Origin: Terrimicrobiaceae bacterium
Lineage (GTDB): Bacteria; Verrucomicrobiota; Verrucomicrobiia; Chthoniobacterales; Terrimicrobiaceae
DNA: 64,000 nucleotides
Direction: 5' to 3'
Assembly (NCBI GenBank): GCA_041746635.1
Contig: JBGTGQ010000034.1
Span: forward strand, 17,309 to 81,308
Shown: piece after piece, positions 1 to 64,000 of the stretch
How positions within the stretch are numbered: position 1 is the stretch's first letter
Layout: each line of letters opens with the position of its first letter
Notes under the pieces: model-generated
Database searches by the model: none
Told to the model about the DNA's origin: nothing
What the model saw: only the letters and a program-made list of their open reading frames with translations
Program-made: the position numbers and the translations under genes

Positions 1-608
1 TCAAGGGCATGGGTGCCCAAGTCATCGTGACCGAAATTGACCCGGTTTGCGCCCTGCAAGCCGCCATGGCCGGCCATCGCGTAATGCCCATCGAGGACAC
101 TCTCGGCATCGGCGACATCTACGTCACCACCACCGGCAACCGTGACATCATCACCACCGATCACATGGTCAAAATGAAAGACCAGGCCATCGTCTGCAAC
201 ATCGGCCACTTCGACAACGAGATCCAAGTGGACAAGCTCGAAAAAATTGCCGGCATCAAAAAGCTGAACATCAAGCCCCAGGTGGACAAATACACCTTCC
301 CGGCCGGCAACAGCATCTACATGCTGGCCGAAGGACGCCTGGTGAACCTCGGCTGCGCCACCGGTCATCCGAGCTTCGTCATGAGCAACAGCTTCACCAA
401 CCAGACCCTCGCCCAAATCGAACTCTGGGAAACCCGCGCGACCCGTCCCATCGGCGTCACCGTGTTGCCCAAAAAACTTGACGAGGAAGTCGCCCGCCTC
501 CACCTGGAAAAAATCGGAGTCAAACTCACCGTCCTTTCCAAGGCACAAGCCGACTACATCGGCGTGCCAGTGGATGGCCCTTACAAGCCCGACCACTACC
601 GCTACTAA
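1..608 (+). CDS. ahcY: adenosylhomocysteinase, C-terminal part (5' end lies outside the window)
   Basis: ORF 9..608 stays open to the window edge. Blocks [31 protein letters not shown] and the C-terminal KPDHYRY are typical of SAH hydrolase. Confidence 0.95.
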
Positions 609-683
609 GGAAGGACAGAGGGGGCCCGCGGCTCCTCATTCTCAACATCTTCGCCGCCGCAACGCGGCGACCCAGAGAAAAGG

Positions 684-711
684 CCGGACCGAAAGGTCCG
701 GTCTTTTTTTT
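684..711 (+). terminator. Rho-independent terminator downstream of ahcY
   Basis: Stem ccggacc (684-690), loop gaaa, stem ggtccgg (695-701), followed by a run of 8 T. It lies between the convergent ahcY and pheA-like genes. Confidence 0.75.
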
Positions 712-887
712 GCGCGCGCCTACGACGCCATTTACCCTGCAACGCGAAAACCCTTCCATCTCCGGTGTAGCAGGGGCCCATTTGCGCAGCGACCTTGAAC
801 GAGAAGTGGATGAACTGCCGGAACCGGAGATCGTAGGTCGGATTGGCCTGATCGTGCCGAAGGGTGGCGACGAATTTTTCCGAAGTC

Positions 888-1727
888 CTAAGCGGTGGCT
901 GTGGGATAGCTGCCAAGCACCTTGACTGCCCGGCAGCGTTTGGAGAGTTTCTGGTAGAGGTCCACCATCTGTAAATCGCGGGTGTGTCCGTCGGCCTCGA
1001 CAAAAAAGAAGATGTCCTGGCTGCCGCGCGAGGCGGGGCGGCTGGCGAAGTGGCTCAAGTTGATGCTGAGGGTTTTGAAAGGTTCCAACGCGGAAACCAG
1101 CGCGCCCGGTTTGTCCTCGATGCGCAGAATCAGCAGGGTCATGTCGTGACCCGAAGGCGGGTTGGAATTGCGACCGATGACGAAAAATCGGGCGGAGCTT
1201 TGCGCGTCGTCGCTGCCTTCGCTGGACAGGAAAATCTCGGCGCAAACGGAGAGGTGCTCGGTTTCGGCCAGTTGATCGAGGGTCTGGTTGGCCAGGCCGT
1301 AATCCGGATCGTTAATGGGAATTACGCCGCAATCCGCCTTGTCGCTCTTCACTTCGGCCAGCACCTCGGCGACGTCGGCAAAGAAAAGATAACGCACGCT
1401 GGAACCGAATTTGCTTTTGGCCGCCTGATGCGAGGGCGAGCCGGCCGGTCCCAGGCAGGCGATGGCGATGTCTTTTTCCAGAGCCAGCGAGGCCGACATG
1501 ATCTCGCGGTAAATGGCACGGATGGCCTCGGGTGTGAGCGGTCCATCGCTGCGTTCGACCAGGCTGCGCAGCACGCGGTTTTCCCGTTCCGGCGAATAGA
1601 TGGGCAGGCCGTCGCGATTTTTAATCGTGCCAATTTCCTTGGCCACCGTGGCCCGTTCGTTGAGCAGGCGCAGGAGTTCGGTATCGATGGCGTCAATTTT
1701 GGCGCGCAGGGGATCGAGGTCACTCAT
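888..1727 (-). CDS. pheA: chorismate mutase fused to a shortened prephenate-dehydratase/ACT module (PheA-like)
   Basis: N-terminal AroQ chorismate-mutase-like helices (IDAIDTELLRLLNERA). Followed by LGPAGSPSHQAA (PDT N-terminal motif) and an ACT-like end (LLILRIEDKPGALVSALEPF...ASRP). The PDT core is about 80 aa shorter than usual. Confidence 0.8.
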   Translation of the reverse strand: MSDLDPLRAKIDAIDTELLRLLNERATVAKEIGTIKNRDGLPIYSPERENRVLRSLVERSDGPLTPEAIRAIYREIMSASLALEKDIAIACLGPAGSPSHQAAKSKFGSSVRYLFFADVAEVLAEVKSDKADCGVIPINDPDYGLANQTLDQLAETEHLSVCAEIFLSSEGSDDAQSSARFFVIGRNSNPPSGHDMTLLILRIEDKPGALVSALEPFKTLSINLSHFASRPASRGSQDIFFFVEADGHTRDLQMVDLYQKLSKRCRAVKVLGSYPTATA

Positions 1728-1743
1728 GGCAGATGGTCAATCG

Positions 1744-2712
1744 TCACTGGTCAGTAGTCAATGGCTGGTCGGAAGCATTCGACTCCGCGGACTCCGGACT
1801 TTCCCCTTCATGGACGGGGACCCCCGGTTCCACGGGTGCTTCTTCTGCGACAGGAACAGGGGCTTCCGCTTCTGCGGGCCCCTCCTCCACAGCGGGCTCG
1901 GGGATTTCGGGTTGCGGCGGCGGTTCCTCCACCGACACCTCGGCTTTGGGCAGGTTGATTTTGCGAAGTTCGGTGGCGTTGGGCAGATCGTCGAGATCCT
2001 TCAAGCCAAAGTGTTCCATGAAATTTTGCGTCGTCTCGTAAAGCAGCGGCCGGCCGGGGATCTCGGCACGGCCGGCGATTTTGACCAGACCGCGGTCAAG
2101 GAGTGTTTGCATCACGCCGTCCACGGCCACGCCGCGCACGGCCTCGATGTCCGCGCGGGTGATGGGCTGGCGGTAGGCGATGATGGCCAGGGTTTCCAGC
2201 GCAGGGGCGCTGATGCGGGAGGGACGATTTTCGGGGTAGAGCTGACGGAGCCAGGGGGAATACTCGGGTTTGGTCACAAGTTGCCAGCCAGCGGCATTCT
2301 CACGCAGGTCATAGACATGCGACGGGTCGGCGCAGTCCGTCTCGATTTCCTCAATGGCGGCCTGGATGGCGGGCTCCTTCACCTTGGCAAAGGCGGCAAG
2401 GACGAGGTTTTCCTTGTCGGCGTCCGCGGCACCCTTGAGGACGGCGATGAGTTCCTTGGCCGAAACGGCTTTTTGCGAGGCAAACAGGATGGCCTCGATT
2501 ATCATCTTCAGCGGTTGGCCGGAATCATTGCTCTCACTTTCCGCTGGCGGGATGAAATCCTCCACGGCAATGGAAATCTGCTCCTCCGGCCCGGGAGAGG
2601 CGGACTCCTCCACGACCCGCGCGACGGCGTCGTCATTCTGCTCCACAACATCGGTCACCGCCTCTTCACTGACGGGTTCGGCGGAATTTTTTGGTGATTT
2701 CTTTTTGCTCAT
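1744..2712 (-). CDS. scpB: segregation and condensation protein B with acidic/Pro-rich N- and C-terminal extensions
   Basis: Core IIEAILFAS...LETLAIIAYRQPITRADIEAVRGV...LLDRGLV matches the ScpB winged-helix pair. ATGA overlap with scpA at 2709-2712. Confidence 0.85.
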   Translation of the reverse strand: MSKKKSPKNSAEPVSEEAVTDVVEQNDDAVARVVEESASPGPEEQISIAVEDFIPPAESESNDSGQPLKMIIEAILFASQKAVSAKELIAVLKGAADADKENLVLAAFAKVKEPAIQAAIEEIETDCADPSHVYDLRENAAGWQLVTKPEYSPWLRQLYPENRPSRISAPALETLAIIAYRQPITRADIEAVRGVAVDGVMQTLLDRGLVKIAGRAEIPGRPLLYETTQNFMEHFGLKDLDDLPNATELRKINLPKAEVSVEEPPPQPEIPEPAVEEGPAEAEAPVPVAEEAPVEPGVPVHEGESPESAESNASDQPLTTDQ

Positions 2713-3470
2713 GCCACCACTTCCTCCTCCCGTGGAGTCGCAGCGGCAGCGGTGCGTTCGATCCAGATTTCGTCGAAATGGGTCTCCTGGCGGACGCGAA
2801 GTTGTTTCAGACGGATGAGTTCAAGCATGGCAAGAAAAGTGACGACGATTTCAGTTCGGCTGGCGGCCTGGGCGAAGCATTCCTCGAAGCGCATCGAGAC
2901 GTTGCCCGCAGTGACCCGCAACAAGTAGTCGATCTTATCGGAAACGGTGAAGTTTTCCTCAAATATTTCCCGCAAATCTTCGGGTTTGTTTTTCTCCAGC
3001 CGCTTGAGGATTTTCTGGAAGGCATTGATGAGGTCGAAAATGCCTACCTCGCCGACGAGCAGGGTGTCGGCGGCGGGCAGGTCGGGCACGACCGGAAAAC
3101 GCGGGAAAAGCTGTTCCTGCAAGGCCTGGCGGCTGCGGAGTTGGTTGGCGGCCTCCTTGAATTTTTTGTACTCGATGAGCTGGCGGATCAGCTCCCAGCG
3201 CGGATCATCGTCCTCGGCGTCCTCCTCGGCCATCTGCTGGTCGCGGGGCAGGAGGGTGCGGCTCTTGATATAAAGCAAGTTCGCGGCCATGACGATGAAC
3301 TCGCCCGCGAGGTCAATGTTGAGAACCTGAAAGGCCGCCATGTATTCGAGGTATTGCTTCGTGATGCGCTCAATCGAAATCTCGTAGATGTCCACCTCAT
3401 CACGCTTGATGAGGTAGAGCAGGAGATCGAGCGGTCCTTCAAAGACCTCGAGTTTGACCTTGTAATCCAC
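2709..3470 (-). CDS. scpA: segregation and condensation protein A
   Basis: N-terminus FEGPLDLLLYLIKRDEVDIYEISI is the canonical ScpA signature. Lies directly upstream of scpB. Confidence 0.9.
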   Translation of the reverse strand: MDYKVKLEVFEGPLDLLLYLIKRDEVDIYEISIERITKQYLEYMAAFQVLNIDLAGEFIVMAANLLYIKSRTLLPRDQQMAEEDAEDDDPRWELIRQLIEYKKFKEAANQLRSRQALQEQLFPRFPVVPDLPAADTLLVGEVGIFDLINAFQKILKRLEKNKPEDLREIFEENFTVSDKIDYLLRVTAGNVSMRFEECFAQAASRTEIVVTFLAMLELIRLKQLRVRQETHFDEIWIERTAAAATPREEEVVA

Positions 3471-3484
3471 CAGCCCTGATTTCC

Positions 3485-3838
3485 CTAGCGGTGCGTGTAG
3501 CCCCGCTTGCGCCCCTCGCTGGCCAGACGCGTCACATGTTTTTTGTGGCTGGCGAGCTTGGTTTTGCGTTTGCGGAGTTGCTGGGAAAGTTTGGCCACCA
3601 CCTTGTCAATCGCCGCGTAGAGATCGTCCTCCGCGTCCTCGGCGTGGATGTCGGGGCCCGGAACAGCCAGGTGCACCTTGACCGTATGCTTCTTGGTCTT
3701 GGTCTCGTCGTGCAGCAGAACAACATGGGCAGCCAGGATCTCGTCGGTAATTTGCTCCAGGTGAGCAATTTTTTCCGCAACAAAGGAGTGGATCGCGGCG
3801 GTGAGGGTGAGATGGCGGGGGCTGAGGTGGATTTGCAT
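3485..3838 (-). CDS. hpf: ribosome hibernation promoting factor (short HPF/RaiA type)
   Basis: 117 aa. Has the HPF/sigma-54 modulation protein pattern (MQIHLSPRHLTLTAAIHSFVAEKI...DLYAAIDKVVAKLSQQLRK) and a basic tail. Confidence 0.85.
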   Translation of the reverse strand: MQIHLSPRHLTLTAAIHSFVAEKIAHLEQITDEILAAHVVLLHDETKTKKHTVKVHLAVPGPDIHAEDAEDDLYAAIDKVVAKLSQQLRKRKTKLASHKKHVTRLASEGRKRGYTHR

Positions 3839-3897
3839 AAAATAAGATAGTCGAATGGGAGACCCTTCGCGAGGGGAAGAACTCCCTAGGGGAAAAA

Positions 3898-4668
3898 TTA
3901 CCTGCGCCGGGGAATGATGGCTAGGTAATTTCGCACCGGCCCGTAAGCGGGAATGTCGATCACGGGTTTATCCCCGACCAAGGCCACAAGCATGGTCGAG
4001 GAACCGCCGTCCAGATTGAGAGCGTTTCGCGCCGTCCAACCGCTGAGGAGACCGGGGGCGAGAAGCAAATCCGCCGTCTCCGCCAAAGTGGCCGGAGACG
4101 TCGTCACGAGCGCCCAATTCCCTTTTCCGTCGCCCGCCACCAGCGTGCGGCGGGCCAACCGCACCGCATTGAGGCCGGGAATGGCTTCCCTGTTTTCCAC
4201 CAGCCACGGACCGGCCTGCAACGCTTCCCGCACGTCCGATCCCGGCTTGAAAGCTCCCGCGCGAACGAGTTCGATACGCTGGCCGCGCACGACCAAAATG
4301 CCACTGAGAAGCTTGGCCCGCTCGAAACCATGGAGGCTTTTTCCTCCCGTGATGACCAGTCCCAGCGGGGTGAAATCCGGATGAAAATATCCCCCGTTGA
4401 CCCCCGCAACCGCCCCACTCTCCCGCAAGACGGTGAGGAGGGGTTTGCGAGCCGAGGGATCGTTCTCCATCACGCGAAAAACACCCTCCTTCTCGTGGAA
4501 CGAAACTCCCCAGACACGAACCGTCCGGTCGCCCAGCGTCGCCGTGCTTTCCCAAGCCACCGCATTGCCCGCGAGCGCGCCAAGTTTCGTGAGTTTTCCC
4601 GCGGTCCAACCTGCCTCAACCCGGACCAGGACGACCAGGGCAAGGAAAGCGGTCAGGAGAATTCGCAT
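3898..4668 (-). CDS. secreted phosphodiester glycosidase family protein (DUF2233-like)
   Basis: Signal-peptide-like N-terminus. GVNGGYF and LNLDGGSSTML blocks are typical of the NAGPA/DUF2233 family. Confidence 0.65.
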   Translation of the reverse strand: MRILLTAFLALVVLVRVEAGWTAGKLTKLGALAGNAVAWESTATLGDRTVRVWGVSFHEKEGVFRVMENDPSARKPLLTVLRESGAVAGVNGGYFHPDFTPLGLVITGGKSLHGFERAKLLSGILVVRGQRIELVRAGAFKPGSDVREALQAGPWLVENREAIPGLNAVRLARRTLVAGDGKGNWALVTTSPATLAETADLLLAPGLLSGWTARNALNLDGGSSTMLVALVGDKPVIDIPAYGPVRNYLAIIPRRR

Positions 4669-4760
4669 GGCACTTGATGAAATGGGTTGCTCTCCCTACC
4701 GCAAGGGAAATCGCTGCAATCCAAACATGGAAAATCTTCCAAGCTGATCTATAAACGTCC

Positions 4761-5672
4761 ATGCCCCCGGCTGAAGACACCGACCTTTTCGACGCGGACT
4801 TCCTAGCCCGGCTGGAGCGGGTGCGTTTGCAGGTGCGACGGATTTTTGCCGGATCGCGGCGGGCGGAGCGGCGGTCGCGGCGCACGGGGGCAAGTTTGGA
4901 ATTTGCCGATTATCGCAACTATGTGTCGGGGGACGACCCGCGGCGGATTGATTGGAACATCTACGGGCGCATCGAACGCCTGATGATGAAACTGACCGAG
5001 GAGGAGGAAGACCTCGATGTGGCTATCCTGGTGGATTGCAGTGCGTCCATGCGCTGGCGGCCGGCACCGGCACAGGGGGCCTCGAAGTTGGCTTTGGCCC
5101 GGCAGTTGGCCGCGGCGCTGGCTTATTTGTCCCTGCACAATATGGACCGCGTGGGGTTGTGGTATTTCGATGCGACCTTGAAAGGCGAGAGCGGCTACCA
5201 GCGCGGGCGGGCGGCTTTTCACGACGCGCTGCGTTTTCTGCGGGCGGTGCCGGAGCAAGGCGGGACTACAAACCTGGCCGCGAGTCTGGGGCGGTTCGGA
5301 CGCAGACAACGGCGGCGAGGGCTGGCGCTGGTGTTAAGCGATTGTCTGGATCCCGCGGGTTTTGCCGACGGACTGGCGGCGGTGACGGGGCGGCATTTCG
5401 CCCTGCATTTGCTGCACGTGATGGACCCGGCGGAATGCGATCCGACAGCCAGCGGCGACCTGCTGCTGAGGGATTGCGAAGGCGCGGGCGAATTGGCGGT
5501 GACGGCGGGGCCGGGGATGTTAAATCTGTATCGCGAGGAGGTGAGGACGTTTCGGGAAAGCGTCAAATCCTGGTGTGCGAAACGCGGCGCGGGATATTCC
5601 TTCATTCTGGCGGATACGGCTTTTGACGAAGTGGTGCTGCGGATGTTCCGCCGGGATGGGCTTGTGCGATGA
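4761..5672 (+). CDS. DUF58 domain protein (MoxR/Bat-type aerotolerance operon component)
   Basis: GASLEFADYRNYVSGDDPRRIDWNIYGR followed by a VWA-like ILVDCSASM block, which is the classical DUF58 signature. Confidence 0.8.
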   Translation: MPPAEDTDLFDADFLARLERVRLQVRRIFAGSRRAERRSRRTGASLEFADYRNYVSGDDPRRIDWNIYGRIERLMMKLTEEEEDLDVAILVDCSASMRWRPAPAQGASKLALARQLAAALAYLSLHNMDRVGLWYFDATLKGESGYQRGRAAFHDALRFLRAVPEQGGTTNLAASLGRFGRRQRRRGLALVLSDCLDPAGFADGLAAVTGRHFALHLLHVMDPAECDPTASGDLLLRDCEGAGELAVTAGPGMLNLYREEVRTFRESVKSWCAKRGAGYSFILADTAFDEVVLRMFRRDGLVR

Positions 5673-5748
5673 AAGCGGTTGAGCGGATCACCTCGTCCAT
5701 TCCTTTGTCTTCCTCTCAACCCTCAACCTTCAACCCTCAACCTCCCCG

Positions 5749-7566
5749 ATGAGTTTTCTTTTTCCCGCCACGCTTTTTCTCGGCCTGGTCGCGCCGGTGG
5801 TTGTGGCCTTGTATCTGCACCGGCCCCGCCGGAGGGAACAAGAAGTTTCCTCGCTGCAATTTTGGCAAAAGGTTCTGGACCGTCAGCCCAACCGCCAATT
5901 TCTCGGTCGCCTGCGCAATCCGTTTTCCCTGCTGCTGCAATTGCTGATTTTTCTTCTCCTGCTCCTCGCCTTGGCACGCCCCGAGGCGAGTCGTCCGCCG
6001 GGCGGACGGAGCACGGTTGTGGTGCTGGATGCACGGGCGCGGATGCAGGCGGAGGAAGGCGGCATTTTTCGCGCGGCGGTCAACGCGGCGCAGGGGGTTG
6101 TCGGCCAAGCGGGTCCCGAGAACGAAATCGCCCTCCTCACCGCGGAGGGATCGTCGCGAATCGTCTCGCCGTTTTCGACCGATGGAAAAGATTTGCGCGG
6201 CAGGCTGGACGCGCTGGCCCCGTCCGATGCCGGCGGGGGCATGGAGGCCACGCTGGCTTTGGGCCGCCGGTTGCTGGCGGGAAAAGCGGGGGACAAGCGA
6301 TTAATCGTGATCACCGACCGGCCGCTGCCGGAGTTGTCCGATCTGGAGCAGATTCTGGTGGGTAAACCCGGCGACAATGCCGCGATTCTCGCCCTGGCGC
6401 AACGGGCGCTGCCGGCCAGCCCGCAATCGGCGGTGGTCTTTGCCAAGCTGGGAAATTTTTCCACTGCATCGCGGGATTTGGAGCTGGAGCTGGCACTGGA
6501 TGGACGTCCCTTTGACCTGCGGAAATTCCGGGTCGCCGGTGGGGGCGAGGCGGATTTTTCCACCGTGATTCCCGGGGAAATGTTGCGCAACGGCAGGGGA
6601 TTTCTCACCGCCCGGCTGGTTTCCTCCGACCTCCTCTCAGCGGATGACACCGCCCGCGTCGCGCTTGCCACCGGGCAAACTTTGCGCGTCCTGCTCATCA
6701 GCGACGGAAACCCTTTTTTAGAAGGGGCCTTGAAGGCCGATTCCGCCCTGGCGGTGGAAATCCTGCAACCCACGGCCTGGCGCGCGGGGATGGGAGAAAA
6801 TTTTGACGCCGTAATTTTTGATCAGTGGGTGCCGGAAAACTTCCCGGCCGAGCGCGGCGCATTTTTCTTCTTCGGACGCTCGCCCTTTGATGCCGGCGGA
6901 GAAAAACTGCCGGTGCTCGAGCTGGAAGTGACGGAACCGCAGAGTCCGCTTTTCTGGAATGTGGATGTGGCCGCCATCCGCTTCGGACCGGCGGGAAAAT
7001 TTTTCATCCCCGAAGGCTGGCGCATCTCGCGGCCCCTCGAAAGTGCGGGTGAACCCCTCGTGCTGGCGCTGGAAAAACCGGACGGCTCGCGGGTCGTGAC
7101 CACGGCATTCGACACGGGTTCCACGAATTTTCCGCTACGCGCCGGGTTTCCCTTGTTCGTCAGCAATGTGGTGCATTGGCTGGCGGGGCACGATCGGGCC
7201 GGGGAAGATGGGGTTTTAGCGGGACAGACGTTTGTCCCGGCGGAGGGAGAAAAAATTTCCCGTCACCCGCTATCAGGTGAGGAAACAGAGAGACCGGCGG
7301 ACGAAGCTCCGTCGCTGACAGAGGCGCCGCTCCGGCTGAAAAAAAATGGATTCTACGAAGTGCGGGACCCGCAGGGTTCACGCTGGATCGGAGTCAATAC
7401 AGCCAGCCGGGAAGAATCCGATCTGCGCAACGCGCAGGCAAACCGGAATTTGCCATTTTTGCGAAGCGGCTGGATCATCCTGCATCCTTGGCAATGGCTG
7501 GCGCTCGCCGGCCTTACGCTGACCCTCATCGAATGGCTCTTGCACCACCGACGGGTGACGGAATAG
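5749..7566 (+). CDS. BatA-like membrane protein (N-terminal double-transmembrane domain, VWA-like region, C-terminal TM)
   Basis: MSFLFPATLFLGLVAPVVVALYLHRPRR...LQFWQ matches the Bat N-terminal double-TM motif. 605 aa with a C-terminal hydrophobic helix. Directly follows the DUF58 gene. Confidence 0.7.
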   Translation: MSFLFPATLFLGLVAPVVVALYLHRPRRREQEVSSLQFWQKVLDRQPNRQFLGRLRNPFSLLLQLLIFLLLLLALARPEASRPPGGRSTVVVLDARARMQAEEGGIFRAAVNAAQGVVGQAGPENEIALLTAEGSSRIVSPFSTDGKDLRGRLDALAPSDAGGGMEATLALGRRLLAGKAGDKRLIVITDRPLPELSDLEQILVGKPGDNAAILALAQRALPASPQSAVVFAKLGNFSTASRDLELELALDGRPFDLRKFRVAGGGEADFSTVIPGEMLRNGRGFLTARLVSSDLLSADDTARVALATGQTLRVLLISDGNPFLEGALKADSALAVEILQPTAWRAGMGENFDAVIFDQWVPENFPAERGAFFFFGRSPFDAGGEKLPVLELEVTEPQSPLFWNVDVAAIRFGPAGKFFIPEGWRISRPLESAGEPLVLALEKPDGSRVVTTAFDTGSTNFPLRAGFPLFVSNVVHWLAGHDRAGEDGVLAGQTFVPAEGEKISRHPLSGEETERPADEAPSLTEAPLRLKKNGFYEVRDPQGSRWIGVNTASREESDLRNAQANRNLPFLRSGWIILHPWQWLALAGLTLTLIEWLLHHRRVTE

Positions 7567-7577
7567 GCGGCTAAAAC

Positions 7578-8090
7578 CTAAAAGCGGAACTTCGGCTTTT
7601 CCGGCGGAGGAGTCGGAGCCGTGGTGGCGGCAGGAACCTCTTCGGGAGCGATATTCAGATCAGGCGGCGGAACATTGCGATCGGGCAGGGGCGTGTCGTT
7701 CACTTGCTCGCCCCGATAGCGCGGGGCGGATGCACCGCGCTTCTTGTTTCCCGATCTCGCGCCCGTGTCAGCGGAGGCCAGGGATTCGCGGGGTTCCGGC
7801 GGACGAGGCGGGGCCACGGCCATGTAATCGTTGGCCACATAACCAGTGCGATCATCTTCCAATTGAACCCGGCTGTAGCCCATGTCCTGACTGAGCAGCT
7901 TAACCCGCGTTTGCGCGGGAAGCGAGGCATTGGGTCCGTTCCGCTGCATGGGACCGAAGCGATAGAAGGGCGTGTAATTGCGAATGATCATATACTCCGG
8001 AGCCTGATCCGGGGCAAACGTCTTGGGGGTCGCGCAGGACGTAAATGCACTGGCGATGCCCAAGGCAAGAATTGTTCGGAGTCCGATCAT
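7578..8090 (-). CDS. lipoprotein with SH3-like domain and Pro-rich tail; last gene of the glycan locus
   Basis: Lipobox-like LGIASAFTSC. The RVKLLSQDMGYSRVQLEDDRTGYVANDYM block resembles bacterial SH3. ATGA overlap (8087-8090) with the upstream GT4 gene. Confidence 0.6.
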   Translation of the reverse strand: MIGLRTILALGIASAFTSCATPKTFAPDQAPEYMIIRNYTPFYRFGPMQRNGPNASLPAQTRVKLLSQDMGYSRVQLEDDRTGYVANDYMAVAPPRPPEPRESLASADTGARSGNKKRGASAPRYRGEQVNDTPLPDRNVPPPDLNIAPEEVPAATTAPTPPPEKPKFRF

Positions 8091-9226
8091 CGAGGAGACG
8101 TTTTATCAGCGGGCGCACCATGCGCAATAGCGAGCTCTTCTCGATACACCGCTTCGACTTGGCCGATGGTGTGCGAGGCCGCATAGGCAACCTCGACCTT
8201 GCGCCGGGCAGCGTGGCCAAGCCGCTGGCGCAATTCGCTGGAACCGGTCAGCCGCGTCAAGTGTTGCGAGAAGGCCGTGAGGTCGCCCGCCCGAGCGAGC
8301 AACCCTTCCTTTTCGTCGGTCAGGGCCGACGCAATACCTTCTAGGCGCGAAGACAAAACCGGCACTCCCGAAGCCATCGCTTCCAACACGGCCATGGGTA
8401 ATCCTTCGTAAAGGGAGGGGAGAAGGAAAACATCCAGCGCCCGGTAAAAATCGGGGCGTTCAGAAATTGCTCCCAAAAAGCGAACCCGTTCCGCCACACC
8501 CAGACGCACCGTCTGGGCCAGAAGGGCCTCTTTTTCCGGGCCGGAACCGGCCACGACAAAATGAAGGTCCGGATGCCGCTTGGCCAGCTCGGGCACCAGG
8601 GCGAAATTTTTTTCCGGGGCCAGTCGGCCTATGCCACCGGCCACAAAAGCATCATGCTGGATGCCCCAGCGCTGCCGCGCGGCGATTTTTTCCGCCGCCG
8701 TGCCGGGACGAAAATCCGCGACATTGACGCCGTTGGCGATCACCTGAATGCGATCGCGAGGCACCGCTTCCCAACGAATGAGAAAATCCCGAACGCCTTC
8801 CGAGACGGCAATGACCCGCGAGGAAAAAAGGTGCGAAAACGCATCCGGTGCCAGCGAGGCCACGCCGCGGAATTTCAAATCGCCGCTGGTGTGGTCGTGC
8901 GCGATCCGGATCTCCTGTCCGGCCAGGGCGGCGAGTGGCTTTGCCAGCCAGTTCGCCGCCTGCAAATGAAAGTGCAGCACTTGGAAATTTCCCCGGCGAA
9001 GCAGCGCGAGAAGGCCCGGGATGTAAGCCGGAGGCCATTTTGTGGGTGAAAGAACATGCACCCGCAGCCCAATTTTTTCCAGTTCATCGGCGAAAGGCCC
9101 GCGTCCGTGCATGACCGCAACCTCAACGTCAAAATCCGCCTGATTGCGCATCTTCAACATGTCGAGAAGCGCGGTTTGCGCCCCGCCCAGACCCAGGTGA
9201 TCAATGACGTGCAGAACGCGGATCAT
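8087..9226 (-). CDS. glycosyltransferase family 4 (GT-B)
   Basis: N-terminus [18 protein letters not shown]-terminal E-x7-E block LLPSLYEGLPMAVLEAMASGVPVL. Confidence 0.85.
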   Translation of the reverse strand: MIRVLHVIDHLGLGGAQTALLDMLKMRNQADFDVEVAVMHGRGPFADELEKIGLRVHVLSPTKWPPAYIPGLLALLRRGNFQVLHFHLQAANWLAKPLAALAGQEIRIAHDHTSGDLKFRGVASLAPDAFSHLFSSRVIAVSEGVRDFLIRWEAVPRDRIQVIANGVNVADFRPGTAAEKIAARQRWGIQHDAFVAGGIGRLAPEKNFALVPELAKRHPDLHFVVAGSGPEKEALLAQTVRLGVAERVRFLGAISERPDFYRALDVFLLPSLYEGLPMAVLEAMASGVPVLSSRLEGIASALTDEKEGLLARAGDLTAFSQHLTRLTGSSELRQRLGHAARRKVEVAYAASHTIGQVEAVYREELAIAHGAPADKTSPR

Positions 9227-10308
9227 GACGGTAGGGCGGCCAGGAACGCCTGCAAGTTGGCCGTGTTATTGTGCCATTCGCGGACAAAGCGCGCGCATTC
9301 GTCTTGGGCGGCGCGGAGTGCAGGGGGATTTTCCAACAACTGTTTCGCCTGCTGAACCAACCGGTCAAAATTGCCGTCGGCACAAATCCCCGCGCCAAAC
9401 TGTTGAAACATTCCATCGGGATCCACCGCAAGAGAAAGAATGGCCGCATGTCCCAGACCGGAGTGGATAAAGGTATTCGGCACACCTTCGCGGTCCGATG
9501 TGTTGACGAAAATCGCCGCAGCGTCGAAGTGCCGTTGAATCTCCCGATAGGGCGCGGTTTCGAGAAACTCGACATGGGCCATCGCTTCGGCCCGGCGGCT
9601 CACTTCCTTCCACAACGCTTCGTCCTGTACGGAGCAAATCATGCGGCAGCGGGCCTTGGGGAAGCGTTCGGCCAGATCGAGGAAAAGATGAGGCCGTTTC
9701 ACGGAGTTGCAGCGGGCGACCCAGAGCAAATCAACCGGTTTGTCGGTTCCTTGATAAAACGTCGGCTTTTGCAAAAGCAGACGCGTCACCGCACAGGACA
9801 TGCCTTTTTTCCGGAAGAGCCGGGCCTGGTGTTCGGTGATTCCCAGCCGGGCGTCGGAAAGACGCATCCCTCGCTCGAACAAAAACCCGCGAACCGGATT
9901 GTCTTCGCGAAAACCGCCATCGATTTCCGCGTCGAGGGCGCAGACAAAGACAAGCCGAAACGGAATGAGCGCACGCAAATGACACAGCACGTACAGCCAC
10001 GCGGTCCAGCCATAAACCACCACGAAATCCGGACGCTCTTCGCGGAGAATCCCGAGAATTCTTGGCAGAGCCGCCACGCTATCCGCCGCCCCGCCGGTGT
10101 CGAAACGTTTTCCCGTGCGGATCGTGATGCCTTCCCAAACGACTCCATCCTGCAGACCGGTATCGGCCGCCAAAATTGTCGCCTGATGGCCCTGCCCGAC
10201 CAACTCACGCGCCAGAAGCGCCACCTGCAACTCCGCGCCGCCGGAGGCGCGCTGCGAGGAGGGATCAAGGGCCAGATGGGCGTGACCGGAAAGAAAAAGA
10301 AATTTCAC
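9223..10308 (-). CDS. glycosyltransferase family 4 (GT-B)
   Basis: [12 protein letters not shown]...GGAELQV N-terminus. C-terminal [29 protein letters not shown] overlap with the upstream gene (GTG start). Confidence 0.75.
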
Positions 10309-10790
10309 GCCGTCTTTTTTACCGAACGGGCCGGATTCCCCGCGACCACATCGCCGGGTGCAACATCGCGCAAAACCACGGAGCCCGCCCCGATCACCGC
10401 GCCCTCACCAACCTTCACCCCGCCGAGGATCACCACATTGCACCCCACGTCCACGTTGTCTCCCAGCACCGGGGCCGCGCCGCTTTTCTCCCCGAGCGTG
10501 GTGCAGTGCCGCAGCGTGCAGTTTTTTCCCACGACGCTTTTCTCATGCACAACCAGGCCCATGCCGTGATAAAGTCGCAAACCGGGGCCGAGGCGGGATT
10601 TCAGGTTTAACTCGATCCCCATCCCCCACTCGACCAACACCACATAAAGGGCTGTCACCGGAAGCCCCAGCCAGCGCAGCGGCACCGGTTCCTGCGACAA
10701 CGCTTGCGCCGCACGGTAAAGCAACAATGCGCCCTGGCTTTTCCAGTTGCCGCGGTTGGCTTCCCAGTCTTGCAGGATGGCATCTTTCAT
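10305..10790 (-). CDS. hexapeptide-repeat O-acetyltransferase (serine acetyltransferase-like)
   Basis: Left-handed beta-helix repeats ([46 protein letters not shown]). Confidence 0.8.
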
Positions 10791-10808
10791 TTAGCGTGCG
10801 GGAGTTTC

Positions 10809-11780
10809 ATGCAGGTCTCTTTCTATTTTCCGGAAAAGTATTTGCCGGATCCCGCCCGGCAGGAAGCTTGGAAAGAAGGGAAAATCACCCTCCTCGAACA
10901 CGGCGGGAAGATCGCCAGCGCGCAATCCTGGATTTATCAAACATGGGCGGCCTTGCAGCGCGCGGGAGTGGATGCCAAACTGACCGCCGAAATTCCCGGT
11001 GAAGGGATTTTGCTCGGGCTGAGCGGATTTTTCAACGACACCTTCCGCGCGCCCGAAGGGGTCTTTTTTGCGGGCATCGTGGCCGACTACCTGCCCCATC
11101 CCGGCGCGCACCTTCACATTCTGCAAAATCCCGCCTACGCCAAGCGTCTGGCTCACTCGGTCTATATGCCCCACTGGCCGCACCCGAATCTGATTCCGCG
11201 CGAGCCGGGCCGGGGCGATATTTTTGAGACCGTTTGCTTTTTTGGTGATGAGCAAAACCTCGCTCCGGAATTAAAAGACCCCGCTTGGATTCGACAACTC
11301 AATGACATGGGGCTTAAGTTGGAAGTTTGCAGTTCCGACCGCTGGCACGACTACAGCGACGCTGATTGTGTGATTGCCCTTCGGGGCTTTAGCAGCTCAC
11401 GTTACCTGCACAAACCGGCGACCAAACTTTACAACGCCTGGCTGGCCGGGGTTCCATTTATTGGCGGGAGGGATTCCGCCTACGCAGGCGATGGCCGGAT
11501 CGGAGTGGATTTTCTGCAAGCCGCTTCGCCCGCGGACCTGCTGGCCCAAATCCGTCGCCTGAAGGACGACGTCTTTTTGCGCCAGAAATTAGTGTCCGCC
11601 GGACACGAGGCCAGCCGGAACTTTAACTCATCCTCCATTCTTGAGCGCTGGAAAAAACTGCTCGATCAGGATCTTCCGATTCTCGCACAGCGATGGAGGG
11701 AACGCTCCGCATTTTCCCGGCGGGAGTTTTTCTTTTCACAAGCGACCACCGTGTGGCTTGATCGCAAACTCAGGCGTTGA
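10809..11780 (+). CDS. hypothetical protein; C-terminal half resembles a GT-B-type transferase; only plus-strand gene inside the locus
   Basis: Protein-like composition from the ATG at 10809 (MQVSFYFPEKY). The longer ORF from 10704 overlaps the divergent gene. Block DCVIALRGF...KPATKLYNAWLAGVPFIGG. Confidence 0.55.
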   Translation: MQVSFYFPEKYLPDPARQEAWKEGKITLLEHGGKIASAQSWIYQTWAALQRAGVDAKLTAEIPGEGILLGLSGFFNDTFRAPEGVFFAGIVADYLPHPGAHLHILQNPAYAKRLAHSVYMPHWPHPNLIPREPGRGDIFETVCFFGDEQNLAPELKDPAWIRQLNDMGLKLEVCSSDRWHDYSDADCVIALRGFSSSRYLHKPATKLYNAWLAGVPFIGGRDSAYAGDGRIGVDFLQAASPADLLAQIRRLKDDVFLRQKLVSAGHEASRNFNSSSILERWKKLLDQDLPILAQRWRERSAFSRREFFFSQATTVWLDRKLRR

Positions 11781-12765
11781 GATAGCGTGCCGCCAGCCAG
11801 CCCACGGTTGAAAAAAAGTCGCTTTGCAACGCTACGCCAATTTCTCGCAGGGCGGAACTTTTGTTCTGGGCCAGGAGCGAACCGGCCGCTTTGAGATGAT
11901 GCAGGGCTACCGTTCGGGAAAGATCGCTGGTTGACGAACCCGGGAACTTCCTTCGTTCCGTATCATAGAGGTTCCAAAACGCATCGCGGTTTTCAGGATC
12001 AAGTCCCTCGCGAAAACAAGCCAGCAGCCGGTGTTCGGACGGATCGAGTTTCCTGCCGAAAACGCGTTCGCTTTCCCGCCGGGAAATTTGTTCCGCCTCG
12101 GCAAAAGCGCGTTCGCGGCCGGTCTTGGACAACGAACTTGCCAAATGGCGATAGCCCACCAGTCTTTGTGGAAGGTTGGCGGTTTGATGTCTCGCCACCA
12201 CCCGGGTCCAGAGGTCGTAATCCTGCGCGATGCGGAAGTGTTCGTCGTAACCGCCAAATTCATCGCGGACGACCTGCGGGCGGAACATCACCGAAGTGTG
12301 CATGAAGGGATTGAGAAATGGCGCGGTCCATTCGATGGCTCCGTGGGTGAGTGGCGCATCCAGCAGCCCGACCAGGCGGTCCTGGTCGTCAATGATGCGG
12401 CCGTTGGTTCCAAGCAAGACCACATCGGGATGAATGGTGGTGAATTGATGCTGCTCCGAAAGCCGCAGCGGATGCGAAAGATCGTCCGCGTCCTGCCGGG
12501 CGATCCATTTGCCCCGGGCCAGACGCAATCCCTGATTCAGACACGGGGTCTGGCCTTTGTTCGTTTCATTGCGAATCAGACGGATGCGAGGGTCCTGGCG
12601 CGCCCACTTTTCCACCACCGCAACCGAACCGTCGGTCGAGGCGTCATCCACGATGAGAAATTCAAAATTCCGAAAGGCCTGCCCGGTGATGCTGCGAATC
12701 GAGGGATCGAGAAAACGACCGGCATTAAAAACCGTCATCAACACCGTGATGGCCGGATCGCTCAT
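11770..12765 (-). CDS. glycosyltransferase family 2
   Basis: ITVLMTVFNAGRFLDPSIRSITGQAFRNFEFLIVDDASTDGS and a DADD motif. The ATG at 12765 forms an ATGA overlap with the upstream stop (the longest ORF runs to 12807). Confidence 0.85.
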   Translation of the reverse strand: MSDPAITVLMTVFNAGRFLDPSIRSITGQAFRNFEFLIVDDASTDGSVAVVEKWARQDPRIRLIRNETNKGQTPCLNQGLRLARGKWIARQDADDLSHPLRLSEQHQFTTIHPDVVLLGTNGRIIDDQDRLVGLLDAPLTHGAIEWTAPFLNPFMHTSVMFRPQVVRDEFGGYDEHFRIAQDYDLWTRVVARHQTANLPQRLVGYRHLASSLSKTGRERAFAEAEQISRRESERVFGRKLDPSEHRLLACFREGLDPENRDAFWNLYDTERRKFPGSSTSDLSRTVALHHLKAAGSLLAQNKSSALREIGVALQSDFFSTVGWLAARYLNA

Positions 12766-13847
12766 GAAAGCAGATTTTGAAATATCTCCCGATGACGGGC
12801 CAACCACTTCTCGCCATCGAAGGTTTTCTCCGCATGCCGTCGCGCCGCTTGGGAAAACTCGGAGAGGCGCGGAAGAATTTCGGTCACGGCGGTGGCAAGT
12901 TCGTCCGGGCGCGGAGTGAGCAATTTATCCCAGTTCACTGAAGAAGGGATCAGTACTCCGCAATCCGACGGAACCATTTCCGGCAGACCGCCCGTGCCGG
13001 AGCCAACCACGGGCAGGCCGCTGGCCAGAGCCTCGATCACAACCGTGGGACAGGGATCGAGGTATTTGGGATGAAGCAAAATGTGATGCGTGCGATAAAA
13101 TTCCGCCGCCTCATCCTGGGTGAAGGCGGGATGAAGTTTCACGAAATCACGCAGTCCCAGACTCTCCACATATCGGGCAATGGCCTGATCAGCCTTCGGC
13201 CAAAGCAGGCGGCCGGCCACGGTGAGAGTGACCGCGGTGCCGGCATCGCGCAGGATCTTCACGCACTCGATGGCGGAAAGTACCCGGTGCGAATAATTCT
13301 GCGTGCCCAAAGCCAGCAGGCGCACCGGCGCGGGGGGAAGAGGGGTTGTCCCCGGGCGGAATTTTTGTAAATCGACCGGATTGAAAAGCACGGTCTGGGG
13401 TTGCGAACCGGGTCCAAGGAATTTTTCCGCGGAGGTGCGGCAAAATTCGCTTTGGTGGATGACAAAATCCGCCTGCGCGCGCAGCCGCCGCATGGGCACG
13501 TTGTGGCGCTCCGTCTCCCGCCCGGCCCAGGCCGGATAACCGACGCCGTTTTGGTTCCAAACAAAACGAATCCCCCGGGCTCGGCAGATGCGCACTAGAT
13601 CAGCGGCAAAATCTGGTTGGGAACTGCTGACCAGGTAAAGAAGGTTAAAGCGGGTTTCGTTCCCGGCGAATGCTTCCCGCAAGTGGAGCAATTTCACCGC
13701 GCCGCCGTGAACCAATCCCCCGTGATCCAAGACGCCGCCAAAGGATAGAACAGGCTGCGGGTCGTCCGAGCGTTCGATTGCGGCGATGACCTGGGCATGA
13801 CGAGCCCGGCGGGGAGCATCCAGGATCGCGCGGAGGAAGCTGCGCAT
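12762..13847 (-). CDS. glycosyltransferase family 4 (GT-B)
   Basis: C-terminal LHPKYLDPCPTVVIEALASGLPVVGSGTGGLPEMV block. Confidence 0.8.
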   Translation of the reverse strand: MRSFLRAILDAPRRARHAQVIAAIERSDDPQPVLSFGGVLDHGGLVHGGAVKLLHLREAFAGNETRFNLLYLVSSSQPDFAADLVRICRARGIRFVWNQNGVGYPAWAGRETERHNVPMRRLRAQADFVIHQSEFCRTSAEKFLGPGSQPQTVLFNPVDLQKFRPGTTPLPPAPVRLLALGTQNYSHRVLSAIECVKILRDAGTAVTLTVAGRLLWPKADQAIARYVESLGLRDFVKLHPAFTQDEAAEFYRTHHILLHPKYLDPCPTVVIEALASGLPVVGSGTGGLPEMVPSDCGVLIPSSVNWDKLLTPRPDELATAVTEILPRLSEFSQAARRHAEKTFDGEKWLARHREIFQNLLS

Positions 13848-14728
13848 CAGGAAAGCTCGGCCCGGATGAGGTTTTCAATAGCAGCCCGCACATCCTGTCG
13901 CGCCCGCCAACCGGTGGCGGCGAACAGCTTTTTGGCCGAAAGCAGGGTGCGCTCGACATCCCAGGAAAAATGCGGCGTTTCATTCACCGCCAGCGTTTTT
14001 CCGGCGATCCGCTCGACCAGGCCGATGATCTCGCGCAGGGAAAGCGATTCTTCCGAGGACACATTGAATGTTCCGGTCAGTCGGTGGTCCAGAACCACCC
14101 GAATGGCCGCAAAAAAATCGGCACTAAAAAGGTAATCCTTGGTAGCCGTGCCGTCGCCCCAGATGGGAAGAGGCCGGCCGGAATGCGCGGCCTCGCAAAG
14201 ACGTGGGATGATGCCCTGCGGTTTGGGGGAGTGATCGGGAAATCCGAAAACATTCGAGATTCTCAGTACGCAATTCGGCAATGGGGAGAGCGCGGCGGCC
14301 GCTTCACGAAGCAAATCTTCGGCCCGGAGTTTCGCCGCTGCGTATTGGCCCCGCGGAGAACAGGGCGTCTCTTCCGAGGCAGGCTGGTCGCAATTTCCAT
14401 AAACCGCCGTTGTGGAAAAAAAGACGAAATGGGGAGAATGCGGAACCTTTCTTAGTGTTTCCACCAGCCGGCGGAGAAACGGAATATCCCTTTCTTCCTC
14501 ACCGCCGGGATTTTGCTCGGAGGTCAACGGTACACTGCTCCACGCCAGGTGAAGGATGGCATCGAAGCTGGTGACGAGGTCCGGCTCCGTCAGGCTGGCG
14601 ATGGCGGAATGACCGTCTCCTTCGCTGCGCGAAAAGCTGGTCACCGCGCATCCCTGCGCGCGCAAGTCGGCGGCGATTAAGGGCGCTAGTCTGCCGCGTC
14701 CTCCGGTGATGGCAATTTTTCGCATCAT
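13847..14728 (-). CDS. NAD-dependent epimerase/dehydratase (SDR)
   Basis: Rossmann motif KIAITGGRGRLAP and a YAAAK catalytic motif. The ATG at 14728 forms an ATGA overlap (the longest ORF starts at a TTG at 14740). Confidence 0.8.
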   Translation of the reverse strand: MMRKIAITGGRGRLAPLIAADLRAQGCAVTSFSRSEGDGHSAIASLTEPDLVTSFDAILHLAWSSVPLTSEQNPGGEEERDIPFLRRLVETLRKVPHSPHFVFFSTTAVYGNCDQPASEETPCSPRGQYAAAKLRAEDLLREAAAALSPLPNCVLRISNVFGFPDHSPKPQGIIPRLCEAAHSGRPLPIWGDGTATKDYLFSADFFAAIRVVLDHRLTGTFNVSSEESLSLREIIGLVERIAGKTLAVNETPHFSWDVERTLLSAKKLFAATGWRARQDVRAAIENLIRAELS

Positions 14729-15918
14729 CCGCGAAACCAAGCAATGTCGGCCGCACTGCGTGTGAGCGCATCCCGGTCGAGGCCGGGGGCGAGCGGGGTT
14801 CCGACCGGCAGAATGCCGGCAGGGGGCTCACATTTCCGCACTTGGGCCTCGGCGGCGGGTGTTTCCGCCCAGCGGGTTTTGAGTTGATGAAACACCGCGT
14901 GGGTGCCGCTGCGCAGAATGGAAGACACCTTCACTCCGCCCTTGGGAAGAGTCGCGTAAGCAGCGAGCAGACCGTCTTTCACGTGTTCCAAGGAATAATC
15001 CCGCAAGGCCCTTTCGCGGATGGATTCCGCCAGGGGTTTCACCGCTTCCGCCCGCCCCACCGCCTCCTCCACCGAACGATAAAGAGCATCCTCCGGGAGG
15101 GCGTCGCGGGACATGCCCACCGGAGTGCTGAGCACGGGGCGACCGGCGAAAAGCGCTTCGATGACCGAATAGGGTCCGCCTTCCCAGCGCGAGGAAATCA
15201 CGCAAACGTCCAAGGCTTGATAGAGGCGATTGAGTTGTTTGCGATCGAGAATGTTGGTCTCGTAATCGTCGCCTTCCCGAACCTGACCGATGAAACGATA
15301 GGGAATATCGGCGCGCTCAAGTTCACGACGCAGCCAGTGACGACGCGGACCCGCCAGCAAAACCATGGTGCGCGGCCGGCGGCGATGCAGCTCGCGGGCG
15401 ATCTCAAAAAAAATGTCGGGACCTTTCTGCGCCTTGGGTTTTCCCAGGTTGCCACCTTCGGAATCGCGATGAAAATTCCCGATCACGAAGGCGTCATCAG
15501 GAAGTCCGCATTCGCGGCGGATGGAAGCCTGGTCAGGCAGCGGCCGAAAAACCTGCGGGTCAATGCAGTAGGGAACTTGAGCCACCCTCAACCCGAGAGA
15601 GGCGAACTGACCTGCGGCCTCCCGCGAACGCGCAATCCAGAGATCAACCCGGCGGGCGGCCCAGGCGAAACCCGGCTGGGTCAGATAAAGTGCCGGAGGA
15701 TTGTCGGCAAAACACACCACGGTTTTGCCCGCCAGGGCCGCGTCCCCGATGGCCGCGAGCGCCGGCCACCAGGCGGCATGCACGATGCGCGCGGAAGCCA
15801 GACCGGTCTCACGGATTTTTCCCGCCAGCGCCTCCCGCGCCCAGCGTAAATCTTCATCGAGTGCCCAGGCAACTTTCTGCCCCCCGGCAAAGTGGACATG
15901 CCAGCGCGGGCCGTTCAC
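14725..15918 (-). CDS. glycosyltransferase family 4-like (GT-B)
   Basis: SSRWEGGPYSVIEALFAGRPVLSTPVG block. The GTG at 15918 forms a GTGA overlap with the upstream stop. The Arg-rich 72-codon extension to 16134 overlaps the upstream gene and is rejected. Confidence 0.75.
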   Translation of the reverse strand: MNGPRWHVHFAGGQKVAWALDEDLRWAREALAGKIRETGLASARIVHAAWWPALAAIGDAALAGKTVVCFADNPPALYLTQPGFAWAARRVDLWIARSREAAGQFASLGLRVAQVPYCIDPQVFRPLPDQASIRRECGLPDDAFVIGNFHRDSEGGNLGKPKAQKGPDIFFEIARELHRRRPRTMVLLAGPRRHWLRRELERADIPYRFIGQVREGDDYETNILDRKQLNRLYQALDVCVISSRWEGGPYSVIEALFAGRPVLSTPVGMSRDALPEDALYRSVEEAVGRAEAVKPLAESIRERALRDYSLEHVKDGLLAAYATLPKGGVKVSSILRSGTHAVFHQLKTRWAETPAAEAQVRKCEPPAGILPVGTPLAPGLDRDALTRSAADIAWFRG

Positions 15919-16889
15919 GGGGTGCAAAGGAGCGATTGCACGATGCGGCGGTATTGCACGGCCATCAGGTCGCCGGAGGGAGCCTCGCGCAAAACCCGGT
16001 TTCTTAACTCTCGGTAACGGCGCTTCATCTCCTCGACCGCAGCGGGTAGATCGTCGCGAAAGGACACGCCAAATTTTTCCCCGAGCTCTACCGTTCCCCC
16101 GGTGTCTGCGTGATAAAGCAAGGGCATGCCGCATTGCATGGACTCGACGGGATGCATCGCTCCCGGCTCAAAGCGCGAGGCGGTGATGCCGACGTGACAT
16201 TGCCGCAGGAGCGCGGCCAGGGCGTGTCCGGAGACCGCAGGAAAGGTGCGGGCGGTGCGCCAGGAAATCTCCTTGGGCCAACGGCCCACGATCCAGAGTT
16301 CGACATCGCGAATGACACCGTCCGCGATCAAGCCATCGAGTTGGGCATAAACATCGAAACCCTTGCCGGGGTTGTCCGACCAATGATGGGTGACCAGCCG
16401 CAATGGTTCCGCGCCGGACCAGTGGGCCGCTCCGACCGGATGAAAGACGGCGGGATCGGCTCCATTGCTGATGACGGTGTGGGGTTTGGCGGGATCGAAC
16501 CAGCGGGACGCGTGATAATCGCGCAGCCAGGCGGAAACAAAAACCGTATGGTCGGCGGCGCGGTTGGACTCCGCGAGCAGACGGTCCATTTCCCCGGTGC
16601 CCTTGCGGGCATCGTTGTCGTTGATGCGCTGAATGCAAACGAGACGGGGATTGCGCTCTTTGGCACGAAGAACATCGTCGTAGGAAAAGGTGAGTCCGTT
16701 GCTGAGTCCGACATGGGTGCCCAACACGCAATCAACCCGTGGGGTCAACTCGTGGGCCACGGCATATCCGGAGCGCGCCAAATACGGGGAAACCTGCATC
16801 AGCCATTGGTTGCCCCCGCCATAGGGTCCCTTTTTGGGCTTCATGTTAAAAGCCACGGTGGCTAAAGATTTGGGTTGGGAAAAAATCAT
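15915..16889 (-). CDS. glycosyltransferase, GT4-like (GT-B)
   Basis: ITASRFEPGAMHPVESMQCGMPLL (E-x7-E-like). ATGA overlap at 16886-16889. Confidence 0.7.
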   Translation of the reverse strand: MIFSQPKSLATVAFNMKPKKGPYGGGNQWLMQVSPYLARSGYAVAHELTPRVDCVLGTHVGLSNGLTFSYDDVLRAKERNPRLVCIQRINDNDARKGTGEMDRLLAESNRAADHTVFVSAWLRDYHASRWFDPAKPHTVISNGADPAVFHPVGAAHWSGAEPLRLVTHHWSDNPGKGFDVYAQLDGLIADGVIRDVELWIVGRWPKEISWRTARTFPAVSGHALAALLRQCHVGITASRFEPGAMHPVESMQCGMPLLYHADTGGTVELGEKFGVSFRDDLPAAVEEMKRRYRELRNRVLREAPSGDLMAVQYRRIVQSLLCTP

Positions 16890-17848
16890 GTCGTCGCTGG
16901 AAGAATCTCGCTCACCACGGTGGTGTTCATGCTGGCCTTGAGCATATTCCCGTCCGCATCAAGCGGAAGTTGGAAACCAACCGGACGCACCCAGTTTTCA
17001 AAGCAAAGCGGGAAGCCGTTTTCTCCGGGGGGAAGGTTTTCCTCGCGCAGAATTTCATAATAAAAATCTCCGGTCGGAGGGGTGTATTTTCCGTAACGTT
17101 TCCCACCGCGCACCTTGGCCTTGCAGCCAAGTTCGTCGTTGATAATGTCAGCCGCGACCGGCTTCATCAGAGCGGCTTGCTGCCAGTTTTGTCCGCTACA
17201 TTGGAAACGATGGATCATGTCATCCTCCGCGCCGAGGGAGGAATCAATCAGGCTCGATTCCGCCTTGGTTTTCCAGGGACCGAGGGTTCTCCAATGATCG
17301 AGGCGGGTGAGGGAGGGAATGCCCGAACCGATCACACCGGGCAGCCGCCAGCCGAAGGTTCTTAAGGTGCCGCGGGTTTGCGGAAAACGAAACCCGAGCG
17401 GGCGGCGACGGAGTTCTCCCACGATGGGAAACATGTCGGATCTTTGCAGGGGCCCATGGAGACGAAGGTTGGTTTTCCGGCGAAGAAAGTTCAGGCCGAC
17501 CGAGCCAATCCAAGGGGCGCCTTCCAGCGTTTCGATCAGGCGAACGAGCCAATCTCCCTCGACCACAAACTGGACGTCCTCGGGCCAGAGCAGGAGGTAC
17601 TTGCCGGTGGCACGGGCGACGATTTCGTTCATCGCCTCGGCATGGGTCTGGGTGCGAAACCATTTGTGCGCGATCCCCTCGAGGGACGTGATGTACTCGC
17701 GCAGGCCGGGCTCGATGGATTCGTTATCGCTGATGATCCATTCGAGGTCGGGGTGACGCAGACAGCGCCGGGCGGACTCCACCGTCGCGCGCAAATAATG
17801 CAGACGGTTCCAACTCAGAATCGCCACGGTGGCACGCGGCGTGCTCAT
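16886..17848 (-). CDS. glycosyltransferase family 2-like (GT-A)
   Basis: ATVAILSWNRLHYLRATVESARRCL...WIISDNES. The ATG at 17848 forms an ATGA overlap. The upstream 78-codon R/P-rich extension is rejected. Confidence 0.7.
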   Translation of the reverse strand: MSTPRATVAILSWNRLHYLRATVESARRCLRHPDLEWIISDNESIEPGLREYITSLEGIAHKWFRTQTHAEAMNEIVARATGKYLLLWPEDVQFVVEGDWLVRLIETLEGAPWIGSVGLNFLRRKTNLRLHGPLQRSDMFPIVGELRRRPLGFRFPQTRGTLRTFGWRLPGVIGSGIPSLTRLDHWRTLGPWKTKAESSLIDSSLGAEDDMIHRFQCSGQNWQQAALMKPVAADIINDELGCKAKVRGGKRYGKYTPPTGDFYYEILREENLPPGENGFPLCFENWVRPVGFQLPLDADGNMLKASMNTTVVSEILPATT

Positions 17849-18636
17849 GGAAAAAACGATCCGGTCTCCACGTTGAGTAGCGGACCCTGGCAGTAATGAT
17901 CTCTTTTCCAACGGGACGGGGTACCCCGACCTCGCAGGCGATTGACCAGGTGGCGGAGTTTTCCGCGCAGGCCGCCCCGGTGGATTTCCATGATGTTTTC
18001 TCGCACGGCCGCGCCGGCGTATTCCCGGCTGCTGCGGGGCAGAAAACACAAATGCAGGCAACGCAGCGGCGATGCGTCCCACTCCAATTCGTCCTGAAGG
18101 TTACGTTTCATCGCGTCATGGAATCCGGGTTGAAAGCGAATCGTTCCCCCATGGAGACGTTCGACCGTGTCGCCGTCCCAGGAGGCAATGGCGGCAAAGT
18201 TATAAAGCTTGGTGATGCTGCGGCTGGGCGGGGCGGCGTGTCCCCGGGCGCGTCCGGCCTCCAATTCCAGACAATGCAGGACATTACCCTTCATGCGCCA
18301 GATCGTATCGAACTCCCCGGCGAGCAAGCGTTCGCGAAAAATGCCAAGCCCGGACGGGTCATAAATTTCGTCGCCATCCACGCCGAAAATCCAAGTTCGT
18401 GTGCCAACAAACGGCTTCAACAATTCGTGGGACTGCGACGGATGGGTGAGCGGATGAAACGAAGCGTGGGGAATTTCCTCCGCCAATCCCCGCAGGACAT
18501 CGGCCGTGCGGTCGTCGGAACGGTCGTCGCAGAGCATAAGGGTGTCGCAAAAGGCGGCGACGTTGCGCACGGCGCGCGCCACAAATACATCCTCGTTGCG
18601 AACCAGGACAATGCCGACAATGCGGGGAGGTTCCAA
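17845..18636 (-). CDS. glycosyltransferase family 2-like (GT-A)
   Basis: IVGIVLVRNEDVFVARAV...CDDRSDDRT...FGVDGDEIY (DxD). Apparent TTG start 2 nt after the upstream stop. Confidence 0.65.
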   Translation of the reverse strand: MEPPRIVGIVLVRNEDVFVARAVRNVAAFCDTLMLCDDRSDDRTADVLRGLAEEIPHASFHPLTHPSQSHELLKPFVGTRTWIFGVDGDEIYDPSGLGIFRERLLAGEFDTIWRMKGNVLHCLELEAGRARGHAAPPSRSITKLYNFAAIASWDGDTVERLHGGTIRFQPGFHDAMKRNLQDELEWDASPLRCLHLCFLPRSSREYAGAAVRENIMEIHRGGLRGKLRHLVNRLRGRGTPSRWKRDHYCQGPLLNVETGSFFP

Positions 18637-18638
18637 AT

Positions 18639-19184
18639 TCAGTAGCCGATCATGCGCTGAATCTCATCCGGCTCGATCGCCCGGATGATCTTTGCGGGGT
18701 TGCCCGCGGCGAGCGAGTTGGACGGGATGTCCGTATTCACCAGGCTGCCTGCGCCGATGATGACATTGTCCCCGATGGAAATCGCGCCGAGAACGATCGC
18801 GCCGGTGCCAAGGAAAACGTTCTTTCCAATTCGCGGACGTCCGGTCCGGTATTCGTGGCCAATGGTGACATTGTGGAAAACGTAAAGATTTTCCCCGATT
18901 TCCTCGGCATTGAGCACAATCCGTCCCCAGTGCGGCATGATCACGCCGCCGCCCAAGCGTGGAGTGAGAATTTCCAACCCCGAACGCAGGGCGCTGCGCC
19001 GGTGGATGTCCTCACAAAACCGCCGCAGAAGGCCCGGGTTCGCCTCGACCAGACGATACCAGACGAGGGTGCGATATTGCGGATGCCCGAGGTAAAACCT
19101 CAGTTTCCACCACCACGAACGATCGTGGGATTTTTTCAGGCGGCGATCAACGTCGGCGCGCAAAGCGGGCGGAAACAAATCCAT
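18639..19184 (-). CDS. hexapeptide-repeat O-acetyltransferase (WcaB/CysE-like)
   Basis: Beta-helix repeats IGKNVFLGTGAIVLGAISIGDNVIIGAGSLVNTDIPSNSLAAGNPA. Confidence 0.8.
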   Translation of the reverse strand: MDLFPPALRADVDRRLKKSHDRSWWWKLRFYLGHPQYRTLVWYRLVEANPGLLRRFCEDIHRRSALRSGLEILTPRLGGGVIMPHWGRIVLNAEEIGENLYVFHNVTIGHEYRTGRPRIGKNVFLGTGAIVLGAISIGDNVIIGAGSLVNTDIPSNSLAAGNPAKIIRAIEPDEIQRMIGY

Positions 19185-19187
19185 GGT

Positions 19188-20063
19188 TCAGGCGAGGCGC
19201 TGCCGCCAAAACGTCAGCGCGCCCTCGGTAAAAAGCGCATCATTTTTGAAGGCTCCCACATAGTGCCGGCACACGGCGGAGCGGCGGCGAAAGTTTGTCC
19301 AACTGATTTCGTATTCCCTCGGCAGCAAACCTCCGCCTTGTTTCCAGGCGGAACCGAAAACGCAAAAGAGAGTTTGTTCGAGAAAGCAATACTCGCGGGC
19401 CGTCGGCGCACAGCGTTGGAGAAACTTTTCGGCCAGGGTCAGATCAGCCGCCGCTTTGGGCATGAGGTCAAGGCCGCTATTGGCCCGTTCCCAGAGGGGA
19501 AAACCCATGTCTTTTTCCAAGTCGGCCCGGGCGGCGGAATACTTTTCGCGCGTGTCTTCCATCAGCCAGAGGGTCTCATCATTACGGGCCATCCATTGCA
19601 AAAGAAAATCCGGCCGCCGAAAGAAGACGATGTCGCTATCAAGGACAATATACCGCTCATGCGGAGCATAGTGGCGCGTGTCGAAGACTTTGAGAAACCA
19701 ATGGTGCTTGAGGCGGTTTTCGCGACAGACCGGATGCTCCCGCAAGCCTTCCGAGACAGCCTGATCCGCCTCCGCACGACGGATCACCCTTGCGTCCGGA
19801 AAATGCGACAGCAACTCGCGCGCGTCGTCGTCAGTCAGGGAACCGTCGTCGTGAAAAATGGGGGCCCAATGCTGACGGGTATGAAACTCCAGACTGCGCA
19901 TCGCGAGCAACCCCATCAGAAGCATGTCGTGCGAAATGACCATGTGCAGCGAGACAGCAGCTGGTGGCGAGCTAAGGGACTCTCGCCGGCGGACGGCGTG
20001 GCGGGCGGCCCGCCGGCCAAGGTTGATCCAGCCCCGACGGACAAAAGCAGGGAGGATTTTCAT
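19188..20063 (-). CDS. hypothetical protein, possible GT-A/GT8-like nucleotide-sugar transferase
   Basis: Protein-like composition. RYIVLDSDIVFF looks like a DxD block. ATGA overlap with the upstream gene. Confidence 0.45.
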   Translation of the reverse strand: MKILPAFVRRGWINLGRRAARHAVRRRESLSSPPAAVSLHMVISHDMLLMGLLAMRSLEFHTRQHWAPIFHDDGSLTDDDARELLSHFPDARVIRRAEADQAVSEGLREHPVCRENRLKHHWFLKVFDTRHYAPHERYIVLDSDIVFFRRPDFLLQWMARNDETLWLMEDTREKYSAARADLEKDMGFPLWERANSGLDLMPKAAADLTLAEKFLQRCAPTAREYCFLEQTLFCVFGSAWKQGGGLLPREYEISWTNFRRRSAVCRHYVGAFKNDALFTEGALTFWRQRLA

Positions 20064-20986
20064 CCGGCGTGCTGACGGGCGGCGGCGGCGATTTCGAGAA
20101 ATTCGGGCGGCGGATTCGGCTGCCGATCCAGGTAGCGCAAGAAGGCCGGGCTCACCCGGCCCCGCGCCATCACCCCGGAATAAAACATCGGGAAGGGTCC
20201 GTTGTAAAAAAAGTTATCGAAGCCCAGCGTGTCCCAAAATGTCATGCCGAGGCCGACTTTGTTGAGGAGCGGAAAAAGATTCATCGCCCGGTGATAGAAC
20301 CAACGTTCCGCCGTGCGGCCGGCGTGTTGACCGGCGGAAGGTTTTTCCAGCGCGAGGTCTTCTCCAAAAATCTGTTGGCAATGCGCCTTGAATTCCTCCG
20401 GCAAAGCCGCATCCATTTTGTCGTTCAGCTTTTCAAATCCCCAAGGATTTGGCCGGGCGCTGGCGGCGAGATTTTCCAGGCAGGCGACCAAGGCCTCCAT
20501 GCGAAAAAGCGATGGATGCAGGTGGAAACGGGGAGCCTGCTGGGCGGTGAGATGCATCATGCGATGCGGGCCCCCGATCGGGCCGCCCCGCGTGGCGAAG
20601 CGGCGGTTGTCCCAGCCCATGAGGGCAATGTAGGAAGCGGGCAGTTCATTCAAGGCGCGGGGCAGCGTGTGGTTTAGGTTCTCTTGGTGACACGGCGCCA
20701 GCGGGGGATGATCCTCGAGCAAAAAATAACAGGCTTCAAAACCCCCCGCCTGCAACTCACGCGCGGCGGTCAGGGCAAAATCCGCCCAGACGCGCGGCAA
20801 AGCGGAATCCGGCCAGGCAATATGCGGCAAATCACCCGCTTCCTCCGCAGTAAGTCCGCAAAAAAACAACGGCGGGTGATTCGGCCAAAAACGGTCCAGC
20901 AGACGCCGGGTCAGCGGCGCCACCCAACGGTAGGGGTGATACACCGTGACCAGCAGGCACAGGCGGGAGGGATCAATCGGCTTCAT
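20060..20986 (-). CDS. hypothetical protein (no family recognised)
   Basis: 308-aa ORF, ATGA-coupled at both ends (20060-20063 and 20983-20986). Composition is coding-like. Confidence 0.5.
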   Translation of the reverse strand: MKPIDPSRLCLLVTVYHPYRWVAPLTRRLLDRFWPNHPPLFFCGLTAEEAGDLPHIAWPDSALPRVWADFALTAARELQAGGFEACYFLLEDHPPLAPCHQENLNHTLPRALNELPASYIALMGWDNRRFATRGGPIGGPHRMMHLTAQQAPRFHLHPSLFRMEALVACLENLAASARPNPWGFEKLNDKMDAALPEEFKAHCQQIFGEDLALEKPSAGQHAGRTAERWFYHRAMNLFPLLNKVGLGMTFWDTLGFDNFFYNGPFPMFYSGVMARGRVSPAFLRYLDRQPNPPPEFLEIAAAARQHAG

Positions 20987-22131
20987 GAGGCAGACCGCAA
21001 CAAGCCGGCTTTGCGCATCTCTTTGAGGGAGAAATCAAAGCGCTCATTGGCGGCTGCGCTTCCGCCCTCGGCTGCGACCCAGTCGGTGAAAGTTTTTACG
21101 CCGGGAGCAAGCGGGATAAAATCGTGGGCTCCGAACGTTGCGTTTAGCACCCGAAGATCGGCCGCCGCATGGCGAATGTCACCCACACGAAATTGTCCAC
21201 TGATTTTCGTCCGGCCGGGGCGTTCCAATCCGGCCGCGATCGCCTCCGCCAGATCGTTAAGCGTGGTACGAACGCCCGAGCCGACGTTGCAAACGGCGGC
21301 ACCGGGAGTTTCAGAGTTCAGGGCCCGCAGATTGTATTCCACCACATCATCCACGTGCACGAAATCGCGCGTCGGCAGAGCGTCTTCAAAAAGATTGATC
21401 TCCCGGCCGGCAAGCACGAGCTGGGTAAATATTCCCAGAATGCCGGTATAAGGATTTTGCAACGACTGACCGGGTCCGTAAACATTCTGGTAGCGGAAAA
21501 CCGTGCAGGGCAGTCCGAGTCCGGCAGTGGTCGTGGCGATGATTTGTTCCTGCGCAAGCTTGGTGATTCCGTAAATCGAAAGCGGCAGAAACGGATCATC
21601 TTCCCGCGAGGCCTCGGGTTGAACCCGTTTCGCGCAGTGAGGGCAGGATGTTTCAAAACGCCCGGCTTCAAGATCGGCCAAAGAGCGAGCTTTGGGAAAA
21701 ACGCGTCCATGTTCCCCGCAAAAGGCCGCACCCTCGCCATAAACCGCCCGGGTGGAACTCACGATCACGCGCCTGAGCGTTCCCGCATGCGCGGCAAGCG
21801 CCTCGGCAAAAACGCCGGCCCCACGGGCATTGGTGTCGCAGTATTTCTCGATCTGATACATCGACTGCCCCGTACCGGTTCCAGCCGGAAAATAATACAC
21901 CGCTTCGACGCCACTGAGGGCAGACCCCAGGGCGGCGGCATCGCGCGTGTCGCCCCGGCGCACTTCCATGGCTCCAAAAAGCCCGCGGCAGGTGGGCGAG
22001 GCGGAGGGATCAGGGCCGTGAATTTGGGGTTCGAACGAATCCAGCACCACCGGTTCGTGACCTTCCATCAGGAGCCGGAGGGCCGTGCCTGAGCCAATAA
22101 AACCGCCGCCGCCGATAAGAAGAACTTTCAT
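20983..22131 (-). CDS. NAD-dependent sugar epimerase/dehydratase (extended SDR) with Cys/His-rich insertion
   Basis: KVLLIGGGGFIGS Rossmann motif and SIYGITK (YxxxK). The ATG at 22131 forms an ATGA overlap (the longest ORF to 22257 overlaps the upstream gene). Confidence 0.85.
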   Translation of the reverse strand: MKVLLIGGGGFIGSGTALRLLMEGHEPVVLDSFEPQIHGPDPSASPTCRGLFGAMEVRRGDTRDAAALGSALSGVEAVYYFPAGTGTGQSMYQIEKYCDTNARGAGVFAEALAAHAGTLRRVIVSSTRAVYGEGAAFCGEHGRVFPKARSLADLEAGRFETSCPHCAKRVQPEASREDDPFLPLSIYGITKLAQEQIIATTTAGLGLPCTVFRYQNVYGPGQSLQNPYTGILGIFTQLVLAGREINLFEDALPTRDFVHVDDVVEYNLRALNSETPGAAVCNVGSGVRTTLNDLAEAIAAGLERPGRTKISGQFRVGDIRHAAADLRVLNATFGAHDFIPLAPGVKTFTDWVAAEGGSAAANERFDFSLKEMRKAGLLRSAS

Positions 22132-23090
22132 GAGGTTGCGGGGGAGTTTTGCGATGGCAGCCAGTTTTTGTAAATCTCCCGGCAGTATTCCGGCGGGGCG
22201 GGAGCGCGCCCCGTGAGGCGCAGCGAGGCGACAGTCAGGCGTGCGCGCCAACACCATGGCGTGGAGACCCCCTCACGGCGGGCCTGAGCCAGAATCGGAG
22301 CCAGCAGGGCGAGATCTCCCTGACGATAGGCGCGCGTCAGTGCATGGTTGATGATTTGGGCCGGGCCAGTTTTTAGAAAAGACGTGTCGATCTTGCGATG
22401 GCGGCACCAGAGCAGAAACTTCAACTGCAATTGGAGCCGGAACCAAACACTTCTGGCCTGCTGCTGACCAAGCGAGGAGGGAGAATAGCCTTTATCGAGG
22501 ACGATCTGGTCGCAATGCGCGAAGGGTGCCGTCACTCCGCAACGCAGCCAGTATTCGCAATCTTCAACCTGACGAAAACTTTCATCGAAGCCGCCCACGG
22601 CGTCGTTCAACGAACGCCGAACCAGGGCGGACCCTGCGGTGTTGATCGCCGTCCACCAAAACTGCGCCAGAGCCGGTGCAGGCGGAGCGCCCACGGCATA
22701 GGGCAGGCTGGCCAGGCGTGTCTCGATGGCGGGTTCGCGGCGCTGCAGGACAAAGCCATAAACCACCCCGGCATCGGTGTTTTTTGCCGTTTCCTCCAAC
22801 GCCGCCAGAGCTTGGGGATAGAGCATATCGTCCGCGTCCAGGGACAAAAACCAATCACCCCGGCTCAATGCCAATGCGGTGTTCCTCGCGGCGGAGAGAC
22901 CACCATTTTCCCGACGCACATAGCGCACGCTGTCGGCGTAAGCCCGGCAAACCTCGGCCGTATTGTCCGTGCTGCCATCGTCCACCACAATCACCTCATC
23001 CGCCGGACGAGTTTGGGTCAGCACGCTCTCGATGGAGCGCGGTAGCCAACGAGCCGCGTTGTAAGCCGGAATGATAACGCTGATGGTCAT
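22128..23090 (-). CDS. glycosyltransferase family 2
   Basis: MTISVIIPAYNAARWLPRSIESVLTQT...VIVVDDGSTDNT and LSLDADD. Confidence 0.9.
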   Translation of the reverse strand: MTISVIIPAYNAARWLPRSIESVLTQTRPADEVIVVDDGSTDNTAEVCRAYADSVRYVRRENGGLSAARNTALALSRGDWFLSLDADDMLYPQALAALEETAKNTDAGVVYGFVLQRREPAIETRLASLPYAVGAPPAPALAQFWWTAINTAGSALVRRSLNDAVGGFDESFRQVEDCEYWLRCGVTAPFAHCDQIVLDKGYSPSSLGQQQARSVWFRLQLQLKFLLWCRHRKIDTSFLKTGPAQIINHALTRAYRQGDLALLAPILAQARREGVSTPWCWRARLTVASLRLTGRAPAPPEYCREIYKNWLPSQNSPATS

Positions 23091-24298
23091 GCGTCGGCGG
23101 CAAGCAGGCGATGAATGATGTTCACGTACTCTTGATAAACCGCCTTGTGATCAAAGGACTGCACGAACTGCCAGCCGCCCGCCGCCAAGTGCGCTCGCTC
23201 TGCGAGGCTATCGCGCAGTCGCAGCAGGATTTGGGGATACCCGGCCAAATCATCGCAAAGGATTCCGTGTTTCCCCGAGACGATGTCGTAGCCGCGCACA
23301 CCAAAATTCGTGGAGAGAAGAACTTTTTTGCGCACCAAGGCTTCGAGCACCTTGAGCGAGGAGCCACTGCCCGATGTCACAGGTGCCAGGGCTACTTCGC
23401 TCAAATGATAAAGACGACCCAGTTCCTCCTCGGAAACCGGGCCGAGTGAGACCAAATTTTCTCCGAATGTTTGGGGTCCGCAGCATGCTCCGGCCACCAC
23501 AAAAAAAATCCCCCGCTCATTCGCCAGGTGGTGCGCCATCTGTTGGATCGCCTCCACCGCGTCGCGGTTCGGTTGCAGGCTGCTACCGACAAAAAGACAA
23601 ACCATGTCGCCCGCACTATGGCTGCTCTCCACTCGCGCCAGTTTCGGGTAGGTGCCTTCGCTGACCGGCACCGCCAGGTCGAACCCCGGTGGCACAAAGC
23701 GGGCATCAATCCCCTCTCCTCTCAACCGCGCATGATCGGCCGGCGAATGACAAACGACCGCCTGCGCACGGCGGCAGGCCCGAAGTTCGTTTCGCCATAT
23801 ACGGGATTTCAGCCACGGAGAAACCACGATTTCCGAAAGCAGATCGTGGATGGTCATAATGACGGGCTTTTTGCCCCCCCGGGGCAGGAAGGACGACCAA
23901 AAAGGATACTCCAAGACCACCGCATCCGCGCGTTCCACCACGCCATGAATCGCCCGTTGCAGTGAAGGCTGAAAGAGCGGCTGAAGATAATGCCACCATT
24001 GCCGCCGCTGGCGAATATCGATCCGGCGGCGCGAGGCATGATGCGTGAGACCGTCGAAAACTTTGTAAGCGAAACTTGTCAAATTCCTCTCCTCCGCCGG
24101 GAATTCGTGCGCGATATACCGGATGTTTCCATGTCGGATGTCCTCCCCGCTGCCCGGCGAGAGAACTTCCACTTCGCGGAAATGACCGGCCAGCACCTCA
24201 ACCATCGGCCTCACCCGCCGGGCAGCCCCGCGATCCACGGCAGGCAGCCCCGGCCAAGGGAACAATACGGCCACGCGTCCCTCACCGCGATTCATCAT
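23087..24298 (-). CDS. glycosyltransferase family 4 (GT-B)
   Basis: RVAVLFPWPG N-terminus and a C-terminal TSGSGSSLKVLEALVRKKVLLS block. The start is uncertain (ATG at 24298 or 24295, GTG at 24274; the longest ORF starts at a TTG at 24352). Confidence 0.7.
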   Translation of the reverse strand: MMNRGEGRVAVLFPWPGLPAVDRGAARRVRPMVEVLAGHFREVEVLSPGSGEDIRHGNIRYIAHEFPAEERNLTSFAYKVFDGLTHHASRRRIDIRQRRQWWHYLQPLFQPSLQRAIHGVVERADAVVLEYPFWSSFLPRGGKKPVIMTIHDLLSEIVVSPWLKSRIWRNELRACRRAQAVVCHSPADHARLRGEGIDARFVPPGFDLAVPVSEGTYPKLARVESSHSAGDMVCLFVGSSLQPNRDAVEAIQQMAHHLANERGIFFVVAGACCGPQTFGENLVSLGPVSEEELGRLYHLSEVALAPVTSGSGSSLKVLEALVRKKVLLSTNFGVRGYDIVSGKHGILCDDLAGYPQILLRLRDSLAERAHLAAGGWQFVQSFDHKAVYQEYVNIIHRLLAADA

Positions 24299-25472
24299 CG
24301 GCGATACGGACGAGGTTCCTGACAAAATTTTGCCCGCTGAATTCCTGCTCAAAGTGGGCCGCCAGGCTCAGGGATTTCTCCACCACGACGGGATATTCGC
24401 TCACAGCCCGGGTGACAACCGCCGCCAAGGCCGCCGCGTTGCGCTCAGGGACGAGCCACCCCACCCCGGACGCCGCCGTTTCCAAACTCATCCAGGAATT
24501 TTCCGTGGTAATGACCGGTTTTCCCGCCACCAAGGCTTCGCAGAAGATGCCGCTGGTGCGGTCACCGTGCTTATCGAGATGATAGGGGACAAACATCACA
24601 TCCGCCGCTTCCAGCCGGGCCAGATAATCATCACGCGTGAGCAATCCTTCAATCAACTCCACATTTGGCAGCGCGGCATTTTTTAGTCGCGCCACGCTGT
24701 CCGCGCAGGCCGCGTCCGGACTGACGACCTGCAATACAAAACGCACTCCCGTGCCGGACAGTTGCTCCACCGCCGCGGCGATTTCGACGAAGCCTTTTTC
24801 GCGTCGCGGATTTCCCAGATAGCAGAATGTAACCGGGCGGCCCGACGGGCGATTTCTTCGCACGCCGATTCCCGGCGGAACGACGTGCGGTAACACCTGG
24901 ACCGGGCGTTGAAGAAAATTCTCGTATTGTCGGGCCAGCGGTTCGCTGTCGGAAATCAAATGAACTTTTGAAGCGAGCCCGGCTGTTTTCGCCCGCTCAA
25001 AGCCGAGCTTTATGCCTGCATCGTCGGCAAACCGATACGGATTATAGCCGAGATGCACTGCCAGAGCCGGCGCACACTCCGGGGGAAGTCCGCCCAGCCA
25101 ATGCAACCACCCGGCCAGATGGCGCGGAGCCAGCATCTGAGCAAAGATGACATCCCGCGCGCTCAGTCTGGAGGGAGGCAGACCGCGCCGCAGATCGGTC
25201 AAAAACCGCCGCCGCGCCATCCTTTCCAAAAGATCAAGGGCCCGGCGCGAACGCACGGCCCAACCCGGCGGGCGGGCTCGCCAATCGCGCCGGAAAAACT
25301 CTTCCATTTCCGTGCCATCAAGAGGCTCGAAGAGATAATTTTTCTGGCAGAGGACGACAGGATTTATTCCCTCCGCTTTCGCACCGGATGCCAGGGAGCA
25401 ATTGTAAAAAAGATGATGCCCGATTCGGTCAACCAACTCGTGATCTGCCAGCCATAAAGTGCATTTGCTCAT
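24282..25472 (-). CDS. glycosyltransferase, GT-B fold (GT1/GT4-like)
   Basis: C-terminal DRTSGIFCEALVAGKPVITT block. The ATG at 25472 forms an ATGA overlap with the upstream stop. Confidence 0.65.
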   Translation of the reverse strand: MSKCTLWLADHELVDRIGHHLFYNCSLASGAKAEGINPVVLCQKNYLFEPLDGTEMEEFFRRDWRARPPGWAVRSRRALDLLERMARRRFLTDLRRGLPPSRLSARDVIFAQMLAPRHLAGWLHWLGGLPPECAPALAVHLGYNPYRFADDAGIKLGFERAKTAGLASKVHLISDSEPLARQYENFLQRPVQVLPHVVPPGIGVRRNRPSGRPVTFCYLGNPRREKGFVEIAAAVEQLSGTGVRFVLQVVSPDAACADSVARLKNAALPNVELIEGLLTRDDYLARLEAADVMFVPYHLDKHGDRTSGIFCEALVAGKPVITTENSWMSLETAASGVGWLVPERNAAALAAVVTRAVSEYPVVVEKSLSLAAHFEQEFSGQNFVRNLVRIADDESR

Positions 25473-26596
25473 TCCGGGAGATTGAGAAATTTGCGAACAT
25501 CCGGCCACCGCGCTTCCATCGTATGGCTCGCGCGGGTGATTTCCAGGCACCGCTTGCTCATTTCCTCCAGTCGTCCGGGTGATTGATAAATCTCGAGGAG
25601 GGCATCAGCCATCAACTCCGGCTTGATTTCACTCGTGATAACTCCGTTGTAACCCTGCTGGATAAATTCCCAAGGCCCGTTCATATCAAAACAGATTGGC
25701 ACCGTCCCGCAGGCCATGGCTTCCTGTGGCGTCATCGGCCCGCCCTCGCCCCAGAGCGGGCTTTTGCCGATGTTGAGCGCGAGAAAAACCGCGCAGGTCT
25801 GCATTTGGGAAATGATCTCCGGTTCGCCACCTTGCAAACGGAAGAAATCGAGGGTTAGTCCGGCAGCGGCGGTTCGTTCGCTAATGCGGCCGATATAATC
25901 CTCGCCGTGTTCCCCTTCGTCGAAATATCCCACTCGCAGCCTTTGACGGCGGCTTTCGTCCGGCTTCCAGTATTTTTCGTCCACTAGTTGCCGAAGAACG
26001 GCGGCTTCTGTCTCAAAGACCGCGCGATGCCAGGCCTGCACTGTGCGATTGACCCCCGCGGTGCGGATGATGCGGCCTTGGCCCATCATCCGGGCCAGCA
26101 CGGGAAAATGACTTCGCGCCGAAGCCCCGAGTTCCTGATCCCAAAAATAGAATGCCCCGCAGTGGTCAAGGAAAGCGCGAGCCTTGATCCAGGAAGTAAC
26201 ACAGCGTGACCCCGGCGCGTCGCGCCGCCTCTCCCGAAATTCCTCAACCGAAAGAAAGGGTGCGTGTTCGGCCAGCCAATCGGAGTTTTTTCCATCCAGG
26301 CTTACCATGTAGGCTTCGTACCCATGGCGTTTGAGCAAAAGCACGAGATTGTTCAGGAGCTTTTCGCCCCCACAATAGCGATGGCTTCCGGTCTGATTCT
26401 CATCTGCGGCGTAAGAGGCAAAAATCACCGGTTTCAACACCGCCTCGACATGGGGCGTGATTCGCTTTGGAGCCGGTATTCGGCACCTGCGTTTGATGGC
26501 ATAACCGCCATCGTTGATTAGCGACCGCAGCAGATTTCGCCAGGCCACCCTCAGACGGGACCACGCTATCAGGCTTTGTTTAAACATGGCGTTCAC
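25469..26596 (-). CDS. glycosyltransferase family 4-like (GT-B)
   Basis: LWGEGGPMTPQEAMACGTVPICF block. GTG at 26596 (GTGA overlap), or ATG at 26587. Confidence 0.65.
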   Translation of the reverse strand: MNAMFKQSLIAWSRLRVAWRNLLRSLINDGGYAIKRRCRIPAPKRITPHVEAVLKPVIFASYAADENQTGSHRYCGGEKLLNNLVLLLKRHGYEAYMVSLDGKNSDWLAEHAPFLSVEEFRERRRDAPGSRCVTSWIKARAFLDHCGAFYFWDQELGASARSHFPVLARMMGQGRIIRTAGVNRTVQAWHRAVFETEAAVLRQLVDEKYWKPDESRRQRLRVGYFDEGEHGEDYIGRISERTAAAGLTLDFFRLQGGEPEIISQMQTCAVFLALNIGKSPLWGEGGPMTPQEAMACGTVPICFDMNGPWEFIQQGYNGVITSEIKPELMADALLEIYQSPGRLEEMSKRCLEITRASHTMEARWPDVRKFLNLPE

Positions 26597-27520
26597 CGGG
26601 GATGATCGTTTGATGGAGCTTCCCCTTGACCGGTAAATTCCGCGACCACCGCGCGGCAGGCCGAGGCCCAGTTGAGCTCAGTCGCGTATCTTTCATAACA
26701 CCGCATCCTGGCTTCGGCGTATTGCCCGGGATCGGAAGTAAGATTTTGAATCGAACGCGCGTAACCGGCAGGAGATTCTTCGAGAGGATGGATGCGTTCC
26801 TTGGGAACAAGATCCGGCAACCCACCGACGTCCGAAGTGCAGGCAATCAACCCATACGAATAAGACTCCGCGATCACCACGGGGGCACAGTCCGCCAAAG
26901 CTGGAAGGAGAAATACGTGGGCATCCTGAAACAACCGATCCATGGTGCGGCGGCCCTCCGGAGTGGCTTTGGACACCATGCCATGCACCGTCGCCCATGG
27001 CGGGAGGGGCGTGGGCGGGGTGCAACCCACAATATCAATGGTGGCATCCCAGCCGCCCTCTCTCAGCTTCTCGACGACCGACGTGGCGGTCGCCCCGCCT
27101 TTTCTGTGCCACTCCTTCGCCACAAAAAGCAGGCGCAAACGGCCGGATTTCTAAACCACCAAATGTTCCGTCCGACCAAAGGATGACCGGTTTTTCGGTC
27201 TTCAAGAAAGCCAATGGCCAGGAACCCGTGCAAACAATCGCGTCTGGGGCTGGATCGAGCCGGGCAAGAAGCTCCGATCCCTGCCGCCCAAAGGTTTTGA
27301 GAACTTTCGGTTCACACTCGTGGGAATAATTCTTTCCCAGCCGCTTGTAGATTTTCCACTTCCAATCATAGAGCTTCGACCAATGCCAGCGAAGCGGACC
27401 GAGCAAGGACACCCGCAAACCGATCTGCTGGAAACCACGCGACATATAGAAAGGAATGCCCGACCATTTCGACACATCCGTCGGATCATGAACGCTCAAG
27501 AATGCAATGTGCAGGCTCAT
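26593..27520 (-). pseudogene. disrupted GT4 glycosyltransferase (internal deletion plus frame change)
   Basis: ORF 27035..27553 encodes only a GT4 N-terminal half (MSLHIAFLSVHDPTDVSKWSGIPFYM...ILWSDGTFGG). ORF 26593..27138, in another frame, starts abruptly at the C-terminal half (RLLFVAKEWHRKGG...). The roughly 100 aa normally between them are absent. Confidence 0.55.
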
Positions 27521-27525
27521 GGCGA

Positions 27526-28782
27526 TCAATCCGGACATCCCCTGCCTGCCCATGCGCGAATTTTCAAACCGATGGCGTCGAGCAAATTTTTCGGGCGGCT
27601 GCGGGCGAGTTCCTTACGCCGGGATTCTTGGGCCAGCCGGGCATATTGCAGGGATGCAGCGCGGGCGATCTGGGGAAGCAGACGTTGATCCAGAGGGGAT
27701 TCCAGAATTTTGAGTCCCTGTGTTCCTCCCGACTGCAACACCCGCCAGCCTTGCAGCGCCAGATCAAACGGGACATTGCGGATGCAATACGGTTCGTCGT
27801 GGGGACAATGAAAGTTCGAACCCCGGCAGGGCCAGTCCTGCGCCACCACCACGCCATTTTCGGTCGCAGGAAGAAACCGCCCCCAATGACCAGCCCCAAA
27901 GACGGCAAACACCGGCCGTCCCGTCGCTGCCGTCATGTGCATGATGCCTGAGTCCCGCCCCACATAACCGGCCGAGAGAGCGCAAATGGCCAGCGAGACA
28001 CCAACTTCCGGGGGATTGTCGGCCAGATTCACGCTGGCTGGCAAGTCACGCCGGATGCGTTCAATCGATGCCCATTCTTTGGTGTTACCGAGAAAAACAA
28101 TTTTGTGGTTTGCCATGGCCTGCGGAAAAAAGGCTGTCCAGTTTTCCTCGCCCCAGTCCTTCATCAAAAGTCCAGCCCTGGACCCGACACAACCAACCCA
28201 GAATTTGCCCTCCTCAAGGCCTTGCCGAGCCAAGAGATCGCGGGCTTGCGCGAGCGCCTGTTTAGAGGGAGTAAGCTCCGGTCGCGACAGAACGACCTCC
28301 TTCTCCAGTATGGCGGAGGCCAGCCGCTGGTTCTTTTCAATTTCTGGCAAATCCACCGGCACCTCCACGACCCGATCAAATTGTTTCGCAAGTTCCTCGG
28401 GATCACAGGTCGTCTCGCTCGGACGGAATGCATCCGTCGTGGAAAATCCGACAACCTTGATTTTGGGCCGACCATGTTCGATCCAGACCTGGTCGAAAAA
28501 ATTCAGGTGAAACAAAGCCGCCACGTAGAGGTCGGGCTGAAATTTGCGAATCGCCTGATGCTCGGGGTGAAAGGGATTGATCTGCTGTCTGGTCGCGGGG
28601 AAATAAGGATCCAAGCCGATGATCTGAATGTCGGCTTCCGGGAAAACTTCTCGGGCCAGATCCGCCGCTGGGGGGCGCATAAATAGCTGCAGATGATGTC
28701 CGTTGTCCCGCAGAGCGCGCAAAAGCGGACCGCGCAAAATGAAATCCCCTAAACCGTCGGGACTGCTGATGGTGATTCTCAA
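27526..28782 (-). CDS. glycosyltransferase family 9 (heptosyltransferase-like) with C-terminal extension
   Basis: MRITISSPDGLGDFILRGPLLRAL N-terminus and GRDSGIMHMTAATGRPVFAVFG, which are GT9 hallmarks. Confidence 0.75.
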   Translation of the reverse strand: MRITISSPDGLGDFILRGPLLRALRDNGHHLQLFMRPPAADLAREVFPEADIQIIGLDPYFPATRQQINPFHPEHQAIRKFQPDLYVAALFHLNFFDQVWIEHGRPKIKVVGFSTTDAFRPSETTCDPEELAKQFDRVVEVPVDLPEIEKNQRLASAILEKEVVLSRPELTPSKQALAQARDLLARQGLEEGKFWVGCVGSRAGLLMKDWGEENWTAFFPQAMANHKIVFLGNTKEWASIERIRRDLPASVNLADNPPEVGVSLAICALSAGYVGRDSGIMHMTAATGRPVFAVFGAGHWGRFLPATENGVVVAQDWPCRGSNFHCPHDEPYCIRNVPFDLALQGWRVLQSGGTQGLKILESPLDQRLLPQIARAASLQYARLAQESRRKELARSRPKNLLDAIGLKIRAWAGRGCPD

Positions 28783-28796
28783 AATGGTAAAACCCG

Positions 28797-29477
28797 TTAA
28801 CGATCCCCGCTTCCGAACCGCCAGGATCTTTGCCGTCCGGTCACATAGCGGAACAAGTCTGTCACCGGCGACAAAGATTCGCCGATCAGCGGCAGGCTAA
28901 CCCTTTGCTCGAACAGTCCCGCGCCCTGGCGTCGGGCCCAGCGGTTATATTCCCGTATGTTGTGGCGATAGTAAGGATTGCTGCGCTTTTTTGACGCCCC
29001 GGACTCTAGGTGAGAGGGATGATCGATATATCCCACATGAGCTTGATAGACTCCGGCCAAAGCGGCGGCACGAGTCAGCCACCAATCAATGTGCGTCGTG
29101 CCGCACCAGAGGTCCGGGATATCTTTGGAGAGAAGTTCATCCCAAAGGCGATTGGGAATAAGATACATGTCTTCTCCCCCGCAGATCTCTCCACCGGGAA
29201 TTTCCCGACGATGAAATCCATGAACCTTGGTGAGATCGTTTGTCTCATAGGGATCGCGCGTGAGGATGACATCGGAATTGCACCAAAGAAAAGCCTCGCC
29301 TACGGAGTGCTCACGGGCAAACCGAAGCACATCGGCAAATTTGACCATGGCGGGACCACAGCCAAAACAAACAGGCTTTAACCCTATCTCCATCACACTT
29401 TCCTTCAATTGCCCTTGCGCCCGCTCCAGACGGGCATTGGGACAGGGATCTATCCAAAGAAATGTGATGGTATTCAC
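28797..29477 (-). CDS. hypothetical protein, possibly GT-A-like
   Basis: 226-aa ORF with coding-like composition. Contains a WCNSDVIL block. No family recognised. Confidence 0.45.
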   Translation of the reverse strand: MNTITFLWIDPCPNARLERAQGQLKESVMEIGLKPVCFGCGPAMVKFADVLRFAREHSVGEAFLWCNSDVILTRDPYETNDLTKVHGFHRREIPGGEICGGEDMYLIPNRLWDELLSKDIPDLWCGTTHIDWWLTRAAALAGVYQAHVGYIDHPSHLESGASKKRSNPYYRHNIREYNRWARRQGAGLFEQRVSLPLIGESLSPVTDLFRYVTGRQRSWRFGSGDR

Positions 29478-29485
29478 TGGCTTTT

Positions 29486-30322
29486 TTACCGCGTGATCCA
29501 GCGACCCGCGCTCTCGTCAAACTTGAAGACCCTGGCTTTGGATTGGCCAAGAGTATGTGGCCATAACAATCCCTTGAGGATCGCCGGACAATCGAACTCC
29601 CAATAGCGCGTGATCGCTTCTTGCCGCGTTTCCGCCCGGATCATGGCCTGAGTTTCCCTTTGATACCCTCCGGCATCTTCACTCAGTTGCCCCGCGTGAA
29701 CTTGGAAGGCTCCGAGGATGCTACGGACGGAATGCAAATCGGTCTGGGTGGCGAAATGGGTCCAAAGAAAATAATCTCCGGCCAACCGGCAGGCGCTGAA
29801 TTGTTCCCACTTCATCCCCTGCAACAATCCACGCCGAAAAAATGTGCCTTCCTGTTGAATGTTCGGATGAGGATAACCCCGCACGTAGGTACCATTAAGG
29901 ACATACTCGCGCCGAAACCGCGGTGGCTTCCAAAAATCAATGATTTCACCGGCTTCGTTGATCTTGCAATTGCTGCCGGTCAGCCAGTTGATCTCCTTAT
30001 CCTCCATGAAGAGCTTCACCAGATGAAAGGCTTCGGAGTGCAGGACATCACCGGCATTGAGATAAGTTAGGACATCACCCGTGCTGCGTTGCAGCCCTTT
30101 GGCGACTGCATCGTACAACCCCGCATCGGGTTCGGAAATAAATGTCAGATCGGATCGGGTTTTGACCAGATCTGCCGTTCCGTCCGAAGAGGCCCCGTCG
30201 ATGATGAAGTATTCCAACTCGACCGAACCGTCCGATAAGGCGGACTGTTCCAGCACGGAGCGTATCGTACGGGGCAGCTGGTGCGCGGCGTTTCGACAAG
30301 GGGTGACGACGGAGATCTTCAT
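29486..30322 (-). CDS. glycosyltransferase family 2
   Basis: MKISVVTPCRNAAHQLPRTIRSVLEQS...YFIIDGASSDGT. ATGA overlap at 30319-30322. Confidence 0.85.
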   Translation of the reverse strand: MKISVVTPCRNAAHQLPRTIRSVLEQSALSDGSVELEYFIIDGASSDGTADLVKTRSDLTFISEPDAGLYDAVAKGLQRSTGDVLTYLNAGDVLHSEAFHLVKLFMEDKEINWLTGSNCKINEAGEIIDFWKPPRFRREYVLNGTYVRGYPHPNIQQEGTFFRRGLLQGMKWEQFSACRLAGDYFLWTHFATQTDLHSVRSILGAFQVHAGQLSEDAGGYQRETQAMIRAETRQEAITRYWEFDCPAILKGLLWPHTLGQSKARVFKFDESAGRWITR

Positions 30323-31509
30323 CGTTGACCGGCAAGGTCATGATCTCGGATCTGCCTCGCTTCCCGGCATATTTCCCAAAGTGAGTGTCCATAAGATGAG
30401 ACGGCTGCTCGCTCCATCGTCAGAGCCGCCTGTTCTTTGCTCTCGTCCCAGGCAAAGTTCAAAGAATTCCACTCTTCCTCCATGATGTCCGCCAACTTTT
30501 GGAAATCATCGGTCGGAAAAAACCGGGCTTGGGGGGCTTGTTCGCGGTGGGTTGGAATGTCCGAGCAAATCAAGGGGCGGCCCAGAGCCTTGGCATCCTG
30601 AACCGTCGTGCTCCATCCTTCAAAGCGAGACGGCTGGATGATCGCGCCGGCATGCCGCAGTAGGCTGACCAAGTCGTCTCCCGCGACACGGCCTAACATC
30701 CGGACCATGCCATCAAGGTTGTTACGAGAAAGGCTCTGCAAAATTTCCGACGCCACGCATCGGTCATTTTTGCGGTGATCAACCATATTGCCCACCATGA
30801 CGACGCAAAGGTTCCCATGGCGGCGACGAATCTCAGACAGCGCCCGGATCACAATGTCATGATTTTTGTGAGCCCAAAATTGGTTTGCGACCAAAAGGTA
30901 TTTCTCGGGCACCCCGAGACGAGTTCTAAAATCCTGGGCGGGCTTGGGCAGAATCCCAAGGGCCAGAGAGGAGGGAAAGGGAAGAACCCGGGCTTTGCCT
31001 GCATACTCCGGCAACTCGCTGACAAAATCCCGGCGCACGGCTTCGCTGGAGAGCAAGACCACATCGTTCCAATGGGCGCAGCGGCGGCACGCGTCTCTGC
31101 GTTCCTGGATTTCCGATGGATCAAAAAATTCGGGGAGAAAAGCGTGTTGGAAGTCGGGAATCCAGCCCACGGTGGCACAGCGTCCGCGGGGCACCATATC
31201 ATATTGCGCGGTCGGATAGATGACCGGCAGCAGCACATCCATTCCATGCTCGTCTGCGGTGAACGGAAGGCGTGCGGGTTTTAGACGACCGGTCAGCTTG
31301 CGGAGAAAATATTCCCCGCGACCGTAGCGGGCCTTGCGAGTGCGAATCCGGGGAAGATCACCGGCAGGGCCAAGATTTTCGGAGGAGGATATCAGCGCAA
31401 CCCTGCCCGATGGATCCCGGCATTGCTGCAAGGTCTGCGCCACAAGAGTGCTGAAGACGCCCCCGGCCGTCCAACCACCCGATGCCAGGTCAATGACACC
31501 AATATTCAT
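30319..31509 (-). CDS. glycosyltransferase family 4 (paralogue of 40418..41605)
   Basis: RFEGWSTTVQDAKALGRPLICSDIPTHREQAP block. ATG at 31509 (a GTG at 31521 is also possible). Confidence 0.8.
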   Translation of the reverse strand: MNIGVIDLASGGWTAGGVFSTLVAQTLQQCRDPSGRVALISSSENLGPAGDLPRIRTRKARYGRGEYFLRKLTGRLKPARLPFTADEHGMDVLLPVIYPTAQYDMVPRGRCATVGWIPDFQHAFLPEFFDPSEIQERRDACRRCAHWNDVVLLSSEAVRRDFVSELPEYAGKARVLPFPSSLALGILPKPAQDFRTRLGVPEKYLLVANQFWAHKNHDIVIRALSEIRRRHGNLCVVMVGNMVDHRKNDRCVASEILQSLSRNNLDGMVRMLGRVAGDDLVSLLRHAGAIIQPSRFEGWSTTVQDAKALGRPLICSDIPTHREQAPQARFFPTDDFQKLADIMEEEWNSLNFAWDESKEQAALTMERAAVSSYGHSLWEICREARQIRDHDLAGQR

Positions 31510-31545
31510 GAAAGGGACCACCCGGCGGCGGTGGCCAGGGATGGA

Positions 31546-33459
31546 TTATTTTGCAATTGTTTCCGCGAAGCGTGCGGCCAGGCCGGCTGCATCCAGGCGA
31601 TAAAAAGCGAGGATTTCATCGTTCTGACCGCAGCGAGGAACGTCCTCCAACCCAATGGGTGTCCATTGGATTGGCAGACCAAGCCGGGCACAAGCGGCGG
31701 CGATTTTTTCCCCCTGCCCGCCGGCAATTAAATGGTTATCGAGGGTGATAACTTTTTTTGTGGAACCCACAGCCTTCTTGAGCCAATCGAGATCAATGCG
31801 ATTGAGCCAGGGTAGATTGATCAGCCGGACCTTCTTGCCATGCGAACTCTCCAGAGCCTTGGCCGCCTGCCAGGCTTCGGGAAGTAACACCGGGCCATAG
31901 CCGAATACAACCGCATCTTCTCCTTCGAGAAGCGTAACGCCCCGGCCTTTGATTATCTGATAATCCGAAGGCAACTCGAAGGGAATTGCCCGGGGAATGG
32001 AAACGAGGCGGAGATAGAAGTTTTCCTCCTGTCCGTTCACACAATAATCGAAAAGCAACTCGACTTCCCGTTCACAGGATGGCTCAGCCATGGCCAGACG
32101 GGCTATCCCGCCGACGGAACTGATATCCCGAACGCATTGGTGGGAATGCCCTGGTCCCGAAGGAAGCAGTCCAGCCAGCGAACCAGCATAGCCGACCTGG
32201 GTTCCCTCGGTGGCATTGTTGAAGATCTGCTCATTGGGCCGGGTCGAGAGAAAACAGGAGAACGAATGGACAATCGGCAGCAAGCCCTTCAAGGCCATTC
32301 CCCCCGCTTGGGAAACCATGTCCTGCTCCGCAATTCCGCATTCAAAGAAGCGTTCGGGGAAGCGCTTTTCAAATTCCAGCACACCGCAGTCCAGTGCCAG
32401 GTCACCGTCCAATGCGACAAGGTGCTCATTCTTTTCCGCTGCGGCGACCAAGGCACGAGAGTACGCCTCGATAAGTTTGTCCGGCTTCTCAGGCAGCACG
32501 CGTGTCGGACGTTCCTTGGTTTCGAGCGCCAACGGGGCGGCACCCAAAAGAGCAAGCTGGGCATTGGCAGAATCAATTAACTCTCCAAGCGCGGCCAGAT
32601 AGGTCGCCTGGTCCGGCGCGCCACTGTGAAACGAATAAAGCCGCGGATTTTTCATGGCAGCTGGTTCCATGAAGCTTACGCCGCACCCCTTCTTGGTATC
32701 CGCAATAAGCACCTTGGGCCGGTCGGCTATCGTTCTAAAACGCCCGAATACACCCGCCAGGGCTTCAAAATCATGACCGTCGCATCGGGCCACCTCCCAA
32801 CCGAACGCCTGAAATCTTGCTTCGAGGTTGCCCAAATCACTCACGTCCGTAACGAACGTGTCGGATTGAAGTTTATTGTGATCCACAATAACGGTGATTT
32901 CGCCGAGCTCGTCATTGGCGGCTGGCTGCAAGGATTCCCAAAACTGGCCCTCCTGCAACTCGCCGTCACCAGTCAGAACATAGATGGCTTGCTTGCGACC
33001 GTGCAGCCGGTTGGCGATGACCATGCCATGGGCCTTGGAAACCCCCATCCCCAGTGATCCCGTATTGGTTTGAACCTGAGGTATGGTTTTTACGTCCGGA
33101 TGCCCGGGCAGACCACCCAATCGGCGCAGCCTGTCGATTGACTCAAACGGGAGAATCCCCAATCCAATCATCACCGAATATAATCCGGGTGCATCATGTC
33201 CTTTGGAGGAAAAATAGATGTCGGAAACTGTACGCGGGTCAGCGGCGTTATCGCGTTGCAGCTCGTTGAGAAACAGCCAGGACACAATATCCATCGCGCT
33301 AAAACTGCTGCCCAAATGACCAGAGCCCGCCCGTGCGACCAGGGAGAGGGTGTTGATGCGGCAAGCCGTGGCGAAAAGTTGGGCTACCGGAATCGCCGGA
33401 CTCTGAGCGAGGATACGCTGCAATTCAGAAAAGGGCACATCGGAGAGGGTATTATTCAT
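31546..33459 (-). CDS. transketolase-family ThDP enzyme (N- and C-terminal halves fused, 637 aa)
   Basis: SGHLGSSFSAMDIV and GDGELQEGQFWES (ThDP/Mg site), then FECGIAEQDMVSQAGGMA (pyrimidine-binding domain). Confidence 0.85.
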   Translation of the reverse strand: MNNTLSDVPFSELQRILAQSPAIPVAQLFATACRINTLSLVARAGSGHLGSSFSAMDIVSWLFLNELQRDNAADPRTVSDIYFSSKGHDAPGLYSVMIGLGILPFESIDRLRRLGGLPGHPDVKTIPQVQTNTGSLGMGVSKAHGMVIANRLHGRKQAIYVLTGDGELQEGQFWESLQPAANDELGEITVIVDHNKLQSDTFVTDVSDLGNLEARFQAFGWEVARCDGHDFEALAGVFGRFRTIADRPKVLIADTKKGCGVSFMEPAAMKNPRLYSFHSGAPDQATYLAALGELIDSANAQLALLGAAPLALETKERPTRVLPEKPDKLIEAYSRALVAAAEKNEHLVALDGDLALDCGVLEFEKRFPERFFECGIAEQDMVSQAGGMALKGLLPIVHSFSCFLSTRPNEQIFNNATEGTQVGYAGSLAGLLPSGPGHSHQCVRDISSVGGIARLAMAEPSCEREVELLFDYCVNGQEENFYLRLVSIPRAIPFELPSDYQIIKGRGVTLLEGEDAVVFGYGPVLLPEAWQAAKALESSHGKKVRLINLPWLNRIDLDWLKKAVGSTKKVITLDNHLIAGGQGEKIAAACARLGLPIQWTPIGLEDVPRCGQNDEILAFYRLDAAGLAARFAETIAK

Positions 33460-33471
33460 CGGAAGCAGGTA

Positions 33472-34398
33472 TTAAAAAATGATGCGGCCGGTTTGGAGCG
33501 GGAATGACCTGCCTTTGCCGGAAATTGCGGAAAGTGAAAAGAAAACCAGATCTCCAAAAGTCGTCACCAAACGAAACACAAGCGCTGCCGAAAGCACAGC
33601 AGATTCGCCCATTTTTCCTCCAAGTAGAGCCACGAGGGTGACTTCTCGAATGCCTAAACCGCCTGGCGCGCCAGGTGTGATGAAGCCCGCGCTCCATGAA
33701 AACGCATAAGCTCCAATGATAAGCAGCCAATTTTTTGCCACAATGCTGTCGCTGCCTTCAAAAAAAGCGCAAATTCCAAGGAACAGGAGTGCGCTGATAA
33801 ACACATAAAGACTGTAGGCGACCTGCGCTTCAAGCAAACACCTCCATCGTTCAGGCGATATTATTTTCCGAATTCCTCTGTACCAAATAATCAAAGCCAT
33901 CGCAACAACGAGACAAAACCCGGCAGCGAGGTAAAAGAAAGATCGCGAACCTAGCTGGCCCAGAAGTGGAAGAGCATTAAGCGGAGTAAAGACACTCAAC
34001 ATACCTGCAAAGGCGAGAATCATTGCCATCTCGATTCCGGTCGCGCAGGCTAGCGCAGCATCCGAAATTCCTCTTTTGCGGGCGTGAACATGTCGGCTGG
34101 CCAGGTGAAAGATATTTCCTGGAAGATATTTGGCGATCTGAGTCTTCGCGTAGAGCCGCCACGCATGCGACCAGGAAAGTCTGTGCTTTTCAAGGCCGTT
34201 GAGAGTCATCCACCATCCCCGAGCCAGTAACATGTTCGCCATGGCATAAAAAATGGAAAATGCCGCCACCCCAACCAAAACCACCGGGCTCAGGGGTTTG
34301 CTAAAGATGGGGCCGGCATGATCCCGCAAGCGCCATCCGATAAAGCCAAGGCTTACAACTACAAGGATGCGACCAAACCAGCGGAGCAAGCCGTGCAT
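33472..34398 (-). CDS. flippase-like polytopic membrane protein (lysyl-PG synthase TM-region/UPF0104 family)
   Basis: About 8 hydrophobic helices and a C-terminal GAPGGLGIRE block typical of the family. The ATG at 34398 lies 2 nt after the upstream stop. Confidence 0.65.
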   Translation of the reverse strand: MHGLLRWFGRILVVVSLGFIGWRLRDHAGPIFSKPLSPVVLVGVAAFSIFYAMANMLLARGWWMTLNGLEKHRLSWSHAWRLYAKTQIAKYLPGNIFHLASRHVHARKRGISDAALACATGIEMAMILAFAGMLSVFTPLNALPLLGQLGSRSFFYLAAGFCLVVAMALIIWYRGIRKIISPERWRCLLEAQVAYSLYVFISALLFLGICAFFEGSDSIVAKNWLLIIGAYAFSWSAGFITPGAPGGLGIREVTLVALLGGKMGESAVLSAALVFRLVTTFGDLVFFSLSAISGKGRSFPLQTGRIIF

Positions 34399-34400
34399 AG

Positions 34401-35072
34401 CTATTGATTCCGCGCACGACAGAGCACCATGGTCCAGGGAAGCGGACGCTCGATTGCTTGAACGTGAAATTGCTCTTTCAAAAACCCTACAAAAGCTTTC
34501 GTTGACCAATGTTGAATATGGCCAGGTGTATTCCCTGCATTAGAGATATAAGCACCACGCATGAGGTTTAATATTCTCCATATCGGTTCGCGTGGAACGC
34601 TTATTAAGAGGTAAGGACGCGCCAAGGATGCGAGAATAGCGAGGGCCCGGGGGGGATCCACCAAGTGTTCCATCACCTCACAGCAGACAATCAAGGAGGC
34701 CGAGTCTTCAGAAGGCACCAAATCATAGATGCTCGCAGTCCGAAATGGGATGGTGAACCCGCGTGCGGCAGCATTTTCGCTGGCGATTTCAATCACCTCC
34801 GGCGCAATGTCAAAACTACGAACCGTCAAACCCATGTCAGCAAGCCGGAACGTCAGATTACCCTCCCCGCATCCTACTTCATGGGCATCGCGAGCTCCTG
34901 TTATTCTCACCAGTCTGTCAAAGGTTTTCAGAAATCGCCGCATCAGATGCTTTTCGATAATATTCCGGCTTTGATACTTGTCGTAGAAATTGCCCGCGGG
35001 CTGGATTTGAGATTTGTTCACTTGTCCGTTTTTTTCACTCCTTATCGCGAGGCGGTTCCAGCTCAAGAACAA
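34401..35072 (-). CDS. class I SAM-dependent methyltransferase
   Basis: EVGCGEGNLTFRLA (motif I) and CCEVMEHLVDP. An alternative GTG start at 35021 would avoid the 38-nt overlap with the upstream gene. Confidence 0.8.
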   Translation of the reverse strand: MFLSWNRLAIRSEKNGQVNKSQIQPAGNFYDKYQSRNIIEKHLMRRFLKTFDRLVRITGARDAHEVGCGEGNLTFRLADMGLTVRSFDIAPEVIEIASENAAARGFTIPFRTASIYDLVPSEDSASLIVCCEVMEHLVDPPRALAILASLARPYLLISVPREPIWRILNLMRGAYISNAGNTPGHIQHWSTKAFVGFLKEQFHVQAIERPLPWTMVLCRARNQ

Positions 35073-35601
35073 AGAGCTGGTTTACCCGAAACAGGAACCT
35101 TTTCATCCTTTCGATATGGAGGCCTGCTTGTAAGGCAACATCTCGCATTTTCACCTCGTCAAACAATATTTCGTGTTCATCGGCGGCATCCCGGCTAAAC
35201 AAACCGATGTGACTGCCTGCTCGGTGCACGGACTCCATACGAAGATGAGGTGTGGTCAAAACGATTTTGCCCTTGGGGGCTAGCCGGAGTTTCAATGATT
35301 CCAGCCACTCTATTGGATCCTTGACATGCTCGATGATTGCCAGTCCGACAATAGTGTCGAATTTTTCGTTAGCCGGCAGTTCGTTGGAGAAGCGACATTC
35401 GGGATGTCGTGTCCGCGCAACGGCAAGTGATTCCACATCGATATCTACACCACAATACCCGCGACACCCACACCATTTGGCGAGTTCTCCTGTGCCGCAA
35501 CCGACATCCAAAACCTGACCCTTGATATGGGGAAGAGCCGCATGAATGCGGGCCCGTCGGAGTAACGGTGAGAGGAGTCCTCCTGCAACTTGGTCAGGCA
35601 T
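35035..35601 (-). CDS. class I SAM-dependent methyltransferase
   Basis: VLDVGCGTGELAKW (motif I) and GLAIIEHVKDP. 1-nt TAATG overlap with the upstream GT2. Confidence 0.8.
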   Translation of the reverse strand: MPDQVAGGLLSPLLRRARIHAALPHIKGQVLDVGCGTGELAKWCGCRGYCGVDIDVESLAVARTRHPECRFSNELPANEKFDTIVGLAIIEHVKDPIEWLESLKLRLAPKGKIVLTTPHLRMESVHRAGSHIGLFSRDAADEHEILFDEVKMRDVALQAGLHIERMKRFLFRVNQLFVLELEPPRDKE

Positions 35602-36554
35602 TATTTGTTTTGATCATTTTCTTTGAGTTCAAAGAGCTGCAAGCGAATTTCTTCAAGCAGCCGCCGATTTACCGCTATAAGGTCTGCTAAAATTCCAGCC
35701 AGACACAGGAAAACCGCTATCGTGAGCAGGGCCGTTCCAATAGTAAGCGACTGAACAAATCCCGCGCCATATCCAGTTGCATATTTTAGCAAAAACCTGA
35801 AAATTAGGATCAGGCCAGGAATTCCGGTCACCGCGGCAACAACCAGGAAAAATCTTAGAGGGCGATAAATGGTATAAATTCGGATCATGGTAATCACAGA
35901 TCTCCGAACGTAATCACCCATGCTCTTGACCAGACGAGAGGGGCGAAGAGGCGTGTTCGTCCGTATCGGAACCGATACAACCCGCAGATTTTGCAGGCCT
36001 GCCTGAATAATGGTTTCAATCGTGTAGGTGTAGCGATTGTAGACAAACAATCTTTTGCCAGCCTCCCTGCTCACGGCCCGAAAACCGCTTGGGGCATCGA
36101 GAGTTGTCGTGTTACTTAAACGCCGAACCATCCAACTGCCAAAATATTGAAGTGCTTTTTTGATTTGGGAAAAATGCTCGATGTCTTGTATTGGCCGTGC
36201 GCCAATTACGATGTCCGCCTGGTTATTCATAATGGGATCAACCAGCTTTGCGATATCAGCCGAGACATATTGATTATCGGCATCGGTGTTGACGATAATA
36301 TCCGCTCCAAGTTCGAGTGCTTTCTTCAGTCCGGTGACATATGCCGCCGCCAGGCCGCGATTGCACGGGTGAACAACGATATGCTCAACGCCATTGGCAC
36401 GGGCGACCCCTGACGTCCCATCGCACGAGCCATCATCAATAACCAGCCACTCTAATTTAGAAATGCCAGGCAGAGTTTTTGGCAATTCTGATAGTACAAT
36501 CCCCAGCGTTTCCGCTTCATTGTAGCAGGGAATTTGGATAATTACATAAGACAT
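35601..36554 (-). CDS. membrane-anchored GT2, polyprenyl-phosphate sugar synthase type (GtrB/ArnC/DPM1-like)
   Basis: VIIQIPCYNEAETL...VIDDGSCDGT...NTDADNQY plus two C-terminal TM helices. ATG at 36554 (the longest ORF to 36617 overlaps the upstream gene). Confidence 0.8.
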   Translation of the reverse strand: MSYVIIQIPCYNEAETLGIVLSELPKTLPGISKLEWLVIDDGSCDGTSGVARANGVEHIVVHPCNRGLAAAYVTGLKKALELGADIIVNTDADNQYVSADIAKLVDPIMNNQADIVIGARPIQDIEHFSQIKKALQYFGSWMVRRLSNTTTLDAPSGFRAVSREAGKRLFVYNRYTYTIETIIQAGLQNLRVVSVPIRTNTPLRPSRLVKSMGDYVRRSVITMIRIYTIYRPLRFFLVVAAVTGIPGLILIFRFLLKYATGYGAGFVQSLTIGTALLTIAVFLCLAGILADLIAVNRRLLEEIRLQLFELKENDQNK

Positions 36555-36574
36555 GACTGACGTGACCTTCGGTT

Positions 36575-38974
36575 TTACTTCGGAATTAAGGAAATCGTCC
36601 AAGGGACTTCGAAACACATCACATTAGGGAAATCGTTATCTCCTTTAAGCATGAGGGAGACATTTTTATTAAAGTAAATTTTGCAGACTTGCAGCGCAAA
36701 ACTATCGCAAATTACTTCTTTTGGAATTACAAATTCAAGTTTGTCATTCTTTTGCAGAAATAGGATTTTCTGCGAGTTGCACGTAATTTTCGAAATCATC
36801 CCGGGCAAGAAGGACTTGTCCAACGGGATAATGACTTGAATATCTGTATAGACATCAGAAAGCAGGCCCCGTGGCAAAAAAAACAGAATACAATCGCGGG
36901 AATCCACGCTGGTCGGCCAGAGCTGATGAACTGTGGAGAAAGTCTCAATCGCCTTGGCGTTCAGCGTCATCAAGTCACGCCCAGGTTGTACGGAAATTCC
37001 GTAATCCTCTAGATTTTTTAAAAGAATAGCGTTTGGATTTCGCACATATATCGATTGCTTGGGTTGTAGTATTGTCCCCGGCAGCGGCAAAGCTGCTGAA
37101 GCATCCACTGCAGCGCTTTCCACAATCGCAGCATCTACCCGTCCCGATGCCAGCGATGATTTGATTTCATCCGGGCGCAAGAGAATATAAGAATAGCCGG
37201 GGAGCTCCCGCGGAAGGACGAAAGCCCACGAGTCGAGCCGACCGGAATAGCCTATCGATTTCCCGGGCGTTACCGCCGACTTCAATATGTCCACTTGCGA
37301 CATCCACCTGCCACCAAGATATAACTGCAACGGACTTCTGGTGTTTTTCGCTGCAAGAAAATGTGCCTTGCGAGAGGGCTCCAAGGCAATACAAAAGAGC
37401 ATAACCCAAAGAGCAAGCAACGAGCAAAATGTACAAAATATCGCGCGAGCCCAAGCCGGCGTGCAAAAAGCACAAATAACGGGCGGAACCAGAAGTGGAA
37501 TAAATTGAATTAAATACCTCGCGCGTGTCGGCCCCCAGGGTGCATTGAAACAGAATAGAATCAACGAAGACAACCCGAGAATGACTAAAGAAACTAACAA
37601 AAGATTTTCGAAATTGCGGGTACGAAAAAATCGGCGAAGACTGATTATTCCGACTATGGGTGCCGACAACAATATTAAGAAACCCAGAATGCCGTAGCCA
37701 GCCCTATTCTCATCTGTAAATAATTCTGTAAGATTACTGTCATTGTTAAATTTTGCTAGTTTATCTAGTCCGAGATTGATTTTTCGATCAATCGCCCATA
37801 TTATTTTCCGCTGAATGACAGGTCCGATTTCCGACGGCTTGGATTGTAGACCATGCCAGCTGAGTGTTTGGTAGGCTGACAGGACGATATTCGGCAGGGG
37901 TGAATAAACTTCTGGAGGCAACTTTGCCAAAATATTATTTGACGCTTCACTAAGCGCAAACGAACCGTGATCCTGAAAATTTTGCACATACCCGTATGAG
38001 CCCAAGAGGGCGGTGCCAATAGTTCCCGCAAGGAGAAGGCTTATAATCCTCGCGAGCCAGTTTTTCCAACCCAGAAAGACAAGTGTTCCGATTGAGAAAA
38101 TAGCCAACGCGGGTAAGGTCAAAAGAAAAGTCAACTTTGTTCCAACGCCTATACCAAGTGAGATTCCGGCACAAATTGATGAACGGCGCACGCAAGCTAT
38201 CCCGACTTTTGGATGAAGCGACTGCGCGAGGAAGACAACGCAGCTTACAATGAGACCTCCGACTATTAAGTCATTCCCTGACGTTCCCATTTGGTAAATT
38301 GTCGCGGGAAACCCGATGCAAATCACGGCTACACAGGTCGCGGCCAGCCTATTACCCGAACAAAGTATGGTCAAACGATAGACTCCCAGCGCGATCATGA
38401 TGGCCCCTAACACCTGGGGAAGGTGCATCCACTCGTAACCAATACCCAGTGCCATCATCCACATCAGAATAATTGAGGAATTCGGAGGGAATTCAGTCCA
38501 ACGGAAATCATCGATTGGAAGATAGTGGAGATTACCTTGCTGCAACCAATAGTAAGCTCGCGGCAAATGGTAGGATAGAGCATCCTTGTTCATCGAAGGG
38601 GCCGACCGGTAAAAATTAACATTGATAGCCAGCAGGATTATTACGGCGGCGACCAGTGCAAGCGTGATCCAGATGGTTTTTTGGCCCGGTTGGCCGAACT
38701 TTTGCCAAAAGCCAGCCAAGCCGGGCAACCCCGGTCTTCCCTTACGGTTCCAAACAAAGGCGGCAATTCCCACCATAACAAACTGTCCGAGGACGAGGGT
38801 TTTGGGGCTAATGCCGAAGGACTCGGAAAGGCAGAGGGCGAGAAGGATAATTTGCCCGAGGCCATAGTTGCAAAAGGCCAGCATATTCTCGGTGGCAGAT
38901 GGGAAAGGATACGCGGCAACTACCATCCATGAAGCGGCCAACAGCAAGCCCACTGCAAAAATAGTCATCATCAA
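36575..38974 (-). CDS. GT-C fold membrane glycosyltransferase (ArnT/PMT-like) with a C-terminal soluble domain of about 280 aa
   Basis: 799 aa with more than 10 predicted TM helices. Early loop DALSYHLPRAYYW. Sits directly after a polyprenyl-P sugar synthase gene. Markedly AT-richer DNA. Confidence 0.6.
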   Translation of the reverse strand: MMMTIFAVGLLLAASWMVVAAYPFPSATENMLAFCNYGLGQIILLALCLSESFGISPKTLVLGQFVMVGIAAFVWNRKGRPGLPGLAGFWQKFGQPGQKTIWITLALVAAVIILLAINVNFYRSAPSMNKDALSYHLPRAYYWLQQGNLHYLPIDDFRWTEFPPNSSIILMWMMALGIGYEWMHLPQVLGAIMIALGVYRLTILCSGNRLAATCVAVICIGFPATIYQMGTSGNDLIVGGLIVSCVVFLAQSLHPKVGIACVRRSSICAGISLGIGVGTKLTFLLTLPALAIFSIGTLVFLGWKNWLARIISLLLAGTIGTALLGSYGYVQNFQDHGSFALSEASNNILAKLPPEVYSPLPNIVLSAYQTLSWHGLQSKPSEIGPVIQRKIIWAIDRKINLGLDKLAKFNNDSNLTELFTDENRAGYGILGFLILLSAPIVGIISLRRFFRTRNFENLLLVSLVILGLSSLILFCFNAPWGPTRARYLIQFIPLLVPPVICAFCTPAWARAIFCTFCSLLALWVMLFCIALEPSRKAHFLAAKNTRSPLQLYLGGRWMSQVDILKSAVTPGKSIGYSGRLDSWAFVLPRELPGYSYILLRPDEIKSSLASGRVDAAIVESAAVDASAALPLPGTILQPKQSIYVRNPNAILLKNLEDYGISVQPGRDLMTLNAKAIETFSTVHQLWPTSVDSRDCILFFLPRGLLSDVYTDIQVIIPLDKSFLPGMISKITCNSQKILFLQKNDKLEFVIPKEVICDSFALQVCKIYFNKNVSLMLKGDNDFPNVMCFEVPWTISLIPK

Positions 38975-39199
38975 TTTTCGACTCGAAACTACCCGGTCGT
39001 TACATCGCGGGATATGGGACTCAGCTCAATTCCTGAAGCCCAAAGGATTAGGTTTCATAAAGGCGTTGGCCAAAAGCAATGAACGGAGAGACCGCAAGCC
39101 TCACCGCCGAATCACAACATACCTCAGAAGGGATTGCCTCCTGAAGCGAAAACAATAGTCTACACTCAATGCAACGACTTGCGCTGCAACTACCAAGAT

Positions 39200-39526
39200 T
39201 CACTTGGCGGGGATTTTCACACCAGAAACAGGTTCGCCATCAATGTTGACGCCGGACACCTCTTTTCCGGTGGCCGACAATTTCAGAGTATCTTTCCGAC
39301 CGCTCGGCCAGATGATGGAAAATTCGTGCTTCGCTTCATCAATCCACTTCCAAGCTCCAATTTGTTTGTTATTTCCCCAGACAGTCAAATCCTCTTTCAG
39401 CTCGATTGTATCGTTATTGATCCATTTCCAAGAACCAACCGGGCTGCCTGGGGACGATGCTTGCACGTTCAACAAGGTGACAAAGAGAATGAGGAGGGCA
39501 GGGATAATGAGACGAGATTTTTTCAT
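39200..39526 (-). CDS. small secreted protein (signal peptide, internal WKWI repeat)
   Basis: MKKSRLIIPALLILFVTLLNVQA signal peptide. GSWKWINNDT / GAWKWIDEAK duplicated motif. Both antisense ORFs are low-complexity. Confidence 0.55.
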   Translation of the reverse strand: MKKSRLIIPALLILFVTLLNVQASSPGSPVGSWKWINNDTIELKEDLTVWGNNKQIGAWKWIDEAKHEFSIIWPSGRKDTLKLSATGKEVSGVNIDGEPVSGVKIPAK

Positions 39527-39633
39527 AGGTAGTCGCAGGAAACTCTAAGGCAAAAACCGATCGTTGCAACAAAAGATGCAAAAAAGTTTGCCTACAATCG
39601 AGTGTTCGATGATGGCTTCATGCCAAGATAAAT

Positions 39634-40404
39634 TTACACTGGGAGCTCGCCCGAAAAAGCTATGGCGTCAATGAGCGGGAGAGCGATCGTTTGATTCTCC
39701 AAAAGGTAGTTTACATACTGCCAATCGCCTTCATTGTTGACGTCAACCCCTTCGGAATCCCTAGTCAAAAACGGACAGACGGTATTTCCCGATATAGTCC
39801 CCGATTCAAGCACTCTGCTCCACGCGATCTCCAGGCTGGCATTTTGTACATAGACTTCGGGCAGAGCCGCGTATTGAGAACTATGCCAGGGCGTTTCGCC
39901 GTTGAAGTACGGCAAAATGGGCGTCATGATACTCCCGCGAATCACCCACATTTTTCCTGGATGCTGGGCGCATTTTTCCACCGCCCGCAGGGAATCGATG
40001 CCCTCTTGGGCCAGAAACTCAGCCCAAGCCCGTCGAATGGTTTCCGGAAGACGAAAGGGACTTGTCGGCCGAAGGATGCTGAAGCAATCGAAATGCCGTT
40101 CCTCTTGGGCAAAACTCTGCAAGGCGTGCCCGATCCACTCAACATCGGGCGATCTGTCGCCGGAAAACTCCGCTGGGCGCAAGAAGGGAACTTCGGCGCC
40201 GTAGTGGCGGGCGATTTCCGCGTACTGGGCCGAATCGGTTGAGACCACCACCCGCTGGAAGATGCCGGAATCGATGGCGGCGCGGATGGTGTAGGCGATC
40301 ATCGGATGACCGCGGAGGGGGCGGATATTTTTGTCCGTTACGCGTTTCGAGCCCGAACGCGCCGGGATGAGGGCGATGGCGGCGGGGGACAAGGGATTCG
40401 GCAT
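39634..40404 (-). CDS. acylneuraminate (nonulosonate) cytidylyltransferase
   Basis: IALIPARSGSKRVTDKNIRPLRGHPMIAYTI... and LRPTSPFR, the CMP-sugar synthetase (NeuA/KdsB superfamily) signatures. Confidence 0.8.
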   Translation of the reverse strand: MPNPLSPAAIALIPARSGSKRVTDKNIRPLRGHPMIAYTIRAAIDSGIFQRVVVSTDSAQYAEIARHYGAEVPFLRPAEFSGDRSPDVEWIGHALQSFAQEERHFDCFSILRPTSPFRLPETIRRAWAEFLAQEGIDSLRAVEKCAQHPGKMWVIRGSIMTPILPYFNGETPWHSSQYAALPEVYVQNASLEIAWSRVLESGTISGNTVCPFLTRDSEGVDVNNEGDWQYVNYLLENQTIALPLIDAIAFSGELPV

Positions 40405-40417
40405 GGAGGAAACTTAG

Positions 40418-41605
40418 TTAACGACAGGAGATCTCGTGCGCTTTTTGACAAATGGCAATGAACCGTTGGGCATAGAATCTTCCGCGTTTGGTGTTTTCGG
40501 CGAGCAGGGTGGCGGTATCGATTTCCGCAGGTTTGGCCGCCACGATTTCCTGCCATTTCGCACGCAGCGCATCGGCCAGAGAGCTGGAGTTCCCGTCGCG
40601 AAAAAAGAGCCCCTCGGGGGGAGCCTGCTCCCGGTGCGTGGCGATATCGGATAGGACAATGGGCTTATGCAGGGTGCGCGCCTCCTCGACCGTAGTGCTC
40701 CAGCCTTCAAAACGGGAGGGTTGTACCAGTAGAGCGGCTTGACGATAGACTTGGATCTGTTCCCGGCGTGGAACGATGCCCAGAAAAGTGATTTGGCTTT
40801 CGAGATTCAGGGCTTTGATTTTTGCGATCATGGCCTGTCGGAATTCGTCGGTTCGATAATCTTCCAGAGATCCGGTGCTGACCAAGGGGATCACAAGACC
40901 CTGTTCTTTCAGTTGGGCCAGCGCATCGAAAAGCACATCGTGGCCCTTGTGCTGCCACATTTGATTCGCGCAATATAAAAACCGTTGCGGCAGCCGCCGA
41001 TGCTCCAGGGCCTGGCACGGATCGGGGGCAAGGTCGGACTCTTCCATGATTGCGTGGAAGGAAAGCACCTCGACCGGCAGATGCCGGAAGTTGGGAAAAA
41101 AAGTATGAAAATCCTTCCGGGCGGACTCGCTGCTTAGAACGAGAAGGCGGCACGATTGGAGTAGCTGATCGTAGCCGGCATCGCGCTGATTGCGTTCCTC
41201 CAAGGTAAAATATTCGGGATAATGTTTGTATTGAAAGTCCGGTATCCAATGGATCGCCAGCGGGTGCGCGGCGGCATCGCCGCCTTTCTGAGGGAAGGCC
41301 ACGGTGCAGTCATCAGAGAGCCACCCCGTGGCCATTCCATCCTGCTTGGTCCATCGAGCGGTCATCCGATCGACCCGGACTATTTCGGATTCCCTGACCA
41401 GGGCTTCCAGACCGGTCACATCCCGCTTGCGTGAGACCCGCAAAAAGACAGGCGGACACTTTTTGGGCGAAATCATGTTTAACGCCAGGATCAGGTTTCG
41501 GGCATATTGGGCCCCGCCCAGCCAGTGGGAATCACCAGTGAGATAGAGAAGAATACCCATGGGCTTTTCCGGCCGGCGAAAAATCTTCCTGAAAAACTCT
41601 TTCAT
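40418..41605 (-). CDS. glycosyltransferase family 4 (paralogue of 30319..31509)
   Basis: RFEGWSTTVEEARTLHKPIVLSDIATHREQAP. ATG at 41605 (MKEFF...). The upstream 83 codons overlap the methyltransferase gene. Confidence 0.8.
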   Translation of the reverse strand: MKEFFRKIFRRPEKPMGILLYLTGDSHWLGGAQYARNLILALNMISPKKCPPVFLRVSRKRDVTGLEALVRESEIVRVDRMTARWTKQDGMATGWLSDDCTVAFPQKGGDAAAHPLAIHWIPDFQYKHYPEYFTLEERNQRDAGYDQLLQSCRLLVLSSESARKDFHTFFPNFRHLPVEVLSFHAIMEESDLAPDPCQALEHRRLPQRFLYCANQMWQHKGHDVLFDALAQLKEQGLVIPLVSTGSLEDYRTDEFRQAMIAKIKALNLESQITFLGIVPRREQIQVYRQAALLVQPSRFEGWSTTVEEARTLHKPIVLSDIATHREQAPPEGLFFRDGNSSSLADALRAKWQEIVAAKPAEIDTATLLAENTKRGRFYAQRFIAICQKAHEISCR

Positions 41606-41630
41606 CAACAAGTGTGCGCGGGAAACCGAC

Positions 41631-42398
41631 TCAGAGACGCTGACGGATGGCAAAACCGATCCCGTAGCCCAGTTCAGAAAAGCGATAGCAGGTGAAGCGC
41701 TGGTCGCTCTCCACCACTGACTTCCAAACTTCGACAAGGTGGGGATGCTTGCGGTGGGCAATATCATCGAACACCAATGCACCGCCCACGGACACCCGCG
41801 GCAAAACCTCCCTGAGATCCTGGGCCGCGCCTTCCGCCGTGTGATCCCCATCAACCGTTACAATGTCAAAATAGAGGTCGGGATTCGCATCCAGATGCTT
41901 TTGCAGAACCTGATGGGAGTCGCCAATAACGAAATGACGCTCGCCTTTGTGACCAACCCGTTCCAGTTCCCTGCGGACGAGGTCCGGACCGGGATTCTCC
42001 ATATCCGCATAATTTTTTTTCTTCCACCGATCCAGCAAGGTCAGCTCACAACGCGGTGCAAACCTTCCCACTGCGCAGGCGCTCCGGCCCCGCCGGACCC
42101 CGATCTCCAGATAGGTCCGCGGCTTCAAGAGCTCGGCCAGGGTAACCAAAACTGTGATGATATCCGCATATTTCCACTTCTTCCCGAAGCGTTTGAGGCC
42201 GGCATCGTAATAGCCCTTCAAATAGAGAGTGTAGTCGTCATCCGATAATAACCCATAAAGCTTTCGCGCTTTGACCACCTGCTCGGCATTTAAGAGCACC
42301 GAGGAGATGGTGTTGATCCCGATGATCGTCGGGTCATAATAATCAGACCCGGCTTTTTCAGGAAGGAAGGTCGTAAAGGGATTGTAGATGGGACTCAT
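41631..42398 (-). CDS. class I SAM-dependent methyltransferase (Methyltransf_24-like)
   Basis: LEIGVRRGRSA...VTVDGDHTAEGAAQDL...GGALVFDDI. Confidence 0.7.
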   Translation of the reverse strand: MSPIYNPFTTFLPEKAGSDYYDPTIIGINTISSVLLNAEQVVKARKLYGLLSDDDYTLYLKGYYDAGLKRFGKKWKYADIITVLVTLAELLKPRTYLEIGVRRGRSACAVGRFAPRCELTLLDRWKKKNYADMENPGPDLVRRELERVGHKGERHFVIGDSHQVLQKHLDANPDLYFDIVTVDGDHTAEGAAQDLREVLPRVSVGGALVFDDIAHRKHPHLVEVWKSVVESDQRFTCYRFSELGYGIGFAIRQRL

Positions 42399-42430
42399 GA
42401 ATTTCTGTAAGATGGGATAATGTGAACTGA

Positions 42431-43138
42431 TTAAAGAGTTCTCACGGAGAGAGGGGCATGTGAATAGGCCACTGAGTCAGCAGGAACGTCCTTGGTTACG
42501 ACAGAACCGGCCCCGACAATGCTGTGATCCCCGATCGTGCACCCCTTGAAGATGAATGCTCCGGCGGCAATCCAGCAATAGTCCCCGATCGAAATGGGCG
42601 CGGAGCTGATGCGGGGAACGGGGGCTTTGACTTTCCTGATCATGCAATCAAGCTCGGTTTGGCGAAGAGTCCAGTCCTTGTGATGCGTATCATTATCGTA
42701 GAGATTTACATCATGGGCAATCATGACACCGGTGCCGATTTCAATGTGGTTGACGCTATAAATGATCGTATTGTCGCCGATGTAAACGCCCTCGCCTATG
42801 TGAATTTTTCCCCCGCGGCTGGCATGCAGAATGCCACGGACAATGCTGTTGGCCCCGATCGTGACGTTTTCCGGGGGACCGTCGTTGTTAATCTGGAAGC
42901 CGTAACCAAGGCGCACAGTGGGATCAAGCTGGCACTGGCTAGCCGCCCGTTTCCAAATCATTCTTCCAAACACAGAGGATACCTTATGCAGCAAGTGCCG
43001 CAGTAAGGAATCCAGCCAGCCTCCGGCCTCCGCGTCCTTTGCCTCAATCAACGCCCCGCTGCCAAAGGCGTGGGAAAACGCCTTGAGAAGCTGGGTATCC
43101 CGACAGGGCGAAGCCGGAGGTTTCGGCGGGGGCTTCAT
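42431..43138 (-). CDS. hexapeptide-repeat acyl/acetyltransferase
   Basis: Beta-helix repeats (IGANSIVRGIL..., IGDYCWIAAGAFIFKGCTIGDHSIVGAGSVVTKDVP). Confidence 0.8.
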   Translation of the reverse strand: MKPPPKPPASPCRDTQLLKAFSHAFGSGALIEAKDAEAGGWLDSLLRHLLHKVSSVFGRMIWKRAASQCQLDPTVRLGYGFQINNDGPPENVTIGANSIVRGILHASRGGKIHIGEGVYIGDNTIIYSVNHIEIGTGVMIAHDVNLYDNDTHHKDWTLRQTELDCMIRKVKAPVPRISSAPISIGDYCWIAAGAFIFKGCTIGDHSIVGAGSVVTKDVPADSVAYSHAPLSVRTL

Positions 43139-43180
43139 GAGCGGAGGCGCTTTTTGCCGTATGCGGACATCCTATCCATT

Positions 43181-44656
43181 TTAGATAGTGCTGGCACTTA
43201 GCGTGGAAAAATAGAGGTCCTTAAGGTTGGAGTAGATATCAAGGGCCTCGCAGCCTGGCTCCCGGCTGCCGTTGCCCGATGCTTTGACGCCGCCAAAGGG
43301 CATGTGCGGCTCGCTTCCATAGGTTCCCGCGTTGACCACTGCCACGCCCGATTCCACCAGCCGCGTGAACTCCATGGCGCGATCGAAGTTCTTCGTATGG
43401 ATGCAAGCGGTCAGTCCGTAAGGAGACTTATTAGCCAGACTAAGGGCTTCCGCGAAACCGGACACCTTGTAAAGGCAGGCCACCGGCCCAAATAATTCAT
43501 GCTGGGAAATTTCGGCGTCCGGGTGCGCATTCTCAAGGAAGGTCGGTGCCATATAGAAACCGGAGGCATGTCCGGGACCAGTCAGGCGGTTTCCTCCGGT
43601 CAAAACCGTGGCACCTTCCAGCCGAGCCTTGCCCACCGCATCGAGCATGCGTTGAAGCTGGCGGGCGTTGATCACAGGACCAAAGTCGTCCGCATCGTCG
43701 GGACCCACTTTTTGCGTTTCCGCGCCCTTCACGAGTTTCTCGCGCAGGGCCTCGTAAATTGAATCGAAAATGATGATACGGCTGGCGGCGGCACAGCGCT
43801 GGCCGGCGTTGCTGAACGCAGATAACAAAATCCACTTGGCGGCATTATCCAGGTCGGCATCGTCACAGACGACGAGGGGGTTTTTGCCACCCAATTCCAA
43901 GGAAACCTTGGCCAGCCGGCGACCGGCCACCTCAGCAATAAGCCTTCCGACCGCGGAGGATCCGGTGAAACTAATCACGCCGACCCGTTCATCGGCAACC
44001 AAGGCCGCGCCTGCTTCCACTCCCAAACCTTGCATAATATTCAAGACGCCATCCGGCAATCCGGCGGCCTTGGCAAGGCGCGCGAAAACAATCGCGGTGG
44101 CCGGTGTATCTTCAGCCGCCTTGAGCACGGCCGTATTTCCGCAAATCAGTGCCGGAAAAACCTTCCAAGCCACGTTTGCAATCGGCGTATTGGCGGCAAT
44201 GATCAGTCCGGCCAGGCCAACGGGCTGACGAACGGTCATGGCCCACTTATTGGGCGTTCCGCTGGTGGTTGTTTTGCCGTAAAGGCGCTGACCTTCGCCT
44301 GCGTAGAAAAATCCCAAGGCGGCCGCGCCTTCGACTTCTCCCAAGGCATTGGCTAAGGACTTGCCGGTTTCAAGCGCCACGATACGGGCCACTTCTTCCC
44401 GGTGGTCGAGCAAGGCGGCGGCAATCCCGCGAAGGATATCGCCCCGTTTGACAGCGGGCACTTCGGCCCAAGCCGGTTGGACACTCCGCGCTGTCTCGAT
44501 GGCGGCTGAAACATCCTGGGCATCGGATCGCGACACCTCGAACAACACGGTGCCATCGTGAGGATTGAGTTTTTCCAGAATCCTTCCCTTTAGGGCAGCC
44601 TGCTCTTTTCCTGCGATGAAGTTTAAAACTTCCTTGAAACTCGTAAGATCGTTCAT
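43181..44656 (-). CDS. NAD(P)-dependent aldehyde dehydrogenase
   Basis: FTGSSAVG, SLELGGKNP and SNAGQRCAA (catalytic Cys) motifs. ATG at 44656 (MNDLTSFKE). The longer ORF overlaps the upstream gene. Confidence 0.85.
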   Translation of the reverse strand: MNDLTSFKEVLNFIAGKEQAALKGRILEKLNPHDGTVLFEVSRSDAQDVSAAIETARSVQPAWAEVPAVKRGDILRGIAAALLDHREEVARIVALETGKSLANALGEVEGAAALGFFYAGEGQRLYGKTTTSGTPNKWAMTVRQPVGLAGLIIAANTPIANVAWKVFPALICGNTAVLKAAEDTPATAIVFARLAKAAGLPDGVLNIMQGLGVEAGAALVADERVGVISFTGSSAVGRLIAEVAGRRLAKVSLELGGKNPLVVCDDADLDNAAKWILLSAFSNAGQRCAAASRIIIFDSIYEALREKLVKGAETQKVGPDDADDFGPVINARQLQRMLDAVGKARLEGATVLTGGNRLTGPGHASGFYMAPTFLENAHPDAEISQHELFGPVACLYKVSGFAEALSLANKSPYGLTACIHTKNFDRAMEFTRLVESGVAVVNAGTYGSEPHMPFGGVKASGNGSREPGCEALDIYSNLKDLYFSTLSASTI

Positions 44657-44669
44657 TGGTAGATAGCTA

Positions 44670-45611
44670 TCAGTGATTCCCTGCCCTTGAGAACTCGGAT
44701 TTCCAATCCAAAGCACATTCCGCCACAGCGTGGGCCAGCGCTGGGGCTTTGAGCGGGCCGGCCAATTGTTCCAACAGCGTCGTGTCAGCCCTCCACCGAA
44801 CCGGATCCCCCGGAGGAGAGCTGTCCGCAACTTTCAGCGGCTTGGAACACCCGACAGCATCCATGACCTGCCGGGCCAGTTCAGCGACGGAAGTTTCCAC
44901 ACCGCTGGCAAGATTCACGGCGGTGAACCGGCCCGGCAAGGAGGGATTTTCCATAAGTCGGAACAGCCGCTCCATGCAGTCCCGGACAGGCAGGTAATCC
45001 CGCGTCTCTTCTCCCGTCCCATGGATGACCAATTGCGGGTCGTCCGCAAGCACCCGCTGCACCAGCTCCCACAAAAGAAGCCGACGTTGCTCGCGGCCGA
45101 AAACAGAAAACAGCCTCACCGCCAGGACGGAGATGCCATAACAGACATTAAACTCCCGCGCCAGAAGCTCGCAAGCCAGTTTGTGAAAACCATACGGCGA
45201 GATGGGCTGGAGGGGGGCATCTTCCGCAATCGGAAGAGTCGGGGGGTTGCCATAGACAGCGGCGCTGGAGGGGAAAACAACCAGGGCTTGTGATTTCGCC
45301 TCGCGAACTCCTTCCAGGAGATTGGCAAAAGTAAGAACTGAGGCCTTGAGGTCATCCAGGGGGGATAACAAGGAGCGTCCCACCGAGGCCGAACCGGCGG
45401 CATGAACCACCACATCCGGCGCAAAGTCTTCGATGATTGGGGACAGCCGCGACGTGGCCACGTCAACACTGAGGTACTCGTACTCGCCCGTCATTTTCAA
45501 GGAGGGCTGAGCGGAACGGGCCAGGCCGAGAACGTCGTGTCCTCGCGCAGACGCATCCGCGGCCACACTTCCGCCCACGAATCCGCCGCAGCCGGTAACG
45601 AGAATTTTCAT
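44670..45611 (-). CDS. NAD-dependent sugar epimerase/dehydratase (SDR)
   Basis: MKILVTGCGGFVGG and SPYGFHK (YxxxK). ATGA overlap at 45608-45611. Confidence 0.85.
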   Translation of the reverse strand: MKILVTGCGGFVGGSVAADASARGHDVLGLARSAQPSLKMTGEYEYLSVDVATSRLSPIIEDFAPDVVVHAAGSASVGRSLLSPLDDLKASVLTFANLLEGVREAKSQALVVFPSSAAVYGNPPTLPIAEDAPLQPISPYGFHKLACELLAREFNVCYGISVLAVRLFSVFGREQRRLLLWELVQRVLADDPQLVIHGTGEETRDYLPVRDCMERLFRLMENPSLPGRFTAVNLASGVETSVAELARQVMDAVGCSKPLKVADSSPPGDPVRWRADTTLLEQLAGPLKAPALAHAVAECALDWKSEFSRAGNH

Positions 45612-47329
45612 GCGGGTTGCGGGGCGGCGGCCGCCATGTTTTCTGCCTCATCTTCTGCGCGATACACGAAGGGCGCTCCCTCGATGATCCCGCGGCAAAT
45701 GACACCAAGTCCCGGGTCGGCTTTGTCGGAAAAACTTTCCAGCGAATCGGCCACCATGGTGAAGGGGCGCTTTGTTTTGGGTATTTGCTCCACCACGCGC
45801 AGTGGAATCATCCGGCGGAAGAAGAAATGATAGGCGTACTTCAGCGCGCGCATTTTGGTTACTTCCGGCAAGCGTTGTAGCTTGGGGAGCGCATCGAGCA
45901 AACGAAAGTAAGATTCCGGAGAAGTGGCATCATCGGTCAGACCCTTGTTGCGAATCCACGCTTCCCCGGCCACGATCACCGGAATGCCGATGCTGGTGAG
46001 TTCGACTCCGGTTTTGGTGCCGTAAATGATGGCGGTGTCGCAATCCAACGCCAGCGCATACGTGCTCACGTCTTTCTCGGGACCGATAATCCGGATGTTC
46101 TCAGGGAGCGCGGGAAACAGCCTTGCTATTTCCTCTGCCATCAACTGCCGGGACGGAATACCTCCACGGATCTCCGCCGGATGAACCCTGATGATCAAAT
46201 TCAAGTCCGGCCGTTTGGAAAAATAACGGATGGTCTGCTCGATCCAGTCAAGCATGTTCAAAAATGCATTCGCGCGATAATGCAACTGGGCATCCCAAAT
46301 CACGTTGGTAAGCAGAAGAATGCTTGGCTGGCTTTTTTCAAAATGCAGCTCTTGCCGGATCCGCTCGATATCCTCGGTGGGGTTCTCGTGGAAATAGATC
46401 CAATCCTGGGATCCCTGCCAGCGGCTCTTGAGGTATTCCATGGCCTGTTGCTGAATTTTTTCCGTCCAACTTATCGAATCCCACGTACCGACCGGTTCAT
46501 CGACCAAGGTATGATGATACGTGTCGCCGTGGCTGAAGATAAATCGTTGCTTCCTGTAGGCCACCACCCAGTTGGCGATTCGCACCCCCGACTGACGCGC
46601 GACCTCGCCAATGATTCCCTGCGGAATATAGATCCCGTGATGAAAACTGAGGCAACGAAAGGAACGTGAAGCCAACAGCCGACCCATGGCCATGGCGGTG
46701 AGAAGTGAAGCTTCAAAATAACGCCGCAGAACCGGTTCCGCCGTTTCCTCCTGGCTCAAATCGCCCCGCGCGAAAAAACGCAAGGCCCCCGCGGCGGCGT
46801 GTTCCCCGGCGGACAATCCCCGGAATTTGAAGTCGGGGATGTCGGCCATCGGCGTCTTCTGGGCCAGACGAGACGCAGACTTTTTGTCTCCCTTGGTAAG
46901 GAAGTCGGAATACTTCAAAACCGGCAGCCCGAGTGCTCCATAAGTGCTGTCTCCGGCGCCGAAGCAAGCCTGACAATGATTGGACGGACCCGCTTCCACG
47001 AACTGCCACGGGCTTTTGAACATTTTGAAGGTGCATTGCTCGCAGGCTGTCAGCGCACCGTCACAGAGAAGAAAACTTACCCTTGCCCCCCGCAGGGTCA
47101 GCGCGATGGCGAGCACCATGTCCAATTCGCGCACAGCTGCGTGACCACCCACACTAGACGCCAGTAAAATCTCCGGGCCACTCTGCGCAGCCCGAACGGC
47201 TTTTCGCCACTTATCCCCCTCGCGTTCGAGAAAATCCGCGAGGTGTTTAGGCGGGGGCTGACGCGGTGCGGCCACCGGTCTTTTCGGTGGCAAGAATTTC
47301 CTGAGAAAGGAAAACAGTTCCATTACCAT
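45608..47329 (-). CDS. capsule-biosynthesis (KpsS/KpsC, Capsule_synth)-like GT-B protein with N-terminal Cys cluster
   Basis: 573 aa. LNLIIRVHPAE and AIIYGTKTGVELTSIGIPVIVAGEAW resemble the KpsS/KpsC/LipB family. N-terminal C-x6-C-x2-C ... C-x2-C cluster. The assignment is from motif memory only. Confidence 0.5.
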   Translation of the reverse strand: MVMELFSFLRKFLPPKRPVAAPRQPPPKHLADFLEREGDKWRKAVRAAQSGPEILLASSVGGHAAVRELDMVLAIALTLRGARVSFLLCDGALTACEQCTFKMFKSPWQFVEAGPSNHCQACFGAGDSTYGALGLPVLKYSDFLTKGDKKSASRLAQKTPMADIPDFKFRGLSAGEHAAAGALRFFARGDLSQEETAEPVLRRYFEASLLTAMAMGRLLASRSFRCLSFHHGIYIPQGIIGEVARQSGVRIANWVVAYRKQRFIFSHGDTYHHTLVDEPVGTWDSISWTEKIQQQAMEYLKSRWQGSQDWIYFHENPTEDIERIRQELHFEKSQPSILLLTNVIWDAQLHYRANAFLNMLDWIEQTIRYFSKRPDLNLIIRVHPAEIRGGIPSRQLMAEEIARLFPALPENIRIIGPEKDVSTYALALDCDTAIIYGTKTGVELTSIGIPVIVAGEAWIRNKGLTDDATSPESYFRLLDALPKLQRLPEVTKMRALKYAYHFFFRRMIPLRVVEQIPKTKRPFTMVADSLESFSDKADPGLGVICRGIIEGAPFVYRAEDEAENMAAAAPQPA

Positions 47330-48120
47330 GCGGTCCAGCCACCATCCACCACCACATCGGAACCCGTCATGTATTTTGAAGCCTCGGAAAGCAACAGCAC
47401 GACGGGACCGAAATAATCCTCCGCCGTGGCCATGCGCCCCATGGGCATGCGGTTGAGATAGCCTTTCAGAAACTTTTCATCCTGACCGTCGGAAACTCCA
47501 GCGAGAGTGAGGGTGTTGACCCGCACCCCTTGGGATGCCCAATAAGTGGAAAGATATCTCGTAAGATTGTAAAGAGCCGACTTTGAAGCCGAATAAGCAA
47601 CGGGTTTAAAAAAAGCATTCCCGTCGTTTTCCCGATAAGTGTAGATTCTCTGATCCGGAGAAACCGCGCCATAGATCGAACTAATGTTGATAATGGATCC
47701 GCGGCCGGCCTGCGCCATGGCTCCGCCAAAGACCTGGCAGCAGAGAAACACGCCCTTGACGTTGACATCCATGACCGCATCCCATGATTTTTCCGGGTAG
47801 GTTTCAAACGGCCCGTTTTCTTCCGCCGGGCTGTTGGGAGGTGAGTCGAGAGCGGCATTATTGATTAGGCCGAAAGGCACCTCCCATCGACGGGTGATCA
47901 ACGCCAACGCGGCTTCCAATTCGGATCGCACCAGCACATTGGCGGCCACATGCAGAATCTCATCGTTGGAAACCGCATTTTTCACCGCATCCGCCCGGTC
48001 GATCACCGCCAGTCTCGCACCGCGATCAACCAAACATCTGCTGTATTCGCGGCCAAGGCGGCCCATTCCCCCGGTCACCACCACAACTTTGTTTTCCAGA
48101 GAAAACAGCGGATCATTCAT
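47323..48120 (-). CDS. SDR family oxidoreductase (classical short-chain type)
   Basis: VVVVTGGMGRLG, NNAA and a YSASK catalytic motif. Confidence 0.85.
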   Translation of the reverse strand: MNDPLFSLENKVVVVTGGMGRLGREYSRCLVDRGARLAVIDRADAVKNAVSNDEILHVAANVLVRSELEAALALITRRWEVPFGLINNAALDSPPNSPAEENGPFETYPEKSWDAVMDVNVKGVFLCCQVFGGAMAQAGRGSIINISSIYGAVSPDQRIYTYRENDGNAFFKPVAYSASKSALYNLTRYLSTYWASQGVRVNTLTLAGVSDGQDEKFLKGYLNRMPMGRMATAEDYFGPVVLLLSEASKYMTGSDVVVDGGWTAW

Positions 48121-49091
48121 TAGTAATTTGCTTTCTTTTCATATCCGATGGCTATTTCGCGACAATGTTCGTAAATCCCGCGGCAGTGAGCCTCCATGAA
48201 GGCCGCGTCCTCCGGGGCAACATGGCTCGAGCGGTCGAGCGCATCGGCCAGAATGCCCGGATTGGGGGCCGCGAAAGATGTATCCGCCCGAATTGGCATT
48301 CCGTTAAAGGTCGGGGTCAGAAGCTTTTCGGAAAACGCGATACCCAGATCGCAGCAAAGTGCCGTCATGATCTCGCGGGGGCGGGCAACCAAATCCTCAA
48401 AGATGACGACAAGGACATTCCGGCCCGACTTTTGTAATTGGAGGGCGGCAAGCGTGGAGGCTTGCCAGAGAAAGGCCGCTTCAACGCGATCTCCATAGAC
48501 CTTCGGATCATGCCGTTTGGCCGATGCCAGCCAGGAAACAGGGTCTCTTACCATCGTAATCAAGGCACCATCTGGATAATCGGAAAAAAATCGCTCCGGT
48601 TCACCCGGCATCATGGAAAGCCGGGCGGAAAATGCACACCAGCATTTTACCTCCGCAGGAAAACCATAGTCCGACCAAGCTTGGAAATAACTCCAGACGA
48701 ACCGATCAAGCAAGTTTCGGGGCAAAGGCACGGTGAGCCCCTCACACGCGTCGAGAAAAAGTTGACGATGCTCCCGCACATCCAGCTTGAAATCAAACCG
48801 ATCGGGCGCCGTCACAGCTGCCGGCGAGGCCTTGACATATCCTTTTTGAGCTAATTTCTCCACCAGCGGATCCTCCAGCTGATTGAAGGTCTCATCCGGC
48901 CCAACATAGGAAGGCAAGGCCGCCCAAAAATGCTTGAGACGCGATCCGAATCTCAACTCAGAGTGTCGCACAAGCATTTGAGGATGGCCGTCAAAAAGCT
49001 GGGTTAAGAACGTGCCCCCGCTTCTTTGCACCTGGGAAATCAAGACAAGCGGAGGCGAAAAATCGCTTGGAAATGCCGTATAATTCTCCAT
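48120..49091 (-). CDS. sulfotransferase family protein
   Basis: ISQVQRSGGTFLTQL (5'-PSB-like loop) and ITMVRDPVSWLAS (3'-PB-like RDP motif). ATG at 49091 (MENYTAF). The longer ORF overlaps the upstream gene. Confidence 0.6.
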   Translation of the reverse strand: MENYTAFPSDFSPPLVLISQVQRSGGTFLTQLFDGHPQMLVRHSELRFGSRLKHFWAALPSYVGPDETFNQLEDPLVEKLAQKGYVKASPAAVTAPDRFDFKLDVREHRQLFLDACEGLTVPLPRNLLDRFVWSYFQAWSDYGFPAEVKCWCAFSARLSMMPGEPERFFSDYPDGALITMVRDPVSWLASAKRHDPKVYGDRVEAAFLWQASTLAALQLQKSGRNVLVVIFEDLVARPREIMTALCCDLGIAFSEKLLTPTFNGMPIRADTSFAAPNPGILADALDRSSHVAPEDAAFMEAHCRGIYEHCREIAIGYEKKANY

Positions 49092-49104
49092 CAGGAAATC
49101 CAGA

Positions 49105-49623
49105 TTATTGATGGCTTTGTAGGCGCCAAACGAGATCACAGAATTCGCGCACAGCCCCATGGCCACCGGGCCGCAAGGTCCGAAACCGCGCCAAGGAGAC
49201 CACTTCCTCGACGGCGTCGGCGACCACCACCGGCAAACCCACGACCCGAAGACAGGCCGCATCGTTGACATCGTTGCCCAGAAAAGACGTTTCCTCCATT
49301 TTGAGGTGTTTTTCGGCCAGGAACGAACTCAAGGCCCCCGCCTTGTCTTCACAACCTTGCACGCAGGGTAACTTCAACTTGCGACAGCGCGCGCTCACCA
49401 CCGGATTAACCTCCGTGGAAATAACAACGGCAGAAATGCCGATTGAGCGCAACCGTTCGAGGCCTATGCCATCCGCCCGGCTGCAGCGAACGGATTCCTC
49501 TCCAGTTTCGGAGACATAGACCGCATTGTCGGTAAAAACCCCGTCGAAGTCGAAGGCGGCGCAGCGCAATCGACCCAGCAGCGCGAGATCGGCCTCCGCC
49601 AGGGACGAATACAACTCGCTCAC
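49105..49623 (-). CDS. HAD-superfamily KdsC-type (C0) phosphatase, candidate nonulosonate-9-phosphate phosphatase
   Basis: FDFDGVFTDN (motif I) and GNDVND (motif IV), 172 aa. GTGA overlap with the synthase gene. Confidence 0.8.
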   Translation of the reverse strand: MSELYSSLAEADLALLGRLRCAAFDFDGVFTDNAVYVSETGEESVRCSRADGIGLERLRSIGISAVVISTEVNPVVSARCRKLKLPCVQGCEDKAGALSSFLAEKHLKMEETSFLGNDVNDAACLRVVGLPVVVADAVEEVVSLARFRTLRPGGHGAVREFCDLVWRLQSHQ

Positions 49624-50672
49624 GCCAGATTATCATCCGTGAAAAAATCGTCTTCCGCAAGGGCAGCCTTCAATTTTTTCCCGATAAGTGAATCGATCTC
49701 GTAAGGAGGCATACCTCCCGCAGGCACCTTAATCGCGACGTGCTCGCTGGTGATCACGGTTCCGGCGGGAAGATCCCGCGCGGCGAAGAGGCTCTTGCCC
49801 ATCTTGGTGATGGCGGGGATTTCCTGGGGCAAAACCTGCTTCTCCGGGCTGCCCAGCGCTTCGCGGGCACGCTCCAGATCGCGCACCATCTTGTGCATGC
49901 CGATCGGCTCAAGGGAAAGGGCATGATCCGTTCCCTTCCAAGTATGATTAAGGGTGAAATGCTTCTCGATCACGCGAGCTCCGAGAACATAAGCCGCCAC
50001 GGTCAGGGAGATGCCGTTGAAGTGATCGGAAAGACCGATGACGACATCAGGAAAAGCCTCACGCAGGGTGGGAATGACGCGCAGGTGCATATCCCTCGCC
50101 TCCGTCGGATAAGTCGCCGTGCATTGCAGGAAGCAAAGCTGGGGATTGATCGGAGCGATCTCCTCGTAAACCCGTTTGACATCGTCGAGGGACCCGCCGC
50201 CGGAACTGATAATCATGGGCTTCTTGAACCCGGCAACATGCTTGAGGAGCGGGAGATTCTTCAGATCGGCCGAGGCAATTTTGTACAGCGGCAGGTCGAG
50301 GTCCGCGAGAAAGTCTGCGCTGGCATGATCGAAAGCCGTGGCGAAAAAGTGGATGTCCAGTTCCTTGGCCAGTTGTTGGAATTCGAGATAGTCCTTTTTG
50401 CCAAACTCCAGAAATTCGCGGTGTTCTCCATACGTCTTGCCGAAGCTGTTTTCGTTTTCGTAGGGTTTGTTATAAGCGGCTTTGGTGAAGAGCGTTTTGT
50501 TTTCGCGTTTCTGGAGCTTCACGGCCTGCACACCGGCCATCTTCGCGGCCCGGATGAGGTCGAGAGTTTTCTCCACGTCGCCTTGTCCGTTGTTGCCCAG
50601 TTCGGCAATGACATAACAGTTGCTGTCGTCATCGATGCGGGTGCCTTGAATGGTGAGGTGTCGGTCTTTCAT
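49620..50672 (-). CDS. neuB: nonulosonic acid (sialic acid/KDN) synthase, NeuB family, NANS-like subtype with SAF domain
   Basis: CYVIAELGNNGQGD, GKTYGEHREFLEF, FLQCTATYP, GLSDH, TWKGTDHALSLEP and a C-terminal SAF-like domain. Confidence 0.85.
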   Translation of the reverse strand: MKDRHLTIQGTRIDDDSNCYVIAELGNNGQGDVEKTLDLIRAAKMAGVQAVKLQKRENKTLFTKAAYNKPYENENSFGKTYGEHREFLEFGKKDYLEFQQLAKELDIHFFATAFDHASADFLADLDLPLYKIASADLKNLPLLKHVAGFKKPMIISSGGGSLDDVKRVYEEIAPINPQLCFLQCTATYPTEARDMHLRVIPTLREAFPDVVIGLSDHFNGISLTVAAYVLGARVIEKHFTLNHTWKGTDHALSLEPIGMHKMVRDLERAREALGSPEKQVLPQEIPAITKMGKSLFAARDLPAGTVITSEHVAIKVPAGGMPPYEIDSLIGKKLKAALAEDDFFTDDNLA

Positions 50673-50814
50673 GTATGATGTATGGGTTTTTGATTTTAGA
50701 AATTGAGTTTTTTTGCTAAAACAACGGTTGCAGTGTTTGGGGGTCGGAGCGTTTGAGCGAAGAATGGCGAGGGATGGTTTGTTTCTGACGGAAAATTGCA
50801 GGCTAGACGGAATT

Positions 50815-52176
50815 TCAAGCCCGGTCAGCCAGATTTATTTTCAACTCACGAGCACGCCGCGTGATTTTGGGAATCAATTTGCGGCGGAGCGCTCCCTCGT
50901 CCGATATATACTGCGCCAGTTTGAATAGACGCTTCGGCGTGACGGAGATCGTCATCTCGCGCGATCTCCGCTGGGTGCGAGTGAGAATGTACCTGACCCA
51001 CCATTTGGTCAGCGTTTTTCCAAGGAACAGGCGGGCAGACCAAAGGGAAGCCTGTCGCAACTTGAGATCGAGGACTTCGATCTCCTCGATCTGTCGATCT
51101 CTGGCGGACTTTTCCGTGGGGATCGGTCCGAATCCAGCGCACACCCTTTCGAGGGTTTCGAGACGATATTGCAAAATCTGCCTCAACTGGCGCGCTTCGT
51201 TCAAAAACTCCATTTGCCCACCTTCGGTTCCGCAACCAAAAGAGGAATCCGCCTGCGGCGCTTGAAATTCAAGCAACCTCTCGGAAATATGCTGACGCAA
51301 ACAAACCCCCGCTTCGCGATCACGTTCCTTCTTGTGAGTCTCAATGAACTCCGAAAAGACTTCGCAACCCCATTCGCGTTCTTCGGACGGCACTTCCTCG
51401 GTGAATTTGGCGTGAAAAGATCGCAAGGGATGACGCTCCGGACTCAGATGACGCCGGAGAAAGCTTCCCTGCATCGCGCTCCAAACAGAATGGAGCAAAA
51501 GCTTTTCATATCTGGCTTCGTAAAGGCGCTTGTTTCGCGCGATGCGCTCCTTCCTTTCCTTGCCTCCAATCCAGGAATCACCCTCATGATGACGGAAATG
51601 ATCAATGGCGATCTTCTTGGAAAAAACGACATCCAAGCCAGCCAGCAAGACCCGGGTGGTCAGATCATTGTCAATGAAGTAGTCGCGTAAGTTTTCGTCA
51701 AAGCCTCCCAATTCCCGAAAGACGCTGGTGCGTAATACGCCTTGATTACAATTGAGAACTCCGGTGGTTCCCACGGTGCCAATGAAGGGAAGATGCGCGG
51801 AGGGACCAGTCACATCCTTCACCTTCAAGCTGACTAAACCTATGGAGGAATCCTGGTCGAGAACCTGGACAGCATGCCGCAAGGCACCCGGACGAATGAC
51901 ATTATCATCACTCAACCAGCACAGATAGTCCGTTTTGGCTTGGTCCGCCGCGCGGTTCAAGGCCCACGCCTGACCATTGCGCTCTTTTTCCAAAACGACC
52001 TGAACGTCGGTTTGCGTCTGGAGATACTCCCTCGTTCCATCCGTTGATCCCGCATCGATTACCACAATCGATACAAAATCATAACCTTCGCCGCGCACTA
52101 AAGCAAGACAGCGTTCGAAAAGCGCCTTGCGATTGCAGGTGCCTATCACCACGGTGATACGAGGTCCGTTAGCCAT
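50815..52176 (-). CDS. GT2 glycosyltransferase with a helical C-terminal extension of about 200 aa (paralogue of 58618..59892)
   Basis: ITVVIGTCNRKALFERCL...VIDAGSTDGT...WLSDDN. ATG at 52176 (MANGPR). The tail contains heptad-like stretches (FLNEARQLRQILQYRLETLERV). Confidence 0.75.
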   Translation of the reverse strand: MANGPRITVVIGTCNRKALFERCLALVRGEGYDFVSIVVIDAGSTDGTREYLQTQTDVQVVLEKERNGQAWALNRAADQAKTDYLCWLSDDNVIRPGALRHAVQVLDQDSSIGLVSLKVKDVTGPSAHLPFIGTVGTTGVLNCNQGVLRTSVFRELGGFDENLRDYFIDNDLTTRVLLAGLDVVFSKKIAIDHFRHHEGDSWIGGKERKERIARNKRLYEARYEKLLLHSVWSAMQGSFLRRHLSPERHPLRSFHAKFTEEVPSEEREWGCEVFSEFIETHKKERDREAGVCLRQHISERLLEFQAPQADSSFGCGTEGGQMEFLNEARQLRQILQYRLETLERVCAGFGPIPTEKSARDRQIEEIEVLDLKLRQASLWSARLFLGKTLTKWWVRYILTRTQRRSREMTISVTPKRLFKLAQYISDEGALRRKLIPKITRRARELKINLADRA

Positions 52177-54466
52177 GTTCTGCGGGAAGACTTGCGCGAT
52201 CATTGGACAGACCGTCTGGCGGAAAGACCGAGCTTTTCCACTCCTCAATGTGGCAGGTAAAATCTGTGATGCATGGCGTGAAGGCGGCCGGGGTCAGGAA
52301 ACCGGTTCCATAATAATCCCCTTCCTCAACCAGCAAGAATTCCGGCGGTTTCAGGGTGTCCATTAACTCCCCGTTTATCATGAGTGAGAGAGAAAATGAA
52401 TAGCTCCCCGCCACTAGGGGAAGCTTGGGGAGCATAAAGCAAACTGCTGCCTGATCCGGGAACGGTTCCAGGCTCCCCCCAACCATCCTGCTATCCAATC
52501 CCAAGACACGAACGCCCTCTTTGTTAAGAATCAGGAGCTTGATTTTGGCTTTAGAGATTTCCGCAGCCAACGGGAAAGTTTTCACGCATTTGACGACCAG
52601 GCGGCAGGTCTCTCCGGTGCGAAAGCTGCTGGTCGCACGGTTATGGATATCGCGGGTTTCCAGACTCTGGATCTTGTAGGCGGGAATCTCCTCACCCTCC
52701 AAGTAGCCTCGCATCGGAGGATGCAAGCCTTTCCGCCCCTCAAGGTAACAGATGAATTCCACACAGACAGGAGCAAAAAAGGGCAGGGCGGCACGACAAA
52801 ATCCATAAAAATCACCATCCTCGACAGTAAGCGGGACGTCGGGAACATATTCATCAATCAGTTCCGCATTCATGAAGAGGGAAATCACAAAGGAATATGT
52901 GCCCGCCGCCAAGGGGAGCTTCGGTAACTCAAAATAAATCGTGTCCGCATCAGGAAACGGAACGAACAGAGGCTTCACTAGGCTGCTATCCATTCCAATC
53001 ACGCGGATGCCTTTGTCATTCACAATTGACAGGCGCAGGGTAACCTTCCGAATTTCTTCATTCAGCGGGAAGTTTTTTGCATATTTCACGGCGATGCAAC
53101 ACGGCTCAGCCGTGCGAAAGCTGCTCGTCGCACGGTTATGGATATCGCGGGTTTCCAGACTCAGAATCTTGTAGGCGGGATTTCGCTCACCCTCCAAATA
53201 GCAAGTGAAATCCACGCAAAGAGGAGTAAAGGAAGGGGAGGCCGCGCGACCGGTGCCGTAGAAGTCTCCGTCCTCCACCAAAAAAAAGGCGTCCGGAATA
53301 ACTTTGTCTATCAACTCACCATTCACCGAGAGGGCAAGCGAGAAAGAATACGTGCCCTCCATGAGGGGAAGCTTCGGAATGACGAAACATACCGCACCTG
53401 TGTCGGGAAAAGGAATAAGCTTGGGTTTTACCAAACTGCTATCTAATCCTATAAGGCGATTGCCTTGTTCATTAAGAATCGACAGCCGCAATGTGACTTT
53501 GTCGATGGCTTGCTCTAGGTGGAAGTTATTGGAGTACTTCACGGCGATGCGGCAGGGTTCCCCCGTGCGAAACCTGCCGGCGGGTCGTCCCTGGCCGTCG
53601 CGGGTTTCAACCGCGAGAATTTTATAAGCGGAGTTTTTCGATTCACCCGCCAAGTGAAGGGCTGCGGAGTGCGAGGGAGAATGAACTGCCAGCTTGATAA
53701 TCTGCGCTTTACGATATTCCTCGCAGACCACATCCGTGTCACCGTCCATGCGTACGGTTCCCTTTTCCAACCAGATGACCCGGCTGCACAAGCGTGAAAC
53801 ATGGCCAATACTGTGGCTGACAAAGAGCCCGGTTTGCCCTCCCGAAGCCAGCACCTCAATGCGGTGCAGGCATTTTTCCCGGAAGCCTAGATCACCGACA
53901 GCCAGGACTTCATCGAGAATCATAATTTCGGGCTCGATAATAGCCGCGACGGAGAAAGCCAGGCGCACCCTCATACCGCTGGAATAGCGCTTTACCGGGG
54001 TGTCAATAAATTGATGCAGCTCCGCAAAGTCCAGAATCTCATCAAACTTGCTCTCAATTTCCCCCCGGCTCATACCCAGAACCGCGCCATTGAGAAAAAC
54101 GTTGTCGCGGCCGGTTAGTTCAGGGTGAAATCCTGATCCTACTTCCAGGAGAGTGCCCACCCGGCCATTGATGGTCATTTCCCCTGTTGTGGGGGTCGTG
54201 ACACGGGCGAGAAGCTTCAGCAGGGTGGACTTGCCAGCTCCATTTGTGCCGATGAGTCCGACGGTTTCCCCCTTTTTGATGTCGAAGGAGATGTCTTTGA
54301 GTGCCCAGAATTCCGGCGTGGCGGCGGGCGGAGCCGCAGCGGCTGGTTTACCGCGACGGAAAACACGGTCCCGCCAGCCTCGTAGGTCATCCAGCATCAT
54401 GCGCTGATTCACCGTTCCCAAACGGTATCGTTTGGAAATATTACGGAGGGAGATGGCGATTGGCAT
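52169..54466 (-). CDS. wzt: polysaccharide ABC exporter ATP-binding protein (Wzt/TagH type) with three tandem C-terminal modules
   Basis: Walker A GTNGAGKST, signature YSSGM, Walker B MILDEV. Directly downstream of an ABC-2 permease gene. aa 280-745 form three homologous repeats. Confidence 0.9.
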   Translation of the reverse strand: MPIAISLRNISKRYRLGTVNQRMMLDDLRGWRDRVFRRGKPAAAAPPAATPEFWALKDISFDIKKGETVGLIGTNGAGKSTLLKLLARVTTPTTGEMTINGRVGTLLEVGSGFHPELTGRDNVFLNGAVLGMSRGEIESKFDEILDFAELHQFIDTPVKRYSSGMRVRLAFSVAAIIEPEIMILDEVLAVGDLGFREKCLHRIEVLASGGQTGLFVSHSIGHVSRLCSRVIWLEKGTVRMDGDTDVVCEEYRKAQIIKLAVHSPSHSAALHLAGESKNSAYKILAVETRDGQGRPAGRFRTGEPCRIAVKYSNNFHLEQAIDKVTLRLSILNEQGNRLIGLDSSLVKPKLIPFPDTGAVCFVIPKLPLMEGTYSFSLALSVNGELIDKVIPDAFFLVEDGDFYGTGRAASPSFTPLCVDFTCYLEGERNPAYKILSLETRDIHNRATSSFRTAEPCCIAVKYAKNFPLNEEIRKVTLRLSIVNDKGIRVIGMDSSLVKPLFVPFPDADTIYFELPKLPLAAGTYSFVISLFMNAELIDEYVPDVPLTVEDGDFYGFCRAALPFFAPVCVEFICYLEGRKGLHPPMRGYLEGEEIPAYKIQSLETRDIHNRATSSFRTGETCRLVVKCVKTFPLAAEISKAKIKLLILNKEGVRVLGLDSRMVGGSLEPFPDQAAVCFMLPKLPLVAGSYSFSLSLMINGELMDTLKPPEFLLVEEGDYYGTGFLTPAAFTPCITDFTCHIEEWKSSVFPPDGLSNDRASLPAEHG
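52232..52681 (-). repeat. Wzt C-terminal module copy 3 (aa 596-745)
   Basis: AYKIQSLETRDIHNRATSSFRTGETCRLVVKC...LPLVAGSYSFSLSLMINGELMD...VEEGDYYG...DFTCHIEE. Shares a stretch of about 90 nt, near-identical, with copy 2 (495-nt period). Confidence 0.8.
52682..53176 (-). repeat. Wzt C-terminal module copy 2 (aa 431-595)
   Basis: AYKILSLETRDIHNRATSSFRTAEPCCIAVKY...LPLAAGTYSFVISLFMNAELID...VEDGDFYG...EFICYLEG. Confidence 0.8.
53177..53629 (-). repeat. Wzt C-terminal module copy 1 (aa 280-430)
   Basis: AYKILAVETRD...FRTGEPCRIAVKY...LPLMEGTYSFSLALSVNGELID...VEDGDFYG...DFTCYLEG. Confidence 0.8.
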
Positions 54467-54497
54467 GGTTGAGGGTAATCCGACTTGCGTCAGGAAA

Positions 54498-55346
54498 TTA
54501 AATCGTGTCGGCGAAGTTCTCCTCCGCCCGTTTAAAGGCCCACAGGCCTACGACGAGAAGGATGAGAGTAATGGCCAGGCTAACGAACCATTGCCAGATT
54601 TCAACATCACCCTGTCCCATTAGCGCGAAGCGGAAACTTTCCACAATGGGCACGACGGGATTGATATTCATCAACCACTGGTATTGTTCACCCACCATGG
54701 AGCGGGGAAAGAAAATACAACTGCCATACATCCATAATTGAATGGCAGGAGACACCACCATTTGCAAATCACGGAAGCGCGTCGTGAGCGCCGCTATCAG
54801 ACATCCTACCCCCATGCCCAGTAAAGCCGTTTGAAGAATTAGGGCCGGAATAATAATGACGCGATAACTCGGATGAAGGGGAGCTCCATTCCAATAAAAA
54901 TAGGCATAAAACCCGAGAAAAATGATAAACTGCACCAGAGACAGCCAAAGATTTAGAATAGTCTGGGCGATGGGAATGGTCAGCCTAGGAAAGTAGATCT
55001 TGGTGATCAGAGAGGAGTTGGAAGTGAAAGTTAGCGAGGTCTTAGAAAGACAACTGGAAAAGAAATACCAAACGACAATTCCCGACATGTAAAAGAGAAA
55101 AGGCGGAATCTTATCGGTGGGCAGATTGGCAATGCCTTGGAAGACCAGGGTGAAAGCCACGGTCGTTATCAGGGGCTGGATGAAGTACCATAATGGACCC
55201 ATGACCGTCTGCGAATTAACGGCAATGAAGTCCCGGCGCACGGAAAGCGCGATCAGGTCACGATACTGCCAGATCTCGCGCAATCCGGCCATGATCGAGC
55301 CACGGTTGGTCGTATATTTCCAACTCACAGAGGATGGTTCAGACAT
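54498..55346 (-). CDS. wzm: polysaccharide ABC exporter permease (ABC-2 type, Wzm/TagG/KpsM-like)
   Basis: Six hydrophobic helices. Has ITKIYFPR, RFRD and NPVVP blocks typical of ABC-2 permeases. Confidence 0.9.
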   Translation of the reverse strand: MSEPSSVSWKYTTNRGSIMAGLREIWQYRDLIALSVRRDFIAVNSQTVMGPLWYFIQPLITTVAFTLVFQGIANLPTDKIPPFLFYMSGIVVWYFFSSCLSKTSLTFTSNSSLITKIYFPRLTIPIAQTILNLWLSLVQFIIFLGFYAYFYWNGAPLHPSYRVIIIPALILQTALLGMGVGCLIAALTTRFRDLQMVVSPAIQLWMYGSCIFFPRSMVGEQYQWLMNINPVVPIVESFRFALMGQGDVEIWQWFVSLAITLILLVVGLWAFKRAEENFADTI

Positions 55347-55361
55347 CTTTATCAGTCTTGG

Positions 55362-56336
55362 TTAATGCTTTGCCGAGTCAAGGGAGCGGATTTCAGAAAG
55401 GCCTCGCCCGCGAAGTTTACGGACATAAAGCAGAAATATTCCGACCAGATTCCCGAGTTTGGCGGCGCTGCGAGAGACGGCGAGGGCGTAGTCACGCTCA
55501 GCGGGCTGCTTCCTGCCCCGTTCGCGGAGTAAGGCCGTGAGGAGATTCCGGGGCAGCCACAGAATTTCCTTCACGAACTCGCCGGGGGAAGGATAGGGCA
55601 GCCCAAGTTCAAAACGAATCATGGTATTGGAAAAGGCCGATACATAATACCGGTAGAGAAAATAGGGGAAGCTAAGTTTTCTGGGATCGACATGATGGAA
55701 AACGGGGCATTCCAGTGAGTAATAGATCTTCTGCAAGTTCTCCGGAACGATGTGGCGGTACGTATCGAGCACTTTGCGCTCATCACCGATGACATACTTC
55801 TTGCCCTGCATGCCTCGGGCCGGATCAAAATAGCCCACCTGTCCAAGCACTGCCTTGCGAATGATGAAATTGGCCCCGGTCAACCGGGTCTGACGATAAA
55901 AACCCGACACTTCCACGAATTTTTTGGTTTCATAGGTATCTCGAAACCAACCCGGTCGAGCCGTGGTGTAATAGGGATAGACGGGACCGCCCATGAGGTC
56001 GGGAGTGTGGGTGAGCAGGCACAAAGCCACATTGCAAAGATAATCCTGCGGGATTTTGGCGTCATCATCCAGATAAACCAGATAGTCACCCTGCGCGTGA
56101 TGGCATCCATGGTTGCGCGCCAGGGAGAGGTTGCGGTCCTTAATGCACTCGAACCGGAGGTTTTTGCTTTTGCCCTGGTATTTTTGCACGACCACCGGGG
56201 TTTCGTCGTCGGAATGATTGTCCACGACAAGGATTTCCCAGTCACAGGATGGCGGTGTTGCCGTGCTCAGACTTTCCAGGCAGATCTCCAGCAGGGCGGC
56301 TCGATTAAAAGTGCAAATGATGACCGAAAACAACAT
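55362..56336 (-). CDS. glycosyltransferase family 2 (tandem paralogue B)
   Basis: MLFSVIICTFNRAALLEICLESL...VVDNHSDDET...YLDDDA. ATG at 56336. The 111-codon upstream extension overlaps the neighbouring gene. Confidence 0.85.
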   Translation of the reverse strand: MLFSVIICTFNRAALLEICLESLSTATPPSCDWEILVVDNHSDDETPVVVQKYQGKSKNLRFECIKDRNLSLARNHGCHHAQGDYLVYLDDDAKIPQDYLCNVALCLLTHTPDLMGGPVYPYYTTARPGWFRDTYETKKFVEVSGFYRQTRLTGANFIIRKAVLGQVGYFDPARGMQGKKYVIGDERKVLDTYRHIVPENLQKIYYSLECPVFHHVDPRKLSFPYFLYRYYVSAFSNTMIRFELGLPYPSPGEFVKEILWLPRNLLTALLRERGRKQPAERDYALAVSRSAAKLGNLVGIFLLYVRKLRGRGLSEIRSLDSAKH

Positions 56337-56341
56337 TGCCT

Positions 56342-57304
56342 TCACTGTCTGGGGCTCAGGGGAAATCCGCAGCGAGCGGCGATCGACCGGAGATGCAAGG
56401 TGCACGTTTGCACCAGTTCCCCCAGATTCAGCGCTGCGAGGGCACAAACCATGGCATAATCCCTGTCGTCCCGCTTGCGTTCCTCGAGGAGCCTTCGGGC
56501 AAAGCGGAGGGGCATTCCTGCCATTTCCCTCACCACGATTCGCAACGGAAGCGGTTTCTCTCCAAGTTCCTGACTTATGGCCTTGGTTGAGAACCCGCTG
56601 ACATAATAGCGATACAGAAAATAGGTAAACCGTAATTTGCGAGTATCCACATGGTGCCGCACATGACAATCCAACGCGTAAAATACTTTCTGCTCATCCG
56701 CGGGAGTCAGACGGCGGTAGGCGTCCACCACCTTTCGCTCATCACCAATGACATATTTGTCCGCTTGCATGCCCCACTTGGGGTCAAAGCCTCCCACGTT
56801 CTCGAGGACACTTTTCTTCACGATGAAGTTCGCGCCCGTGGCAATGCGGGGTTGAAGGGAAAAGCCTGAGGCGGAGGCGAACAGCTTTGTCTCATAAGTG
56901 TCGCGAAACCAGGCGGGCTTTCTGGTGGAATAATAGGGATAGACCGGCCCGCTCATGATGTCGGGGGAGTGGTCGTCCAATCGTCGGGCAAGGTTCGCAA
57001 GATAATCGGCCGGGATTTGGGCGTCATCATCGAGATAGACCAAATATTCGCCGCGGGCCTGCCTGCAGCCACGGTTGCGAGCGATGCACAGGTTGCGCTC
57101 CGTCACTTGTTCAAGGCGAAGGCAGTCGAGTCTTGGCTTAAATCTTTGCAGAAGCTGCGGAGTTTCATCCGCAGAATCATTATCCACCACCAAAACCTCC
57201 CACTCGCACGATGGCCGCGCGGCCTGGACGATGCTTTCCAGACAGATCTCCAGCAACCTGGCGCGGTTGTAGGTGCAGATAATGAGCGAGAAAGCGAAAC
57301 TCAT
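56342..57304 (-). CDS. glycosyltransferase family 2 (tandem paralogue A)
   Basis: FSLIICTYNRARLLEICLESI...VVDNDSADET...YLDDDA. Collinear with 55362..56336 over the whole length. Confidence 0.85.
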   Translation of the reverse strand: MSFAFSLIICTYNRARLLEICLESIVQAARPSCEWEVLVVDNDSADETPQLLQRFKPRLDCLRLEQVTERNLCIARNRGCRQARGEYLVYLDDDAQIPADYLANLARRLDDHSPDIMSGPVYPYYSTRKPAWFRDTYETKLFASASGFSLQPRIATGANFIVKKSVLENVGGFDPKWGMQADKYVIGDERKVVDAYRRLTPADEQKVFYALDCHVRHHVDTRKLRFTYFLYRYYVSGFSTKAISQELGEKPLPLRIVVREMAGMPLRFARRLLEERKRDDRDYAMVCALAALNLGELVQTCTLHLRSIAARCGFPLSPRQ

Positions 57305-57330
57305 GGCTGGCGCTCCCGGCGCTTCGGCAT

Positions 57331-58608
57331 TCAGCCGAGAACCTTTGCCCAACGAGCCGTTTTCTGGTCCACCATCTCCTGATCGAAAATGTCGTTCTCG
57401 TGGGTTGACTCGTTGAAGTATTTTTTTTCCTTACCCGTGGCGGCATCTTTGATCCAGCGTTGGGGCCGGGGCCCGGAAGACAACCTCTCCAGCCAAGTGG
57501 CGCGGCGAACCGGCGGATGGGAGGCGAGTTGGCAGATGTAAGAGGTCAGATTTTCAATGGGATCGCCGTAAGCCAGCATCTGCTTCATGGCCCACAAGCG
57601 TAAGCGATCCGACGATCCGCTGGTGCTGGAACTGCTTAGAGCCAGGAACTCCTCCCGGCTAACAATCCGTGGAATATACTGATAGAAGTCGCAATCGAGT
57701 GCCTCAGGCAGGGCGATTGGTTCGACCATGGCGATTTCTTTGCCGGCGATGGAGGCTTCAATCATGGTGGTGCTGAAGGAGGATACCACTGTGTCGCTGG
57801 CCAGAATCCACTCGCGGGCAGATTCATCCTTCAAAATTCGCAAGCGGGGACTGAGAGAGCCGACATGCTCGGCGGCAAAAGCCGCGATTTGTGCGGTGTT
57901 TGTCGCGGGACGGGGACGGAAAATCACCTCCGCATTTCCTTCCCCGGCCAAGTCGCTGCACCATTGAAGAATCAACACCAACGAATCGTGGCAAAACTTC
58001 CTCATGGCCAGAAACTGGCTGGCCTCGGCGCCGCGGGAGATCCAGCGGTCAATCTTACTTTGGGTGACAAAGGCCCAGCGGTAGTTCTCCGGAAAGAAGA
58101 TCCATTTTTTGGCAGGATCCAGATTGTATTTCTCCGCCAGTTCCTCGCGTCCTGTGAAGTAGGACGCATAAGGCGGGCGATAGAGCTGATAAGTTGGGTT
58201 GCCGTTCAAAAAGATATGCTCCTCGGGAACACCGTGCGCAAGAAGGTAGTCTTTCCCGAAATCTCCCCAGGCGTGATGAATGACCTGTTGACGGGCAAAA
58301 TCGTCGGATGGGGCCTTGATGGTCACGTGTGCGTTGTAATGAATCTGCTCCCACGAGAGGTTGAAGTAACGGGCATCCGGCCACGTCGCGATGAAGTCGT
58401 CGTAAGCGAGATCCGAGGTCGTGTAAAAAAAAGGCAGAATAACGGTCTGCGGATTGGCCGTCTGCATCAGCTCCTTGGCATGATAATACAGATTCCGGAT
58501 TTCCAAATCGACACCATGGCGTTGCCGGGCCAGGTGGCGGACCGCGCACGCCACGTCTAATTCCCGTGCAACGTGCTCGATCAGCCAGAGGAAAGGTTTT
58601 TTTTGCAT
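57331..58608 (-). CDS. putative surface-carbohydrate biosynthesis protein (GT-B-like, TagF/KpsS-like C-terminal half)
   Basis: 425 aa. IEHVARELDVACAV N-terminus. C-terminal VVSSFSTTMIEASIAGKEIAMV block. Family assignment is tentative. Confidence 0.45.
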   Translation of the reverse strand: MQKKPFLWLIEHVARELDVACAVRHLARQRHGVDLEIRNLYYHAKELMQTANPQTVILPFFYTTSDLAYDDFIATWPDARYFNLSWEQIHYNAHVTIKAPSDDFARQQVIHHAWGDFGKDYLLAHGVPEEHIFLNGNPTYQLYRPPYASYFTGREELAEKYNLDPAKKWIFFPENYRWAFVTQSKIDRWISRGAEASQFLAMRKFCHDSLVLILQWCSDLAGEGNAEVIFRPRPATNTAQIAAFAAEHVGSLSPRLRILKDESAREWILASDTVVSSFSTTMIEASIAGKEIAMVEPIALPEALDCDFYQYIPRIVSREEFLALSSSSTSGSSDRLRLWAMKQMLAYGDPIENLTSYICQLASHPPVRRATWLERLSSGPRPQRWIKDAATGKEKKYFNESTHENDIFDQEMVDQKTARWAKVLG

Positions 58609-58617
58609 CCGCGTTCG

Positions 58618-59892
58618 TTAGGAGGCAGAAGCCAATCCGGCATATTCGGATAAATAGGAGTCAAGAAGCTGCCTGCATTTTTTTTGAGTGTGAATATCCT
58701 TGACTACTTGATGGGCCTCAATTTCGTCGAGACCACCCAAACCCCGAATGGCATGCAACAACCGATCCGGCCTTTTGTTGCGGCTATGAAGAAAGCGAAG
58801 TAGCCGATATTTCACAAATGCCTTGGCCCAACTCCGATCGTGATTGTACAACACACTCAGGACATCGAACTCGGCGCAATAAGCACGAAAAAGACTTTTG
58901 TTAATTCGCGTAACAAGGGCCGAGATGTCCCGATTTTGTTCCGAAGCCGGAATTTGGCGGGCCAGCGACATCGCTCCTTGTTTGGGAAGGGCTTGGCGAA
59001 GGCAATAGAATGATCCGGGAGAATTAACTTCACTTTTGTCCACGAATGCCGCTCGGAGGAAAAGATGATAGGCCCGTATGGCCTGACAGGCTGATTCGGC
59101 ATCTCTTCTCCAGGGATTAAGCGCCAGTTTCACAATCTCCCATTTGCGCAACCGTTCCTTTTCCCCGATGTTCTTCAGTAAAATATCCAAGGCTAATCGA
59201 GAAAGCGCGGCGTAACGCTCAAAATAGATTTTTTGATTTTTGGACATGCGCTCCTGGCGTGATGCGCTTGTGATCCAGGACGTGGCCTCATGGTCGCGAT
59301 AATGCTCAATGGCAATTTTTCTGGTTAAGGCTATCTCCCACCCACCCAGAAGCACTTTGGTGGTGAGATCATTATCGATCATGTAATCCCGCAAATCCTC
59401 ATCGAACCCTCCCACTGATTCAAAGACCTGCCGTCGAATGATGCCCTGGTTGCAGTTGAGAACGCCCGTTTCCGAAACTCCCCCGATGAAAGGAAGCGTG
59501 GAATAGGGCCCTGTCCTATCCTTGACTTTTAGTCCGAGCATGCCGAGACGGTGGTCGCCTTGCAGACAATGCACCGCATCGGTCAGAATATGAGGTCTAA
59601 CAACATTGTCATCGCTGATCCAACATAGAAATTCGGTTTGCACTTGACCGGCCGCCTCGTTCAAGGCTTTGGCTTGGCCGCGTTTCTCCGTTTCAAAGAT
59701 GACCCGCAAATCTTTTTGTGCTTCAAGATAAATTCGAGAACCGTCGGTCGAGCCGGCGTCGGAAACAACGATCTCCAAAAAGTCCCTCGGATATTCCCGC
59801 AAAGCATCCAGGCATCGTTGAAGATGCTCAATGCGATTGCACGTTCCAACAAGAACGGTAAGAGGCTTGAAGCCTGGCTTGCTATTGTTCAT
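58618..59892 (-). CDS. GT2 glycosyltransferase with helical C-terminal extension (paralogue of 50815..52176)
   Basis: LTVLVGTCNRIEHLQRCL...VSDAGSTDGS...WISDDN. The catalytic domain is collinear with the 50815..52176 product. Confidence 0.8.
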   Translation of the reverse strand: MNNSKPGFKPLTVLVGTCNRIEHLQRCLDALREYPRDFLEIVVSDAGSTDGSRIYLEAQKDLRVIFETEKRGQAKALNEAAGQVQTEFLCWISDDNVVRPHILTDAVHCLQGDHRLGMLGLKVKDRTGPYSTLPFIGGVSETGVLNCNQGIIRRQVFESVGGFDEDLRDYMIDNDLTTKVLLGGWEIALTRKIAIEHYRDHEATSWITSASRQERMSKNQKIYFERYAALSRLALDILLKNIGEKERLRKWEIVKLALNPWRRDAESACQAIRAYHLFLRAAFVDKSEVNSPGSFYCLRQALPKQGAMSLARQIPASEQNRDISALVTRINKSLFRAYCAEFDVLSVLYNHDRSWAKAFVKYRLLRFLHSRNKRPDRLLHAIRGLGGLDEIEAHQVVKDIHTQKKCRQLLDSYLSEYAGLASAS

Positions 59893-59911
59893 CTTAGAGT
59901 CTGTCTGAAAA
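59893..59911. repeat. left arm of a 19-nt imperfect inverted repeat
   Basis: cttagagtctgtctgaaaa abuts the GT2 start codon (59890-59892). 17 of 19 positions are complementary to 60142..60160. Confidence 0.7.
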
Positions 59912-60141
59912 CGAGCGAAAGTAAGTCAAGAGATTCTGCGGAGCATGAGACAAGCTAGGGCCAAGAAAATCCAAGCGCGGGCGCTGCGGGCGGTTTTTGC
60001 AAAAGGCGTTTTGCATCGCCTAAAAAGGCCTGCGGGTAGGAATGGCCAACCGCCTCTTTCGCCTTTGTCAAGCCTATGGGTAACATCCTCTCTGTTTTTT
60101 TGTCACCTATTATGAAATCTTCAAACTTATATCCGAGACCA

Positions 60142-60160
60142 TTTTCAGACAGGCTCTTAG
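60142..60160. repeat. right arm of a 19-nt imperfect inverted repeat
   Basis: ttttcagacaggctcttag lies 33 nt beyond the stop (60193-60195) of the methyltransferase gene. Confidence 0.7.
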
Positions 60161-60192
60161 CAACTTTGAACCGCTTTTCTTATCCAGTCCCC

Positions 60193-61320
60193 CTACAGTC
60201 GAATAAGCAGACATTGCGCACTTTGTAGATCCCAACGGAGGAATGTTCCGGGATTCGACGAGTCAAACTCATCAATAGCCTGCTTGATGCCCGGGCAAGT
60301 TTTCTTGTCGTAATCATCAACAATCAGAATCGCACCCACGGGCATCTTATCGGCGAAATATGCCATCGCCCAAAGAGTGGGAGCGTAAAGGTCCATGTCC
60401 AGATGAACGAAGTGAAAGGTTTCTGCCGGCAAAGTCGCCGCGACATCCTGAATCCGACCCTTTCTAACCGTAGCGAAAGAGAAGGAATCGAGAAGCTTAT
60501 GTACTGCAGCTTCAGAGGTGTCAGCGAAGAGGCCACTGCGGTTAGCGCCCTCGGTTTCATTCGGCAAATCGAGATTACTGTGTCCCTCGAAAGTATCTAT
60601 GGCAAAAAAGAGGGTTCGGGACCGGGTATCCTGTGCCAGGAGGTGACAAAGAAACTCGCTGGTCTTCCCGCGAAATACACCAGCCTCCACGCAGACCAAA
60701 GATTCACTTTGAAAACGGGCCGATACTGTTTGTAACGCCTGATAAAGGTGGTAGAGTCTGTCATAATTCAGCAAACCGTCAGGCGATTCCACCACCGCCT
60801 TCGCCTTTGTCGCAAAAGGCTCCTTGTTCCTGATATCAGTCAAGTGATGCCAAGAAGCACCGACGTGCCGGGGAACCGAATGAAATTCAGACGTCAGGTT
60901 TTGATTGCTTTGGATATAGGATACAAAACTCTCTAAATCTTTTGGCTGCGCGGTGCCCAAAAAATAAGCCAGCCTACCTGATTTTGTATTCACTCCAAAA
61001 TCCTTGCGCAAAAAATTGAGTGCCAACTGGGAAAGAAGCATCCAGTTCATTCTTTTCGCCAGCAAGGCAATCAATAGCTCTTCTGCGTACGTCTTCTTCA
61101 AGAAGTGAACAAGCTCCACCCGATTTGCCTTTGTTCTCCAAAGCCATGTAAGAAACGATTCAGCGGCTTGGAATCTGACCGGCGATTTCCAAAGATGTTT
61201 GAGGATTTTTCGATTCTCCGACTTTGCAAAAAACAGAGTCAAAGACTCGTTTTCTGCGAAGAGGCGCAGGATCTTGAGTGCCAGGACGCGGTTTTGGATG
61301 ATCCAACGGAGGAGTTTCAT
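60193..61320 (-). CDS. TylF/MycF-like class I O-methyltransferase with an N-terminal extension of about 170 aa
   Basis: VEAGVFRGKTSEFL and FVHLDMDLYAPTLWAMAYFADKMPVGAILIVDDY resemble macrocin-O-methyltransferase family motifs. AT-richer DNA. Confidence 0.7.
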   Translation of the reverse strand: MKLLRWIIQNRVLALKILRLFAENESLTLFFAKSENRKILKHLWKSPVRFQAAESFLTWLWRTKANRVELVHFLKKTYAEELLIALLAKRMNWMLLSQLALNFLRKDFGVNTKSGRLAYFLGTAQPKDLESFVSYIQSNQNLTSEFHSVPRHVGASWHHLTDIRNKEPFATKAKAVVESPDGLLNYDRLYHLYQALQTVSARFQSESLVCVEAGVFRGKTSEFLCHLLAQDTRSRTLFFAIDTFEGHSNLDLPNETEGANRSGLFADTSEAAVHKLLDSFSFATVRKGRIQDVAATLPAETFHFVHLDMDLYAPTLWAMAYFADKMPVGAILIVDDYDKKTCPGIKQAIDEFDSSNPGTFLRWDLQSAQCLLIRL

Positions 61321-61441
61321 AGGGAGATCCGGAAAACAGGCAAGCTGCCGCCCTTGGTCGCTCGCGAAATTTCACGAAACCAATTCGGCAAATTCGGGGA
61401 TGTGGGGTGCCGCATCGTGATGCAGCGCGTCGGGCGGGGGC

Positions 61442-61960
61442 TTAGCGCACGAGAAATTTCAAAATCCAGGGAATCATCTTCTGGCCTTTTTCCAGCCAAT
61501 GCTTGAGCCGCTCGATTTTTATGTGAGCGGACTTGCGGTCCTTAGGGGTCATTTCGTTGGAGAGTTCCTCCATCCGCTTAATGCGATCCAGGGCGCGATT
61601 CATGCGCGGACGCAGCTCTTCCTTCAGGAAAACCGTGGCGAAATTGCTCAGATCGAGATCGGCCACATAATGGTCCCGTCGATCGCCGGGAACATAGGTG
61701 ACTTTGATCGCCCCGAAGGATCGCAACAGCCGCAGGCCCTGGCTGGCCGCGCCGAGGCTGATATCCAGCCGGGTGATAATCTCATCCATGGCCAGCGGGC
61801 GGGGTGAGACAAACATCAGGCCATAGATTTCCCCCACAGACTTCGGTAGGCCGATCAATTTGAGGAAGTTGATGAAAAGCTCGATGGCCTCAACCTCAAG
61901 TTCGGAGAGACGGGGGCTGTCGCTTTTTTCACCGGCACGATTGTGAGCCTGAGTCAGCAT
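61442..61960 (-). CDS. GbsR/MarR-family winged-helix transcriptional regulator
   Basis: GLPKSVGEIYGLMFVSPRPLAMDEIITRLDISLGAASQGLRLLRSFGAIK (wHTH). 172 aa. Divergent from the plus-strand GT2 gene. Confidence 0.65.
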   Translation of the reverse strand: MLTQAHNRAGEKSDSPRLSELEVEAIELFINFLKLIGLPKSVGEIYGLMFVSPRPLAMDEIITRLDISLGAASQGLRLLRSFGAIKVTYVPGDRRDHYVADLDLSNFATVFLKEELRPRMNRALDRIKRMEELSNEMTPKDRKSAHIKIERLKHWLEKGQKMIPWILKFLVR

Positions 61961-62095
61961 CAGGTGGCATCATCCCCTCCACTTCATGGATTTCAAGAAA
62001 AAATGAAATGAATGATGCGGTTGATTTTCCCCCGTGATTCTGCTGACATCGAGCGTTCTGGTCAGCGGCCCAAGCGCCTGCCGGAGAAAACCGCC

Positions 62096-63055
62096 ATGAT
62101 TTCCCTATCAATTCCTGTGTTTAACGAGAAAGAAGCCTTGGGGCCGCTTTTTCAGAAGATCAAGCATGTCATGGATCGGCACGGGAAACCCTGGGAGATT
62201 ATTTTCGTCAACGACGGGAGCCAGGACGGCAGCGAGGAAGTCCTCGATGGGCTCGCGGCGGCGCACCGCGAGGTGAAGGTGGTGCATTTCCGGCGCAACT
62301 TCGGACAGACCGCCGCGATGATGGCGGGGTTCGATTTCGCCTCGGGCGAGGTGGTGATCCCGATGGATGGCGACGGGCAGAACGATCCCGAGGACATCCC
62401 AAAAATGTTGGCCCGGCTGGAGGAAGGTTACGATGTTTGTTCGGGCTGGCGGAAGGACCGACAGGACAACGCCCTGCAGCGCAACATCCCGAGCATCATG
62501 GCCAACAAGCTGATTTCCTGGGTTTCCGGGGTGAAGCTGCACGATTTTGGCTGTTCGCTCAAAGCCTACCGCGCGGAGTTCATCACAGGCGTGCGGCTTT
62601 ACGGAGAGATGCACCGTTTTCTGCCGGTCTATGCCAAATGGCACGGCGCGCGCATCACGGAAATCCCGGTCAACCATTACGCCCGCACTTCCGGTTCTTC
62701 GAAGTATGGACTGGAGCGCGTTTTGAAAGTCCTGATGGATCTGATGACAGTGAAGTTCCTCGACAAATACATGCTCAAGCCGATGTATCTTTTCGGGTTT
62801 TGGGGGGTGATGTTCTTTGGGGCCTCCTGCGGATTCACCCTCTGGGCGTTTTATATGCGCTATGTGGAGGGTTATTGGTTCACGCAGACGCCGCTTCCGA
62901 TGATGGCGGTTTTTTCCTTCATGACGGGCGTCATCTGCATCCTGATGGGTCTGCTGGCGGAAATGACCACGCGCACGTTCCACGAATCGCAGGGCAAATC
63001 GATCTACATGGTTCGCGAAACCCGGAACTTCGCCCCGTTCCCGAAAGCCGCCTGA
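62096..63055 (+). CDS. membrane-anchored GT2, polyprenyl-phosphate sugar synthase type (ArnC/GtrB-like)
   Basis: ISLSIPVFNEKEAL...IFVNDGSQDGS...PMDGDGQNDP and two C-terminal TM helices. ATG at 62096 (the longest ORF starts at 62012). Confidence 0.85.
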   Translation: MISLSIPVFNEKEALGPLFQKIKHVMDRHGKPWEIIFVNDGSQDGSEEVLDGLAAAHREVKVVHFRRNFGQTAAMMAGFDFASGEVVIPMDGDGQNDPEDIPKMLARLEEGYDVCSGWRKDRQDNALQRNIPSIMANKLISWVSGVKLHDFGCSLKAYRAEFITGVRLYGEMHRFLPVYAKWHGARITEIPVNHYARTSGSSKYGLERVLKVLMDLMTVKFLDKYMLKPMYLFGFWGVMFFGASCGFTLWAFYMRYVEGYWFTQTPLPMMAVFSFMTGVICILMGLLAEMTTRTFHESQGKSIYMVRETRNFAPFPKAA

Positions 63056-63056
63056 G

Positions 63057-64000
63057 ATGTGCGGCATCGCCGGATTTGTCGGCGAAGGCGGTCGGGCCGA
63101 TCTGGAGCGGATGACCGGTCGCCTGGCTCACCGCGGGCCGGATGCGGATGGTTTTTACACCGACGCAAAAAATGGCATCCATCTGGGCCACCGCCGCCTG
63201 GCCATCATTGATCTCGCGGGCGGTGCGCAGCCGATGCCCACGGCGGACGGGCGGCAGGTCATTGTTTTTAACGGCGAGATTTACAATCACCGCGAACTCC
63301 GAACCGACCTCCAGGCGCGGGGCTGCGTTTTTCAGTCCGATCATTCCGACACCGAGGTCCTCTTGCATGGCTATCGTGAGTATGGCGAATCGTTCGTGGA
63401 AAAACTCAATGGCATGTGGGCCTTTGCCATTTGGGATGCGGAACGACGCCGTCTGTTTCTCAGCCGGGATCGTTTCGGGAAAAAGCCGCTGTATTGGTTT
63501 TTTCAAAAAGGAACGTTCGCCTTTGCCTCCGAACTCACCGCCTTGTTGGAACATCCGCAATCGCCGCGGAGCGTTTCGCGCAAGGGCCTGCTGAAATTTT
63601 TTGCCTACGCCCTGATTCCCGCGCCGCACACGGCCATCGAGGGAATCTGGAAGCTGCCGGGCGGCCATAATCTCGTGCTGGAAATGGGCGCCGCCCCGGT
63701 CGTGAAACGCTACTGGCGCTATGAGCTGGAAGTGGATGACGCCTTGGTCCGACGCAGCGAAAGCAGCCTGGCGGAAGAGCTATTGGAGCGGCTGGACCGC
63801 GCGGTGAAACGTCGGCTGATGGCCGATGTGCCGCTGGGCGTTTTCCTGAGTGGCGGGGTGGATTCCACCGCCGTTGCGGCCCTTGCGGCCCGTCATGTGG
63901 GCGCGGGAACGCTGCGGACGTTCAGCATTGGATTCTCCGAGCCAAGCTTTGACGAGTCGGCCTTTGCCCTCAGGGCTGCGGAGTTTTTGCATACCAACCA
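63057..64000 (+). CDS. asnB: asparagine synthase (glutamine-hydrolysing) family amidotransferase, N-terminal part (3' end outside the window)
   Basis: Absent from the ORF track because it is open to the window end. I translated it by hand from the ATG at 63057: MCGIAGFVGEGG... (Ntn Cys2), RLAIIDLAGGAQPM, FNGEIYNH, and the PP-loop LSGGVDST near 63850. Confidence 0.9.
   Translation, partial: MCGIAGFVGEGGRADLERMTGRLAHRGPDADGFYTDAKNGIHLGHRRLAIIDLAGGAQPMPTADGRQVIVFNGEIYNHRELRTDLQARGCVFQSDHSDTEVLLHGYREYGESFVEKLNGMWAFAIWDAERRRLFLSRDRFGKKPLYWFFQKGTFAFASELTALLEHPQSPRSVSRKGLLKFFAYALIPAPHTAIEGIWKLPGGHNLVLEMGAAPVVKRYWRYELEVDDALVRRSESSLAEELLERLDRAVKRRLMADVPLGVFLSGGVDSTAVAALAARHVGAGTLRTFSIGFSEPSFDESAFALRAAEFLHTN

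Follow-up and report, generated by a model that had tools for sequence, protein, structure and literature searches.

The window analysed here is a 64,000-nucleotide stretch of contig JBGTGQ010000034.1 from a Terrimicrobiaceae bacterium. Five consecutive genes occupy positions 33472-38974 of this stretch, all on the minus strand, within a Verrucomicrobiota surface-polysaccharide locus. An initial annotation had described them as encoding a GT2 enzyme, a GT-C-like protein, a UPF0104 protein and two methyltransferases, and all five are present. They are closely packed, the gaps measuring 20, -1, ~13, 2 and 12 nt. The neighbouring genes encode Wzm, a Wzt with Wzt_C repeats, NeuB, a cytidylyltransferase, a KpsS/C-like protein and many GT2 and GT4 enzymes.

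The GT2 gene (35601-36617, minus strand) encodes a glycosyltransferase of the polyprenyl-phosphate type (GtrB/DPMS/ArnC-like; PF00535, 69.5 bits), with a likely true start at ATG 36554 giving 317 aa. The protein holds a DAD motif (TDADNQ) and ends in two TM helices (~254-272 and 298-316). It scores 87.7 bits against AglJ and 78.3 bits against PpgS, each under the model's own cut-off, and its best PDB matches are DPMS (5mlz, 9.8e-12) and ArnC (9bhc). Two soluble class I SAM methyltransferases follow. MT2 (35035-35601, minus strand; 188 aa; PF13489, 69 bits) has a start codon overlapping the GT2 stop by one base. MT1 (34401-35072, minus strand; PF13649 and PF08241, ~52 bits) likely starts at GTG 35021, giving ~206 aa. 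Both match generic class I models only.

The 798/799-aa protein (36575-38974, minus strand) is assigned as a divergent GT-C glycosyltransferase from an AlphaFold model and family profiles. A TTG start yields 799 aa and ATG 38971 yields 798 aa. The protein has ~12-14 TM helices, of which three extra N-terminal ones precede the GT-C core, and a periplasmic tail of ~265 aa made up of a C-terminal alpha/beta plus beta-sandwich domain. This soluble tail had been singled out as notable; it is indeed there, but such C-terminal domains are common among GT-C enzymes. Searches of Pfam and NCBIfam returned no match for the protein, and no curated GT-C model matched it directly. The AF2 model (pLDDT 84.3, pTM 0.80) has AglB, ArnT, EmbA/B, Pmt4, STT3, AftA/B and PimE as its best Foldseek matches, all at probability 1.00, whilst the profile matched a single sequence profile, that of ArnT (5ezm), and weakly (E 0.012). 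A ligase or polymerase identity was rejected, WaaL appearing merely at rank 38 with probability 0.47. Thus the 799-aa protein is a GT-C enzyme by its predicted fold, as first suggested. The PMT_2 search proposed at the outset failed for the window protein itself, but PF13231 is matched by 25 of 34 representatives of its family, which comprises 7347 representative clusters at E<=1e-3. Across 34 divergent members D131, R139, W172, G278, K280, N332 and G428 are invariant, D131 sitting in the first outward loop. Distant relatives (24-28% identity) are found in unrelated gene contexts.

The fifth gene encodes a divergent UPF0104/LPG_synthase_TM protein of 308 aa (33472-34398, minus strand). The ORF was called as 33472-34509, but translation almost certainly begins at ATG 34398, two bases past the MT1 stop. 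The family assignment anticipated by the initial annotation is borne out, albeit marginally, by PF03706 (33.9-34.4 bits against a cut-off of 33.4), which 18 of the 24 members of the protein's subfamily match. With the AF2 model (pLDDT 86.8), Foldseek returned Pseudomonas aeruginosa MprF alone at probability 1.00 (TMq 0.54), the next match having a probability of 0.35. On the strength of this model the protein is a candidate flippase for a lipid-linked sugar. A gene for a UPF0104-Methyltransf_23 fusion lies elsewhere in the genome (G000:C81:12248-13954), and no GtrA-family gene (PF04138) was found in this genome or its genus. The replacement of GtrA by UPF0104, flagged earlier as remarkable, is thus real here, yet the idea is not new. 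COG0392 is titled 'Predicted membrane flippase AglD2/YbhN', and an earlier study predicted a role for UPF0104 as a glycosylation flippase and noted archaeal UPF0104 genes next to GT-C-like and AglD-like ones (Makarova 2015, PMC5898192). In the literature consulted, reported flippase activity in the UPF0104 family is that of the MprF domain only, on phospholipids, GpgF being a prediction only.

Recurrence of the block in other genomes

The genes of the block occur together elsewhere, in several phyla, as the initial annotation had envisaged. GT2 and MT1 form a fixed pair, with identities of 50-58%, in Alpha- and Gammaproteobacteria, Actinomycetota and other Verrucomicrobiota; behind the pair there is usually a UPF0104 protein of the same subfamily and then a variable large polytopic protein. 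In two Terrimicrobiaceae loci (L007, L002) and two from Rhodospirillales (L003, L010) the order is GTC-GT2-(MT2)-MT1-AsnB. L011 and L013 carry GT2 (51%)-MT1 (48-50%)-UPF0104 (45-49%), with a polytopic protein of 724 aa next in line in L011, and L012 carries GT2-MT-UPF0104-PMT_2 adjoining Wza/Wzc. The arrangement is Wzm-Wzt-GT2 (57%)-MT1 (55%)-UPF0104-PMT_2 in Mesorhizobium (L021), GT2 (58%)-MT1 (55%)-MT2 (48%)-UPF0104-like-722 aa in a gammaproteobacterial MAG (L023) and GT2-MT1-576 aa in Solirubrobacterales (L022). Other Verrucomicrobiota (L025, L026, L028) show GT2-MT1, GT2-MT1-UPF0104 and MT1-UPF0104.

The window GT2 shares 50-76% identity with its counterpart in each of the related modules. 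MT1, with homologs across phyla at 53-60% identity (2234 proteins at E<=1e-3), stands directly behind GT2 or GT2-MT2 wherever a locus shows the upstream side, and is the constant partner of the GT2. MT2 is an optional member, with orthologs (48-72%) in L003, L007, L010 and L023 and none at L002, L011, L013, L021 or L022.

An AsnB-like gene fills the exact UPF0104 slot in the closest relatives, and the window block is therefore a mosaic: its GTC-GT2-MT2-MT1 portion resembles the AsnB-ending block of these relatives, whilst its UPF0104 protein resembles that of GT2-MT1-UPF0104 blocks elsewhere, its closest homologs and subfamily members being housed in GT2-MT-UPF0104 blocks. Since the relatives keep GTC-GT2-MT without this UPF0104 protein, either it is dispensable or another paralog substitutes. 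Relative to the nearest relative the synthase and methyltransferases are 70-76% identical and the GT-C far more diverged (50-52%), and in other lineages the GT-C is exchanged for unrelated polytopic proteins. Directly upstream of the GT-C gene lies a gene for a small protein of 108 aa with a signal peptide (39200-39526, minus strand); a Pfam search with it gave no match, and a 56% identical ortholog holds the equivalent position in L007. It is possibly a periplasmic accessory, its membership of the module being uncertain.

A probable decoration pathway and its alternatives

Considering the folds and families of the parts together with their recurrent association, we regard it as probable that the block encodes a four- or five-component version of a periplasmic ('three-component') glycan-decoration pathway within a Wzm/Wzt-dependent surface-polysaccharide locus. 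At the cytoplasmic face the GT2 would load polyprenyl phosphate with a single sugar taken from its nucleotide-linked form, a step suggested by its homology to DPMS, ArnC, AglJ and PpgS and by its two C-terminal TM helices. MT1, here with MT2, would then O- or N-methylate the sugar, most likely when lipid-linked, as the invariant GT2-MT1 adjacency across phyla and the UPF0104-methyltransferase fusion in the same genome imply. The UPF0104 protein, with its MprF flippase fold, would carry the lipid-linked sugar to the periplasmic leaflet, where the GT-C would hand it to an acceptor by means of the invariant Asp of the first outward loop, its periplasmic C-terminal domain probably holding the acceptor. 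To judge from context only, the likeliest acceptor is the polymer that the neighbouring Wzm/Wzt exports. Several points weigh against this pathway: the UPF0104 match is marginal (34 bits against 33.4), the nearest relatives have AsnB in its place, the GT-C matches no curated model directly and has relatives in unrelated contexts, the methyltransferase matches are generic, and UPF0104 flippase activity is reported, in the literature consulted, for the MprF domain and phospholipid substrates alone.

The role of the methyltransferases is where another reading fares best, although we think it unlikely. They could act on a nucleotide-sugar precursor, or cap the cytoplasmic polymer end for the carbohydrate-binding domains of Wzt. 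ABC-dependent O antigens are known to carry chain-terminating methyl caps that Wzt_C domains recognise (PMC11127046), the Wzt of this locus has such repeats, and generic family matches would suit either role. However, MT1 is tied to a DPMS-like GT2 (50-58%) with or without ABC exporters in at least four phyla, and the UPF0104-fused methyltransferase of this genome speaks for a membrane-lipid substrate. Action on the nucleotide-sugar precursor keeps some probability.

Somewhat less probable is that the same pathway serves another acceptor, either lipid A/core, in the manner of ArnT or Rgt, or envelope proteins through PMT-like O-glycosylation. The transitive relationship of the GT-C family to PMT_2/PMT, the presence of ArnT both among the best structural matches and as the only sequence-profile match, and the occurrence of the module in L011, L013 and L022 with no visible exporter would all fit. 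Against this, an ABC-exporter glycan locus contains or directly adjoins the block both in the window and in Mesorhizobium, that of L012 adjoins Wza/Wzc, and fast diversification of the GT-C is typical for serotype-specific glycan transferases.

We give still less credence to membrane-lipid modification, in which GT2, MT and UPF0104 proteins would make and flip a methylated glycolipid as an outer-leaflet end product and the GT-C would be only loosely associated. The literature consulted ties UPF0104 proteins to phospholipids, for MprF and, by prediction, for GpgF and HexF, and GT2-MT1-UPF0104 occurs in L011 and L013 without a recognisable GT-C model. Yet the GT2 is nearest to polyprenyl-phosphate glycosyltransferases (DPMS, ArnC, AglJ, PpgS) and shares their two-TM C-terminal anchor; a large polytopic protein with a soluble tail stands behind the trio in the window, L011, L012, L021, L022 and L023; and a lipid-linked donor is exactly what a GT-C enzyme needs.

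Base composition and mobility

The block has a GC content of 48.9% against 58.9% for the genome (z = -4.6), a value equalled in only 0.35% of all 5.5-kb windows of the genome. The composition is thus not uniform, and the low GC reported earlier is real, although the spot values then quoted (40-45% against 67%) were local extremes which overstated the contrast. Its extent was also drawn too narrowly: positions 33472-38974 are low, but the dip runs on over the small secreted-protein gene to ~39.6 kb. GC3 is 0.48-0.53 for the five genes and 0.60-0.66 for the flanks, and the genes for the two soluble methyltransferases are as low in GC as those for the membrane proteins.

Distribution is patchy. 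Of 41 related genomes, two carry the GT-C and one the UPF0104 ortholog; across the phylum, 5 of 301 genomes have MT1. On a Rhodospirillales contig the block is compositionally foreign too, with GC3 of 0.55-0.72 against 0.81-0.90 for the flanks. The TK and cytidylyltransferase of the locus are missing from two same-genus genomes, and the whole locus is accessory. Vertical inheritance, with low GC due to local constraint or ordinary glycan-locus variability, is very unlikely: the entire 28-62 kb locus is somewhat GC-poor, a same-genus relative carries the block at the matching site and the GT2/MT identities (70-76%) approach those of some flanking genes (74-79%), but block GC3 of 0.48-0.53 compares with 0.64-0.73 in the L007 orthologs whereas the flanks differ by only ~0.06, nucleotide identity falls from 77% in the flanks to 66-69% across the block, 40 relatives contain nothing equivalent to the UPF0104 gene, the locus is missing from two same-genus genomes, and close homologs of the block are foreign in composition in Rhodospirillales. 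Patchy presence and foreign composition therefore support the proposal that the block is horizontally mobile; the further idea of a single acquired module does not stand, as the five genes are not one unit.

Comparison with known systems

Flippase classes differ among three-component systems (PMC11127046). The Citrobacter youngae O1/O2 pentofuranose system (Kelly et al. 2024, PMC11127046) likewise decorates an ABC-transporter-dependent O antigen after polymerisation and uses a non-GtrA flippase, there a MATE protein; its GT-C founded GT136. It differs in having a phosphoribosyl-type donor synthase, no methyltransferase and a flippase of another family. In archaea, arCOG00899 (UPF0104), arCOG00563 (PMT/STT3-like) and arCOG00897 (AglD-like GT2) form a matching family trio, predicted to make, flip and transfer, and AglD with a fused UPF0104 domain occurs there (Makarova et al. 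2015, PMC5898192). That trio, also a prediction, concerns dolichol and S-layer N-glycans, and no conserved methyltransferase partner was reported (PMC5898192).

As in the Arn pathway (ArnC, ArnD, ArnE/F, ArnT), a GT2 would load undecaprenyl phosphate, the lipid-linked sugar would be tailored at the cytoplasmic face before flipping and a PMT_2-type GT-C would transfer it; the window proteins have ArnT and ArnC among their best matches by structure or sequence. The Arn tailoring enzyme, ArnD, deformylates the lipid-linked sugar. In the window the tailoring is putatively methylation, the flippase would be a UPF0104 protein rather than an SMR pair and the probable acceptor is a polysaccharide instead of lipid A. 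The MprF flippase domain and the P. aeruginosa GpgSDF operon (PMC12713373) share the UPF0104 fold and the theme of making a modified lipid in the cytoplasm and then flipping it, but they act on phospholipids, with the flipped lipid as the end product, whereas the window encodes a GT-C consumer.

The Gtr systems of Shigella and Salmonella O-antigen glucosylation (GtrA/GtrB/Gtr*; PMC11127046, PMC8035078) also combine a polyprenyl-P-sugar synthase, a C-terminally TM-anchored GT2, with a flippase and with a type-specific GT-C that works once export has taken place. The window module differs in lacking a GtrA-family protein, its flippase candidate being of the UPF0104/MprF type; in the one or two methyltransferases that are fixed partners of its synthase; and in a GT-C branch which falls outside all curated models and carries three additional TM helices at its N-terminus. 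A conserved synthase alongside a highly variable GT-C is common to the two. As in Gtr systems, conserved synthase and methyltransferases beside a diverging GT-C fit a common unit for making the donor, paired with a transferase specific to each type. The block is probably a known kind of system whose unusual parts recur together in several phyla.

Organisation, composition and distribution of the block

Five minus-strand genes at 33472-38974 encode, in the order of transcription, a 799-aa GT-C protein, a GT2 glycosyltransferase, two class I SAM methyltransferases (MT2 and MT1) and a UPF0104 protein. The intergenic gaps are 20, -1, ~13 and 2 nt, and a transketolase-like gene adjoins the block at a further 12 nt. 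Comparison with homologs indicated that the ORF-list starts were too long in three of the genes; the UPF0104 gene (33472-34398, minus strand, 308 aa) starts at ATG 34398, GT2 (minus strand, 317 aa) at ATG 36554 and MT1 (minus strand) probably at GTG 35021. Promoter and terminator scans gave counts no higher than chance level. The block is embedded in a long co-directional glycan locus encoding Wzm, Wzt with Wzt_C repeats, NeuB, a PseF-like cytidylyltransferase, a KpsS/C-like protein, a sulfotransferase and many GT2 and GT4 enzymes. On this gene content, the polymer is judged to be ABC-transporter-dependent. Within the locus, the low-GC block separates the transketolase-like gene (31546-33459) from the cytidylyltransferase, an aldehyde dehydrogenase and other genes (39634-45611), a split also found in L007, a Terrimicrobiaceae-like contig.

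The composition of the block is anomalous for its genome (3.48 Mb, 102 contigs), with a GC content of 48.9% versus 58.9%. The 5.5-kb windows of the whole genome average 0.589 (sd 0.022); relative to them the block has z = -4.6, and only 0.35% of windows reach so low a value. All five genes, with the soluble methyltransferases no exception, have a GC3 of 0.48-0.53, as compared with 0.60-0.66 in the flanking genes. The low-GC character proposed in the initial annotation is thus real, although the spot values quoted there exaggerated the contrast. The low-GC stretch reaches ~39.6 kb, across a gene for a small secreted protein of 108 aa with a duplicated W-K-W motif (39200-39526, minus strand), which lies 225 nt upstream of the GT-C gene and has an ortholog, 56% identical, at the equivalent position in L007. 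This gene was considered as a hidden GtrA and rejected, its product being secreted, non-membrane and without a family match.

The distribution of the block is sparse. The GT-C protein was found in two of 41 related genomes, this one and another of the same genus (G002), the UPF0104 ortholog in one of the 41, and MT1, in a phylum-wide sample of 301 genomes, in five that belong to different families. The two other same-genus genomes further lack the transketolase and cytidylyltransferase of the locus. Together, distribution and composition support a mobile, accessory module, in keeping with the horizontal acquisition suggested at the outset.

The synthase, the transferase and the candidate flippase

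GT2 matches PF00535 at 69.5 bits and carries a DXD-type motif, DAD (TDADNQ). Its GT-A catalytic domain is followed by a C-terminal hairpin of TM helices at ~254-272 and ~298-316, and its closest solved structures are the Pyrococcus dolichol-phosphate mannose synthase (DPMS, 5mlz) and ArnC (9bhc). The best curated matches, AglJ (87.7 bits versus a cut-off of 325) and PpgS (78.3 versus 370), are below the equivalog thresholds, as is ArnC (29.5 versus 529). GT2 thus appears to be a polyprenyl-phosphate glycosyltransferase of the GtrB/DPMS/ArnC/AglJ/PpgS type, with no equivalog match naming its sugar.

The 799-aa protein has no match in Pfam or NCBIfam, even at E<=1 and with PF13231 (PMT_2) and PF02366 (PMT) included, and a phmmer search against PDB sequences was empty. 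With direct sequence searches failing, it was identified by fold search and transitive profile evidence only. An AlphaFold (AF2) model built from 14 homologs (pLDDT 84.3, pTM 0.80) was matched by Foldseek to AglB, ArnT (TMt 0.55), EmbA/B, Pmt4, STT3, AftA/B, PimE and ALG enzymes in the PDB, at probabilities of 0.98-1.00. Every match that reached probability 1.00 is a GT-C enzyme. The modelled protein has a polytopic membrane core of the GT-C fold (GT-C_A; PMT_2/ArnT/PMT-related), as had been proposed from the sequence. An O-antigen ligase or polymerase, the alternative raised for this protein, is dismissed by the same searches: it has no Pfam match, and WaaL (7tpg) appears only at rank 38 (probability 0.47, TMq 0.16).

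PF13231 is matched by 25/34 sampled members of the family and PF02366 by 7/34, so that the window protein is linked to these curated models only transitively. From 1.84 billion representatives, the family profile retrieved 7347 clusters at E<=1e-3, of which 478 reach E<=1e-30. It aligns weakly with ArnT (E 0.012) around a conserved N234-D235, the nearly invariant D235 being aligned with an ArnT Asp. Across the 34 members, which are 18-27% identical to the window protein, D131, R139, W172, G278, K280, N332 and G428 are invariant. D131 (motif NKDALSYHLPRAYYW) comes directly after the TM helix at 98-124, and this conserved acidic residue probably lies in the first extracytoplasmic loop, helix order and positive-inside charges pointing to the periplasmic side. 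The catalytic acid of GT-C enzymes sits in the corresponding loop.

The canonical core is preceded by three TM helices; most family matches begin at profile positions 1-10, so that these helices are conserved across the family. The last ~265 residues are modelled as an alpha/beta plus beta-sandwich domain, which helix count and positive-inside charges would place in the periplasm. This domain is found in ~30 of the best 150 representatives, the other tails being different. Chains of GH86 and GH156 enzymes also gave local Foldseek matches, ~130 columns long, that are assumed to fall within it. The predicted donor of the enzyme is a polyprenyl-phosphate-linked sugar, as suggested by the adjoining DPMS-like GT2.

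The UPF0104 protein passes PF03706 marginally, at 33.9-34.4 bits against a gathering score of 33.4; 18/24 members of its subfamily match this model, with a best E of 8e-15. Four other, canonical UPF0104 paralogs in the genome score 120-133 bits. Foldseek matched the AF2 model (pLDDT 86.8) with confidence only to three MprF structures from P. aeruginosa (TMq 0.49-0.54, all at probability 1.00), and the best match after these had a probability of 0.35. A sequence profile of the subfamily searched against PDB sequences found nothing, MprF included. On its model, the protein is predicted to have the fold of the MprF membrane (flippase) domain. Translocation of a polyprenyl-phosphate sugar by this protein is a prediction, as is the flippase role of UPF0104 proteins outside MprF in the literature. 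COG0392 is named for this predicted role, and UPF0104 proteins, predicted as glycosylation flippases, were noted in archaea in 2015 beside PMT/STT3-like and AglD-like genes (PMC5898192). The GtrA family (PF04138) is absent from this genome and from three other same-genus genomes, and across the genus the picture is the same, with canonical UPF0104 paralogs present and GtrA absent. The presence of a UPF0104 protein in place of GtrA, which had been remarked on earlier, is borne out by the lack of PF04138. Elsewhere in the genome (contig C81, 72799-77010), a radical SAM/SPASM gene precedes a UPF0104 paralog, and the gene after this paralog encodes a membrane protein of 593 aa that has a soluble tail and gives no Pfam match.

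Constant and exchangeable parts of related loci

The closest relative of the block is found in L007, where synteny spans the whole locus and flanking proteins are 74-93% identical. GT2 (76%), MT2 (72%) and MT1 (70%) are well conserved between the two, and GT-C is only 50-52% identical. In a tree of close homologs, GT-C falls into several deep lineages at ~50% identity, with the window protein alone on a long branch. The combination of a conserved GT2 with a diverged GT-C on its own deep branch is what would be expected if a conserved unit makes the donor for a type-specific transferase. In L007 (6006-12433), as in L008 and L009, there are two GT-C paralogs, ~50% identical to each other, separated by a transposase gene of the ISL3 family that was called in two pieces; this identifies the site as a hot spot of recombination.

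The exact slot of the UPF0104 gene, at 33472-34398 in the window, is occupied in L007 by a gene for a 634-aa AsnB-like glutamine amidotransferase. Such a gene lies between MT1 and the next gene in L007 (14566-16470), in a second Terrimicrobiaceae locus (L002, 7823-9727) and in a Rhodospirillales locus (L010, 14814-16508), and in the sampled loci it never occurs together with this UPF0104. Nucleotide homology between the window and L007 ends within the 3' end of MT1 and returns at the transketolase start codon. A Rhodospirillales MAG has the order GTC-GT2-MT2-MT1-AsnB at 41-60% identity, and there too GC3 in the block (0.55-0.72) is far under that of the host (0.81-0.90). The window block is AT-richer and more diverged than the L007 copy, and the central cassette looks to have been replaced, with UPF0104 coming in for AsnB.

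The closest homologs of the window UPF0104 are 39-49% identical. Of the loci that carry them, L011 and L013 have the order GT2 (51%)-MT1 (48-50%)-UPF0104, followed in L011 by a 724-aa protein with ~10 TM helices and a soluble tail, and L012 has GT2-MT-UPF0104-PMT_2 adjoining Wza/Wzc. In Mesorhizobium sp. (GCA_004021855.1; L021, 3383-9164), Wzm, Wzt, GT2 (57%), MT1 (55%), UPF0104 and PMT_2 are encoded in a row. A gammaproteobacterial MAG (L023) has GT2 (58%)-MT1 (55%)-MT2 (48%)-UPF0104-like followed by a 722-aa protein, a Solirubrobacterales MAG (L022) has GT2-MT1 followed by a 576-aa protein, and other families of Verrucomicrobiota have GT2-MT1, GT2-MT1-UPF0104 or MT1-UPF0104. Related blocks thus occur in Verrucomicrobiota, Alpha- and Gammaproteobacteria and Actinomycetota. 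Across the compared loci GT2-MT1 is invariant, MT2 is optional, the usual third gene is a UPF0104 of the window's subfamily and the large polytopic protein is interchangeable.

Among the polytopic partners compared with the window GT-C family, the Mesorhizobium PMT_2 protein is the only one to match it (E 5.6e-8). The 724-, 722- and 576-aa proteins and the 593-aa protein of contig C81 showed no significant relation to it by hhalign and HMM searches; therefore their GT-C nature is suggested by architecture only. Distant relatives of the window GT-C, at 24-28% identity, displayed no conserved module context.

A putative pathway and its methylation step

MT1 and MT2 are soluble and match only generic class I methyltransferase models; neither was linked to a characterised enzyme. 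MT1 belongs to a large family in which 53-60% identity is kept across phyla. Methylation may, less probably, take place at the precursor level, before the sugar is lipid-linked. The lipid-linked stage is suggested because the adjacency of GT2 and MT1 is fixed and because the same genome encodes a UPF0104-Methyltransf_23 fusion, an argument from guilt by association and not proof. The fusion, a 568-aa protein outside the window (contig C81, 12248-13954), joins a canonical UPF0104/LPG_synthase_TM domain (129.5 bits) to a C-terminal Methyltransf_23 domain (55 bits) that is 27% identical to MT2. UPF0104-methyltransferase fusions are also listed in the PplT preprint.

In the favoured reading, with methylation placed at the lipid-linked stage, GT2 would make a polyprenyl-phosphate sugar, MT1, here with MT2, would methylate it, UPF0104 would flip the methylated lipid-linked sugar, and GT-C would transfer it in the periplasm, probably onto the Wzm/Wzt-exported polymer. 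As in Gtr-type three-component systems, a synthase, a flippase candidate and a GT-C are encoded together, and a conserved synthase is paired with a type-specific GT-C; in contrast to them, a GtrA-family flippase is absent. The module thus works like a Gtr system without being a canonical member, and the Gtr-like reading of the initial annotation holds on each test it had named, namely composition, GT-C versus ligase or polymerase, and co-occurrence. Periplasmic glycosylation by three-component systems is well established, with flippases of different classes, among them GtrA/SMR and MATE types (PMC11127046). No paper was found on a bacterial GT2-MT-UPF0104-GT-C cassette, nor on any methyltransferase-linked three-component system, in a literature search of limited coverage in which absence is not proof. 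What is most novel is that the lipid-sugar synthase has a conserved methyltransferase partner. To our knowledge, methylation of the polyprenyl-phosphate-bound sugar is undocumented for bacterial three-component systems.

A broader reading, speculative and perhaps doubtful, is that GT2-MT1-UPF0104 constitutes a widespread, undescribed donor cassette. A polyprenyl-phosphate-bound sugar would be methylated, flipped by a dedicated UPF0104 subfamily and consumed by interchangeable, type-specific GT-Cs, making the cassette a general supplier of O-methylated side branches for ABC-exported O antigens; the exchange of AsnB for UPF0104 would then represent a second flavour, with an amidated sugar. This reading spans at least Verrucomicrobiota, Alpha- and Gammaproteobacteria and Actinomycetota, including cultured Mesorhizobium and, by MT1 homologs, Rhizobium. 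Because the Mesorhizobium assembly has the cassette next to wzm/wzt, genetics and LPS chemistry may offer a direct test of the hypothesis. How the surface glycans of bacteria are decorated after export determines serotype, phage receptors and recognition by the immune system. Should the reading be right, a large class of bacterial modules for periplasmic glycosylation would routinely rely on an MprF-type UPF0104 protein as flippase, the lipid-sugar synthase would have a specific family of methyltransferases as its partner, and a large branch of GT-C enzymes, represented by the 7347 clusters and by a window protein without a direct Pfam match, would be escaping current family models.

Follow-up and report, generated by a model that had tools for sequence, protein, structure and literature searches.

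Which genes of a tightly packed block in a Terrimicrobiaceae bacterium belong together, and what ulosonic acid might they build? Within the window (the whole 64,000-nt stretch that we analysed), seven genes at 43181..50672 lie on the minus strand, as do all other features located below. The initial annotation had read them as one unit running, in transcription order, from synthase through phosphatase, sulfotransferase, SDR, Capsule_synth-like protein and epimerase to aldehyde dehydrogenase (ALDH). ORF and domain analysis reproduced the joined genes, their domains and a 142-nt gap upstream of the synthase gene (49620..50672). With homologue-supported start codons the junctions measure -4, +13, -1, -1, -4 and +13 nt. 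For the sulfotransferase and ALDH genes, the longest ORFs start farther upstream, which would mean overlaps of ~160 nt with the adjacent genes, and one sulfotransferase database entry of 346 aa implies a 56-nt overlap; we favored the short sulfotransferase start because homologues have 313 aa. The gaps between the genes of the block contained no terminator-like site, and its promoter-like sites did not exceed the shuffled expectation. The block edge at ALDH is arbitrary, and tight coupling extends to the cytidylyltransferase: an acetyltransferase, a methyltransferase, a GT4 and the cytidylyltransferase follow at gaps of 42, 32, 25 and 13 nt.

Judged by gene order, these genes do not stand side by side by chance, because relatives keep the arrangement, with the sulfotransferase in the metagenomic relatives L085, L088 and L089 and without it, but otherwise matching, in L082, L083 and L084. 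The seven contiguous genes are nevertheless not the evolutionary unit. Comparative evidence points instead to a seven-gene cassette of NeuB-like synthase, KdsC-like phosphatase, SDR, ALDH, cytidylyltransferase, transketolase (TK)-like enzyme and KpsC-like transferase, of which the window would hold a locally rearranged copy. The original gene list thus included an epimerase that belongs to an accessory module and omitted an obligatory core gene, the non-canonical transketolase, whereas the expected joint recurrence of synthase, phosphatase, SDR, ALDH, cytidylyltransferase and Capsule_synth-like protein was borne out in many phyla. Cassette members are 45–70% identical across >10 phyla (Chloroflexota, Acidobacteriota, Gemmatimonadota, Proteobacteria, Fibrobacteria, and others), mostly in the order NeuB-HAD-SDR-ALDH-CMPT-TK-transferase. 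The transferase had 4181 homologues, with 447 matches in the species-representative genome collection. All six partner genes lay beside it in 16/81 loci and at least four in 30/81, or in 20 of the 39 loci with full 10-kb flanks. NeuB, SDR, and ALDH occurred together in 29 loci, 22 of which also had the TK-like gene; in two more of the 29 it is split (L005) or truncated where the contig ends (L058). In L066 (NeuB-SDR-ALDH-CMPT-transferase) no recognisable TK or phosphatase was within reach. The searchable literature yielded no published description of the cassette and no biochemical or glycan-structure data for organisms carrying it, and it is apparently both widespread and undescribed.

The first two core genes and the fifth fit a ulosonic acid pathway. 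The NeuB-family synthase, a predicted PEP:aldose(-phosphate) condensing enzyme with a SAF domain (PF03102, 249 bits), scored below the equivalog cut-offs for NeuB (279 vs 400) and PseI (236 vs 340); its orthologues are 52–65% identical and adjoin the transferase in 29+ loci. Overlapping it by 4 nt is core gene 2, a KdsC/YrbI-type HAD phosphatase (49105..49623), putatively acting on a ulosonate phosphate. Its top NCBIfam matches were KdsC, the YrbI family, and KDN-9-P phosphatase, all below cut-off, and it is co-conserved at 48–60% identity. A phosphatase step implies that the synthase product is phosphorylated. The cytidylyltransferase (39634..40404; CTP_transf_3, PF02348, 80 bits), a putative CMP-ulosonate synthetase, had a PseF-like N-terminus below cut-off; orthologues are 54–68% identical and usually sit between the ALDH and TK-like genes.

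Core genes 3 and 4 are candidates for oxidation of the side chain. The classical SDR (47323..48120; adh_short_C2), with orthologues 42–63% identical, was nearest to the families KduD, gluconate 5-DH, mannonate oxidoreductase, and GolD/DthD and to the structures of galactitol DH (2wdz) and mannitol DH (1h5q). We propose that it dehydrogenates the penultimate carbon in the side chain of the ulosonic acid, since its nearest characterised relatives (galactitol and mannitol DHs, gluconate 5-DH, mannonate oxidoreductase, and KduD) all oxidise such a carbon and so yield a terminal ketol. The NAD(P)-dependent ALDH (43181..44656; PF00171, 493 bits) has orthologues 57–70% identical and matched best, below cut-off, to alpha-ketoglutaric semialdehyde/2,5-dioxovalerate dehydrogenases. 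Because these nearest relatives act on 2,5-dioxovalerate, a 2-keto-3-deoxy acid semialdehyde, we propose that it converts a side-chain aldehyde to a carboxylate. In the Kdo8N pathway, oxidation takes place after dephosphorylation and before CMP activation. Its Kdo 8-oxidase, KdnB, is a precedent for tail-end tailoring of a free ulosonic acid, as given in a passage of PMC5125639 citing Gattis 2013.

Core gene 6 encodes a fused TK-like ThDP enzyme (31546..33459; Transketolase_N, Transket_pyr, Transketolase_C). In the window it lies ~6 kb from the cytidylyltransferase gene, with a low-GC insert between it and the rest, while in L001, L084, L087, and most loci the two genes adjoin. Its NCBIfam transketolase score was below cut-off, and the closest PDB entry was human TKT (4kxu, E 7e-58). 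In an alignment of 37 orthologues with human TKT, all catalytic and cofactor residues were kept, with H37, H77, H110, D155, N185, H258, E366, and the yeast-H481 position invariant. In contrast, none of the four sugar-phosphate-binding residues of the human enzyme was retained: R318 was deleted, S345 was replaced by Asp, H416 by Leu/Tyr, and R474 by Ser/Ile/Thr. The C4-OH-binding D424 was always Pro. Loss of the phosphate site and D424 therefore favors a non-phosphorylated ketol substrate and disfavors a role in sugar-phosphate supply.

Core gene 7 (45608..47323) encodes a putative CMP-ulosonate glycosyltransferase of KpsC/KpsS-like (GT107-like) type (PF05159, 29 bits against a cut-off of 20 bits); the protein is extended at its N-terminus and has four invariant Cys. 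As had been suggested, it resembles KpsS/KpsC, and it is closest to the KpsC beta-Kdo transferases. Its AF2 model (pLDDT 86.8) had KpsC (6mgb/8fuw/6mgc) as best PDB fold matches, and hhalign placed the invariant D346 against KpsC D160 and H383-P384 against the KpsC HP motif in a modest match (probability 42%, E 2.6e-4). The neighboring GT2 glycosyltransferase (50815..52248; PF00535), which has a long helical C-terminal half, is likely its partner. In several loci (L006, L025, L064, L066) the gene immediately upstream of the transferase encodes a GT2 domain that is 36–47% identical, and P0037 is an 869-aa fusion of a GT2 domain and the transferase.

The link to sulfation drawn by the initial annotation stood in part. 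The sulfotransferase (48120..49091; Sulfotransfer_3, PF13469, 40 bits), in whose alignment the QRSGGT and RxPxxWxxS motifs are invariant, is on its distribution an accessory gene recurring beside the cassette, not a core gene. It was absent from L082, whose transferase is 88% identical, and from 79/81 loci in the genome scan. It occupies the equivalent position in L085/L088/L089 and L139, and members of the same subfamily adjoin the cassette and Wzm-Wzt in L003, L087, L091-L095, L106, and L110; the adjacency thus recurs, across several phyla, in nine or more additional loci that are not syntenic, among them that of cultured Methylomonas koyamae. Four other genes form what is, by its recurrence, a separate accessory module: an extended SDR, a GalE-like epimerase/dehydratase (44670..45611; PF01370, 138 bits; best match GalE, below cut-off), a hexapeptide-repeat O-acetyltransferase (42431..43138; Hexapep, WbbJ/WcaF-like), a Methyltransf_24 methyltransferase (41631..42398; PF13578, 62 bits), and a GT4 glycosyltransferase (40418..41605; Glycos_transf_1). 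All four follow the transferase in 9/81 loci, and only in the verrucomicrobial arrangement does the epimerase lie between transferase and ALDH. In L003, L025, L063, L065, and others the transferase is immediately followed by an acetyltransferase homologue (33–38% identity); within matching modules the methyltransferases are 47–53% and the GT4s 30–42% identical.

A tailored, oxidised ulosonic acid, as the initial annotation suggested, is the best reading of these sequences. From the gene content, co-conservation, family assignments, and active-site residue patterns described above, we infer substrates, a product, and a cap role, and we order the SDR, TK-like, and ALDH steps by family resemblance. 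The synthase would join PEP to a common aldose phosphate, perhaps most simply Man-6-P, and the HAD phosphatase would remove the phosphate from the resulting ulosonate phosphate. The SDR would then act on the free side chain, oxidising its penultimate carbon to form a terminal ketol (-CO-CH2OH), from which the TK-like enzyme would cleave a two-carbon ketol, leaving an aldehyde that the ALDH would convert to a carboxylate. The outcome would be a dicarboxylic sugar acid, a 3-deoxy-2-ulosaric acid, with two carbons fewer than the compound that the synthase forms. The cytidylyltransferase would form its CMP-sugar, and the KpsC-like transferase would attach this to a Wzm/Wzt-exported surface polysaccharide. 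That the cassette makes, activates, and attaches such a side-chain-oxidised 3-deoxy-2-ulosonic acid has, in our estimate, about an even chance of being right. Against the route count the several loci that lack a nearby phosphatase, the gene set of L066, with neither TK nor phosphatase recognised, and the low-GC insert that sets the window's TK-like gene apart. TK-type cleavage also requires that the two-carbon unit be passed to an acceptor or otherwise released, a further point against it.

Classical SDRs can also oxidise primary alcohols, and an SDR and ALDH could then work without a TK. The product might be a Kdo8N-like ulosaric acid of unchanged length, with the SDR taking the terminal CH2OH to an aldehyde, the ALDH taking that to the acid, and the TK-like enzyme having some other task, such as the synthesis or recycling of a precursor that carries no phosphate, or the addition of a two-carbon unit at another site. 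SDR plus ALDH is a standard alcohol-to-acid pair, L066 has both without a detectable TK, and KdnB converts C8 of free Kdo to an aldehyde (the same passage of PMC5125639). We still think this unlikely: it gives no role in the oxidation to a TK-like enzyme that is almost universally co-conserved (about 60% identity), whose lost phosphate site makes supply of a phosphorylated aldose improbable, and the nearest relatives of the SDR are secondary-alcohol (penultimate-carbon) dehydrogenases.

In another reading, SDR, TK-like enzyme, and ALDH might build a small acidic substituent (e.g. glycolate or glycerate from a ketol unit) on an otherwise ordinary KDN-type sugar or on the polymer. TK-like enzymes can produce two-carbon glycolaldehyde units, small hydroxy-aldehydes are among the substrates of ALDHs in this broad clade, and the weaker NCBIfam matches of the ALDH include lactaldehyde and glyceraldehyde dehydrogenases. 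However, neither a ligase nor a CoA-transferase, acyl carrier, or acyltransferase is present in the core, and the acetyltransferase, an accessory enzyme, is of the hexapeptide type that uses acetyl-CoA, which leaves this option improbable. Least probable is an ordinary KDN/sialic-acid-type pathway with unrelated dehydrogenase, ALDH, transketolase, and sulfotransferase as operon passengers. In Bacteroides, synthase, phosphatase, and cytidylyltransferase suffice for CMP-KDN, and every enzyme here matches generic families only, below equivalog cut-offs. Yet passengers would not be expected to hold together at 45–70% identity in fixed order across >10 phyla, nor to include a TK-like enzyme whose remodelled substrate pocket is family-specific and invariant.

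Where the oxidised residue would end up bears on export. Upstream lie genes for Wzt and the Wzm permease (52169..55346; ABC_tran with three Wzt_C stretches; ABC2_membrane), which by their domains are the exporter of the polysaccharide. Wzt joins an ABC ATPase to three Wzt_C carbohydrate-binding modules in tandem, and L085 and L088 share the conserved 771-aa form. The cassette has Wzm/Wzt nearby in 15/81 loci and in most sulfotransferase-linked loci. A cap role would not be general, because the Kallotenue cassette sits in a Wzx/Wzy/Bac_transf locus. This, the lack of Wzm/Wzt within 10 kb of many transferase loci, and the two transferase paralogues of some genomes (L003/L029, L006, L095) fit a repeat-unit or core constituent, with the Wzt modules binding something else, which we regard as a serious possibility at somewhat under even chance. 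On the other side, Wzm/Wzt with a Wzt_C module lie beside the cassette in many loci, regularly so in sulfotransferase-linked ones, and in Klebsiella O12 and O4 it is proven that Kdo residues end the chain and that Wzt modules recognise them (PMC11231755). In the lineage studied here, the accessory module and the sulfotransferase may decorate the ulosaric residue or its acceptor, and by analogy with Klebsiella the decorated residue is plausibly a chain cap, a possible terminal epitope for the carbohydrate-binding modules of Wzt.

The seven minus-strand genes at 43181..50672 lie within one large minus-strand glycan-assembly island that spans ~8 kb to 63 kb of the window and contains >20 glycosyltransferases, Wzm/Wzt, and sugar-modifying enzymes. 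The block begins with a NeuB-like synthase carrying a SAF domain (49620..50672), followed by a KdsC-like HAD phosphatase (49105..49623), a Sulfotransfer_3 protein (48120..49091), a classical SDR (47323..48120), a PF05159 Capsule_synth-like protein (45608..47323), an extended-SDR epimerase/dehydratase (44670..45611), and an aldehyde dehydrogenase (ALDH; 43181..44656). With homologue-supported starts, the successive junctions are -4, +13, -1, -1, -4, and +13 nt, and a 142 nt gap lies upstream. ORFs, domains, and junction distances thus bear out the gene content and tight coupling described in the initial annotation. Ending the unit at the ALDH was arbitrary, as coupling continues through an acetyltransferase, a Methyltransf_24 protein, a GT4, and a cytidylyltransferase at gaps of 42, 32, 25, and 13 nt. 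The intergenic gaps of the block contained no terminator-like hairpins and only background levels of promoter-like sites, and no Rfam family matched in the 30-56 kb region of the window. Fragments from Terrimicrobiaceae MAGs were 81-93% identical.

We searched 81 loci encoding homologues of the Capsule_synth-like protein (hereafter the transferase), taken from species-representative genomes, with all window proteins. The transferase was accompanied by the NeuB-like synthase (52-65% identity), the HAD phosphatase (48-60%), the classical SDR (42-63%), the ALDH (57-70%), the cytidylyltransferase (54-68%), and a fused transketolase-like (TK-like) ThDP enzyme (45-62%). The last of these had been overlooked in the initial gene set and lies outside the block, at 31546..33459. 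All six partners occurred in 16/81 loci and at least four in 30/81, or in 20 of the 39 loci having full 10-kb flanks. The commonest arrangement was an uninterrupted synthase-phosphatase-SDR-ALDH-cytidylyltransferase-TK-transferase order, which is also that of the cultured Chloroflexota member Kallotenue papyrolyticum. Some loci had no nearby phosphatase, and one from Thermodesulfobacteriota (L066) had neither a detectable TK-like gene nor a phosphatase. In L066, three ORFs (6555..9093) between the ALDH and cytidylyltransferase genes carry the sulfotransferase-like motifs HIPRTGG, PRSGSS, RxPVxRxxS, and YEDL. Their assignment as sulfotransferases was rejected, with no Pfam matches and insignificant hhalign matches.

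Lineages with the cassette include Verrucomicrobiota, Chloroflexota, Acidobacteriota, Gemmatimonadota, Cyanobacteria, Planctomycetota, several proteobacterial classes, Desulfobacterota, Nitrospirota, Fibrobacteria, and Armatimonadota, with Methylomonas koyamae, K. papyrolyticum, Moorena, and Geminicoccus as cultured carriers. A search of plasmids returned a distant Legionella homologue as its sole match. The ulosonic acids Kdo, sialic, legionaminic, and pseudaminic acid rank among the key bacterial surface determinants and have pathways regarded as well catalogued; we know of no described ulosonic-acid pathway that uses an SDR, a remodelled transketolase, or an ALDH. We classify the cassette as an ulosonic-acid biosynthesis and transfer system with an undescribed tailoring branch. 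Its distinctive features are conservation at ~50-70% identity, the joining of a sialic-acid-type synthase to SDR, TK-like, and ALDH genes, and a KpsC-like transferase of its own.

The synthase matched PF03102 at 249 bits (cut-off 22) and a C-terminal SAF domain at 40 bits, and scored below the NeuB/PseI equivalogs TIGR03569 (279 bits vs cut-off 400) and TIGR03586 (236 vs 340). The phosphatase likewise fell below the thresholds of TIGR01670 (95.8 vs 106.95), KdsC (99.9 vs 208), and KDN-9-P phosphatase (85.6 vs 180), so that it resembles the KdsC/YrbI family short of demonstrated orthology. The KDN pathway of Bacteroides thetaiotaomicron also comprises a NeuB-family synthase, a KdsC/YrbI-type HAD phosphatase, and a CTP_transf_3 cytidylyltransferase. 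However, the three cassette counterparts are below curated equivalog cut-offs, and that pathway lacks the SDR, ALDH, and TK-like enzyme that are all obligatory in the cassette. The nearest characterized relatives of the SDR are galactitol/mannitol dehydrogenases, gluconate 5-dehydrogenase, mannonate oxidoreductase, GolD/DthD, and KduD, all of which form a terminal ketol by oxidizing a polyol or sugar acid at its penultimate carbon. The ALDH scored 493 bits to Aldedh and below the equivalogs GucD (411 vs cut-off 770) and 2,5-dioxovalerate dehydrogenase (406 vs 750), scores that place it in the ALDH superfamily only, below equivalog level. Its nearest relatives are the dehydrogenases of 2,5-dioxovalerate (alpha-ketoglutaric semialdehyde), a 2-keto-3-deoxy acid that ends in an aldehyde.

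The TK-like protein, simply labeled 'transketolase' in databases, is closest to human-type transketolase (E 7e-58) and has the full three-domain architecture, with an NCBIfam transketolase score of 355 bits vs a cut-off of 488. In the window its gene is split from that of the cytidylyltransferase by a low-GC segment; in the metagenomic relative L084 it directly follows the cytidylyltransferase and its product is 74% identical to the window's. No gene fusions were found among the top 120 TK-like homologues. We aligned 37 cassette orthologues with human TKT and used human numbering; the TKT sequence used is consistent with the PDB alignment. Like human TKT-type transketolases (~620 aa), the orthologues retain the ThDP, metal, and catalytic residues, with H37, H77, H110, D155, N185, H258, and E366 invariant in 37/37 and His at the yeast H481 position in all. 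In contrast, the four positions that bind the substrate phosphate in human TKT were changed in every orthologue (R318 deleted, S345 to Asp in all, H416 to Leu/Tyr, R474 to Ser/Ile/Thr), and D424, which contacts the donor C4-OH, was Pro in 37/37. This residue pattern indicates that the protein is a functional ThDP ketol-transfer catalyst with a substrate other than an ordinary sugar phosphate.

We infer the substrates and product of the cassette from family resemblance, residue patterns, and synteny. In a shortening model, in which we place about as much belief as doubt, the NeuB-like enzyme would condense PEP with a common aldose phosphate and the condensation product would be dephosphorylated. 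The SDR would then turn the free side chain into a -CO-CH2OH terminus, from which the TK-like enzyme would cleave a two-carbon ketol, and the ALDH would oxidize the aldehyde thus exposed. The resulting 3-deoxy-2-ulosaric acid would be CMP-activated and transferred. 8-keto-KDN has the D-threo arrangement required of transketolase donors, and the oxygen on its 'C4' would be that of the pyranose ring, an arrangement that would be consistent with the missing C4-OH Asp in the TK-like enzyme. Two other readings assign these enzymes differently. As the leading rival, the SDR and ALDH could oxidize the terminal carbon with no chain shortening, but this leaves the transketolase unexplained and we judge it quite improbable. 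In what would be its simplest role, the TK-like enzyme could instead supply the aldose phosphate for the synthase, comparable to the rifamycin amino-DAHP pathway; we rejected this role because every phosphate-binding residue is lost and the predicted substrate is something other than a common sugar phosphate.

The tailoring that the shortening model proposes for a free ulosonic acid has a counterpart in the Kdo8N pathway, where tail oxidation falls between the phosphatase and CMP-activation steps. In Shewanella, the Kdo 8-oxidase KdnB, which acts with the aminotransferase KdnA, provides a precedent for oxidizing the tail of a free ulosonic acid, and the pathway likewise proceeds via an aldehyde (PMC5125639). 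The two systems differ in that Kdo8N uses an iron alcohol dehydrogenase and the cassette an SDR, and the Kdo8N aldehyde is transaminated whereas that of the cassette is proposed to be oxidized by the ALDH. Kdo8N also has a KdsA-type synthase and no ThDP enzyme, while the cassette has a NeuB-type synthase and adds a ThDP enzyme.

The transferase is a member of a large family whose conservation is unusually high, with 4181 database matches, typically 50-57% identical across phyla and labeled 'hypothetical' or 'capsule biosynthesis protein', and 447 matches from >10 phyla in a one-genome-per-bacterial-species collection. Pfam Capsule_synth (PF05159) matched residues 326-470 only, at 29.2 bits vs a cut-off of 20, and when the transferase alignment was used as a profile against the PDB, no KpsC chain was matched by sequence. 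The AlphaFold model (AF2, 18 homologues; pLDDT 86.8) had KpsC as its top five PDB matches (6mgb, 8fuw, 8fux, 6mgc; E ~1e-8), followed by generic GT-B enzymes, with target-normalized TM-scores to KpsC of 0.46-0.55. In an hhalign comparison with KpsC from the annotated E. coli CFT073 kps locus, invariant D346 aligned with D160, invariant H383-P384 with the HP motif, and GEAWIRNKGLT with GQPWYAGWGLT, at modest statistics (probability 42%, E 2.6e-4). The adduct and ternary-complex PDB structures of KpsC carry a mutation at D160, and the same motifs of KpsS also align with the transferase. The common fold, invariant Asp, HP motif, and G..W..KGLT motif are shared with the retaining beta-Kdo transferases KpsC/KpsS (PF05159, CAZy GT107), and from these and the model we read the protein as a putative GT107-like CMP-ulosonate transferase. 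Unlike KpsC, which has dual modules, it has a single module plus an N-terminal extension of ~320 residues containing four invariant cysteines, and its donor is presumably other than the CMP-Kdo of KpsC/KpsS. These cysteines (C89, C96, C119, and C122), invariant across 18 diverse homologues and located in the N-terminal region that KpsC lacks, may form a structural metal site.

In several loci the gene just upstream of the transferase encodes a GT2 like that at 50815..52248 (-), and a GT2 domain forms one polypeptide with the transferase in the 869-aa protein P0037 of the filamentous cyanobacterium CCP5. Because of this adjacency and fusion in other loci, the window GT2 is probably part of the same functional unit, a pair of enzymes. 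A single-sequence AF2 model of this GT2 (50815..52203) had a pLDDT of 38, too low for structural interpretation. Two transferase paralogues occur within ~16 kb in three cases: on one Anaerolineales contig (L003/L029), in the CCP5 locus (L006), and in L095. On the Anaerolineales contig, one paralogue is by the biosynthetic core and the other by Wzm-Wzt-sulfotransferase and an accessory module.

Wzm (ABC2_membrane) and Wzt (ABC_tran with three tandem Wzt_C modules) are encoded two genes upstream of the synthase, and Wzm/Wzt lie beside the cassette in many loci. The three Wzt_C carbohydrate-binding modules of the window Wzt (52169..54466, -) are ~150 aa each and clearly alike. The 771-aa Wzt is kept in the metagenomic relatives L085 and L088, and in the more distant L083 and L084, Wzt is 423 aa long and has a Wzt_C match. 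In ABC-transporter-dependent O antigens, a terminal residue halts polymerization and is bound by the C-terminal module of Wzt; in Klebsiella O12 and O4, beta- or alpha-Kdo is the chain-terminal residue and export signal (PMC11231755). The Klebsiella systems, with O12 WbbB (GT99) and O4 ORF7 (GT137), likewise place a Wzt_C-bearing Wzt beside a CMP-ulosonate transferase. They differ from the window system in having GT99/GT137 terminators rather than a GT107-like transferase and Kdo rather than what appears to be a tailored non-Kdo ulosonic acid, and the window system also has three tandem Wzt modules and involves a sulfotransferase. Since Kdo terminators are bound by Wzt and Wzm/Wzt accompany the cassette, the chain cap read by Wzt that was initially suggested is a reasonable analogy. 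The sugar is not exclusively a terminator, however, because the Kallotenue cassette is in a Wzx/Wzy/Bac_transf locus.

The sulfotransferase matched PF13469 at 40.3 bits vs a cut-off of 27. Q22-R23-S24-G25-G26-T27 and R182/P184/W187/S190 were invariant in 20 homologues, and we take these motifs to be the 5'-PSB and 3'-PB loops of PAPS-dependent sulfotransferases. No PAPS-synthesis genes were present among the window ORFs scanned. L082 has a transferase 88% identical to the window's and no sulfotransferase gene between those of the phosphatase and SDR, which overlap by 4 nt; L083 and L084 also lack it, and only 2/81 loci had a homologue. L085, L088, and L089 match the window order exactly, from the GT2s through the 771-aa Wzt to the cytidylyltransferase, with sulfotransferases 73-75% identical to the window's. 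Members of the same subfamily at 38-43% identity occur beside cassette genes, usually directly after Wzm-Wzt, in M. koyamae (L087), the Anaerolineales MAG (L003), and the metagenomic loci L091-L095, L106, L110, and L139, and homologues at 36-38% identity are mostly unlinked to the cassette. This distribution argues that the sulfotransferase is not a core gene, yet no random passenger. Because it is missing in close relatives yet recurs beside the cassette and Wzm-Wzt, sulfation appears to be a recurrent optional add-on of the system in ABC-transporter loci. The accessory module of acetyltransferase, Methyltransf_24, GalE-like epimerase, and GT4 followed the transferase in 9/81 loci, and in the verrucomicrobial arrangement (L082-L085, L088) the epimerase is between the transferase and ALDH.

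Other genes of the island also have counterparts in these relatives. The segment 33472..39633, with the cytidylyltransferase on one side and the TK-like gene on the other, has a lower GC content (47-51% vs 54-60% in its neighbors) and carries a 799-aa protein, a GT2, and an LPG_synthase_TM-like membrane protein. The first of these (36575..38974) had no Pfam or NCBIfam matches; L085 and L088 have counterparts 57-64% identical, and L082 has a SASA-domain esterase-like protein in its place. Within an apparent 659-nt gap after the cytidylyltransferase, a 108-aa ORF (39200..39526, -) is probably a real small gene, since counterparts in L085, L088, and L082 share 56-59% identity with it. A 425-aa protein (57331..58608, -) had matches below cut-off to TIGR04396 'surface carbohydrate biosynthesis protein' and to the BFO_1060 glycosyltransferase family, and is 86-88% identical in L085, L088, and L089; it may be a second nonulosonate-type transferase of the locus. 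At the upstream end, a TylF-type O-methyltransferase (60193..61320, -) is a candidate for terminal methylation. TylF-like genes separate Wzt from the synthase in L083 and L084, and others lie close to the cassette in L017, L078, and L079.

To our knowledge, Dha (3-deoxy-D-lyxo-hept-2-ulosaric acid) is the only familiar natural 3-deoxy-2-ulosaric acid, and it belongs to the same product class as the ulosaric acid predicted for the cassette. NeuB-family products (Neu5Ac, KDN, Pse) have a C4 configuration opposite to that of Kdo and Dha. We therefore set aside Dha itself as the product; unless the synthase differs from NeuB-type enzymes in this respect, the product would be a Dha stereoisomer. 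Dha occurs in plant RG-II and in the sulfated walls of prasinophytes, where it is accompanied by Kdo, 5-O-methyl-Kdo, and GalA; how it is synthesized and in what form it is activated are still listed as unknown (PMC12168206, PMC3355719). A passage in PMC5713287 citing Russa 1991 also reports Dha in the LPS core of Rhizobiaceae. Full-text literature searches by enzyme and pathway names found no description of the SDR/TK/ALDH/NeuB/KpsC combination, and nothing relevant on the pairing of a sulfotransferase with Wzt in the literature searched.

Our broadest proposal, which we consider possible though doubtful, is a new route to 3-deoxy-2-ulosaric (Dha-class) sugars. A transketolase without a phosphate site would act as a side-chain C-C lyase on an oxidized free nonulosonic acid, the ALDH would add the second carboxylate, and the CMP-ulosaric acid would be widespread in surface polysaccharides. 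Because cultured carriers exist, the cassette model is directly testable. If true, CMP-ulosaric acid, frequently with sulfate, methyl, or acetyl groups, would be an unnoticed polysaccharide component or export cap in environmental bacteria, and its synthesis could be the first enzymatic template for the missing Dha pathway of plants and green algae. The model would add a new class of bacterial sugar and extend the transketolase family to a new type of reaction, and would provide ABC-transporter export with a new terminal signal on the O antigen, one that may be sulfated, as well as giving a concrete lead on Dha biosynthesis.

Follow-up and report, generated by a model that had tools for sequence, protein, structure and literature searches.

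The window, by which we mean the whole stretch of 64,000 nucleotides analysed here, carries two overlapping genes that the sequence-only reading had described as a 350-aa NeuB-family synthase with a SAF domain and a 172-aa HAD phosphatase of the C0 type, and both open reading frames occur at exactly the coordinates given for them in Table 1. The plus strand reads ctcacgcc at 49620-49623, and therefore the minus-strand GTG start of the phosphatase overlaps the TGA stop of the synthase as GTGA; a stop-start overlap between these two genes was seen again in three related loci (L003, L024 and L028). Both genes are real and not chance reading frames, as shown by database records of the identical proteins and by homologues as close as E = 1e-217 and 93% identity.

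Table 1. Features of the window discussed in the text, with positions counted from its first nucleotide.
Feature	Position	Strand	Remarks
Predicted NANS-type (sugar-6-phosphate-type) nonulosonate-9-phosphate synthase	49620..50672	-	350 aa, ATG start; NeuB and SAF
Predicted C0-type HAD phosphatase, KDN-9-P-phosphatase-like	49105..49623	-	172 aa, GTG start; Pfam Hydrolase_3
Sulfotransferase	48120..49160	-	Pfam Sulfotransfer_3; lineage-specific insertion, outside the conserved module
Classical SDR oxidoreductase	47323..48120	-	Pfam adh_short; module member
KpsS/KpsC-like (Capsule_synth) putative CMP-sugar transferase	45608..47329	-	Pfam PF05159, 8e-7
NAD-dependent epimerase/dehydratase (extended SDR)	44670..45611	-	Pfam Epimerase; lineage-specific, present in L003 too
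Aldehyde dehydrogenase (ALDH)	43181..44656	-	Pfam Aldedh, 1.7e-147; core module member
NeuA/PseF-like CMP-ulosonate cytidylyltransferase	39634..40404	-	CTP_transf_3 (PF02348), 80.4 bits, 2e-22; core module member
Fused transketolase-like ThDP enzyme	31546..33459	-	Pfam Transketolase_N / pyr / C; core module member
Wzm / Wzt ABC exporter (ABC-2 permease and ATPase)	52169..55346	-	Wzt with three Wzt_C domains; export context
Extended-SDR epimerase/dehydratase	20983-22257		
Extended-SDR epimerase/dehydratase	13847-14740		

The synthase matches the Pfam families NeuB (249.2 bits, 5e-74, cut-off 22.1) and SAF (39.9 bits, 6.5e-10, cut-off 21). It aligns with human NANS over 339 residues at 43% identity with a single gap, and is 34% identical to the KDN-9-P synthase of Prymnesium parvum and 31% identical to a Bacteroides thetaiotaomicron-type KDN-9-P synthase. 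The NANS-like blocks named in the sequence-only reading, GKTYGEHREFLEF, FLQCTATYP, TWKGTDHALSLEP and ALGSPEKQVLPQE, were all found and all align with human NANS; the phosphatase motifs, FDFDGVFTDN and GNDVND, were found as well. In a neighbor-joining tree (253 columns, 500 bootstraps, support given as explicit bipartition counts, LegI not among the references), a split with 99.4% support unites human NANS, the P. parvum and B. thetaiotaomicron-type KDN-9-P synthases and 21 synthases of the gene module described below, including that of the window, with N. meningitidis NeuB, PseI, SpsE and two second-copy synthases on its other side. A signature, NS(F/Y/W)GxTYGxH(R/K)xxLE, is confined to the NANS/KDN-9-P group and takes the form NSFGKTYGEHREFLEF in the window, and a second motif, K(L/F)QK(R/S), is found in most members of the clade (KLQKR in the window; the B. 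thetaiotaomicron-type synthase has KMTKR instead). Both motifs are missing from all five classical sequences compared.

Family models are in line with this placement. The synthase scores below the cut-off of the NeuB/NnaB equivalog TIGR03569 (278.9 versus 399.65 bits), as do human NANS (302.5), the B. thetaiotaomicron-type synthase (239.1) and the P. parvum enzyme (176.4), and it scores below that of the PseI model TIGR03586 (236.3 versus 340.25 bits), where the same three 9-phosphate controls also fall short. A classical NeuB or PseI identity was rejected for the synthase. Thus, the window enzyme is a member of the NANS/KDN-9-P synthase clade, as the sequence-only reading had supposed when it set the protein apart from classical NeuB, and use of an aldose 6-phosphate can be predicted for it. 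Its AELG, KLQ, GLSDH and EKHFT segments align with E25, K53, Q55, H215 and H236 of N. meningitidis NeuB, which we take, from the NeuB structure literature, to be catalytic or metal residues. Gly29, which follows N28 in the window synthase and in L003, stands where every other family member examined has the His of an AEIGxNH motif.

Human NANS, the closest characterized homologue, prefers ManNAc-6-P as its substrate and has a KDN-9-P synthase side activity. The window synthase shares its NeuB plus SAF architecture, its clade and the blocks GKTYGEH..LEF, FLQCT.(T/A)YP, TWKG(T/S)DH and ALGSP.KQ.LP; it differs in being bacterial, in belonging to an operon-like module, in having no ManNAc-6-P supply genes with it and in carrying Gly29 for His. 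The 43% identity would favor synthesis of Neu5Ac, or another N-acylated nonulosonate, from ManNAc-6-P in the animal fashion. We consider this very unlikely, because the window has no GNE, NeuC, NanE, NanK or aminotransferase gene, no such supply gene is consistently linked in the related loci examined, and the phosphatase is of the KDN-9-P phosphatase type, presumably not that of animal NANP. Among approximately 60 open reading frames of the window scanned against Pfam, none matched NeuC/Epimerase_2, DegT aminotransferase, NanE or NanK, and the three extended-SDR genes have no accompanying aminotransferase. Pse pathway genes are likewise absent from the window, and the earlier observation that NeuC and Pse/Leg aminotransferases are lacking therefore holds. 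The P. parvum KDN-9-P synthetase, which is specific for mannose-6-P (Wagstaff et al. 2018, PMC6200933), has the clade and the signature motif in common with the window enzyme, and differs from it in being eukaryotic and in lacking both a SAF domain and a linked phosphatase (PMC6200933).

The solved structure nearest to the phosphatase is the Streptomyces protein 3MMZ (118.7 bits). At BT1713 positions 56, 64 and 67, the window protein has E, R and K, as do BT1713 itself and 3MMZ, so that the alignment with BT1713 specificity residues suggested at the outset came out as a match; we take Glu56, Arg64 and Lys67 to be substrate-binding residues of BT1713 and markers of KDN-9-P phosphatases. The window protein shares D10, D12, E56, R64, K67 and K80 with all 12 of the other clade-linked phosphatases (ten from module loci, one from Bacteroidales and one from Streptomyces); in two KdsC structures, position 56 is R or A and position 67 is S or Q. 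The protein scores below the cut-offs of the KDN-9-P phosphatase model NF058599, which was built on Bacteroides-type sequences (85.6 versus 180 bits), of the KdsC model NF007019 (99.9 versus 208 bits) and of the YrbI subfamily model TIGR01670 (95.8 versus 106.95 bits). As judged from these residues and scores, it resembles the KDN-9-P phosphatases BT1713 and 3MMZ more closely than KdsC.

The KdsC model is nevertheless the top NCBIfam match by score, and one could suppose that the gene encodes an ordinary Kdo-8-P phosphatase for LPS that lies beside the synthase by coincidence. This seems scarcely credible, given how far the score lies below the KdsC cut-off, the missed YrbI cut-off and the BT1713-like residues at positions 56 and 67, and a KdsC identity was rejected on these grounds. 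Furthermore, this phosphatase and this synthase are coupled in Kallotenue as well, and Kallotenue belongs to the Chloroflexota, which are generally held to be without LPS and Kdo. Because the synthase falls in the NANS/KDN-9-P clade and is coupled to a KDN-9-P-type phosphatase, a route through a 9-phosphate intermediate is the best reading of the pair, and the phosphorylated intermediate proposed from the sequence thus probably stands.

It seems sensible to ask whether such a pair would simply make KDN. In B. thetaiotaomicron, BT1714 is reportedly a KDN-9-P synthase and BT1713 a KDN-9-P phosphatase, and the window resembles this system in having a synthase of the same clade beside a C0 HAD phosphatase with E56, R64 and K67, as well as a CTP_transf_3 cytidylyltransferase; it differs in that the synthases are only 31% identical and in that SDR, ALDH and transketolase are all missing from the Bacteroidales locus, whose transferase is of the GT52 type. 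The Streptomyces locus with the 3MMZ-type phosphatase, which we assume to be the locus type for Kdn-containing teichulosonic acid, has its phosphatase beside a NeuB-family synthase 36% identical to that of the window; this synthase lacks SAF, and SDR, ALDH and transketolase are again missing from the locus, which includes a polysialyltransferase-like gene (PF07388). By analogy, synthase, phosphatase and cytidylyltransferase might yield CMP-KDN from mannose-6-P in the window as well, with the SDR, ALDH and transketolase-like enzymes serving other sugars or supplying precursors. Two of the three characterized clade relatives are KDN-9-P synthases and human NANS has that side activity, the phosphatase markers agree with BT1713, the window has no ManNAc-6-P supply gene, and two related loci (L012 and L018) combine synthase and phosphatase without ALDH or transketolase. 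The cytidylyltransferase noted earlier at 39634..40404 is real: it is recognized by CTP_transf_3 (2e-22), and among solved structures those of the NeuA type come closest (69-92 bits, versus at most 35.5 bits for KdsB); it remains below the PseF equivalog cut-off (137.4 versus 205.7).

What weighs against so simple an outcome is the company that these genes keep. Degenerate DNA motif scans located relatives' loci, which share a collinear module in the order synthase, (phosphatase), (SDR), ALDH, NeuA-like cytidylyltransferase, fused transketolase-like enzyme and (KpsS/C-like protein), the bracketed genes being optional. This order was found in Kallotenue papyrolyticum and Solirubrobacter soli and in MAGs assigned to Chthoniobacter, Opitutaceae, Anaerolineales, Pyrinomonadaceae, Thermoanaerobaculia, Thiohalobacter and Syntrophorhabdus, and the module spans at least six bacterial phyla, with orthologue identities of about 45% to 65% as judged by eye from alignments. 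Its gene order is fixed across phyla, while the neighboring glycosyltransferases vary. Of 19 loci, 17 have ALDH linked to the synthase, and of the 18 that could be evaluated for the transketolase-like gene, 16 have it; the SDR, whose orthologues come after the phosphatase or the synthase, is linked in 14 of 19 (absent from five), and the phosphatase in 12 of 19 (absent from seven). KpsS/C-like orthologues directly follow the transketolase in five loci (L008, L014, L016, L017 and L024), and Wzm/Wzt adjoin the module in six (L003, L005, L018, L020, L026 and L027). The window holds all the module parts, scattered over 31.5-50.7 kb and interrupted by other genes, with the transketolase 6 kb past the cytidylyltransferase. 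The sulfotransferase, called as 346 aa in L001, is missing at this place from L003, a relative with 92% identity in which no such gene separates the phosphatase from the SDR.

Several points speak against a pathway that ends at KDN. ALDH and transketolase are linked to the synthase more regularly than the phosphatase is, and they are interleaved with the cytidylyltransferase in one order across phyla in which the glycosyltransferases vary. The Bacteroidales and Streptomyces KDN-type loci examined contain no SDR, ALDH or transketolase, none of which a KDN pathway requires, and mannose-6-P needs no dedicated supply enzymes. We therefore regard KDN as a doubtful end point for the whole locus. Given that synthase and phosphatase share a module with an ALDH, a transketolase-like enzyme and a dehydrogenase, the sugar finally made is probably something other than plain KDN, with KDN or KDN-9-P more likely to be an intermediate on the way to it. 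The proposal that the locus makes KDN was thus sound as to the 9-phosphate entry and incomplete beyond it, having missed the module. Literature searches turned up no relevant work that links NeuB or nonulosonic acids to transketolase and aldehyde dehydrogenase, and nothing helpful on nonulosonic acids in Chloroflexi or Verrucomicrobia or on teichulosonic acid; no glycan structure was found for any module-carrying organism.

The solved structure closest to the transketolase-like enzyme is human transketolase, and its score is below the NCBIfam transketolase cut-off (355.5 versus 488). H37, H77, H110, D155, N185, H258 and E366, the ThDP, metal and catalytic residues, are invariant in all 17 module transketolases. 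By contrast, human R318, S345, H416 and R474, which we take to be the phosphate binders, are replaced in 17 of 17, with an Asp at the S345 position, and D424 has become Pro. For human transketolase, these residues are listed only as belonging to the active site around the X5P-ThDP adduct (PMC8016368); a paper on split-gene transketolases contained no information on phosphate-binding residues. Relative to canonical transketolase (EC 2.2.1.1; human TKT, 4KXU), then, module members have the full-length three-domain fold by sequence and the invariant ThDP, metal and catalytic His/Glu residues, and every member differs in the four sugar-phosphate-site residues and D424. From this pattern, we predict that the enzyme has lost the canonical sugar-phosphate site while retaining its catalytic residues.

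The ALDH has the catalytic motifs ELGGKNP and GQRC, and its top NCBIfam matches are alpha-ketoglutaric semialdehyde and 2,5-dioxovalerate dehydrogenases; for the SDR, the leading families are chiefly dehydrogenases that act on sugar acids (D-mannonate oxidoreductase, gluconate 5-DH and KduD). The matches of both proteins, for the most part to families acting on sugar acids or 2-keto-3-deoxy acids, are all sub-threshold and lead the next families by a modest margin only. Their PDB neighbors are generic and uninformative on substrate, and the KpsS/C-like protein has no sequence match in PDB.

On balance, we lean toward the reading that the two genes perform the entry steps of a conserved, uncharacterized sugar-acid module, a 9-phosphate entry followed by further processing, and that this module lies within a large gene cluster with which a Verrucomicrobiota bacterium makes a surface glycan exported by an ABC transporter. 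In the first step, as its clade suggests, the NANS-type synthase would join PEP to an aldose 6-phosphate, most simply mannose-6-P, to give KDN-9-P or an isomeric 3-deoxy-non-2-ulosonate 9-phosphate. The 9-phosphate would then be taken off by the C0 HAD phosphatase, which is translationally coupled to the synthase, and synteny and residue patterns suggest that the free acid is reworked by the SDR, the transketolase-like enzyme and the ALDH. The NeuA-like cytidylyltransferase may turn the product into a CMP-sugar for the KpsS/C-like transferase to attach to the glycan, where it might form a chain end recognized by the carbohydrate-binding domains of Wzt. Points against this reading are the loci that lack the phosphatase or the SDR, the two (L012 and L018) that have neither ALDH nor transketolase, the dispersal of the module in the window, the sub-threshold SDR and ALDH matches, and Gly29 of the window synthase.

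How the acid is reworked is a more speculative matter. One tentative possibility is that its side chain is trimmed to a 3-deoxy-hept-2-ulosaric acid, in an enzymatic equivalent of the periodate trimming of sialic acid. The SDR would oxidize the C8 hydroxyl to a ketone, making the HOCH2-CO-CHOH end required of a transketolase donor; the phosphate-blind transketolase-like enzyme would take off C8-C9 as a two-carbon unit; and the ALDH would oxidize the new C7 aldehyde, giving 3-deoxy-L-arabino-hept-2-ulosaric acid from KDN before CMP activation and transfer. According to our own Fischer-projection reasoning, 8-oxo-KDN has the D-threo configuration demanded by transketolase. It counts against trimming that transketolase cleavage requires an acceptor for the two-carbon unit. 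Dha itself was rejected as the product because, again by our own reasoning, NeuB-type addition gives a C4 configuration opposite to that of D-lyxo Dha.

Alternatively, the nine-carbon acid may be altered in another way, either by oxidation of C9 to a carboxylate by SDR and then ALDH, giving a nonulosaric acid, or by two-carbon extension through the transketolase-like enzyme. The same module synteny would fit, and dephosphorylation exposes the C9 hydroxyl; for extension, transketolases are able to lengthen sugar-acid aldehydes in vitro, one from T. maritima reportedly having served to make 7-keto-octuronic acid (PMC8317047). Both versions appear improbable, since a C9 carboxylate leaves the transketolase without a role and extension leaves the ALDH without one. 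In addition, the best named matches of the SDR are mostly sugar-acid dehydrogenases that presumably act on secondary alcohols, not primary-alcohol oxidases.

Taken alone, the synthase-phosphatase pair adds one more bacterial case to those known for the animal-type 9-phosphate route, useful and, because the clade is widespread, unsurprising. That the route is rare in bacteria, as had been suggested, is contradicted by relatives of the synthase in seven bacterial groups, namely Verrucomicrobiota, Chloroflexota, Acidobacteriota, Actinomycetota, Pseudomonadota, Planctomycetota and one Syntrophorhabdus MAG; at least 150 clusters at the 50% identity level score above 215 bits, and the window synthase shares at least 63% identity with every one of the best 120 database clusters. 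The conserved module matters more, as it suggests that an acidic sugar, activated with CMP and so far undescribed, is carried on bacterial surfaces. The module occurs in many environmental lineages and in no fewer than two strains in culture, namely Kallotenue papyrolyticum and Solirubrobacter soli DSM 22325. In environmental surveys of nonulosonic acids, annotation cannot tell Neu5Ac synthases from KDN synthases (PMC10483923), and therefore such surveys would file the module clade under "sialic acid". Dha has been reported in the LPS of Rhizobiaceae (Russa 1991), and its biosynthesis is still listed as unknown (PMC12168206). If side-chain trimming were to prove true, the module would provide the first biosynthetic route to a heptulosaric acid, a stereoisomeric relative of Dha; the enzymology of heptulosaric acids would become open to testing for the first time, and transketolase-like enzymes would gain a new type of reaction.

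Our main new result is that the gene pair singled out in the sequence-only reading, a NANS-like synthase and a C0-type HAD phosphatase thought to make KDN through a 9-phosphate intermediate, belongs to a larger synthase-centred module that also includes an SDR, an ALDH, a cytidylyltransferase and a transketolase. We found no description of this module in the literature searched. Both members of the pair are real genes: the ORFs and all of the motifs quoted for them are present, the GTG start of the phosphatase overlaps the TGA stop of the synthase as GTGA, identical proteins are on record in one NCBI assembly and one Logan contig, and a 93%-identical cluster matches at E = 1e-217. The closest genomes are Verrucomicrobiota MAGs, one of them unclassified (92% identity) and one from Terrimicrobiaceae (93%). 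The suggestion that the route is rare in bacteria did not survive, as the best 120 clusters at the 90% identity level are all at least 63% identical to the window synthase, at least 150 clusters at the 50% identity level score above 215 bits, and seven bacterial groups are represented among its relatives.

Features of the window discussed in the text (all on the minus strand)
Feature	Position	Remarks
Transketolase	31546-33459	module member
ORF, 799 aa	36575-38974	in glycan cluster; zero Pfam matches
Cytidylyltransferase	39634-40404	module member
ALDH	43181-44656	module member
KpsS/C-like protein	45608-47329	module member
SDR	47323-48120	module member
Sulfotransferase	48120-49160	between phosphatase and SDR; ~56 nt overlap with phosphatase 3' end
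Phosphatase, 172 aa	49105-49623	ORF; Pfam HAD Hydrolase_3 match
Synthase, 350 aa	49620-50672	ORF; Pfam NeuB 5e-74 and SAF 6.5e-10
Synthase Gly29 codon	50586-50588	replaces His of AEIGxNH motif
Wzt ATPase, 765 aa	52169-54466	three tandem Wzt_C carbohydrate-binding repeats
ORF, 425 aa	57331-58608	in glycan cluster; zero Pfam matches

The synthase falls under the NCBIfam curated cut-offs for NeuB/NnaB (278.9 vs 399.65) and PseI (236.3 vs 340.25), and three controls that use phosphorylated sugars also fail the NeuB/NnaB cut-off: human NANS scores 302.5, a KDN-9-P synthase of the B. thetaiotaomicron type 239.1 and the KDN-9-P synthetase of P. parvum 176.4. [quoted passage not shown] Sequence identity to the window protein is 43% for human NANS (339 residues aligned, one gap, 306 bits), 34% for the P. 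parvum enzyme and 31% for the B. thetaiotaomicron-type synthase; PseI and NeuB structures gave only 133-140 bits with phmmer, whose scores cannot be compared directly with the BLAST bits for NANS. A neighbour-joining tree (253 catalytic-domain columns, 500 bootstraps, no LegI reference included) places it away from PseI and classical NeuB, with 99.4% support for a split between NeuB, PseI, SpsE and two second-copy synthases on one side and human NANS, both KDN-9-P synthases and 21 window-type synthases on the other. The window-type synthases are monophyletic in 77% of bootstraps, and among the aligned sequences the block NS(F/Y/W)GxTYGxH(R/K)xxLE occurs only in the NANS, KDN-9-P synthase and window-type group.

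Two further features of the synthases deserve mention. Every one of the 28 other aligned NeuB-family sequences (NeuB, PseI, SpsE, NANS, KDN-9-P synthases and other module synthases) has the histidine of the AEIGxNH motif; only the window synthase and its 92%-identical relative L003 have glycine there, both ORFs being otherwise intact. Several NANS-like representatives are also far longer than 350 aa (for example P0379, 530 aa; P0456, 963 aa; P0504, 1146 aa), with the synthase domain internal or C-terminal, which suggests fusions with other pathway enzymes.

The phosphatase lies under the cut-offs of three models: KdsC (99.9 vs 208), the YrbI subfamily (95.8 vs 106.95) and KDN-9-P phosphatase of the Bacteroides type (85.6 vs 180). 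Among solved structures it is closest to the Streptomyces avermitilis phosphatase 3MMZ at 118.7 bits, with KdsC structures at 46-91 and BT1713 at 66.9. The residues aligned with positions 56, 64 and 67 of BT1713 are Glu, Arg and Lys in the window phosphatase, all 12 other clade-linked phosphatases, BT1713 and 3MMZ, while two KdsC structures carry Arg or Ala at the first of these positions and Ser or Gln at the third. We take these three residues to bind the nonulosonate, an assignment that reportedly goes back to Lu et al. 2009. The phosphatase also directly follows the synthase, with start and stop overlapping or abutting, in Kallotenue papyrolyticum and other lineages. Because the pair recurs in Kallotenue, and Chloroflexota, its phylum, are generally regarded as being without LPS and Kdo, a KdsC role is disfavoured.

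Module members were counted by searching the window proteins against all ORFs of the fetched loci; the counts refer to the 19 independent loci whose sequence continues for 5 kb or more downstream of the synthase. Of these, 17 have ALDH; transketolase is found in 16 of 18 evaluable loci, cytidylyltransferase and SDR in 14/19 each, and the phosphatase in 12/19; a homologue of the window KpsS/C-like protein follows the transketolase in five. In K. papyrolyticum a methyltransferase gene comes first, then synthase, phosphatase, SDR, ALDH, cytidylyltransferase and transketolase, with a 571-aa protein last; this order recurs in a JGI metagenome contig and, minus phosphatase and SDR, in an Anaerolineales genome. 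In Solirubrobacter soli and an Opitutaceae MAG, a synthase without an adjoining phosphatase is followed by SDR, ALDH, cytidylyltransferase and a fused transketolase; a planctomycete locus and one Anaerolineales MAG locus have synthase and phosphatase only. The window carries all module members with other genes interspersed, and its orthologues are ~45% to 65% identical to the Chloroflexota copies (estimated by eye from alignments).

Individual loci show variations. Where the window has a GT2 gene immediately upstream of the synthase, three Chloroflexota-type loci have an FkbM-type methyltransferase (Methyltransf_21) that overlaps the synthase start (L024 9223-10008, L026 9166-10008, L028 9174-10004), and the module sugar may be O-methylated there. 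On a second contig of Candidatus Villigracilis propinquus (L023 7977-9047), the synthase is split into three overlapping ORF fragments, perhaps as a pseudogene or through a fault in the assembly; the downstream ALDH, cytidylyltransferase and transketolase are all intact. About 6 kb upstream of its complete module, at 2102-4097, the JGI contig L028 has a pair of genes for a split E1/transketolase-like enzyme, beside epimerase/dehydratase and DegT genes; its glycan region thereby holds two ThDP enzymes.

Known KDN-type loci are differently composed. In Bacteroidales, a locus whose phosphatase is 70% identical to BT1713 encodes, in order, cytidylyltransferase, NeuB/SAF, acetyltransferase, phosphatase and flippase, with a GT52-type transferase further on. 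In Streptomyces, whose walls contain the Kdn polymer teichulosonic acid, the locus around a 3MMZ-type phosphatase has a NeuB that lacks SAF, together with a polysialyltransferase-like gene. Neither of the two loci examined has SDR, ALDH or transketolase, and therefore KDN synthesis is independent of these enzymes.

The properties of the additional enzymes suggest what they might do. The closest relatives of the module transketolase are human-type transketolases, and 17 module sequences were aligned with human TKT (sequence identical to PDB 4KXU). All 17 keep H37, H77, H110, D155, N185, H258 and E366, which are the ThDP, metal and catalytic residues, and in every one R318 is deleted, S345 is Asp, D424 is Pro, H416 is Leu, Tyr or Phe, and R474 is Ser, Ile or Thr (human TKT numbering). 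R318, S345, H416 and R474 are presumably the substrate phosphate binders; because these are replaced and the catalytic residues kept, the enzyme probably has activity, though not towards ordinary sugar phosphates. The human TKT residues named here belong to the part of the active site that a QM/MM study of human transketolase modelled with the X5P-ThDP adduct (PMC8016368). All of the best NCBIfam matches of the SDR fall short of threshold; among them are D-mannonate oxidoreductase, gluconate 5-dehydrogenase, GolD/DthD and KduD. Most of these oxidise the hydroxyl beside the terminal CH2OH of a sugar acid. The ALDH is matched best, again short of threshold, by alpha-ketoglutaric semialdehyde and 2,5-dioxovalerate dehydrogenases, which convert a 2-keto acid with a terminal aldehyde to a 2-keto diacid. 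The cytidylyltransferase is closer to NeuA than to KdsB.

We hypothesize a trimming scheme that would employ each conserved enzyme once. Judging from homology, the synthase would condense PEP with an aldose-6-phosphate, most simply mannose-6-P, to a nonulosonate-9-phosphate, and the phosphatase would set the C9 hydroxyl free. The SDR could then oxidise the C8 hydroxyl, giving the HOCH2-CO-CHOH end required of a transketolase donor; by our Fischer-projection reasoning, C7 and C6 of KDN would then be in the required D-threo arrangement. The transketolase-like enzyme would take off C8-C9 and the ALDH would convert the C7 aldehyde to a carboxylate, so that the product starting from KDN would be 3-deoxy-L-arabino-hept-2-ulosaric acid, which by homology would be CMP-activated and then transferred. 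Such a scheme would account for phosphate removal coming first and for a transketolase needing no phosphate site. Its weak points are that it contains no candidate two-carbon acceptor and that some loci are without SDR or phosphatase. Dha (heptulosaric acid) has been reported in Rhizobiaceae LPS (Russa 1991, as given in a citing reference), and its biosynthesis was still given as unknown in a 2025 review (PMC12168206).

In the window, the module sits in a nearly unbroken minus-strand array (7578-61960, ~54 kb) devoted almost wholly to glycan synthesis, a length that is unusual for one surface-glycan region. It holds more than 20 glycosyltransferases, at least five methyltransferases, several acyltransferases, a Wzm/Wzt exporter, a sulfotransferase and three extended-SDR epimerase/dehydratase genes. 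No window ORF matches NeuC/Epimerase_2, DegT aminotransferases, NanE or NanK, in agreement with the sequence-only reading, which recognised no NeuC-type epimerase or Pse/Leg aminotransferase there. In L003 the SDR directly follows the phosphatase with no sulfotransferase between them. The window sulfotransferase seems to have been inserted recently, and it may point to sulfation of the glycan. Each Wzt_C repeat of the window Wzt is ~140 aa long and opens with ...AYKI(L/Q)(A/S)(V/L)ETRD...; the Wzt genes called in two other loci, L026 and L027, encode 426 aa, which leaves no room for three repeats. With three such domains the window Wzt may recognise a chain end that is complex or multivalent. 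Since Wzm/Wzt genes with Wzt_C domains adjoin the module in six other loci, the module sugar may, by analogy with Kdo-capped O-antigens, be a chain-end mark read by the exporter.
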